DNA of 32,000 nt from Candidatus Saccharimonadota bacterium. Its GTDB lineage: Bacteria; Patescibacteriota; Gracilibacteria; BD1-5; UBA6164. Below are positions 1-32,000 of the stretch, piece after piece. How positions within the stretch are numbered: the first letter of the stretch is position 1; each line of letters starts with the position of its first letter. The notes under the pieces were generated by a model that saw only the letters and a list, made by a program, of their open reading frames with translations, did not search any database and was not told the DNA's origin. Location: the NCBI GenBank assembly GCA_004563595.2, contig CP042461.1:390001-422000 (forward strand), read 5' to 3'. The translations under genes and the position numbers were made by a program.

Positions 1-2
1 AA

Positions 3-3000
3 GTATTGAATGCTCCAGCACCCATGTATTTAGGTTTCTCATCAAGTAATTTGCTCAACGGTGAAAAAGATTTGTTTTACGCATTTCAACTTGAATGAAA
101 ATGAGGAAAATCACCATATACATATTCCACTACATCTCAACTTCCTGCATGACTCATGCTTACAAGTGGGTGACTTATATCAGGTATACCTACAGAGTGA
201 GGAACTTTTAATTTAGATATTACTATCCAAGATTCAGATTCTCCACAGACAAGTGTCCAAAAAACTTTTGTTCTTTATATTAGCGTACCAGAAATTTGTA
301 CCGATGGAATTGATAATGATGGAAATTGATCAATAGATTGTAATGATCCAATCTGTGTTGGAAATGCTGCATGTGAAGGTTCTGGAGGAGTGTCACTTAT
401 TAATTTTGGTGATAGTGCAGCAAATAACGTTTTTGGTTTAAGTGGTTGGGATACTGTATTTTTAGATAATTATACAGGCTATTATAATCAATGATCAACC
501 ATTGTGACAGGTAATAATTCGAATTACAATTACCAAGGGCTGAGTGGTACCTCAAGAACTTTTATAGAAGATGATAAGGTTTTTGCTACTTGGTATAATG
601 ATGGTCTTTCAAGTATGACCTTTACTCCGTTGGTAAGTTTTACAGACCCTGATAGAAAATGATCAGGAGCTATTCCTACGGGATGGTATGAAATGTCTGA
701 AGTGACAATTCCTGCTCAGAATTATGGAATTTCAGAGTTTGTTTTTGATACTTCAAATATTTGAGACTATAGTCTTGTAAATGTGAATGTAAATGAGGAT
801 AATAGTAGCATATTGCTTCTTGATCAAATTTGACTTATTCCAACAGGATCAGTACCAACAGATACAACTGCTCCAGTATTATCAAATGGAGTTCCAAGTT
901 GAGTCCTTTGATCAGGGACAACAAACACAACGCTCAGTATATCTACAAATGAGAACGCATTTTGTAAATATTCTACAACTGCAAGCACAGTATATGGATC
1001 AATGATAAATACATTTGCTACGACATGATCACAGTCGCATAGTATGAGTATATGAGGACTTATTGATGGAACATCATATACATACTATGTAAAATGTATT
1101 GATTGAGATTCTAATGAAAATACATCAGACTATATAATAAATTTTTCAGTGGCTAATGCTTGAGACATTATAGCTCCTGTACTATCAAATGGAACTCCTA
1201 TAGGAGAACAGGTATGAGGAACAATAAATGTAATTTTAGGGGTTGATACGGATGAAAATTCGACTTGTAAATACTCAACAGTAGTAAATACAGCGTATCC
1301 ATCAATGACAGATACATTTACAACCACATGAAATACAAATCATACAACAAATATTACATGACTTACAGATGGAGCATCATATACATATTATGTAAAATGT
1401 ATAGATGGATCAAGTAATGAAAATATATCAGATTATATAATTAATTTTTCAGTAGCGAATGCTTGAGATACCACAGCTCCTGTGCTATCAAATGGAGCCC
1501 CAGTTTGAGTTCAATCTTCTGGAACAACAAACGTGAATGTGGCATTGACTACGGATGAAAATGCAACATGTAAATATTCAACAGTAGTAAATACAACGTA
1601 TGCATCAATGACAGATACATTTACTACGACATCAAATATAGCTCATAGCACAAATATTACATGACTTACAGATGGAGCATCATATACATATTATGTAAGA
1701 TGTATAGATGGATTAAGTAATGAAAATACATCAGATTATGCTATTAGTTTTTCAGTAGCAATTGAATCTTCAGGTTCGTACTCTGCTATGCTTTCAACAT
1801 TTGAAGTATGATGAAATGAAATATATACATGACCAAGTGCTGATCAAGTAACACGTGTACAAGACAATTATAAATGGATTCCATATCAGTGAGGAAGTTC
1901 ATATGCACCTACACGGGGATATCTTGAAATAGATGATACAACTGGTGCGAAGTGAAGTAGTGGAAGTTTGAAATATGTTTCAACATGAGGAAGATCTAAT
2001 CCATATGCAACACCTGAGGAGACATGTGGTGGAGAAATATCAAATAAACAAGAAGCAATAGATAACCCAGGTAATATTTGTAATACTGCTGGTGGAGGAT
2101 TTAATTATTGGTTTTTAGACAATGATCGTTCAAAAAAAATAGATGAGCTAGCTGGAGCAAATAGAATTAGTTTTTACGTGAAGCTTCCAAAAGAGTTTAC
2201 ACGTAAAGTACATTATTCAGGAGAACCAGAAAACCATACTATGCATTTTGGTACATATACAAGAGATCCAAGTGGAACATATTCACCAGCATCTAATCTA
2301 TGAAATCATTATTATCACCGGTTAAATTTTAATGGAACTGGGCAATACTGGACAAAAGTAACCATTGATAACCACCCTCAACATGAGGTAGGAGTAGGTT
2401 GAGTAGATCCATGAGATAACCCAACTCTATGAAATGGATTTAATTATATAGAAGGGATGACACGTTTTTATTTTAAAATAAAACATCATTTACTTGAAAA
2501 TCCATGGTCACTATGGATTGATGAATTTGAGGTATATAATGATCCAAGACCGATGCCTCCAAAAATTGCATCAATTGCATTGACTCAAGTAGGTATCACA
2601 GATTTTGAAATTGACTTTGCTTCTATCGATGAATGAGGATGAGCAGATTTTGTAAATACTTTTGAAGCAAGATACTCAACCTCTCCTTTAAATGATGCAA
2701 ACTTTTATGATGCAGAAATAGTAAGTGGAAGTCCATGAATAACAGGAGATTATGAAAGATATGCACATATTGAAGCATATGGATTAAATATCGTTGGAGC
2801 ACCAATAGTATATTTTGCTATTAGGCAACTCGATGAGAATAGTGATCAAATTGCTTATTCAGAGTATGAATTTCCATCTCAAACATATACAGCACCTGCT
2901 TTGGAAATTTCTACAAAATCTATTTGAGGAACTACTTTAGGGCAAGTATACTCAGAGCAAATTGATGTCACAGGATGAGTAGCTCCATATAGTTTTTCAA

Positions 3001-6000
3001 CAACATCTCAATTGCCTGTATGATTAACATTTTCAAATACTGGTCTTCTTTCATGAACACTAGGAGAAACATGAATATTTAATATTGAAGTAGTTGTAAA
3101 TGACTCTGATAGTCCAGTATCACAAGTTATAGAAAATTTCACTCTTGTTGTAAGTCCACCAGAGATTTGTAATGATGGGATAGATAACGATGGGAATGGA
3201 AAAATAGACTGTGCAGATTATGCTTGTAGTGACTGATGTAGTCAACTACTGGTTGATTTCTGAGATAGCGCAGTAAATGATGTATTTAATTTCACTGATT
3301 GGAACAATGTATTTAAAGATGACTATACAGGGTACTATAATCAATGAATGACAATCACTTCAGGAACAAATGGAAACTATAACTATCAATGAGTCTCAGG
3401 TCCATCAATGGAGTTTGCAGAATGAGATAGAGTTTTAGTGAGATGGTACAATGACACAGCAGCGGAGGTTACATTTACACCAAGAATAAGTTTTGATGAT
3501 AATGATAGACCAAGTTCGTGAGTAACAGGTACATGGTATTCTATGACGGAATGAACTATAGAAGCCAGTTCGTATTGAATTACAGAATATGAGCTGACAT
3601 CTGGAAGTGCAGGGAATTTTACTTTTGTGAATACAAATGTAAATTACGACAATAGTAGTGAGCTTATTTTAGATAAGATATCTATTATAGATTCCTGATC
3701 AACGTGATCAGGATCAACAGATACTACAGCCCCAATACTTTCAAATGGACTTCCAAACTGAGCACTTTCATCAGGAACAACAAATACAATACTTAGCGTT
3801 TCTACCAATGAGAATGCATTTTGTAAATATTCAACAACTGCAAATACAGTATACTGATCAATGATAAATACATTTGCAACAACATGAGTACAAACACATA
3901 GTGTAAGTATATGAGGACTTACAGATGGAGTATCATATGATTACTATGTTAGGTGTATAGATTGAAGTGGGAACGAAAATACTTCGGATTATGCGATTAG
4001 TTTTTCAGTGGCCACAGCAATTCCAACCTCAGATCCAACTACAAATCCACTTGCATATATGGGAGACTTTGAGTACGTATGATGATTTACTTTTGGTTCA
4101 ACATCAGGAGTATCAGATTTAACCTATACATCAGGAAAATTCGCTATAAATTCTGCTTCGAATTCTATATTTATATGAAGTCATAATTATCAAGATGCGA
4201 TATGAGAGTTTAGTATACCGGCATTATCACTTGATCCAGATTATAATAACTTTAATAAAGCAACACAAGTACAAGATTTTGACCTAATTTTTAATAAAAT
4301 ATCAAATCCAGAGAGTCATGAAACACTATGATGACTTGCTATAATCTGAGCTAATCTACTATTTCATACATATGAATATTATGATGCTGCTTGAGATAAT
4401 GTTTGAACAACATCTATATTAAAAAATATCTCAGATCTAAAAAATTCAATAATAGATGGAATATTTCCACTTGCATGATGAGCACATTTAGTTAGTTGGA
4501 CATCATTAGTTCCAACAGAATGGCAAACCTTTTTATGATGAGACTATATTTCATGATCATCAAGTTCATTCCCTATTAATGGGAGAGCGAGTATGTGACC
4601 AAGTGCCTTTGTATTACAATCAGATGATATTTTGAATGCAACCGATACAAATGTAACTATACCGACTACTAAATTGTTAGATTTTAGTTTAAATAATATA
4701 TTATCAAAAACACCATCATGATGGTCTGCATTTTGAATTTGGGACCAATATAATGCAAATGGAGACAATGATTTATGGACAGAAGAATCTTCAGCAGAGT
4801 ATGGATTTATAATTCCATGAACAAGAACCTATGCAACTATTTGAAATTCATGAATGCATGAAAGTGGATGATGATATAAAATTACTCAAACAGATGGGAC
4901 TTTATGTCCATGACCATGTGCAAATGACCCACTTGATGTATATAACTATATATGGCTATGGGATGTGAATGATTTTTTAGATGTAAAAAATGGACTCAAA
5001 CAAGCATATGAAGTAAAACCATACCAATATGGAAAATTTACTACACCGTTTGATGTAAGATCAAGTGGGACAAGAAAAAACTTAATTTTTTGATGAAGTT
5101 ATGATGATGTATCAAATACATTATATTTAAATTTGAATAAGGCAAATGAGGAGTCGATTTATACATCAACACCAATCATATTAGCCTACAAAATCAATGC
5201 GGTAGTAGATACAACAGCAGCTATACTTTCAAACGGAACTCCAACTGGAGAACAAGCCTGAGGAACAACGAATGTAAATCTCACATTAGATACAGATGAG
5301 AATGCAACATGTAAATATTCTACCGTTGCAAATACAGTATTCACAAGTATGACAAATACATTTACTACGACGTGAAATACATCACATTCTACAAATGTAA
5401 CATGATTAACAGAAGGGAATTCATATACATATTATGTAAGATGTATAGATGGGTATTTGAATGAAACAACAATAGATTACACACTCAATTTTTCAGTAGC
5501 GAACACTCCAGATACAACAGCTCCGATTCTTTCAAATGGAACTCCTAGTGGAGAACAAACATCAGGAACAACAAATGTAAATCTGACATTAGATACTGAT
5601 GAGAACTCTACTTGTAGATATTCAACAAGTGCAAATACAGCATATGCAAGTATGATAAACACTTTTGCTACAACAGGGAATACAACACACACTACAAATA
5701 TTACATGACTCACAGATGCAACATCATATACATATTATGTAAGATGTATCGATACCGTATCAAACGTAAACACAACAAATTACACATTAAGTTTCTCAGT
5801 AGCGAACACTCCAGATACCACAGCTCCAATTCTTTCGAACGGAACTCCAAGTGGAGAACAAGCATCAGGAACAACGAATGTGAACCTGACATTAGATACT
5901 GATGAGAACTCTACTTGTAGATATTCAACAAGTGCAAATACAGCATATGCAAGTATGATAAATACCTTTGCAACGACATGAAATACAAGTCATACAACCA

Positions 6001-8744
6001 ACATAACATGACTCACAGATGCAACATCATATACGTATTATGTAAGATGTATCGACTGATCAAGTAATGAAAACACAACAGACTACACATTAAATTTTTC
6101 TGTAGCGAACACTCCAGACACAACGGCACCAATTCTTTCGAACTGAACTCCAAGTGGAGAACAAGCCTCAGGAACAACGAATGTGAACCTGACATTAGAT
6201 ACAGATGAAAATGCAACCTGTAAATACTCAACAGCAGTAAATACAACGTATGCATCAATGACAGATACCTTTACAACAACCTGAAATACAAGTCATACAA
6301 CCAACATAACATGATTAGCAGATGCAACATCATATACATATTATGTAAGATGTATAGATGGATCAAGTAATGCAACAACAACAGATTATACATTAAACTT
6401 TTCTGTAGCCGTAACTCCAGACACAACAGCTCCAGTACTTTCGAACGGAACACCAAGTGGAGAACAAGCCTCAGGAACAACAAATGTGAATCTCACATTA
6501 GACACAGACGAAAATGCAACCTGTAAATATTGAATAAATTCAAATACTACATACGCATGAATAGGGAATACATTTACAACAACCTGAAATACAACACATA
6601 GTACCAACATAACATGACTGATAGATGGAATATCATATACGTATTACGTAAGATGTATCGACTCAGTATCAAATGTAAATACAACAGACTACACACTGAA
6701 TTTCTCAGTAGCAAATACTCCAGACACAACAGCACCGATTCTTTCGAACGGAACCCCAAGTGGAGAACAAGCCTCAGGAACAAGTAACGTGAATCTGATA
6801 CTCGATACCGATGAAAATGCAACATGTAGATACTCTCCAAATGCAAATACATCATATTGAGCAATGTGAAACACATTTACAACGACATGAAATACAAACC
6901 ATACAACCAACATAACATGACTTACAGATGGAACATCACATACGTATTATATAAGATGTATGGATGGAAACTCTAATGCAACCACAACAGATTATACATT
7001 AAACTTCTCAGTAGCCAATACTCCAGATACATGAGCACCATTTTTAAGTAATGGACTTCCAAACTGAGAACAAGCCTCAGGAACAACAAATGTGAATCTG
7101 ACACTAGATACGAATGAAGCATCAACATGTAAATACTCAACAGTAGTAAATACAACGTATGCATCAATGACAGATACCTTTACAACGACATGAAATACAA
7201 GTCATTCTACAAATGTAACATGACTGACAGATGGAACATCATATACGTATTATGTAAGATGTATAGATGGATCAAATAATGAAACAACCACAGATTACAC
7301 ACTGAACTTTTCAGTAGCAAATGTAGTTGATACCACAGTACCAATACTCTCAAATGGACTTCCAAATGGAGAGCAATCAGCAGGAACAACAAACGTGAAT
7401 CTGACACTAGATACGAACGAAGCATCCACATGTAAATACTCAACCGTAGTAAATACAACATATGCATCAATGACAGATACATTTACAACAGGGACATGAG
7501 GACTGAATCATACAGCAAATGTAACATGACTTACAAACGGAATAAGTTATGCTTACTATGTAAGATGTATAGATGGATCAAGTAATGAAAACACAATAGA
7601 CTATGCTATGAACTTTTCAGTAGCCACTCTGATTGATGTAACAGCACCAGTATTAAGTAATGGACTTCCAAACGGAGAACAAACTGCTGGGACAACGAAT
7701 GTAAATCTGACACTTGATACGAATGAAATATCTACATGTAAATACTCAACAACAGTAAATACAACATATACATCAATGACAGACCTATTTACAACAGCAA
7801 CCTGAGGACTCAATCATACAGCAAATCTTACATGACTTACAGACAGTACAAGTTACACATATTATGTAAGATGTATGGATACCGATTCAAATGAAAATAC
7901 AAGTGACTACACGATTAACTTTTCAGTAGCCACAGCAAGTACAAGTGGATGATGAAGTTCAAGCTGAGGTTGAGGAGGCTGATGAGGAGGTTGAGGATGA
8001 TGAAGTTATATCCCAACCTGTAAAGATGAACAACTCACATGTAAACTGATTCCATGATCAACAACAACATACAAATGGTATGTACAAGAAGAAGTATCAT
8101 GTAAATATGGGAAACTATGATCAATATGTTCAGAGGAAGATGTAATTGATCTTAACAGTGGCTGAACATGAACAGGTACGACTACAGATACTACATGATG
8201 ATGAAGTGTGAAGAAATACCATTCAGAAATGACGATTCTTCAATTAATAGAAAAAAGAGTTGATAAAGTAATAGAACAAAAGGAGAAGGATAATGATGAG
8301 AAAGTAATAGAATACAGAAATACCTTTATCAAAGATGTAGAGAACTATATCTTAGCAAGACAAGCAAAACAAAATACCAGAGAACACAAAGTGAAAATAC
8401 TCGCAACGTTTAAACTCTTTGCAAAAGAATTAAGAAAAGAAAATAACGTTACAAGTTGATGAACAACAGAGACTTGAACAGCAAGTAGTGTAACGACACA
8501 CTTATCAGATAATGATATAGTGAACAAACTCTGAGCAAGACTTGATGCATTAATAGTAAAATACAAGAAGGAGAAAAGTATAAAGGTACTGTTTTTCAAA
8601 ACAAAGTTATTAAAGAATATAGACTCTTATATTCTCACTAAGAAAAACAAAGAGAAGGGAATTAACTACAGGATTAAAATGAAGATATTAAAAAGTAATA
8701 TTGAAAAAACTTATTTAATATTCTTGAAGAGTTTGAAATCTTAA
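3..8744 (+). CDS. Giant modular cell-surface/adhesin-like protein, 5'-truncated by the window edge (at least 2,913 aa with TGA=Gly)
   Basis: Frame 3 stays open from the window edge to TAA at 8742-8744 when TGA is read as Gly. I walked the frame by eye and met no TAA/TAG but many in-frame TGA. Domain order: He_PIG-like Ig domain ([43 protein letters not shown]), a Cys/Asp-rich [17 protein letters not shown] motif, a ~160-aa beta-rich domain, 3 Fn3/Ig-like repeats, and a ~370-aa unknown domain. The He_PIG + Cys motif + 160-aa domain then recur, followed by 1 repeat, a ~395-aa unknown domain, 9 repeats, a poly-Gly linker, a Cys-containing segment and a Lys-rich helical tail. A strong terminator follows. 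Confidence 0.85.
297..374 (+). other. Cys/Asp-rich Ca-binding-like motif, copy 1 ([26 protein letters not shown])
   Basis: Direct translation in the giant ORF frame. A second copy lies at 3168-3239. The CxDGxDNDGxGxxDCxDxxC pattern resembles the acidic Cys-rich repeats common in CPR and archaeal surface proteins. Confidence 0.6.
861..1769 (+). repeat. Three tandem 303-bp (101-aa) Fn3/Ig-like repeats inside the giant ORF
   Basis: Repeat starts ([12 protein letters not shown]) are at 861, 1164 and 1467, exactly 303 nt apart. Consensus: [77 protein letters not shown](K/R)CIDxxxNENTSDYxIxFSVA. Confidence 0.9.
3168..3239 (+). other. Cys/Asp-rich Ca-binding-like motif, copy 2 ([24 protein letters not shown])
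   Basis: Same motif as 297-374. It is again preceded by a He_PIG-like Ig domain (about 2886-3167: [46 protein letters not shown]). It is again followed by a homologous ~160-aa domain (FGDSAxNxVF...W(D/N)xVFxDxYTGYYNQG...NYNYQG). This shows a large module duplication within the ORF. Confidence 0.6.
3720..4022 (+). repeat. Single Fn3/Ig-like 101-aa repeat unit of the giant ORF
   Basis: [98 protein letters not shown]; same family as 861-1769 and 5208-7937. Confidence 0.85.
5208..7937 (+). repeat. Nine tandem Fn3/Ig-like repeats (eight of 303 bp, then one of 306 bp)
   Basis: Repeat-initial GAT/GAC codons are at 5208, 5511, 5814, 6117, 6420, 6723, 7026, 7329 and 7635. Each unit has two conserved Cys (xTC(K/R)YS and YYVRC) and a TGA-encoded Gly in ITGLTDG. 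The many minus-strand ORFs in the supplied track here are antisense artefacts of this array. Confidence 0.92.
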
Positions 8745-8763
8745 TTGCTAAAAAACAAAAAAA

Positions 8764-8794
8764 CAGATACTCGTTTACGAGTATCTGTTTTTTT
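8764..8794. terminator. Bidirectional rho-independent terminator between convergent genes
   Basis: Perfect 10-bp stem CAGATACTCG / CGAGTATCTG with a TTTA loop. An A-run lies upstream and T7 downstream. It sits between the stop at 8744 (+) and the stop at 8800 (-). Confidence 0.8.
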
Positions 8795-8799
8795 GTTAA

Positions 8800-11052
8800 C
8801 TATGGAGTTATAGTTATATTATCAAGATGAAAAATTGCTTTACTTCACACTGAAAAATCTTTTTCTACTTCAATCTTGAATTCATATGTTCATGCTCATA
8901 ATACTGGACTCAAGTATGTTTGATATGCTGATAATCAAGATGTATCACCTCATTCTCACCAATGCTTAACTTGTACAGAGTCAATATAAAGTTTTGCTCT
9001 TCATAAGAAGAAACTTAATTTATAGTCAAAATTTAGAGTTTGACCTGCGGTTAGTGTTTGGTTAAATATGATATATGTTTTGTCACCTTCTATTAGAAGT
9101 GGATTTTTTATCGCGTAAACTCCATTTGAAGAATCAGTAACTCCTACTCTTGTCCAAGGTGTTTTTGCGGCTCAATCAAAAGTAAATAACTCATATGGGT
9201 TTGAAATTCAGTCTTCAAAATCTAAATCCCATCAGCATCATGCTCATCATCAAATACAACTAAAGTTAAAATTATCTAGAGAGAGATCTGCATGTGCACC
9301 GGAAGCCCACTCTAAATTTATTTTAAATTTGAATTCGTAGTCTCATGGTGGGAGAAGGGATGTAGTATACGCTTGATATGTCCCATTCCCCATTCCACTT
9401 CAGCCCCATTTCTCATACTTTGCTCAATTGATATAAAACTCTGCAGTTCATTGATTATAATCTAATTTATAATCAAAATTAAGTTTTTGAGATTGAGAGA
9501 GTGTTTTATTTAAAGTAATATAGGTAGTTTCTCACTGGTCAAGAGGAGGATTCTTAATCGCATATGTTCCATTTGAAGAATCAGTAACTCTTGTCCATGG
9601 TGTTGTTACATCTCAAGAAAATACAAATATATCAAATGGATTATCAGAAGAATCTTCAAAGTTTAAATCCCATCAGCAAGTTGCTCATCAATCAATACAT
9701 GTTTCATCTATCAATATATTGTCTAAAAATAAATTTGAATATGCTCCAGATGCCCAGTCTACGTACGTTTCAAATTTAAATTCATAATTTCATGCGGGTA
9801 GGAGAGTTGTAGTATATGTTTGGTATGTTCCATTTTGAATTCCACTTCATCACCATTTTTCATATTTGACTCAATTAATGTAAAAACTTGCAGTTCATTC
9901 ATTATAATCTAATTTATAATCGAATGTAAGATTAGCAGCTTTGTTGAGAACCATGTTGTATATGAAAGCAGTTGTTTCGCCCTCTCAAGCAGGGATGTTT
10001 CTTATAGCCTTTGATGCTCAGCTTCAGCTTCAATCTTCAATAATCCAGTCAGAATCTCATTCATAGGTATGTAAACAACTGTTACTTATAAGAGCTCAAG
10101 GTGAAAATCATTCAAATGTACCATCTTCATTTACACAGGTAAGTGGTAAGACATCATTTGATTTTAAAAACGGAGTATTACTTGAACAGTGTAATTGTTT
10201 TCTAAGCAATAGAGCATTTTCTTCTAAATAAAAAGGGTGAATATATCAATCTTGATATTGATCATATTTATTTATACTTTGAAAAATACCTGTTCCGTAA
10301 GATTGTTTTAGACCAGCTTCTAAATTATAGTAATCAACTTCATTTAATGGAGAACAATCCGTTCATTGATATAATAATCTAGGTGTAAAAGGTACTGTTT
10401 CTGAATTAAAGTCTCATTCAATGAAGCTTCAAGGAATAGTTTTCTTTGCAGCAATAACGAAATTGTTATTTTCAACTCAAACTTGAACTTCTTGATCTAC
10501 TCATCTGGTATTGAGTATTAAACTTGGGATAGAAATAATATGAGTTTCTCATCAAGTGCTGGTTCTTAAATATTTTGAGTTATAGTTTCATCAAATATAT
10601 GCAACAACATCAGTTGCTGCGTATATCTGATCTGTAAGGTGATGTTGGATATTCTGACTGAGCTGATTTTCTTCAAAGACTCATGCAATTTCATAATTTT
10701 TTCATGAAGTTGTGACTGAATATGATATTTCACTTCCGAATTTTATATCACTTAAGTCTCCAGCTACATTTATGAGAGACTGTATTCTTTCTCATATTAC
10801 TCATTGTTCCCAAATATCTACTCATGCATAACGAACAGTATTGGAATTTTGAGGTTTCGGATATTTTCCTGCTTGTACCTCATAGAGGTCAAGAGTTTTA
10901 TTTATATTTGAATAATTTGAGATTCTTACACTGTCTCTTGCTTGCCTACTATATCATTGAAATGATACAAAAGCTACTGTTCAAAGTATTGCAAGTATCG
11001 TTATAACAACTATAAGTTCTACAAGGGTAAATCATTTTTTTTGTAGGTTCAT
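8800..11052 (-). CDS. Large type IV pilin/pseudopilin-like protein (750 aa) with three C-terminal beta-sandwich (lectin/CBM/MAM-like) modules
   Basis: The N-terminus MNLQKKG|FTLVELIVVITILAILGTVAFVSFQGY is a class III (prepilin) signal with the cleavage-site Gly, Phe+1 and Glu+5. The Gly-1 codon is TGA. The span of 2253 nt is 751 codons from ATG (11052) to TAG (8800-8802), with no TAA/TAG in frame. Confidence 0.85.
8803..10077 (-). repeat. Three tandem ~133-147-aa modules within the pilin gene
   Basis: Modules span 9679-10077, 9238-9678 and 8803-9237. Shared blocks: CGWDL(N/D)FED...PWTRV(T)DSSNG(T/V)YAIKNP...LNFDYKLDYN(E/Q)GTAxFYINGxKYEKWGGSG...GxYEFKF...LDN. The nucleotide-level period is about 440-450 bp. 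Confidence 0.85.
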
Positions 11053-11112
11053 CAGGTTTGTTTTAAGGAGGTAAATATTTATTTATTTTTTCATAGCATT
11101 TATAATCTTATA

Positions 11113-12033
11113 TCATACTTGGTTGATAGGATTAATCGTCTTGTGATAGTTTTTCCTAAAAGCTATAAAGTCTTCTCTGAGAAGTTCTAATAGAATATGG
11201 ATAGAGAAGTTATTCTCGTATTCACTATAGGCATGGTATGCAATAGGAAATATTTTATATGCACGTTTTATTTCTTCATCTATTTCATTTTTTTTTGATT
11301 TTTCTAAATTTATGATAGTTGAGAGATTATATTCCTCTTGGTTTGTGGAAATTATTTTGTTATTTATTGAGTTTTTGTTTGATAATTTTTCTAGATCCTC
11401 ATTATATTGGATAATATTTTTTATGTGGCTATTACGTTCTCTGAGGTATTCTAAATAAGAATTATACTTACATGTTTCATAGCTTGTTTGTTTGAGGACT
11501 TGGAGTTTTTGAACTGAGTTATTATCATTGCTTTGATTGCACTTTAGTGAGCCTGTAATACGAGTAAGTTTTCCTATCTGTGATTCAATCTTACTTTGAA
11601 TTTTACTTTTTAAATATGAGTTATTTGCAAGTAATTGTTTGGTAGCTCTTAGTGACTTTTCTTGCACTCATATAATAGCACATTTATATATGTTGTTCAT
11701 ATTATTTTTATAGATATTTTTAGCTATATTTAGATCATCTCCAAAATTTATAAAATCAGCAACTGTATCTCATATATTTTCTATAGAAGTTTGCTGCTTC
11801 CTTTTCTCTTCTTGAGCTTTTTTATATTCTGGAGTTTGAGTATCATAATTTTTATATTCTTTTGTCTGAAAAAATATTGGTTGAGGTTTATATGGGGAAC
11901 ATGTATTTTTTACACGACATTCATACAGTTCATATCAGTCTGAACTATTGCAAATGAGGCTACTTGTTTCAGAAAATACATTACTGTATGTTAGTGTACA
12001 AATACATATGATTATATATCAAAGTTTCTTCAT
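11113..12033 (-). CDS. Hypothetical secreted protein, Cys-rich N-terminal part followed by a long helical/coiled-coil region (306 aa)
   Basis: The standard-code track shows only the last 184 aa (11113-11667). Reading TGA as Gly extends it in frame to ATG at 12033. The N-terminus MKKLGYIIICICTLTYSNVFSE looks like a signal peptide. No recognisable catalytic motif. Confidence 0.6.
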
Positions 12034-12092
12034 AGAATAAAGGGCTACGTGATGAAAAATAGTTATAAATAATATACCTAAAAAAAAAATTT

Positions 12093-12650
12093 TTAAAAGT
12101 TTTTTATTGTAGTAGATGATTTTATTACTTCTTTGTGTCCTATTTTTTTTGTTACTTTATATCATTTTCTTTTTGTTAAAAAATCTGTATCAGATGAAAT
12201 ATTATACTTTAGGTGTCATCATAGGTTTCTCAGATATAAGCTTCATGTCTGAGAAACTATAATCGATATGCTTTTATTGACAACTCACGAGGCAGAATTA
12301 TTTGAAAAACTATAAAAAATAGGTCATCAATCAAGAATACTAATATCAATAGTATTATTTATACTTGGAAATTGGGTTTCAGATGTTTCTTTCACCTTGA
12401 GTACTCAAGTATATTTATTATTATCTTCAAAAATAATATTTTCTCAATTATCGAGTTGAGTATTGATATAGTTTTTTTCATTTAAAATTTTCTGTACTTG
12501 GTAATGACTTGTTATTGATTCTGATATGAGTGAATTGTTTCGAATAGTTTTTCCTATTTTTGAGCTTGTATTTATAAAAATAATACTGATTATAAGGCTC
12601 AGAAAAATTGACCAAATGAGTATAGATGCTTTTTGATGAGTATCTTGCAT
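12093..12650 (-). CDS. Hypothetical bitopic membrane protein (185 aa)
   Basis: ATG at 12650. One N-terminal hydrophobic helix (ASILIWSIFLSLIISIIFI). I walked the frame codon by codon through 8 TGA codons to TAA at 12093-12095. It lies divergent from the PilB-like ATPase, so a pilus-assembly accessory role is possible but unproven. Confidence 0.55.
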
Positions 12651-12711
12651 AAAGTAGAAACATATGATAATATTGAAAGGAGTATAATTTATAAGTCATA
12701 AATTACAAGTT

Positions 12712-14016
12712 ATGGTTGTTGTAAAGATAAAAGAGAGTGAAGAAAAACTCAAAGAAAAAATCTTAAAACATGAAAAGAAACACATATATTCTTCAGATAG
12801 ATTCAAAAAAATCGAAGAGAAGGTTTTGAGCGCCTTAAAAAAACAAAATACTGATGAAGCATTAAAAGATATTACCATTTGAGCACTTGTTTTATGAAGT
12901 TCAGATGTGCATTATGAGTGCTTTGATGATTATGTGGTAGTGAGGTTTAGAATAGATTGAGTCCTTGTTGATATATTCAAACTCACATTAAAAGAATATA
13001 AAATGGTTTTAGAGAGATTAAAATATTCATCAAACCTAAAACTAAATATATCTAATATTCCTCAAGATGGGAAATATGATATGCTTATTGATGAAAGAAA
13101 GATTGATGTGAGAGTTTCAACACTTCCAATTAAATATTGAGAAAATATAGTTTCTAGAATTTTAGATAATTCAAATGCTGTTGTTGACTATGAAAAATTG
13201 GGATTTTTTTGGACATCAAAGAGGATGATTGATAAAGCTACTTCAAAGAAGAACGGTATGATACTTGTAACTTGACCAACTGGTTCTGGTAAAACAACAA
13301 CTCTCTATACTATTCTATCGAAACTGAACACAAGGGAGAAAAAAATAATTACGCTAGAGGATCCGATTGAATATGAAGTGGATGGAATTATTCAATCAGA
13401 AATAAATGAAAAGGATGGATTTGACTTTAAAACCTGACTAAAAGCTCTTTTAAGACAAGATCCTGATATTATAATGGTATGAGAAATTAGAGATAAAGAT
13501 ACACTTGATACAGCTACTTCTGCAAGTTTAACATGACATTTGGTATTATCAACTCTCCATACGAAATCAGCTGCAGAAACGCTTGATAGAATTATAAATA
13601 TGTGATTAAGACCATATGTTTTAGCTTCGGCACTTGATACGGTTATTGCTCAAAGATTAGTGAGAAAAATTTGTCCACATTGTAAGGTAGAAAAAGAAAA
13701 AACTCAACAAGAGATGGCTCTTATCAAAGCTATCATGGGAGAAATTTGAATTCATCATTTGCCAGCCAAATTTGTAAAATTATATAAATGAGAATGATGC
13801 GCTCAATGTAATCATAGTTGATACAAATGAAGAATTTGAATTTTTGAGATACTTTCTTTGACAGATAATATGAGAAATATGATCAGAGAAGGAGCAAATG
13901 CAGAAGATATTCTTAAAGAAGCAAGACGAGGAGATTTTATTGCAATGAAAGAAGATGGTGTACTAAAAGCTATTAAAGGTTTTACCACGATTGAAGAAAT
14001 TTTAAGAGTAATATAA
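12712..14016 (+). CDS. pilB: Type II/IV secretion / type IV pilus assembly ATPase (PilB/GspE family), 434 aa
   Basis: Motifs: Walker [15 protein letters not shown] (its Gly TGA at 13273-13275), LEDPIEYE, Walker B DPDIIMVGEIRD, His box [11 protein letters not shown], tetracysteine CPHC...CAQC, and GYKGRIGIFE. There are 15 in-frame TGA codons; those falling in the listed motifs occupy conserved Gly positions. It is shorter than classical PilB because the N-terminal region is short. Confidence 0.93.
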
Positions 14017-14021
14017 TAAAA

Positions 14022-14050
14022 ATATGAATTATTTAATGATTCATATTTTT
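14022..14050 (+). terminator. Weak AT-only hairpin plus T-tract after pilB
   Basis: ATATGAAT / ATTCATAT 8-bp stem with a 9-nt loop, followed by TTTT and a further T9 run. Low predicted stability. Confidence 0.35.
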
Positions 14051-14134
14051 ATTTGCATTTTTTTTTATATACTTAGAATTGAACCATACCCCGAGGGCAC
14101 TTCTTTCAGGGCGTATTTTTTAATCTCGTTATGA

Positions 14135-14563
14135 ATGAAAGTAAGAATAAAAACAGCAGATGGGGAAGCATTATTTTATGAAACAGCCTGAGCATGTGCA
14201 TTTGACTTTAAGGCTTCAGAAGAAGTTATTTTTGAACCGGGTGAATTTAGACTTATTGAAACGTGAACAGTCGTTGAAATACCAGCATGATATGTATTAC
14301 AGACTCAACCAAGAAGCTCAACATTTAAAAAGCATTGATTAATGCAAACAAATTCAGTTTGAATCATAGATTGTGATTATTGTGGAGACAATGATACAAT
14401 AAAATTTCCATACATAAATATGATAAAAGAAAAAGTTATTATAGAAAAATGAACAAGAATATGACAATGATTATTCTCTAAAATTGAAAGAGCTGATTTT
14501 GAACTTGTAGAATCTATGAATAATCAAGATAGATGATGATTTTGAACAACTGGAATTAAATAA
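14135..14563 (+). CDS. dut: dUTP diphosphatase (dUTPase), 142 aa
   Basis: MKVRIKTADGEALFYETAGACAFDF..., PRSSTF, GIIDCDYCGD, GTRIGQ and C-terminal RGGFGTTG match the five trimeric dUTPase motifs. Several motif glycines are TGA. Confidence 0.88.
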
Positions 14564-14567
14564 AAAA

Positions 14568-14591
14568 GCCTGAATTATTTCAGGTTTTTTT
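14568..14591 (+). terminator. Rho-independent terminator after dut
   Basis: Stem CCTGAA / TTCAGG with loop TTAT, followed by T7. Confidence 0.65.
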
Positions 14592-14650
14592 GTGATTACA
14601 ATCAAAGTATGCTAATATTAGTTTAGAGAGTAAATAATAATAAAAAGTAT

Positions 14651-15961
14651 ATGGACTTTAATGTAAACTTTTGAATAAGCATATTCATATTTTTGGCTAC
14701 TTTTCTGACTATTTTTTCAGAAAAGTATAATAGAGCGATTATCGCTTTATTTTGAGCTATGTGTATGGTTTGGGTTGGTCATTATATGTGATTTTATAGT
14801 TTTGAACAAGTATTAGAATCTATAGATTTTAATACTATTTTACTATTATTTTGAATGATGGTAATAGTGACACTTTTAGAAAAAACATGATTTTTTCAGT
14901 ATGTGGCTATTAAGACAGCAAAGAAAACAGGTTGAAATATATGGTTGTTAACCGTATTTTTATGAGCATTGACATCAATACTTTCAATGATTTTGGATAA
15001 CGTAACAACTATTATTTTGATCGTTCCGGTTACTATTATTATAACAAAATTACTAAAAATTAACCCAGTTCCAATTCTATTAGCAGAAGCTATTTTATCT
15101 AATATTGGCTGAGTAGCTACGCTTGTTTGAGATCCTCCTAATATTATGATTTGATCAGCTGCATGATTTAGTTTTAATTCCTTTTTAGTTCACTCATTAC
15201 CAGTGGTGGTCTTGTCTTGGATAGTAGTACTATTTTATTTGAGATTTGCTTTTAGGCGTGATTTTTCTTCAAATACATGTAAGAATTCTGATGCATTACA
15301 AAAGATAGATGAGAATAAATGTATCAAAGATCCATATACTCTAAAAGTTACACTTCTTGTACTTTTGGGTATAGTAATATTGTTTTTTTGTCATGGATAC
15401 TTACAAATCCCAGCTTCATTCATAGCTCTATTTGGAGCTTCATTATTACTTTTTCTTAGTTTTCCAAAAAAAGACCCTTATAATATATTTAAAAAAGTAG
15501 AGTGGTCTGTTATGGTATTTTTTGTATCTTTGTTTGTTCTTGTATGATGACTTGAACATGCCTGAGTCTTGGAAATGCTTGCGAATATGATGATTGAACA
15601 TGCTGCTGATAATATTCTTCTTACAGCTATTATTATTCTTTGGTTATCAGCAATATTATCAGCATTTGTTGATAATATTTCTATGACGGTTGCTATGATT
15701 CCTATTCTGAGTATGTTACAAACAAAATGAATTGATGGGGTAAATATTCTTTGGTGGGCTCTTGTATTTTGAGTTTGATTCTGATGAAATGCAACTCCTA
15801 TTTGATCTACTGCTTGAGTTATTGTAACTGCAAAATCAGGTTCACATAAACATCCTATTACTTTAAAAACTTGGCTTGTTACTGGTTTGCCTGCAGCTAT
15901 TTTATCATTACTGGTTGCTACTTATGCACTCATAGTTTTTTATCCATTTTTTATGGGGTAA
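14651..15961 (+). CDS. Polytopic permease of the ArsB/NhaD (CitMHS-like) ion-transporter superfamily, 436 aa
   Basis: Continuous frame with TGA=Gly; the standard-code ORF 15203-15547 is in frame with it. It is hydrophobic throughout, with blocks LDNVTTIILIVPV, GDPPNIMIGS, FVDNISMTVAMIP and GGNATPIGSTAG typical of this superfamily. The substrate cannot be called. Confidence 0.7.
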
Positions 15962-15967
15962 ATTGAA

Positions 15968-17062
15968 TTATTCCTCTACTCATAACTCAATTTTTACTTC
16001 TTTAATTTCTCATGATTTTTTGAGTATTTTGACTCATAGTATATCTCAGGGGATTTTATTTTGTATGATACTTATTATATCATTATTTAGACTCACATTT
16101 TTTCAATCTATTTGTAAAATGATATCTCATTTCTTTAAGCCTGATTCTGAAGCATTTGATTCGAGTAATACTCAGTTTATAAGAGCTCAATAATTTACTG
16201 TAACTCAAAGTTGTTTTTGTATACTTTCAGATATTATAGTATATTGAATTCCTATAAAAGGTTTTTTAATAGTTCAGTAATTTTTAATTGAATCTAATAA
16301 GTATTTGATTTTTTTTGTGTTGAGTGGAATTGAAAATCAAATTCACTGACTCGCTCAAGCAATTGCAGTATTTATTCATATAACTTTTCATTCCAAATTA
16401 ATGAGAGGTCATCAGCTATTTCATGGGTTAATTGCTGCATCTGTTTGTAATAAACCAGATAATTGTTCTCAGTCTGCTACTATCGTTCTATTTGTTCCAC
16501 TGATAACTCAAAATGATACTGAATTTTGAAATTCTGCAAGAACATTTCATATTGTTATTACAAATTGTCATACTTGAATTTTTGATTTTATTCATTTGTA
16601 TTCTGATATAAATTTGAGAGGAATAGTGTCGTCTGTAGTTTCAATTTTTATTATAGCAAGGTCTGTCAGGGGATCAGTTGCGAGTATCTTTGCGTCATAT
16701 TCGTCTCAGGTTTGGGTTATGACTGTATAGACAGCATTTTTATCATTAATTACATGCTTATTGGTAATAATAATTCAGTCTTTTGTGATAAAAAATCAAG
16801 TTCATCATCATACTTTTTTTTGTACACTTCATATAGGAGTTTGAAAAAATCACCATGGATCACTTCTATAGATAGTGAGATCTTTTTTTATAATGATACT
16901 TACTACCGATGGAGATGCTTCTTGTACTTTATCAATAATCTCTGCTTCAAGTTGATTCATACGTGTTTCAGAATTATTTTCTTGATAAGATGAAAAATAT
17001 GCTCATGAAATTCATGAAAGCAAAGAAAATAAAAGCATAATAATAAATTGTTTTGTATTCAT
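15968..17062 (-). CDS. htrA: HtrA/DegP-family serine protease with PDZ domain, 364 aa
   Basis: N-terminal hydrophobic anchor MNTKQFIIMLLFSLLSG. Catalytic triad context: GTGFFITKDGIIITNKHV (His), TDLAIIKI (Asp), TDAAINPGNSGGPLIN (Ser; three of its Gly are TGA). Also GIGFSIP and the PDZ block LKKGDIILQIDGKNV. 1095 nt in frame from ATG 17062 to TAA 15968-15970. Confidence 0.9.
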
Positions 17063-17077
17063 TGGTATTTATGTTAA

Positions 17078-18400
17078 TTATACGTGCTGTATAAGCTCTT
17101 TTATATTATTTATTTGTATAATATTTGATTTTGAAATTTTTAGATTTGTGGTTTTCGGGATTATAATATTTTTAAACCCCATTTTTTCAGCTTCTTTTAT
17201 TCTTTTTTCAATATGGATAGGTTTTTTGATATTTCATGTCAGTGATATTTCTCCGATATAGATGGTATCCTTTGGGAGAGGAGTATTCTTTTTACTGGAG
17301 ATAATGGAAGCTGCAAGTGAAAGGTCTATTCAAGGTTCATCTATTTTGAGTCATCTTGAAATATTAGTGTACACGTCATCACTTTCAAGTTTGATAGGGG
17401 TATATTTTCAGAGTACAGCTACGATGAGATCAAGTTTAGAGCTATTAATTCATCTACTAGATCTTTTTGGATAACCAAATTTACTATAGGTAGTGAGACT
17501 TTCTGTCTCTACGATAATTGCTCTGGTTCATTCAATGGTTATTGATAGACTTGATCAAATGGTAGCCTGAGTTGAGTTTACAAATTCTAATCAGGGGTTT
17601 TTCAGGTCAATGAGTCATTTTTCTCACATAGTAAAAATTCAGATTTCTGAAGTTGGTCAAAATCTATTTTTGAGAGCACGTAATATCCTGAGGTTATCAT
17701 ATTTATCTCACTCAAAAAATAATACAGTATCTACCATATGTTCAAGTGTTTTTGGTCAAGCAAGAGCTCAATCTTTATTAATATGTCAAATAATAAAGAC
17801 AGTTGTATTGCTTGTCTTTGCGAAACTTACTAGTAAGTCGGTGATATATCTAACTTGACTGACACTTCCAGATGTTCATGTGCAATTATTGGAATGCATA
17901 ACAGAAATACTATCTATAATTACTATATCAGACCTATTATTTTTGAGAGTTTCGAGTATATCTTCGATACAATTCTCTCAGAGTATTTGCATATTATCTC
18001 ATTTAATATCAAGTCTTTTGGCCCTGTCTGATATTTGATATGGTGTTTCTTCTCATGAAATATATATAATATTTTCTTTTACAAAGTTTCAGAGCTGAAG
18101 AGTGAGGGTAGATTTTCAAATCCCTGGTTCTCATGACATCAAAATTACACTTCAAGAGACTATTCATCCACCTAAAACATTATTGAACTCACTTGAACTT
18201 GTAATTATTTTGGATTCGGTATTTTCTTTTTTTACTTGTTCTAAGCTAGAAAGCTCTTGTACTATTCATCAGATTTTATCACTAGGTGACGAGCTTTTTT
18301 TTGCTTCTTTGAACTCCTTTAACGTATTCCATTCTTTACAGTAGTCACATTGACCTTGCCACTTAATAGATTCGTTTCAACAACTTGTACAGAGATACAT
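17078..18400 (-). CDS. radA: DNA repair protein RadA/Sms, 440 aa
   Basis: N-terminal zinc finger MYLCTSCGNESIKWQGQCDYCKEWNT, Walker A GEPGIGKSTL, the RadA-specific KNRFGP motif and a Lon-protease-like C-terminal domain. Only 15 nt separate it from htrA, so they are probably co-transcribed. Confidence 0.9.
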
Positions 18401-18468
18401 ATGAGTGTAAATTATAGAAATAGCTTTATTATATTTGAGTATATACACTCTATATACAAATGCAAATT

Positions 18469-18514
18469 AAAAATATACAAATTATGCTTGTATATTTTTA
18501 ATTAAGAGTATAAT
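18469..18514 (+). promoter_or_regulatory. 12-bp AT-only inverted repeat overlapping a putative promoter in the radA / OB-protein divergent region
   Basis: AAAAATATACAA (18469-18480) and TTGTATATTTTT (18488-18499) are perfect complements. TATAAT is at 18509-18514 and a TTGTAT -35-like hexamer lies in the 3' arm with 15-nt spacing. Confidence 0.3.
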
Positions 18515-18540
18515 CTTCTCATTAATAATAACAAAAGTAA

Positions 18541-19152
18541 ATGGAAGAAGCAATACGTGGAAAATTTCAAGAACATGCACATTATGGTTTTGTAATACCA
18601 GATGATAGAGAAGAATTTTGAGGGGACTTCTTTGTAAATAAAGATAATATGAAAGATGCAAAAACATGAGATAGAGTTGAGGCAAGACCTATGAAATATG
18701 CTAAATGAAAAAAACCAGAAGCTAAAATTTTAAGAGTACTTACAAACCTACAACCAAAAGTTGCCAAAACAGAGATCGTAGAATGAGTATATTCATGAGG
18801 TGATGGAAATTTTTGATTCATTGATATAGAGTGAGGAGAAAAATGATATTTTGTTTATTGAAAAAAGAAAAATTGAGCAAGAGATGGTGACAGAGTAAAA
18901 GCTGAACTTGTTGACTTTAAATGAAAAAAAGAAGCAATTGTAGTTGAGATTTTAGAATCAGACGAAGAATTGTTGGTATGAAAATATAAAGATAATGATC
19001 AATTTGGTTTTGTTTTACCAGATGATAAAAGTGGTGATATTTTCATTGCTGGTTCAAGAAAATGATGAGCAAGTACATGAGATAGAGTTGAAGTTCAAAT
19101 AATTAAAAGATGAGGAAAAAATCCTGAAGGAGTGGTAAGGAGAATAATGTAA
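18541..19152 (+). CDS. Stand-alone protein of three cold-shock/OB-fold units, paralogous to the RNase R N-terminal region (203 aa)
   Basis: Each of the three units contains xxFGF(V/I)xPDD...D(I/F)F(I/V)...GD(R)VE. Units 2-3 are collinear with residues ~15-150 of the RNase R at 24751 (for example GNFGFIDIEGGEKGYFVYG versus [19 protein letters not shown]). 16 in-frame TGA in 203 codons. It ends at TAA 19150-19152. Confidence 0.75.
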
Positions 19153-19276
19153 GGGGGGATTAATAAATATTGGCTTTTATTTAGAAAAAGAGTATAATGT
19201 TAGATGAATCTAAACAAAGTTTCAAACTCAATCACTTTCTGGAACTTTTAATTAGGTTCAGGATAATAGAGGAAAT

Positions 19277-19681
19277 ATGTACATGCAGACTACTTCGTAT
19301 AGACCTCAAATCAAGTCTACTTTTAAACCCTCTAATTTGGAATTGCCATCCGATTTTCATGTGGATGTAAAAGGAGAGAAATTTCCAAAAGAAGAACATT
19401 TATTTCTTGGAGTCGTATTGGAATATTTAAAAGAAATGGGATATGACTGGTCTCAAAGAATTAATTTCGATGATATAGCATATTCTGGTACTCATAGAAG
19501 CTCGACTATATGTGAACAATATTTTCAATTTATACTTTCAAATAATGAATTAAATTATTGTCCCGATATTGCTGCTACGAGAGATGGTTTTATCACTCAA
19601 GTGCGTATTGAAAGAATTGGAGAGTATTATGTTACTCAGAAATTCATTGATGGAGTGGAACAGTATGTATCTAAAAAATAA
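19277..19681 (+). CDS. Hypothetical protein (134 aa), island ORF A; no in-frame TGA
   Basis: Intact ORF even in the standard code. GAGG lies 4 nt upstream of the ATG, the stop is TAA, and a terminator follows. No family recognised. Confidence 0.6.
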   Translation: MYMQTTSYRPQIKSTFKPSNLELPSDFHVDVKGEKFPKEEHLFLGVVLEYLKEMGYDWSQRINFDDIAYSGTHRSSTICEQYFQFILSNNELNYCPDIAATRDGFITQVRIERIGEYYVTQKFIDGVEQYVSKK

Positions 19682-19715
19682 CCTTTATTATTCATAAAAA
19701 AAGGGGCGCAAAAAA

Positions 19716-19744
19716 AGAACCTAAGAAATTTGGGTTCTTTTTTA
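19716..19744 (+). terminator. Rho-independent terminator after island ORF A
   Basis: Stem AGAACC / GGTTCT with an 11-nt loop, followed by a T-run. Confidence 0.6.
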
Positions 19745-20114
19745 AAGGATCTCTTACATGACTCTTACTTATAATTAATAACCTAGGGAATACATGTTAT
19801 TTATATTGTTTCTATGAAAAAAATAAACATATTGTCTTTTCTATATTGCTCTACTACATGAAATATATACGAACGTAAATTATGTGACTCATACAAAGTA
19901 CCTTAGATAGAGAAGTGGAAAATTTAAAATAGAAAGAATTTAGGGGGATTTATACTTTTTTTCCTTTATTATAGTTTTTGTAGTATGAAAGTGATTCTTT
20001 TAAAAGTTGCGTTTTGTGAAGAATTCTACCAGTATTTTTTTGACAAAATAAAAAAAATAATTAGTATTTTAATACGCTCGTTTTTCTAGATTTCAAAAAA
20101 AAAGGCATTAATAT

Positions 20115-20564
20115 ATGACCACAATTGAAGATCTTATTGATATTCAGACTCGATTTATAAGGCTAGTAAAATTCCAAAGAAAAAAAAATCTTCCAGAGGT
20201 TCTTTATGGAGAAATTCCTTCTTATGAAGAAACTTTAAAAGAAGTATTGCAATCTTGTCAAGAAGCATTATTAGATGTATGTTTTGATAATGATGCTGAA
20301 ATAATAAGGTTATTCTCAGATCTTCATTCTTTATTGGAAGGGGAAAAGAGAAAACATTTTTGTGAAGATTTAGATGACTTGGTTCAGAATATAAAAACTC
20401 TGGCATTTAAGAGGGAAAATAAAGAACGGATTCAGATAAACTTGCATGTGCTAGCTCAAGTCCATAGATCGACCTATGATCAAGAAATAGATACTTACTT
20501 TTTTGAAAGATATAGATCAACTTTTCCTATCGTATTAGTTGTAGCTAGAGAGGAAAGTGAATAA
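20115..20564 (+). CDS. Hypothetical, apparently all-helical protein (149 aa), island ORF B; no in-frame TGA
   Basis: Intact standard-code ORF with a TAA stop and a strong terminator downstream. No family recognised. Confidence 0.6.
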   Translation: MTTIEDLIDIQTRFIRLVKFQRKKNLPEVLYGEIPSYEETLKEVLQSCQEALLDVCFDNDAEIIRLFSDLHSLLEGEKRKHFCEDLDDLVQNIKTLAFKRENKERIQINLHVLAQVHRSTYDQEIDTYFFERYRSTFPIVLVVAREESE

Positions 20565-20620
20565 CTAGCTTCATTGCAAAAAAAATACTATTAAAAGGGC
20601 CTATAGGAGGCTGTCCCAAA

Positions 20621-20649
20621 AAATCCAAACAGAAATGTTTGGATTTTTT
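20621..20649 (+). terminator. Rho-independent terminator after island ORF B
   Basis: Perfect 10-bp stem AATCCAAACA / TGTTTGGATT with a GAAA loop and a T7 tail. Confidence 0.8.
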
Positions 20650-21433
20650 TCGTAGAAAATATAAACCTGATTCCTAAATTATTCTAAAAAAATGAAAGAA
20701 ACTTCCTATTCAAGCTTGAAAATTCATGATTTTCTTTAAATTATGAGCTGAACTTATCAAATCCCACTCAAAAAACAAAAAGAATTAAAGTTTCAACCTT
20801 ATGAGTGAAAAATTCCTGTGTTATATGGCTTAAATTAAAAATATAGAGTAACTGAAGGGCTAGAATTTTCTTTTTCCTGTATTTACCACTATTTAAGATA
20901 TATATAAGGTTTCCTCCCTAATCTTTGTACTATCTGAGAGAAGTAAAGAAGTTAATGCATCATATAATAAAAAATAAAAATTCAGTAGATTACTAAAAGT
21001 AAAAGTAACAATAGAACGCCTACAACAATTATTTTTTTTAGAAAATACTTAATGCTAATATTCTTTTTGTATAACTTAAAAGCATAGTAAGCAATAATTA
21101 TAGTATAAAGAAGTAGAGTAATAATAACAAAACCCGAATTAGTAAACAGATATAGAGGTGTAAGAGGTTCGGGACATACTAATCAAGAATTTACAGAGTG
21201 ATTTGGGGATGATATCATAACATGTACCTTAAGTAATAATAATATAATACTATGGATTTAATATAAAAAACAAAAATGTTATACCTAAAATAGATACCTA
21301 AGAAAAATAAAAACCCTATTGTTAAATTCTCAACTAAAACTAAATAAGAGATATTTACCAGAGACTGATGACTCTGTATTATATGTGAGGAGAGTAGGAG
21401 GATGGAAGTATTTTGAGAATTGATAAATATTTG

Positions 21434-21460
21434 GAAAAATAAAAGAGCCCATGAAGGGCT
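21434..21460 (-). terminator. Rho-independent terminator after island ORF C
   Basis: On the minus strand: GAGCCC TTCAT GGGCTC followed by TTTTATTTTT. Confidence 0.7.
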
Positions 21461-21480
21461 CCATACATACAATATAACTA

Positions 21481-21957
21481 TTAGTAAGGCACATTATGTT
21501 TTATTTTTTCTATTGTGCTATTTAAATCATACGCTGAATGTCTCTCGATTATTGATATATGCATCAATGGTTTCTCCTTACCTAAATATTTAACTAAAAC
21601 ACGACGATTCATATCAGCTTCAATCACGCATTCAGTTCCATGTAATGGAAAAGTGAGTCTTGCAAAATTACGGATATGATTTATCTCAGGCATGTGAAAA
21701 AAAATACCTTGCGTAATTTCTTCTGGCTTTATCTCTACCTTATAATTTTCGGAATATGATAATATGAGTTCCCTCATATCTGATAATAACCCTCTAAATC
21801 TATCTTTGTAAGCAAAGTTTCCTTGTTCTATATTAGTAATTTCTAGAGTAATATCCTTAGTTTTAGAGTTGAAAAAATCCCAAAGTGTATTTTTATCAAT
21901 ACCTGAAATCATACTAGTATGAGCCATAATATTTCCATCATTTGGTTGATACTTCAA
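21481..21957 (-). CDS. Hypothetical protein (158 aa from TTG 21957, or 148 aa from ATG 21927), island ORF C; no in-frame TGA
   Basis: Intact standard-code ORF with a TAA stop and a terminator 20 nt downstream. ATG at 21927 (MAHTSMISGIDKN...) is the more plausible start. Confidence 0.6.
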   Translation of the reverse strand: MKYQPNDGNIMAHTSMISGIDKNTLWDFFNSKTKDITLEITNIEQGNFAYKDRFRGLLSDMRELILSYSENYKVEIKPEEITQGIFFHMPEINHIRNFARLTFPLHGTECVIEADMNRRVLVKYLGKEKPLMHISIIERHSAYDLNSTIEKIKHNVPY

Positions 21958-22290
21958 TTATAAGTTAGTACTAAGTACTCCATAATTAATAGTAATTTAA
22001 TAATACGCATGAAATACAATAAGTCAAAGAAATCCCTAATAAAAATAAAACATGAATTTAACTCAGAAAATATATTTTTACGATTTCATAATCTTAATCA
22101 ATGAGACTAAATTATAACAAAATTTATATATATTTACTACGCACTTGCAATTAACTTAAAATATATATTTTCATATGCGTAAAAAAAAGAATAAACATCA
22201 ACTTTAGGTCCATAGGACTATTAGCAATATTGTTTATTCTTTAATTTTCTTTTAAGCTATTTGTTCATTTTCCCTTATAAAAGGGAATAA

Positions 22291-22375
22291 TGGTACCTAG
22301 AAAGGGAATCGAACCCTCACTCCCGAAGGAAGGGGATTTTGAGTCCCCCGTGTCTACCAATTCCACCATCTAGGC
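22291..22375 (-). tRNA. tRNA-Leu(CAA), type II with long variable arm, CCA encoded
   Basis: Minus-strand sequence: GCCTAGA TG GTGG AATTGGTAGA CAC G GGGGA CTCAAAA TCCCC TTCCTTCGGGAGT GAGGG TTCGATT CCCTT TCTAGGT A CCA. It folds into a cloverleaf with a 7-bp acceptor stem (G1-U72 wobble). The anticodon loop CU-CAA-AA gives anticodon CAA. It has a UUCG-capped variable arm, a GTTCGAWT T-loop and discriminator A. Confidence 0.9.
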
Positions 22376-22426
22376 ATATATGGTGGAGCCCCGTAAAGGG
22401 CCCCATAGAAAATTGAGTGTACTGAG

Positions 22427-22453
22427 ATTATATGCAAAAGTATTTTTTTGCAA
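22427..22453 (-). promoter_or_regulatory. Sigma70-like promoter upstream of tRNA-Leu
   Basis: Minus strand reads TTGCAA (22453-22448), a 15-nt spacer, then TATAAT (22432-22427). This lies about 50 nt upstream of the tRNA 5' end. A short GC-rich hairpin (GCCC CGTAAA GGGC) lies in the leader. Confidence 0.5.
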
Positions 22454-22462
22454 ATTTTACTT

Positions 22463-22497
22463 AAAAAATAAAACCACCCAGGGGATTGGGTGGTTTT
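22463..22497 (-). terminator. Rho-independent terminator directly after island ORF D
   Basis: Minus strand: AAACCACCC AATCCCCT GGGTGGTTT followed by TATTTTTT. The hairpin begins 18 nt after the TGA at 22515-22517. Confidence 0.8.
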
Positions 22498-22514
22498 GAA
22501 TATGCGACCTTATC

Positions 22515-22793
22515 TCAATATCGACTACATTTTATGTCTAATACAAGATTGCTAGTTAGATCATACATACCTTCAATTTTCCTAGTAGTATATGATTTAA
22601 CCAGGCTTTCAGCCTTCTCTATATCGACTGCTAATATAGTTGTCTCATCGAGTTCTTCATTAATACGTTTTAACTTATTTTCTGGATCATCAAGACTATA
22701 ACTTGTGGAACAGCTATAATATATAAGATCATCCTGATTATCATCACAACTTATTAAAAGTAGAGATGAGATTAAAATAAAGAATATTCTCAT
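22515..22793 (-). CDS. Small putative lipoprotein (92 aa), island ORF D; ends at TGA
   Basis: MRIFFILISSLLLIS|C is a signal peptide plus lipobox-like LLISC. There is no internal TGA. The terminal codon is TGA (22515-22517). If it is read as Gly, the ORF runs 18 more codons through the terminator hairpin to TAA at 22461-22463. Confidence 0.6.
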   Translation of the reverse strand: MRIFFILISSLLLISCDDNQDDLIYYSCSTSYSLDDPENKLKRINEELDETTILAVDIEKAESLVKSYTTRKIEGMYDLTSNLVLDIKCSRY

Positions 22794-22818
22794 ATTTTTT
22801 CTCTTTTATTTTTGTTTT

Positions 22819-23256
22819 TTAGCTCTGAACAAGGTTTATTTTTTTTAAAATATCGGTCCATTTTATTACAAGTTTATCAAAAATTATAGGATCGTCGTCA
22901 GAGATTATACTGTTTGTATCTTTTTGATCCAAATATACATCATTTATCTTGATTTCAATTTTTCTAAATTTTCGGTGATAGAGAATCGTTATACTTATAT
23001 AACCTTCTGGCAAACAACGATTCATTATAGAATCAAAATCATTTATTTTGAAGCTAAAATGGTATTGATCTATAGAGCTTATCTCAAATGCATAGCATTT
23101 TGGATGATCGAGCATAATATATTTGTTGTCTTCATCTGCTATATTTGAAGGTTCTCCGTTACTTCCTAACTCAATATCTAATTTTTTGTAATCATCAATA
23201 GCTATTGTAATGCTTTCACGGAACTTTAATAATAGAGCTTTGTCTACTTCATCCAT
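22819..23256 (-). CDS. Hypothetical protein (145 aa), island ORF E; no in-frame TGA
   Basis: Intact standard-code ORF with AGGAAG about 10 nt upstream of the ATG and a TAA stop. Only 25 nt separate it from ORF D, so the two probably form a small operon. Confidence 0.6.
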   Translation of the reverse strand: MDEVDKALLLKFRESITIAIDDYKKLDIELGSNGEPSNIADEDNKYIMLDHPKCYAFEISSIDQYHFSFKINDFDSIMNRCLPEGYISITILYHRKFRKIEIKINDVYLDQKDTNSIISDDDPIIFDKLVIKWTDILKKINLVQS

Positions 23257-23384
23257 AATTTTACTTCTTCCTAGTGGAACTTATTAAAACAGCATGTTTC
23301 AATTTCAAGTAATCAACTAAAGTATATTACTTATAATGTTTTCGTTTCTAATGTCAAATTTTGTAGGCTGGTTTTTTTGTAATC

Positions 23385-23418
23385 AAAAAACCACTCGATG
23401 ATGACATCGTGTGGTTTT
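23385..23418 (-). terminator. Rho-independent terminator after island ORF F
   Basis: Hairpin CCACTCGAT / ATCGTGTGG (one mismatch), flanked by an A6 run and a T5 run, so it can work on either strand. Confidence 0.55.
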
Positions 23419-23440
23419 TAAGTATTGCTTATAACGACAA

Positions 23441-23965
23441 CTAATTGCATAATAAACCATCAACCTGTTTTGCTTTTATTTTATGATTTTTATTTTTGTT
23501 TTTTTCGAGAAAATTAGCATCATCCATGAAAAAATTTTCAGCTTCTAATGCATTTATTTGTCCACTTCTAGTGTCAAATAGATAATTTCTTAACTCATAA
23601 CCAAGAGCTTCGCAGCTAGGTTTATCACGAATTATTTTTGGAAAAAGAAAATCAAGAGCTTTTTTATCTCGTGTTCTCCCAGTCCAAGGTACGCGGGTTT
23701 TTCTTGCAGGTATAATCTTAAAATCAGATATCAAGCCAGCATCATTTTTTATATATCTTACTCTCCATTTATTTGGATTATCTTTGCGGATAGCTATTCG
23801 TTTCCCGCGCTCATATAAAAATGTTACTAGATCCTGAAAATTAGAATCATGAGAACGGTACCGCGAGTTTTTTATTTCGTAAAATACATCTGGATGATTC
23901 AAATATATTTGCGCTAATGTTTGTGAGTGTATATCATCAAAACTAACAATTTCTCGAAAGTCCAT
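23441..23965 (-). CDS. Hypothetical basic protein (174 aa), island ORF F; no in-frame TGA
   Basis: Intact standard-code ORF with GAGGA about 9 nt upstream of the ATG and a TAG stop. It uses CGN Arg codons and CpG (for example ACCGCGAG, CCCGCGC, TACGCGGG on the plus strand), which I rarely saw in flanking genes. No family recognised. Confidence 0.6.
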   Translation of the reverse strand: MDFREIVSFDDIHSQTLAQIYLNHPDVFYEIKNSRYRSHDSNFQDLVTFLYERGKRIAIRKDNPNKWRVRYIKNDAGLISDFKIIPARKTRVPWTGRTRDKKALDFLFPKIIRDKPSCEALGYELRNYLFDTRSGQINALEAENFFMDDANFLEKNKNKNHKIKAKQVDGLLCN

Positions 23966-24045
23966 ATCCTACATCCTCTGTTTAGAAAAACAAACTATGT
24001 AATATCTTGTATACTCAGAATTCACTTGATGTCAAAAAATAAGGA

Positions 24046-24079
24046 TCAAAAAAACTGAGGGACTACATACCTCCTCAGT
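24046..24079 (-). terminator. Rho-independent terminator after island ORF G
   Basis: Stem CTGAGG / CCTCAG with a 12-nt loop. A-run on one side and T-run on the other. Confidence 0.65.
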
Positions 24080-24108
24080 TTTTAAATACCTAATCTAAGA
24101 ATACTCTG

Positions 24109-24549
24109 TTACCAGAATTTCTTCAATTTAAGTATTGATTTTTCAATATCACTATACAATTCTGGAGAGAGAAAAGTTTTTTTCTCATCCCAAGACATAA
24201 GGTGACCATTGATTCTTACATTTACTTTTTTTGTGCAATAATTATAGGAGAGTCTTATAAATGAATTCGATCCTTGAATTGATGTATAAGGAAAAACAAA
24301 AATGAATCTAAAGTAACATCTTTTACCAAAAAGATAGTTTGGAGCTATTATTGTGTATGAATCTGTTTTATTTTGAAACGCTTCAGATATATCTGTTGTA
24401 AGATATTTACTGATTCCTACTTGCATAACATTTTTAGGAATTGAAGCAATTTCATTTAGCTCAGGAATATTTTGTTTTACTTGTGTTGTTTTACCTTCCA
24501 GTTTGTTATTAACTGGTACTTCAGGGAGGAGTAATTCTCTATATGTCAT
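24109..24549 (-). CDS. Hypothetical protein (146 aa), island ORF G; no in-frame TGA
   Basis: Intact standard-code ORF with GGAGA 7 nt upstream of the ATG and a TAA stop, followed by a terminator. Confidence 0.6.
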   Translation of the reverse strand: MTYRELLLPEVPVNNKLEGKTTQVKQNIPELNEIASIPKNVMQVGISKYLTTDISEAFQNKTDSYTIIAPNYLFGKRCYFRFIFVFPYTSIQGSNSFIRLSYNYCTKKVNVRINGHLMSWDEKKTFLSPELYSDIEKSILKLKKFW

Positions 24550-24609
24550 TTTTTTCTCCAGCCTATTTTTTTACAATACCATTAACGCAAAATGCATTAA
24601 TTCCTAGTC

Positions 24610-24638
24610 TTGTAAAAATATTGCACAACGTTTATAAT
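24610..24638 (+). promoter_or_regulatory. Sigma70-like promoter upstream of rnr
   Basis: TTGTAA (24610-24615), a 17-nt spacer, then TATAAT (24633-24638), about 110 nt upstream of the rnr ATG. Confidence 0.5.
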
Positions 24639-24750
24639 ATTTTATTAAATAATGTCAATTTTTTTTGTAAAAGAAAAAATTATAAACTATTTTCTTGGAA
24701 AATATAAGTAAGCAAGTACAATAAAAGCTAATTATTAATAGAAGAAAAAA

Positions 24751-26709
24751 ATGATAGAAAAAACCAAAAATAAAGAGCTGTGAGAAAATGAAATTATCTG
24801 AATATATGCGCAATGAAAATGAGATTTTTGATTTGTTGATGTGGAATGACGTGAGAAAGGTTATTTTGTTTTTTGAAGAAATTCTTTGAATGCAATGACT
24901 TGAGATAAAGTTTTTGCCACTGTAAAAGTATTTAAATGAAAGGAAGAAGCAGAAATAAAAAAAGTTCTGACAAGAAGAAAAGAACCAATTGTATGAGTTT
25001 TTAATGACTCATGAAGATTTGGTTTTGTTGCACCAAATGACCCATCATTTAAAAAAGATATATTTATTCCATGATCAAAAGCTCTAAAAGCAAAAGACGG
25101 TGAGATAGTAGCTGTAGAAGTGCTGAGCTGGGAAGGGAGGTCACCTGAATGAAAGGTTGTAAAAGTTTTATGAAAACCATGAGATAAATGAGTTGATGTG
25201 CTTGGGCTTGCTGTTGAATACGGAGCAAGAATGTGATTTGGATGAGCTATTAGGGAGGAACTTGAAAAAATACAGAAACCAGTTTCAATTAAAGATATCA
25301 ATAAAAGGAAAGATTTAAGAAAATTATTCACTATTACAATTGATTGAGAAGACTCAAAGGATCTTGATGATGCTGTGAGTGTTGAAAAAACTTCAAAAGG
25401 GAATTATGTACTCTCTGTTCATATTGCTGATGTTGCTCATTATGTAAAAGAAGGTCATGCAATTGATAAAGAAGCTTTGAGGAGATGAACTTCTATTTAC
25501 CTTGTAGATCAAGTGATTCCTATGCTTCCTAAAGAGCTTTCAAATGGTTTATGTAGCCTGAATCCAAATGAAGATAAGCTGACTCTTACATGTGAGATAG
25601 AGATTAATTCTGCATGACATATTGTAAATACGAATGTTTATGAATCTGTGATCAAGAGTGACTTTAGAATGACTTATAAAGAGGTTGATGAAATAATAGA
25701 ATCTAAGCAAGAGGTTGAAGAATGAAATACGCTCCTTTTCGGATGAATTATCTCAAAACAGCTCATTTCAATGCTTCAGGATTCTGAGAAATTAAGAGAT
25801 ATTCTTGCTCTTCATAAAAAATCACTTGGGGTATTGGAGTTTGATTTTCCTGAAACAAAAATAATTGTTGATAAAGATGGAAATCCAACAGAATTCAAAA
25901 AATATGAGAGATATAATTCAAATAAAATCATTGAAGAATTTATGGTCATGGCAAACGAAGCCATTTCAAGGAAATTTTCAGATATTCCATTCTTGTACAG
26001 AGTCCATCCAAAACCAAGCGAAGAGGATGTAGAAAAACTACAAAAAAACCTGGCAATTTTTTCATATACTCTTCCAAAAAAAGATAAAGTAAGCTCAAAA
26101 GATTTTGCTGTGATTCTGAATGAAATCAAGAATGATGCACGTGAAAAACTGCTCAGTAAAATGGTGTTAAGAAGTCTTACAAAAGCGATATATTCAGATG
26201 AAAGAGAATGACACTTTGGTCTCGCTCTAGATTATTATAGTCACTTTACTTCACCTATTAGAAGATATCCTGACCTACAAATACATAGAATTATAAAAGA
26301 AAAGCTTCATAAAAGGCTAGATAAGGGAAGAATAGGTCATTATAAACTTATTTTACCAAAAGTTGCGAATAAAACATCAGATTTAGAAGTAAAAGCTGAG
26401 AAACTTTCTTATAAAATTCAAGATCTGATGGCTGTAAAATATATGAAAAACAAGGTTGGGGAACAATTTGATGCTCATATCTCATGAGCAATCCAGCATT
26501 GAGTTTTTGTAGAGCTTGATAATACAATCGAATGATTTGTAGAGCTTAACGAGAAGTTCTGACCTTCAAATTTTGTGTTTGATGCTGATATGATGGAAAT
26601 GAAAAGCTCAATCTCACAAGTTAAATATTCTATATGAGATTCAGTAAAAGTTGAGCTTATAAAAGTTGACCCAAAATTACTCCGTCTAGATTTTGCATTG
26701 GTTCTCTAA
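24751..26709 (+). CDS. rnr: Ribonuclease R (3'-5' exoribonuclease, RNB family), 652 aa
   Basis: Two N-terminal CSD/OB units, then an RNB domain: [85 protein letters not shown]-terminal S1 domain follows ([20 protein letters not shown]). The frame-1 ORF opens after TAG 24739-24741, starts at ATG 24751 and stops at TAA 26707-26709. About 19 TGA fall in the first ~195 codons. Confidence 0.92.
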
Positions 26710-26755
26710 CTATGATACAATTGCTAAGAATAATTATATTTTTAGCAATTTTTTT

Positions 26756-27739
26756 ATGATCGAAAATCAAACTCAATTTTCTTCAGACTCTTTGGACCTT
26801 GATGGAAGAGTAAAAAGATCTGAGGTAAAAGAAATACAAAAACTTGGATCTTTAGAAAGCGAGGCTTTAAAAGTTACTATAAATACACAAAAAAAATTGA
26901 AAACTTTTTTGAATAATGAATATAGATGGGCAAATGAAAACTATATGAAACCTTTGCAAGTATCTGATATGCAAAATGCATTACAGATAACTGTAGATAA
27001 TAATTTTTGACCGGGAAACTTTCAAGCTCTTATTCAGTTTCAAAAAGATAATGGACTTATAACTGATGGCTTATGTGGACCTAAAACACAAGCTGTTTTA
27101 TTTGGTGATGTTGAGGAAACTCCAGTACAAGTTGTTACAGAGAAAACAGTTTTTAAAAAGAAAAGGAGTATAGCTCAACAAGAAATACCCATAAAAAAAG
27201 CAAAAGTACTTCATAGCTCATGAAAAAAACGTAGTATTATGGATGATTTTTCTGTGGTAGAAGATAGGTCAATTCATATGAAAAATGAAAAATTATCGAA
27301 GAATCAATTTCTTGCAAAAGCTCTATTAATGGGTGAAGAACTTCAAAAATCATATGGAATACCGAAAATGGTTGTAGTATGACAATCTTTGTTAGAATCA
27401 TGAGACTGACAAAGTGATTTATCTCAAAAATGAAATAATGTATTTGGGATGAAAGCAAGGTGAGGGGATGATTTTATACAATACAATTCAGATGAATATA
27501 TTCGTTGATCATATAGGACGAGATTTTCAAAGTTTAGGAGTTTTTCAAGCATGGATGAATCATTTGATGCATATGCAAAATTATTAACTAGCCCAAGGTA
27601 TTCATGAGCATTTAAGTTTAAAAATAACCCTGAAGAGTTTTTACATTCAATAAAAGAAAGCTGATATGCTACTGACCCCTCTTATGTTCAGAAGGTAAAA
27701 ACTAGGTTAGCAACATATTGATTATCTCTTAAATGATAA
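26756..27739 (+). CDS. Cell-wall hydrolase: peptidoglycan-binding domain plus glucosaminidase (FlgJ/mannosyl-glycoprotein endo-beta-N-acetylglucosaminidase-like) domain, 327 aa
   Basis: PG_binding_1-like block: MQNALQITVDNNFGPGNFQALIQFQKDNGLITDGLCGPKTQAVLFG. Glucosaminidase block: GIPKMVVVGQSLLESGDGQSDLSQKGNNVFGMKA...SMDESFDAYAKLLTS...GYATDPSYVQKV. The start is uncertain (ATG 26756, or TTG 26693 as in the track); see the frameshift finding. Confidence 0.8.
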
Positions 27740-27821
27740 AACCCTCACTCGTCAGAGGTTTTTATTTTGAATATCTTGAAAAAAGATTATTATAAATTGA
27801 ATTAAACACTAAGAAATATTC

Positions 27822-28979
27822 ATGATATATTTAAAAGCATTTTTACGTAAATTTGTAACTGAGAAATTTTTTAAAAAAGTAACTGCGTACGGATTGTTAA
27901 TCCTCCTTTTTTATGTATTTAAAGATTTCTTAGGAATATTTTTCTTGATTTTTATCTTTTCATATTTATTCCTAACATTTGGAGAATTCCTCAAAGAAAA
28001 AGCTGACCTTTTAGTGGAAAAGCTATTTCAATCTAAGAAAAAAAGAACTATCTGAAAACAACTTTTTTGCTTGAATACTATTATACTACTAGAGTATCTG
28101 ATTTTTGTTTGAATCATTATATTTACACTCTCAGACTTACTCCCAAAATTGATTTGAGAACTCTCAGAACTACCTAAAACAATGCCATTTATAGCAGATC
28201 AGTTGCATGTGATAACCTCAGAACTAAACGAGTTAAAGAAATTTAATTCTGAAATATGAGGAACAATAAGTGATGTAGTGGTTACTCAAGATTATGATGT
28301 CTTATTTGATATATTGAAAAAATTAAAATCAGCATCTATAATACTTTTACAAATACTTTGAGCTTTGATTTTGAGCTTTGTATTCATTATTGATAGACAA
28401 AAGGTAAAAAAATATTTACTTCAAATCAAAGAATCAAATTTTTGATTTTTATATAAAGAATACAGAATTATTATAGAAAGAATTGTAACAAGTTTTGGTT
28501 TGATTTTTAAAGCCCAATCAATGATTGCATGAATTAATGCCTTGCTCACCATTGCTTGACTTGTATGTATTGGACTTATCCATGGTGGAAGTTTCCCATA
28601 CTTATTAACACTTTGACTGATTGTCTTTATAGCTGGTTTTGTTCCTGTACTCTGAGTATTTTTATCAAGTATCCCTATATTTTTAGTTGCTTTTACTATG
28701 ATTTGAGGATACCAAGTAGTGATAGAGGTTATGCTTCTTATTGGGATCGTTCATACTATTGAAGCTTATTATCTAAATCCTAAGATTGTATCAAGCTTCA
28801 TAGAGCTTCCAGTGAGTCTGACGTTTATTATACTCATAGTATCTGAACACTTTTTCTGAGTAGCTTGATTACTTGTTTGAGTAAGTTTGTTTTACTTTAT
28901 CATTAGTTTATTCAGAGATGTTGATAAGATTGTAACCAAGACAAGAAAAAAAGTAGATGATGAAAGCCTAGAAGTATAA
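27822..28979 (+). CDS. AI-2E family transporter (PerM/YhhT, UPF0118), 385 aa
   Basis: Multi-pass membrane protein with family-typical blocks: GFVPVLGVFLSSIPIFLVAF, IVHTIEAYYLNPKIVSS and ELPVSLTFIILIV. The track shows only the first 77 aa, up to the first TGA. Confidence 0.82.
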
Positions 28980-28990
28980 AATAAAAAAAA

Positions 28991-29018
28991 GCATATATCT
29001 AAATATATGCTTTTTTTT
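28991..29018. terminator. Bidirectional rho-independent terminator
   Basis: Stem GCATATAT / ATATATGC with loop CTAA, flanked by A8 upstream and T8 downstream. Confidence 0.75.
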
Positions 29019-29019
29019 A

Positions 29020-29250
29020 TTACTTCTTTTTTTTAATTTCTCAAATGATTCTATTTTTATCTTTTTCTGATAATCAGAGATCACTTAAATATTGATTTAT
29101 CTTTTTCCAGAATGCTTTGTTTCACATTTGGTATACTTGCTTGGTAAATCCCTCCATTTTTTGTTTGTTATGAGTTATTATGCTTTTATAATAATTATTA
29201 AAATAAGTATTGATATGATTATAAAACTTGCTGTAAAAATAGACTTTCAT
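29020..29250 (-). CDS. Small hypothetical protein (76 aa), weak call
   Basis: Minus-strand ORF MKVYFYSKFYNHINTYFNNYYKS...GLSEKDKNRIIGEIKKKK with three in-frame TGA and a TAA stop at 29020-29022. It is low-complexity and has no SD. It is preceded by a strong SD plus 12-codon mini-ORF (29285-29323). Confidence 0.3.
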
Positions 29251-29402
29251 ACTAGATCTACCTGATTCGATGTGTTTGGTGCTTTTAGTCAGTATGACTT
29301 ATAAACTTTGGTAACAAAAACATTTTCTACTTCCTCCTTTTTATTCATAATAAAAAAGTATTAAAAATATAAATTTTAATACCAAAATAATAGGGCTATG
29401 TG

Positions 29403-29505
29403 GATGTTTTGACGAACAAAAAAGGGTAACTTAGAATACTTTTGTTCGCCAAAACATCATACTTCTTACATAAAAACATGTAGAGTATAAGCAACTAAGT
29501 TACCC
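29403..29505. ncRNA. Candidate structured RNA element (nested long inverted repeats), strand unknown
   Basis: A 19-bp stem (one mismatch) pairs GATGTTTTGACGAACAAAA (29403-29421) with TTTTGTTCGCCAAAACATC (29440-29458). Its 18-nt loop contains GGGTAACTTAG (29424-29434). That sequence is perfectly complementary to CTAAGTTACCC at 29495-29505. No ORF covers the region. Confidence 0.4.
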
Positions 29506-29715
29506 ACCTTTGTTTTTATATAAGAATAATATATGATATTTTGGCATGTATGATTTTATTTCATACTTAAAAAAAAGCAAATTTAATAAATTATTAATCA
29601 GCATATTTATTAAATACGTCAAGTAGAAAAAATATTTTTTTCATTTTGTTAATGTTTTGTTAAGGTCCTATGAGTATACTGTTTTTATCAAGTGACAAGG
29701 AGGAAACTTGATATT

Positions 29716-29749
29716 AAAAAAAGACGGTTAGGTGTTCCCGTCTTTTTTT
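29716..29749. terminator. Bidirectional rho-independent terminator (serves the GGDEF gene on the minus strand)
   Basis: Stem AGACGG / CCGTCT with a 10-nt loop, A7 upstream and T7 downstream. It lies 18 nt from the GGDEF stop codon. Confidence 0.75.
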
Positions 29750-29766
29750 GTGTGGATATATTTTAT

Positions 29767-31668
29767 TTATGAGTTGTTACTTTTGTTCTCAACAAGAATC
29801 TTTTCTCATTTTTCATTTATTTGAAAAAACTTTTGTTCTCAAGTATTTTCATCTAATTCACATAGAATAACCTGGTTCCTTCATAACTCTTTTGCTTTAT
29901 ACACAGCACTATCTGAACGTCACATAGCATTATTTGCCTTTAATTCTTTGGCTTCACTAGGGGTTGATATCTTATCTTTTGAGTTATGAATTTCTATATC
30001 ATGTTCTCATCTTATTGGATGCATATATCATACTCATACACTAATTGTAAGAGAGCCTTTTGTTCCGGCAAATGAGAATTCAGTATCTTCAAATTTTTGT
30101 CTAAGTCTTTCAGCAACCTTTAGTACGTCTCAGTCTTCAATAATAAGTACTAATTCTTCTCATCAATACCTAAATGCTCAGTCAGTTGGTCTGAGAGTAT
30201 TATGTATGATTGCTCAAGCATCTCTAAGTGCATCGTCTCATCATTCATGTCAAAATGTATCATTGACCTTCTTAAAGAAGTCTATATCTACAAATATAAC
30301 ACCAATATTTTTATTTTTTCTATTTGCTGTTTCGCTTGCTTTAATTATTTCTTCATTAAAGGCTCTTCTGTTACTCAGTTTTGTAAGAGGATCAATAGTA
30401 GCTAACTTTTGTAATTCTTTATTATCATTTGAAAAACGACTTAATAAAGTTGCTGTGACTGAAGTAGCATTTTCTTTTAAAAATTGAGAGATAAGTTTTT
30501 CTCAAGTATTATTTATGTTTAAAGCCATGAGTAGTATTTGATAAGACTCAGGTTCTAATGTGAGTTGAGGAACTTTGTTATTAATTGCTTTATAGAGTTG
30601 AGTGAGAGTAAAAATATATGAAGGAGGAGTATTGTCTGAGTCAGAATTATTAATGTGATTTGCAATTCAATATATAGCACTATTCAGGTATTTGTAATCT
30701 GTTCAATTTTCTAGGTTATAGTTTTCTATAACTGTCGTAACTGCAGTAAGAGTTTCTTTAATATCGTTTTCTCAGTAATCTAGATTAAGTTTTGTAAGTA
30801 GAGCACCTTTATTGATCCAAAGTTCTGCTTTTGGTATATCTACATTAACCTCTTTTCATGCATTCATGCCAGATAACGCTTTGTGTGATTTTTCAATAAG
30901 TTGAAGAAGTTCATCTGTTGAAGCCCTTATATCTTCAATGCTTGAGTTTTTTTCACTGATTTGAGTGCTGTGACGATTGTCTAAGTGAAATAATTGAGAT
31001 AACAATTGGATTCTATTATTTTTATCAAGGCTATTATCTTTACTTGATATATGTATTAAATATCAAAATAATTTTCTACAAAAAGAAACCATTCATAAAT
31101 AATTGTCGATAAGCCTATCGCTCTTTGAGTAAGGTATTAATAAATTATTTATTATTTCAAACATGTGAGTGAATTCTTTGTGTAGATTAGAAAAGAATTC
31201 ATGATCGACAGAATCTTTGTGTTCTATAACTTGTGTAAAGAATTTAGTTTTTTCTAATAAAAATTCTTGTAAAACAGTAAAATCTCAATAATGTAATTCT
31301 GTTATTATTTCATTGAGGGATAATTCATGATTTTTCCCTAGTCACATTAATGGAAACAAGTATGATAAATCTTCTTGCGTATGATCGTCATCTGCTATCT
31401 GGATACAATTTTTAACTAAAGTTGATAAAACTTCCATGTCTCTATGAACAAGTCAATTACTTGTGATGTTTAATTCAGAGGAGCTGAATATTTTTCTTAA
31501 TAGTTCCAGTTGATTCATCTTAGAATTATCACAATTTTCAACTTGATTTAATACTGATTTTGAAACATGGCATGTTACTGCTTCTAAACTAGATATTGTG
31601 TCGATAGGAGATGTTACCTCATCTCCTATTTCTTTTCATATTAGTATATGATTTCATTCATTACTCAT
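29767..31668 (-). CDS. GGDEF-domain protein (putative diguanylate cyclase) with a long helical N-terminal region, 633 aa
   Basis: C-terminal domain: DPLTKLSNRRAFNEEI, IFVDIDFFKKVNDTFGHEGGDDALRDAG, RYGGEELVLII (signature GGEEL; both Gly are TGA at 30160-30165), ISVGVG, SDSAVYKAKELGRNQV. The ~400-aa N-terminal part has no obvious TM segment or known sensor motif. 1902 nt in frame from ATG 31668 to TAA 29767-29769. Confidence 0.88.
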
Positions 31669-31690
31669 TCTTTATTTTTATTTAATATAT

Positions 31691-31722
31691 AAAAAAATAA
31701 TAACTAAAGTTATTTTAGTTAT
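31691..31722 (-). terminator. AT-rich hairpin plus T-run downstream of the last minus-strand ORF
   Basis: Stem ATAACTAA / TTAGTTAT (31700-31707 / 31715-31722). The minus strand continues into T7. Confidence 0.4.
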
Positions 31723-31750
31723 TATAGGTAAAAAGACTAATTGTCAACTG

Positions 31751-31996
31751 TTAATTTATTTGATGAGTTGTTTTTATTATAGTACATTCTCAATCAATGG
31801 TTTCTCACTGTAATTCGGCAAGAAGGTCTACTGCATAATCACTTAAATTAAGAGCAAACTTTAACTCCTCTCTTTGAGTTCATCAACCAAGAATATTATG
31901 AACATTTTTTTGTGTACCATCAGTAACTCAAACATGTTGAGCTAGGGAAATTGGTAATTGTTGATGTTGTTCTGGTGATTGTTTATATGCTTCCAT
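31751..31996 (-). CDS. Hypothetical small protein (81 aa from ATG 31996; the frame stays open to the window edge, so it may be the 3' end of a longer gene)
   Basis: Minus-strand frame MEAYKQSPEQHQQLPISLAQHVGVTDGTQKNVHNILGGGTQREELKF... with 6 in-frame TGA and a TAA stop at 31751-31753. Confidence 0.4.
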
Positions 31997-32000
31997 GATT

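What the first reader, a model, noticed from the sequence alone, without database searches (positions are those of the whole stretch)
19153..24750. A 5.6-kb island of seven orphan genes with no in-frame TGA, embedded in a heavily TGA-recoded genome
Flanking genes use TGA-Gly often by my manual counts: 15 in 434 codons in pilB, 16 in 203 in the OB protein at 18541, and about 19 in the first ~195 codons of rnr. Between them lie seven ORFs of 92-174 aa (19277-19681, 20115-20564, 21481-21957, 22515-22793, 22819-23256, 23441-23965, 24109-24549). Together they total about 998 codons and have no internal TGA. All their Gly codons are GGN, and they are the only long ORFs the standard-code track recovers intact. 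At host-like frequencies, tens of TGA codons would be expected. The transition is sharp on both sides, falling between 19152 and 19277 and between 24549 and 24751. I recognise no family for any of the seven proteins and no integrase or transposase. Possible readings are: (a) recent acquisition from a standard-code donor; (b) a remnant or cargo of a phage or plasmid that stays code-neutral to function across code boundaries; (c) most speculatively, genes selected to be translatable in a standard-code cell, which would matter for an epibiotic or predatory lineage. Their function is unknown, and defence, immunity or effector roles are all open.
Basis: partly seen in the sequence, partly recalled or inferred. 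Interest (0 to 1): 0.9.

Follow-up and report, generated by a model that had tools for sequence, protein, structure and literature searches.

The report
Standard-code gene cassettes in recoded genome
In a bacterium that reads the stop codon TGA as glycine, a 5.6-kb stretch around a leucine tRNA gene holds seven small genes that never use TGA and carry ribosome-binding sites the rest of the genome lacks, which marks them as probable recent imports from a standard-code gene pool.

Summary
The window comes from the closed genome of Candidatus Gracilibacteria bacterium 28_42_T64 (code 25). Thirteen native genes use TGA for 45-89% of their Gly codons. The seven ORFs between 19153 and 24750 have 30 GGN and no in-frame TGA (P about 2e-12), although TGA is common in their other two frames.

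Sister genomes have OB gene, a short variable stretch, tRNA-Leu, then rnr, and none of the seven genes.

A second signature agrees. All seven genes have Shine-Dalgarno-type leaders and none of 12 native genes does (complete separation). CpG and CGN-Arg usage also differ. One gene (22793-22515) ends in TGA 18 nt before an intrinsic terminator, so TGA looks like its original stop.

One protein (23441-23965) has distant homologues on conjugative Rhizobiales plasmids. Two others found no believable relative in billion-scale searches. The remaining four were checked only against smaller collections.

Best reading (0.7): recent horizontal acquisition of self-contained cassettes from a standard-code, SD-using mobile gene pool into a tRNA-flanking hot spot. 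Function is unknown. This is a moderately interesting new variant of a known kind.

The parts
18541..19152 (+). Native left flank. OB-fold protein of 203 aa with three OB_RNB domains, a paralogue of the rnr N-terminus. 16 TGA among 28 Gly codons.
   Evidence: The ortholog sits at the same position in L001 and L002.
19277..19681 (+). I1: 134-aa protein with no relative in the searches run. 0 TGA, 7 GGN. GAGGA Shine-Dalgarno motif 4 nt before the ATG. Promoter-like site at 19170-19198.
   Evidence: No hit in Pfam, PHROGs, PADLOC, NCBIfam or IMG/VR.
19715..19746 (+). Intrinsic terminator of I1.
20115..20564 (+). I2: 149-aa protein with no relative in the searches run. 0 TGA. Weak SD pairing (-3.2 kcal/mol). 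Promoter-like site at 20040-20067. Terminator at 20620-20654.
21481..21927 (-). I3: 148-aa orphan. 0 TGA. Promoter-like site at 22027-22000. Terminator at 21463-21435.
22291..22375 (-). Native tRNA-Leu(CAA). 98% identical to the copy at the same position in L001 and L002.
22376..22458 (-). Native tRNA leader. It has a promoter-like TTTGCA-16-TATAAT (22454-22427) and a GC hairpin (about 22384-22403). It is conserved with the distant relative L005. It marks the inner boundary of the right block.
22461..22793 (-). I4: predicted lipoprotein (MRIFFILISSLLLISC...). 92 aa to the TGA at 22517-22515. Read as code 25 it runs 18 codons further to the TAA at 22461-22463.
22462..22497 (-). Intrinsic terminator (11-bp stem plus T-run) that starts 18 nt after the TGA of I4 and lies inside the code-25 read-through tail.
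22819..23256 (-). I5: 145-aa acidic protein with no relative in the searches run. 0 TGA. AGGAAG motif upstream. Only 25 bp from I4, so the two are probably one transcription unit.
23441..23965 (-). I6: 174 aa. 0 TGA. GAGGA Shine-Dalgarno motif. Terminator at 23418-23380. Distant homologue (28% identity over 148 aa) of a 152-aa hypothetical protein on conjugative Rhizobiales plasmids.
24109..24549 (-). I7: 146-aa orphan. 0 TGA. GGAG Shine-Dalgarno motif 6 nt before the ATG. Terminator at 24082-24044.
24751..26709 (+). Native right flank: rnr (RNase R). 29 TGA among 46 Gly codons. In relatives it starts about 130 bp from the tRNA-Leu gene.

Best explanation
The stretch between the OB-fold gene and rnr is a flexible hot spot around a conserved tRNA-Leu(CAA) gene. 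In this species it has been filled, on both sides of the tRNA, with six self-contained transcription units holding seven small genes. These came from a gene pool that reads TGA as stop and starts translation at Shine-Dalgarno sites. The most likely source is mobile elements (plasmids, or phages compatible with the standard code) of standard-code bacteria, or elements shared with them.

The genes work in the recoded cell without any adaptation, because a gene that evolved under the standard code cannot contain in-frame TGA. The only cost is read-through of TGA stops, and the lipoprotein gene I4 gains 18 residues this way. The genes have not been resident long enough for synonymous GGA-to-TGA drift or for loss of their ribosome-binding sites.

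Shown: frame-specific absence of TGA; SD leaders; deviant CpG and Arg codon use; absence from the syntenic site in relatives; a TGA stop directly before a terminator; plasmid homologues of I6.

Inferred: direction and recency of transfer, the vector, expression, and function. My guess for function is accessory or conflict roles typical of mobile-element cargo, such as a surface lipoprotein and a plasmid accessory protein.
For: 1. In-frame TGA is 0 of 988 codons and 0 of 30 Gly codons, against a native fraction of 0.59 of Gly codons (P 2e-12). Off-frame TGA is abundant: 12 and 66.
2. Anti-SD pairing of the 20-nt leaders is -2.9 to -6.8 kcal/mol for all 7 island genes and +1.8 to -2.4 for all 12 native genes. 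Separation is complete (Mann-Whitney p 2e-4). P(all 7) is about 1e-4 against random 20-mers or 20-mers before any ATG. The island's gaps are not SD-rich.
3. Native genes of the relatives also lack SD motifs: 0 of 18 in L001, 0 of 15 in L002 and 1 of 17 in L006.
4. Synteny in relatives is radA, OB, 1.4-1.7 kb variable stretch, tRNA-Leu, about 130 bp, rnr in L001 and L002. In L006 and L005 the tRNA also abuts rnr. No tblastn trace of I1-I7 was found there.
5. The TGA of I4 lies 18 nt before an 11-bp-stem terminator. The other island terminators start 20-58 nt after the stop codon.
6. The same hot spot in L001 and L002 carries an unrelated 97-101-aa ORF with a perfect AAGGAG motif (-8.7 kcal/mol) and no internal TGA. 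The only TGA in the L001 copy aligns with the TAA stop of the L002 copy.
7. CGN makes up 38% of Arg codons against 13% in native genes (p 2e-4). CpG observed/expected is 0.66 against 0.42. Dinucleotide distance is 147, against 43-119 for native 5.6-kb windows.
8. I6 is homologous to a protein found only on conjugative Rhizobiales plasmids in PLSDB: 45 records, pairwise E 4e-14, database E 1e-4.
9. The literature describes TGA-free, 'code-11-compatible' phages predicted to infect Gracilibacteria, whose TGA stops are backed by nearby TAA or TAG (PMC10746230).
Against: - No integrase, transposase, att repeat or duplicated tRNA fragment marks an insertion.
- No donor was identified. I3 and I7 found no believable relative among billions of proteins. 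I1, I2, I4 and I5 could not be searched at that scale.
- GC and GC3 equal the host's. Either the donor pool is equally AT-rich or the genes have been resident long enough to ameliorate, which sits uneasily with zero TGA.
- A conserved native gene can be TGA-free. The OB orthologs in L001 and L002 have 1 of 27 and 0 of 27 TGA in genomes that use TGA for about 42% of Gly. TGA absence alone is therefore not proof of foreign origin.
- Only 32 kb of the 1.34-Mb genome could be examined.
- Liu et al. found that all integrated prophages in these lineages are TGA-dense.
Confidence: 0.7

Rival explanations
1. The cassettes are cargo of a code-neutral, broad-host-range element (phage, plasmid or ICE) that replicates both in the Gracilibacterium and in standard-code bacteria. 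On this reading, the absence of TGA and the SD sites are kept by selection for function in both cell types, not merely inherited from a donor.
For: - Liu et al. 2023 (PMC10746230) report that 34 of 38 predicted Gracilibacteria phages lack in-frame TGA, and that some are targeted by CRISPR spacers of standard-code bacteria.
- The TGA of I4 is backed by a TAA 18 codons later.
- A cassette of the same style recurs at the same hot spot in the sister species.
- The I6 family is plasmid-borne in Proteobacteria.
Against: - There are no replication, transfer, structural or integration genes in the interval.
- There is no similarity to any phage or IMG/VR contig.
- Once chromosomal, the genes no longer need to be code-neutral.
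- Simple inheritance from a standard-code donor explains the same data with fewer assumptions.
Confidence: 0.2
2. The seven genes are native, fast-evolving, strongly expressed small genes. TGA is counter-selected in them (slow or error-prone decoding), and SD sites are used to boost translation.
For: - A clearly native gene can be TGA-free. The OB orthologs in L001 and L002 have 1 of 27 and 0 of 27 TGA.
- TGA use varies widely between native genes in L006, for example 4 of 41 Gly codons in one long gene against 41 of 49 in another.
- GC and GC3 are host-like.
- Each unit has its own terminator.
Against: - In this genome all 13 native genes, including OB, use TGA for at least 45% of Gly codons.
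- No native gene in four Gracilibacteria loci has an SD leader, apart from one doubtful ORF.
- The seven genes have no counterpart at the syntenic site of relatives whose rnr is 65% identical.
- CpG and CGN-Arg usage deviate.
- A TGA sits where the stop codon of I4 should be.
- I6 has plasmid homologues.
Confidence: 0.08
3. The interval is an assembly chimera: DNA of a standard-code organism was joined into the Gracilibacteria contig.
For: The transitions in TGA use are sharp on both sides. The origin is metagenomic.
Against: - The same proteins occur on three separately recorded assemblies with contigs of 417 kb, 419 kb and 1.34 Mb.
- The genome was closed and curated read by read (PMC6851277).
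- A native, syntenic tRNA-Leu gene with its conserved leader lies in the middle of the interval.
- GC content is that of the host.
Confidence: 0.02
4. The genes are kept free of TGA, with SD sites, so that they can be translated inside a standard-code host or prey cell after transfer of DNA or RNA from the epibiont.
For: Only the two translation signatures themselves and the presumed epibiotic lifestyle of the lineage (PMC6851277).
Against: - No secretion or transfer apparatus is linked to the locus.
- No precedent was found in the literature searched.
- I4 has a lipoprotein signal for the producer's own membrane.
- The signatures are the default state of any gene from a standard-code donor.
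Confidence: 0.02

Closest known systems
Code-11-compatible (TGA-free) phages predicted to infect Gracilibacteria and Absconditabacteria (Liu et al. 2023, mBio, PMC10746230)
   Same: Genes associated with a code-25 host that have no in-frame TGA. Where TGA is the stop, another stop follows soon after.
   Different: Those are free phage genomes with phage hallmark genes. The same paper found that every integrated prophage was TGA-dense. Here the TGA-free genes are chromosomal, with no phage genes and no sequence similarity to phage collections.
tRNA-linked genomic islands and islets, and phage 'morons' (autonomous promoter-gene-terminator cassettes)
   Same: Strain-specific genes next to a tRNA gene. 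Deviant sequence signature. Each unit has its own terminator. The encoded proteins are small and of unknown function.
   Different: There is no integrase, no att duplication and no surrounding prophage. The cassettes lie on both the 5' and 3' sides of the tRNA gene.
ORFan genes of bacterial genomes attributed to phage or mobile-element origin (own knowledge: Daubin and Ochman 2004)
   Same: Short genes without detectable homologues, clustered together and absent from close relatives.
   Different: Here the recipient's altered genetic code and its lack of SD use give two independent, built-in markers of foreign origin. Ordinary genomes do not offer these.
152-aa hypothetical protein of conjugative Rhizobiales plasmids (e.g. 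WP_041699486.1 on pTiS4, between the TraH family protein gene and a ProQ/FinO gene)
   Same: I6 aligns end to end with it (28% identity, conserved TL.Q..PD.F, LG and E.FF motifs).
   Different: I6 is chromosomal, in a CPR bacterium, and 22 aa longer at the C-terminus. Its N-terminal ExoX-C-like motif is degenerate. The function of the family is unknown.

Membership tests
tRNA-targeting integrative island or prophage remnant | Lies next to a tRNA gene | tested here: met
   tRNA-Leu(CAA) at 22291-22375 lies between the two blocks.
tRNA-targeting integrative island or prophage remnant | Integrase or recombinase gene, or a remnant of one | tested here: not met
   No hit in Pfam, PHROGs or NCBIfam. 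The gaps are full of stops in all six frames.
tRNA-targeting integrative island or prophage remnant | Flanking direct repeats that duplicate the tRNA 3' end | tested here: not met
   No second copy of the tRNA 3' 20-mer at up to 3 mismatches. Only chance-level short matches were found.
tRNA-targeting integrative island or prophage remnant | Absent from the same site in relatives, with a deviant sequence signature | tested here: met
Code-11-compatible phages of Gracilibacteria (Liu et al. 2023) | No in-frame TGA in genes | tested here: met
   0 of 988 codons.
Code-11-compatible phages of Gracilibacteria (Liu et al. 2023) | TGA stops followed closely by TAA or TAG | tested here: met
   One case only. 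The TGA of I4 is followed by TAA 18 codons later. The other six genes end in TAA or TAG.
Code-11-compatible phages of Gracilibacteria (Liu et al. 2023) | Phage hallmark genes or similarity to phage genomes | tested here: not met
Code-11-compatible phages of Gracilibacteria (Liu et al. 2023) | CRISPR spacer link to the host | not testable with these tools
   The genome is reported to lack CRISPR-Cas (PMC6851277).
Moron-like autonomous cassette | Own transcription terminator | tested here: met
   Terminators follow I1, I2, I3, I5-I4, I6 and I7.
Moron-like autonomous cassette | Own promoter | tested here: inconclusive
   Good -35/-10 matches lie before I1, I2, I3 and I5, but the number of sites equals the shuffle expectation (42 against 39.7).
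Moron-like autonomous cassette | Embedded in a prophage | tested here: not met
   No phage genes are present.
Rhizobiales conjugative-plasmid 152-aa protein family (I6 only) | End-to-end sequence homology | tested here: met
   28% identity over 148 aa, pairwise E 4e-14, database E 1e-4, with conserved columns along the whole length.
Native code-25 Gracilibacteria gene | TGA used for a large share of Gly codons | tested here: not met
   0 of 30, against 0.45-0.89 in 13 native genes.
Native code-25 Gracilibacteria gene | Leader without Shine-Dalgarno pairing | tested here: not met
   All seven leaders pair at -2.9 to -6.8 kcal/mol. The 12 native leaders are all at or above -2.4.
Native code-25 Gracilibacteria gene | Ortholog at the syntenic site in relatives | tested here: not met

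The most novel reading that the evidence does not exclude
The cassettes belong to a code-neutral mobile gene pool that moves between Gracilibacteria and the standard-code bacteria they live on. The tRNA-Leu flank serves as a landing pad without an integrase. In code-25 genomes, the TGA share of Gly codons together with leader SD strength would then form a built-in clock and tracer for such cross-code gene flow. That would make the age and source of orphan genes directly measurable.
Probability: 0.2. Interest if true: 0.75.

Novelty: new variant of a known kind. Interest (0 to 1): 0.5.

Why it matters
A changed genetic code is often described as a barrier to gene exchange. This locus suggests the barrier works in one direction only. 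Genes from the standard code enter a TGA-recoded chromosome and stay readable, at worst with a short C-terminal extension.

Two independent translation signals, no in-frame TGA and Shine-Dalgarno leaders, label the imports without any need for homologues. This gives a practical way to find and roughly date foreign and orphan genes in Gracilibacteria and Absconditabacteria genomes.

The locus also qualifies the published finding that integrated elements in these lineages are always TGA-dense.

Tried and rejected
**Searches that returned nothing**
- A concatenated 1006-aa query returned nothing, not even self hits, probably because of the candidate cap. That search was wasted.
- The look-up of encoding contigs does not index this genome, so the contig could not be extended for genome-wide statistics.
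- Pfam, PHROGs, PADLOC and NCBIfam gave nothing above noise for any of the seven proteins.
- tblastn against 50,697 phage records gave no hit.
- IMG/VR scans with I1, I2, I5, I7, the I6 family alignment and two exact 24-mers gave no hit.
- A PDB sequence search gave no hit.

**Results I rejected**
- The only hit of I7 in 1.84 billion representatives is a 1212-aa repeat protein whose score comes from eight repeated weak matches. I rejected it as spurious.
- AlphaFold2 without an alignment gave pLDDT 44 (I6) and 35 (I1). I did not run a fold search on such models.
- Paralogy among the seven proteins is rejected. The best pair, I3-I7, has z = 3.0 among 21 comparisons.
- No att sites or duplicated tRNA fragments were found.
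- The inverted repeat at the two outer borders (19161-19181 and 24720-24740, 81% over 21 nt) is one of 124 such pairs in AT-rich DNA. I treated it as chance.
- No pseudogene remnants were visible in the 433-, 916- and 363-bp gaps.
- Preference for T over A at fourfold sites is not robust once the 2906-aa giant gene is removed from the native set.

Full report
**Origin of the window.** Exact look-up of the seven proteins places the window in the closed 1,343,103-bp genome of Candidatus Gracilibacteria bacterium 28_42_T64, locus tags A9Q91_01970 to 02005. The same proteins also occur on contigs of 418,566 and 416,895 bp from other assemblies. The genome paper (Sieber et al. 2019, PMC6851277) describes read-level curation and use of code 25. 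It does not mention this locus.

**The observation.** Under code 25 the window resolves into 13 large native genes plus the seven ORFs in question.
- Every native gene uses TGA for 45-89% of its Gly codons: 391 TGA in 8025 codons, or 0.59 of Gly pooled.
- The seven ORFs (988 sense codons) have 30 GGN and no TGA.
- The probability of 0 of 30 is 2.4e-12 at the pooled fraction and 1.6e-8 at the lowest native fraction.
- The avoidance is specific to the reading frame. The same ORFs hold 12 and 66 TGA triplets in the other two frames, and the island's non-coding DNA holds TGA at 1.5% of positions. This is the pattern expected when TGA acts as a stop codon.
- Of 17 standard-code ORFs of at least 90 aa in the window, only these seven match whole genes.
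- The ORFs show normal coding periodicity (GC1 > GC2 > GC3, purine-rich first position), and ORFs of 92-174 aa are far too long to arise by chance in 30% GC DNA.
- GC and GC3 are the same as in the flanks.
- Gly content is low, 3.0% against 8.3%, so the Gly-adjusted expectation is about 18 TGA rather than 'tens'.
- Coding density is 55%, against 87-98% in the flanks.

A tRNA-Leu(CAA) gene lies at 22291-22375 on the minus strand, inside the interval. I fetched the rnr neighbourhood of related Gracilibacteria.
- In L001 and L002 (rnr 65% identical, radA 71%, pilB 74-77%) the order is pilB, dUTPase-like gene, transporter, HtrA-like protease, radA, OB gene, 1.4-1.7 kb variable stretch, tRNA-Leu(CAA), about 130 bp, rnr.
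- In L006 and L005 the tRNA also abuts rnr.
- In the window, I4-I7 (2.3 kb) lie between the tRNA leader and rnr, where relatives have nothing.
- I1-I3 (3.1 kb) lie between OB and the tRNA 3' end, where relatives carry other, unrelated ORFs.
- Only the flanks, the tRNA (98% identical) and its leader (promoter-like site and GC hairpin, conserved even with L005) are shared.
- tblastn of I1-I7 against all fetched loci finds nothing.

The 'island' is therefore two blocks of species-specific DNA on either side of a native tRNA gene.

**A second, independent signature.** The leaders of the seven genes carry Shine-Dalgarno-type motifs: GAGGA before I1, AGGAAG before I5, GAGGA before I6 and GGAG before I7, with weaker purine runs before I2-I4.
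- Pairing of the 20 nt before each start with a generic bacterial anti-SD sequence gives -2.9 to -6.8 kcal/mol for all seven.
- It gives +1.8 to -2.4 kcal/mol for all 12 native genes, so separation is complete (U = 84, p = 2e-4).
- Against random 20-mers, or 20-mers before any ATG, the chance that all seven reach -2.9 is about 1e-4.
- The island's gaps are not SD-rich, so the signal is tied to start codons.
- Native genes of the relatives also lack SD motifs: 0 of 18, 0 of 15 and 1 of 17.

The cassettes therefore carry an initiation signal that this lineage does not otherwise use.

**Further signs of foreign origin.**
- CGN codons make up 38% of Arg against 13% in native genes (p = 2e-4).
- CpG observed/expected is 0.66 against 0.42.
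- The dinucleotide distance of the interval to the rest of the window is 147, above every native 5.6-kb window (43-119). Part of this reflects TGA use itself.

**TGA as a stop codon.** I4 begins with a lipoprotein-type signal (MRIFFILISSLLLISC). Under the standard code it ends at the TGA at 22517-22515. An intrinsic terminator with an 11-bp stem and a T-run starts 18 nt later (22497-22462). Read as code 25, the gene runs through the hairpin to a TAA inside the T-run and adds 18 residues. The other island units have terminators that start 20-58 nt after their TAA or TAG. The TGA therefore sits where a stop codon belongs.

The sister species give a parallel case. At the same hot spot, L001 and L002 carry an unrelated 97-101-aa ORF with a perfect AAGGAG motif (-8.7 kcal/mol) and no internal TGA. 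The single TGA in the L001 copy aligns exactly with the TAA stop of the L002 copy.

**What the proteins are.**
- No Pfam, PHROGs, PADLOC or NCBIfam family matches above noise.
- The seven are not paralogues of one another.
- I3 and I6 found only themselves among 5.8 billion proteins in the word-seeded search.
- I7 found only itself and one spurious repeat protein in a full HMMER scan of 1.84 billion representatives.
They have no hit in the phage or plasmid collections, and the three of them that were scanned (I1, I2, I5) have none in IMG/VR.
- tblastn against plasmids did find relatives of I6: a 152-aa hypothetical protein present in 45 records, all conjugative plasmids of Rhizobiales (Agrobacterium Ti plasmids, Sinorhizobium, Methylobacterium).
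- The match is 28% identity over 148 aa, pairwise E 4e-14 and database E 1e-4, with conserved columns along the whole length.
- On pTiS4 this gene lies between the TraH family protein gene and a ProQ/FinO gene. On the Methylobacterium plasmid it lies next to an HTH/ImmA pair and an integrase.
- The function of the family is unknown. Its N-terminus resembles the ExoX-like C-terminal motif below threshold.
- Single-sequence structure models were unusable.

**Interpretation.** A gene that evolved where TGA is a stop cannot contain in-frame TGA, so no special 'code-neutral' selection is needed to explain the pattern. Transfer from the standard code into code 25 is permissive. The seven genes combine:
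- no in-frame TGA;
- SD leaders;
- deviant CpG and Arg codon use;
- a TGA stop before a terminator;
- absence from relatives;
- one link to a plasmid family.

The best explanation is therefore recent horizontal acquisition of autonomous cassettes from a standard-code, SD-using mobile gene pool into a tRNA-flanking hot spot (confidence 0.7).

The literature supplies a plausible vector. Liu et al. 2023 (PMC10746230) report that most phages predicted to infect Gracilibacteria lack in-frame TGA and back up their TGA stops. They also report that every integrated prophage was TGA-dense. TGA-free chromosomal genes are thus a modest addition to that picture.

**Caveats.**
- There is no integrase, att site or tRNA duplication, so the insertion mechanism is unknown.
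- GC and GC3 match the host, so the donor pool must be equally AT-rich.
- TGA absence alone is not proof of foreign origin. The native OB gene is TGA-free in L001 and L002 (1 of 27 and 0 of 27) although those genomes use TGA for about 42% of Gly codons. This keeps alive a minor rival: native, highly expressed genes that avoid TGA.
- Only 32 kb of the genome could be examined, and attempts to fetch more failed.
- Expression and function are untested.

**Verdict.** This is a new variant of a known kind: a tRNA-linked islet of horizontally acquired orphan genes. What makes it notable is that the recipient's altered code and its lack of SD use give built-in markers of import. Interest is moderate (0.5).

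Noticed in passing
window 18541-19152; L001 7576-8187; L002 8308-8919: The OB-fold gene (three OB_RNB domains, a paralogue of the first ~140 residues of rnr) uses TGA for 16 of 28 Gly codons here. Its orthologs in two sister genomes (63% identical) use TGA for 1 of 27 and 0 of 27, in genomes where TGA makes up about 42% of Gly codons. A conserved native gene can therefore be TGA-free. The cause is unknown.
   Followed up: partly
L001 8319-8624; L002 9047-9340: Sister species carry, at the same OB-to-tRNA-Leu hot spot, an unrelated 97-101-aa ORF with a perfect AAGGAG ribosome-binding site and no internal TGA. The only TGA in the L001 copy aligns with the TAA stop of the L002 copy.
   Followed up: partly
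window 22376-22458: The leader of tRNA-Leu(CAA) holds a promoter-like TTTGCA-16-TATAAT and a GC-rich hairpin (GGAGCCCCGTAAAGGGCCCC on the + strand). It is conserved with the distant relative L005 but not with L001 or L002.
   Followed up: partly
window 20952-21218 (-): Inside the 916-bp gap lies an 88-aa ORF with two hydrophobic helices and two in-frame TGA. It could be a small native membrane protein or just an AT-rich chance ORF.
   Followed up: no
window 24-8744 (+) and 8800-11052 (-): A 2906-aa repeat-rich surface protein (126 TGA, with a 13-residue Gly run inside a Gly/Ser-rich stretch) and a 750-aa pilin-like protein converge on one shared bidirectional terminator with a 14-19-bp stem.
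   Followed up: no
window 12093-12878 (-) against 12712-14016 (+): A 261-aa ORF on the minus strand overlaps the 5' end of pilB by about 167 bp. One of the two start assignments is probably wrong.
   Followed up: no
L090 5968-6426 (pTiS4), L091 4001-4462 (Methylobacterium pVL1_1): The plasmid relatives of I6 form a small family seen only on conjugative Rhizobiales plasmids in PLSDB. On Ti plasmids the gene sits between the TraH family protein gene and a ProQ/FinO gene. It is annotated as hypothetical.
   Followed up: partly

Follow-up and report, generated by a model that had tools for sequence, protein, structure and literature searches.

Genes and features of the locus

The window, the whole 32-kb stretch of DNA analyzed here, contains a 5.6-kb island of seven ORFs that lies on both flanks of the only tRNA gene in the stretch (Table 1). 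The ORFs, designated A to G, are maximal frames bounded by TAA and TAG only, and they were therefore not picked for the absence of TGA.

Table 1. Features of the island and of the 3' end of ORF D, in window coordinates. L001 is a contig from a related genome.
Feature	Position	Strand	Description
Whole TGA-free island	19153..24741	both	5.6 kb; between the OB-fold gene (18541-19152) and rnr (from ~24742-24751)
ORF A	19277..19681	plus	134 aa, TGA-free, TAA end; common to L001 and L012; omega 0.46
2.6-kb segment	19701..22288	both	3' side of tRNA-Leu; carries ORFs B and C; missing from L001
ORF B	20115-20564	plus	TGA-free; in the 2.6-kb segment missing from L001
ORF C	21481-21957	minus	TGA-free; terminator 21462..21444; in the 2.6-kb segment missing from L001
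tRNA-Leu(CAA)	22291..22375	minus	landmark with island on both flanks; only tRNA in the window
Promoter-like site for tRNA-Leu	22427..22454	minus	TTTGCA-16-TATAAT; identical in L001
Intrinsic-terminator-like hairpin and T-run	22461..22497	minus	stems 22497-22488 and 22479-22470, loop 6-8 nt; end of T-run overlaps TAA
Putative read-through tail of ORF D	22461..22514	minus	17 codons DKVAYSKPPNPLGGFIF, then TAA 22463..22461
TGA of ORF D	22515..22517	minus	putative ancestral stop; Gly codon in host; sole in-frame TGA of the seven island ORFs
ORF D core	22518..22793	minus	92-codon predicted lipoprotein, MRIFFILISSLLLISC...IKCSRY; TGA excluded
ORF E	22819..23256	minus	145 aa, TGA-free, TAA end; 25 nt upstream of ORF D
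ORF F	23441..23965	minus	174 aa, TGA-free, TAG end
ORF G	24109..24549	minus	146 aa, TGA-free, TAA end

ORF D starts with an ATG at 22793 on the minus strand and reaches a TGA at 22517..22515 after 92 codons, where the minus strand reads aaa tgt agt cga tat TGA. Beyond this codon, the frame continues as gat aag gtc gca tat tca aaa cca ccc aat ccc ctg ggt ggt ttt att ttt TAA. Reading TGA as glycine adds GDKVAYSKPPNPLGGFIF to the protein, 18 residues that include the glycine from the TGA itself, and the public gene call for the protein (P0001) is 110 aa long. An earlier note on this DNA had placed the TGA at 22515-22517 and the TAA at 22461-22463, with a read-through of 18 codons; these coordinates and this reading are correct by sequence. 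The N-terminus, M-R-IFFILISSLLL-I-S-C16, has a signal peptide and agrees with the lipobox pattern [LVI][ASTVI][GAS]C. A TTGACA-16-TATAAG site was read by eye upstream of ORF E (~23357-23330), and ORFs E and D probably form one transcription unit.

Pfam, PHROG and PADLOC gave no family match for ORF D and no significant match for any other island ORF. Homologues of ORF D were sought by a word-index search of 5.8 billion proteins and by an exhaustive HMMER search of 1.84 billion cluster representatives, each of which returned only its own protein and one other, P0002. The AlphaFold2 model (pLDDT 35) is uninformative on the tail. No family or homologue was found for ORF F, and the search with ORF E recovered only itself. 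Alignment of ORFs E and D against genome and metagenome contigs yielded no relatives, nor did alignment of ORFs F and E against the viral contigs of IMG/VR; the sole match in the GenBank phage and plasmid collections was the tRNA. Searches of the island found no integrase domain and no phage, plasmid or defence families, and no att-like direct repeats or duplicated tRNA end were found around it. None of the searches traced an island ORF to a standard-code donor or homologue. The 2.6-kb segment (19701-22288) also includes ~900 nt without a convincing ORF. A possible two-helix membrane ORF at 20952-21257 (minus), MISSPNHSVNS-TGA-LVCPEPL...LLLLLLLVIY-TGA-IFIFYYMMH-TAA, has two in-frame TGA codons, the second of which lies 10 codons before the TAA.

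Past the TGA of ORF D lies a hairpin, AAAACCACCC-AATCCC(CT)-GGGTGGTTTT, followed by ATTTTTT, with 11 pairs of which 5 are G-C. It ranks first among the terminator-like sites of the whole 32-kb window, folds at -20 kcal/mol (z = -2.9) and occurs once in the window. The gap from the TGA to the stem is 17-18 nt, and the TAA of ORF C stands 18 nt from its own hairpin (21462..21444), matching this geometry. The strong terminator at a stop-like distance of 18 nt that the earlier note had described is thus borne out. The hairpin lies 17-18 nt past the TGA, but it falls inside the translated region if the TAA used by the host is the stop. Its structure and T-run suggest that it ends transcription. Directly 3' of it stand the promoter-like site and tRNA-Leu(CAA), and a ribosome traversing the hairpin could weaken termination and let transcription proceed into the tRNA gene. 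The two strongest G+C-rich terminator-like hairpins in the 32 kb are both of island genes, ORFs D and C; matches in host regions lie mostly within host ORFs (e.g., 31603-31630 and 15424-15439), and all are far weaker. The leader that separates the tRNA-Leu promoter from the mature 5' end of the tRNA contains a second hairpin, GGGGCCC-TTTAC-GGGGCTCC (22385-22404, minus), which is present in L001 with small indels.

The seven island ORFs (19277-24549) have no in-frame TGA among 998 sense codons. Between 11 and 20 would be expected from composition and ~48 from host usage, giving a probability of zero of 2e-5 to 2e-21, and the +1 and +2 frames of the island contain 13 and 67 TGA triplets. The island proteins contain 3.1% glycine, always encoded by GGN, as compared to 8.2% in host genes. 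For amino acids other than glycine, synonymous usage in the island is indistinguishable from that of the host. All six ORFs other than ORF D end in TAA or TAG, as had been noted before. The TGA of ORF D carries little weight by itself. Its presence within the last 18 codons has a chance of ~0.2-0.6, depending on the model, and is not significant; an open frame past the TGA is expected with p ~0.33 for the window and 0.22 for the tail in L001; and the absence of TGA from the core is weak evidence because the core has just one other glycine codon. What exceeds chance is the context, the complete lack of in-frame TGA across the island, rather than the TGA of ORF D alone.

Genetic code of the host

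The host decodes TGA as glycine (code 25). In 13 host ORFs, TGA accounts for 391 of 8156 codons (4.8%), as compared to 275 GGN codons, and thus for 59% of glycine codons. It occupies conserved glycines in the GNSGGP motif of HtrA, in the Walker A motif of RadA (GEPGIGKST) and in the Walker A motif of PilB. The Pfam family Trypsin_2 scores 104.5 bits when TGA is translated as glycine and 41.2 bits when it is translated as tryptophan. These scores and the TGA codons at conserved glycines rule out code 4, in which TGA encodes tryptophan. With TAA and TAG as the only stops, long ORFs extend across the window, whereas the longest stop-to-stop frame under code 11 is 185 aa. The largest (3-8744, plus), which is cut by the window start, has at least 2914 codons, of which 126 are TGA. 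Next to it is a 760-aa pilin-like protein (8800-11082, minus) with internal repeats and, at its N-terminus, a type IV pilin motif. The relatives found in the searches carry the label Gracilibacteria. The glycine assignment made in the earlier note is upheld by the codon share, the motif glycines and the Pfam scores. Under code 25, TGA cannot terminate translation efficiently here. CGA and CGG have been reported as reassigned to tryptophan in Absconditabacteria (PMC8629427). The arginine of the KCSR motif near the end of the ORF D core is encoded by CGA in the window (22524-22526, minus) and by AGA in L001 (575-577), which fits CGA as an arginine codon in this lineage.

The locus in related genomes

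The homologue P0002 (112 aa) is encoded on L001, a 6-kb JGI contig from a code-25 genome. Host genes on L001 share ~83% DNA identity with those of the window, with dS of 0.87-1.12 and omega of 0.03-0.14. As in the window, L001 carries ORF E, ORF D, the hairpin, the promoter, tRNA-Leu and ORF A, and the order ORF E, ORF D, tRNA-Leu, ORF A, OB-fold gene, radA, htrA is common to both. Misassembly was rejected, because L001 has this order independently. On the 3' side of its tRNA, L001 lacks window positions 19701-22288 and has just 63 nt and a terminator. A DUF559 gene lies between radA and the OB-fold gene in L001 (2080-2647) and in L012, a contig from the same species; the window is without it.

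For ORFs A, E and D, omega between the two genomes is 0.46, 0.41 and 0.35 (Fisher p ≤ 0.003), at dS near that of host genes, and ORF E is 62% identical to its counterpart. The value for ORF D refers to the core (Fisher p = 0.001); over codons 1-31, omega is 0.17 (with the core, Fisher p ≤ 0.004). These ratios indicate that ORFs A, D and E are genuine genes under purifying selection in both genomes. P0002 keeps the signal peptide, a lipobox with identical L-I-S-C, Cys28, Cys89 and the sequence IKCSR, the last encoded by differing codons (Ser, AGT in the window and TCG in L001; Arg, CGA and AGA).

At its 3' end, the L001 copy reads IKCSRRTKS-TGA-SHNIKLLGQVIKSKPPETLGGFIF-TAA, in which JGI rendered the TGA as W. 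ORF D of L001 therefore also has exactly one in-frame TGA, located five codons past KCSR and 38 nt ahead of the shared hairpin, and the next stop follows 24 codons on, as compared to 18 codons in the window. The TGA positions differ between the two genomes. The window TGA can fall near a GGA glycine codon of L001 (LLG-QV) in MAFFT and BLASTP alignments. It stands opposite this GGA in an in-frame DNA alignment and opposite TGG in a better-scoring alignment shifted by one base. Because the DNA alignment of these two 3' ends is ambiguous, we do not claim positional homology of the two TGA codons.

More distant Gracilibacteria, represented by contigs L010 and L003, have radA, the OB-fold gene, a small ORF, tRNA-Leu and rnr at this site. 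The tRNA and rnr are ~130 nt apart there, and the hairpin is missing. As these genomes have only the small ORF and the tRNA between the OB-fold gene and rnr, ORFs D-G are an insertion. A 36-nt tRNA pattern identified nine loci in genome contigs, none with island genes, and these served as empty-site controls; a 44-nt tRNA pattern had no match in the metagenome collection. L011, a close relative as judged by the OB-fold gene, has neither the tRNA nor the island. L012 is 99.9% identical to L001 until just beyond ORF A, after which a TGA-rich rve-family transposase stands in place of the tRNA (L012 4486-7645). This has the appearance of either an IS-mediated variant or a break in the assembly.

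The gene upstream of the island (18541-19152, plus) encodes a stand-alone 203-aa protein that consists solely of RNase R-type N-terminal OB/CSD domains and lies near a full-length rnr (24742-26709, plus). Paralogy links the N-terminus of the OB-fold protein to that of the rnr product (repeat D1, 72% identity). The stand-alone gene is common across Gracilibacteria (160 proteins at E ≤ 1e-30), and in relatives the tRNA-Leu alone separates it from rnr. The copies in L010 (2761-3378) and L003 (4835-5452) have 0-1 TGA among 27 glycine codons, whereas TGA makes up about a third to 40% of glycine codons in neighbouring genes. The window copy has 16 TGA. The L010 and L003 copies represent lineage-specific TGA avoidance in a host gene.

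Origin of the TGA in ORF D

We propose, with moderate confidence, that this TGA first served as the stop of a standard-code-compatible gene and that the present host decodes it as glycine. The small lipoprotein gene would have arisen where TGA terminates, with the TGA at 22515-22517 as its stop, and would belong to a standard-code-compatible island inserted on both sides of tRNA-Leu(CAA). Host ribosomes would read this codon as glycine and translate 17 further codons, across what was once the 3' UTR and across the hairpin. Translation would end where the T-run runs into the TAA, giving a product of 110 aa rather than 92 aa. Because TGA encodes glycine in this host, the ORF D product is expected to be this extended form, and the cell probably makes it. 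The tail would be tolerated rather than designed.

That the gene was shaped under the standard code, as the earlier note had suggested, is supported in part, by the TGA-free island, its absence from distant relatives and the stop-like spacing. One TGA stop among seven is what is expected of an AT-rich standard-code source. In P0002, too, a lone TGA lies shortly past KCSR and before the hairpin. The suggestion needs amending in that the gene, judging by its divergence, is not a recent import; the purifying selection in two diverged genomes suggests that the tailed protein has long been tolerated. The same note had left the outcome in the host as either an extended protein or mis-expression. The 110-aa gene call agrees with the former, and mis-expression is unlikely because the extended protein has evidently been tolerated for so long. 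Several observations count against a relic stop. A neutral relic TGA should have decayed over dS ~1, yet each genome retains one; only two ORF D sequences are available, with TGA codons at unlike positions; both genomes share the frame and the final TAA; the searches recovered no standard-code donor or homologue for the island ORFs; and the usage of non-glycine codons in the island is host-like.

The combination of purifying selection with a lack of TGA is puzzling. Despite host-like divergence, all 21 glycine codons in the shared island orthologues (ORFs A, D and E) are GGN, whereas conserved glycine sites of host genes have switched between TGA and GGN at 25 of 117 positions. Under a two-state model, this outcome has P ≤ 0.005 if TGA has been neutral in the island since the split of the window and L001 lineages. 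Separate acquisition, a host switching rate that does not apply to the island, or continuing selection against TGA could each account for it. The last of these is the core of another reading, which we regard as unlikely: the island still belongs to mobile DNA, or did so until lately, and standard-code cells express it too; selection keeps TGA out of its genes; and the TGA of ORF D ends translation in a standard-code host but is read as glycine, with the TAA as a backup stop, in a code-25 host. The purifying selection on ORFs A, D and E at host-like dS, the 21 GGN codons and the host-like usage of other codons are all as this reading would have them, as is the retention in both genomes of a TGA just ahead of the terminator. 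Liu et al. likewise suggest a wider host range for TGA-free phages (PMC10746230). However, integrases, att repeats, phage genes and plasmid genes were not found in or around the island, the viral, phage and plasmid collections searched contain no similar DNA, and the backup stop is 18-24 codons off rather than adjacent. The statistic itself comprises ~21 codons and assumes the switching rate of host genes, and separate acquisition by each lineage would give an equal pattern. We consider it doubtful that continuing selection still bars TGA and that island genes must also work under the standard code, for example in an element that moves between a code-25 episymbiont and standard-code bacteria.

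The TGA could also be an ordinary glycine codon of a true 110-aa protein, with a functional C-terminus ending in SKPP..LGGFIF and a hairpin inside the coding region. TGA is the commonest glycine codon of the host, the window TGA can be placed near a GGA of L001, as described above, and the scarcity of glycine in the core makes its lack of TGA weak evidence. The earlier note had held that conservation of the tail at the protein level in code-25 homologues would mark it as the real C-terminus. P0002 does share the frame, the TAA and SKPP..LGGFIF, that is, 11 of the last 13 residues, with only two loop codons different. Yet the identity is confined to the hairpin stems and the T-run, onto which SKPP and LGGFIF map exactly. 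In these elements, 0 of 30 nt are changed, without a single synonymous change, whereas 4 of 8 loop bases differ and the two loop codons are changed nonsynonymously (NP in the window, ET in L001). A conserved peptide would be expected to show synonymous variation, and its absence is the pattern that a conserved terminator predicts. Conservation in the gene is lowest between KCSR and the hairpin, a stretch that is unalignable and differs in length by 30 nt. Divisibility of this difference by three has a chance of ~1/3 and would also suit a selected coding tail. Because the identities are those of stems and T-run, the loop changes are nonsynonymous and the upstream stretch is unalignable, the conservation is better explained at the DNA or RNA level, as that of a terminator. 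As a comparison of two sequences, in which no compensatory changes are seen, it cannot settle between a coding and a terminator origin. A strong terminator with a T-run is atypical within a coding region. In addition, the conserved Cys28 and Cys89 bracket a domain that ends at KCSR, and an ordinary glycine codon would leave the lack of TGA in 998 island codons unexplained. We therefore judge this reading improbable.

It is scarcely credible that ORF D is not a real gene and its TGA meaningless: the lack of Pfam, PHROG and PADLOC matches, the unusable AlphaFold model and the single homologue would allow it, but the conserved signal peptide and lipobox, the low omega, an IKCSR maintained by unlike serine and arginine codons, and the position of the gene 25 nt past ORF E and ahead of a terminator all contradict it.

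Comparison with known systems

The nearest precedent for the island, read as the source of an original TGA stop in ORF D, is the set of code-11-compatible phages of Gracilibacteria. Liu, Jaffe, Chen, Bor and Banfield (mBio 2023; PMC10746230) reported phages predicted for Gracilibacteria/Absconditabacteria that are without in-frame TGA. Where these phages use TGA as a stop, alternative stops lie close by, so that a later TAA or TAG ends code-25 translation (PMC10746230). The island resembles them in lacking TGA (0 of 998 codons) beside a TGA-dense host (391 of 8156). Unlike these phages, it is a 5.6-kb chromosomal, tRNA-adjacent segment without phage hallmark genes or a match to phage records; no significant PHROG, IMG/VR or GenBank phage match was found except for the tRNA. 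The integrated prophages in the same study are all TGA-dense (PMC10746230). In addition, their backup stops are in close proximity to the TGA, whereas in ORF D the next stop lies 18 codons on (24 in L001) and beyond the terminator. According to Shulgina and Eddy (PMC8629427), RF2 and the standard code persist in some genomes labelled Gracilibacteria, and AT-rich standard-code donors therefore exist close by.

Genomic islands linked to tRNA genes offer a second comparison. As in such islands, foreign-looking genes abut a tRNA and are missing from related genomes, and the 3' end of the tRNA shows strain-level variation, given that L001 lacks the 2.6-kb segment. In contrast to them, no integrase, duplicated tRNA end or flanking direct repeats were found here, and the genes flank the tRNA on either side.

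Stop-codon-recoded phages in standard-code hosts have reportedly been described by Borges et al., whose work is compared here as recounted in PMC10746230. The island would share with them a mismatch between the code in which its genes arose and that of the cell. The direction is different, however. Those phages have fewer stops than their hosts and need suppressor tRNAs or release factors, whereas the island genes have more stops than their host and need nothing; the island contains no code-switch machinery. ORF D also resembles genes with tandem or backup stops, in that a downstream in-frame stop bounds the length of read-through. Unlike stop read-through elsewhere, its extension would be constitutive, because TGA is a sense codon in the host, and it would be encoded by the stem-loop and T-run of a terminator.

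Implications

A change of the genetic code is thought to be a barrier to gene flow, and this locus appears to show the crossing of that barrier at the resolution of a single codon. Genes without in-frame TGA work unchanged in a cell in which TGA encodes glycine. For a gene that ends in TGA, the cost would be a short tail to the next TAA, and this cost seems to have been borne over a long period. What was reported for code-11-compatible Gracilibacteria phages is extended by this locus to a chromosomal island that is not phage-like. If TGA-freedom has persisted after integration, something beyond ancestry would have to exclude TGA. Should continuing selection be responsible, the TGA of ORF D would terminate translation in one cell type and encode glycine, with the TAA as backup, in the other, and the island would be a chromosomal, long-lived case of dual-code-compatible genes.
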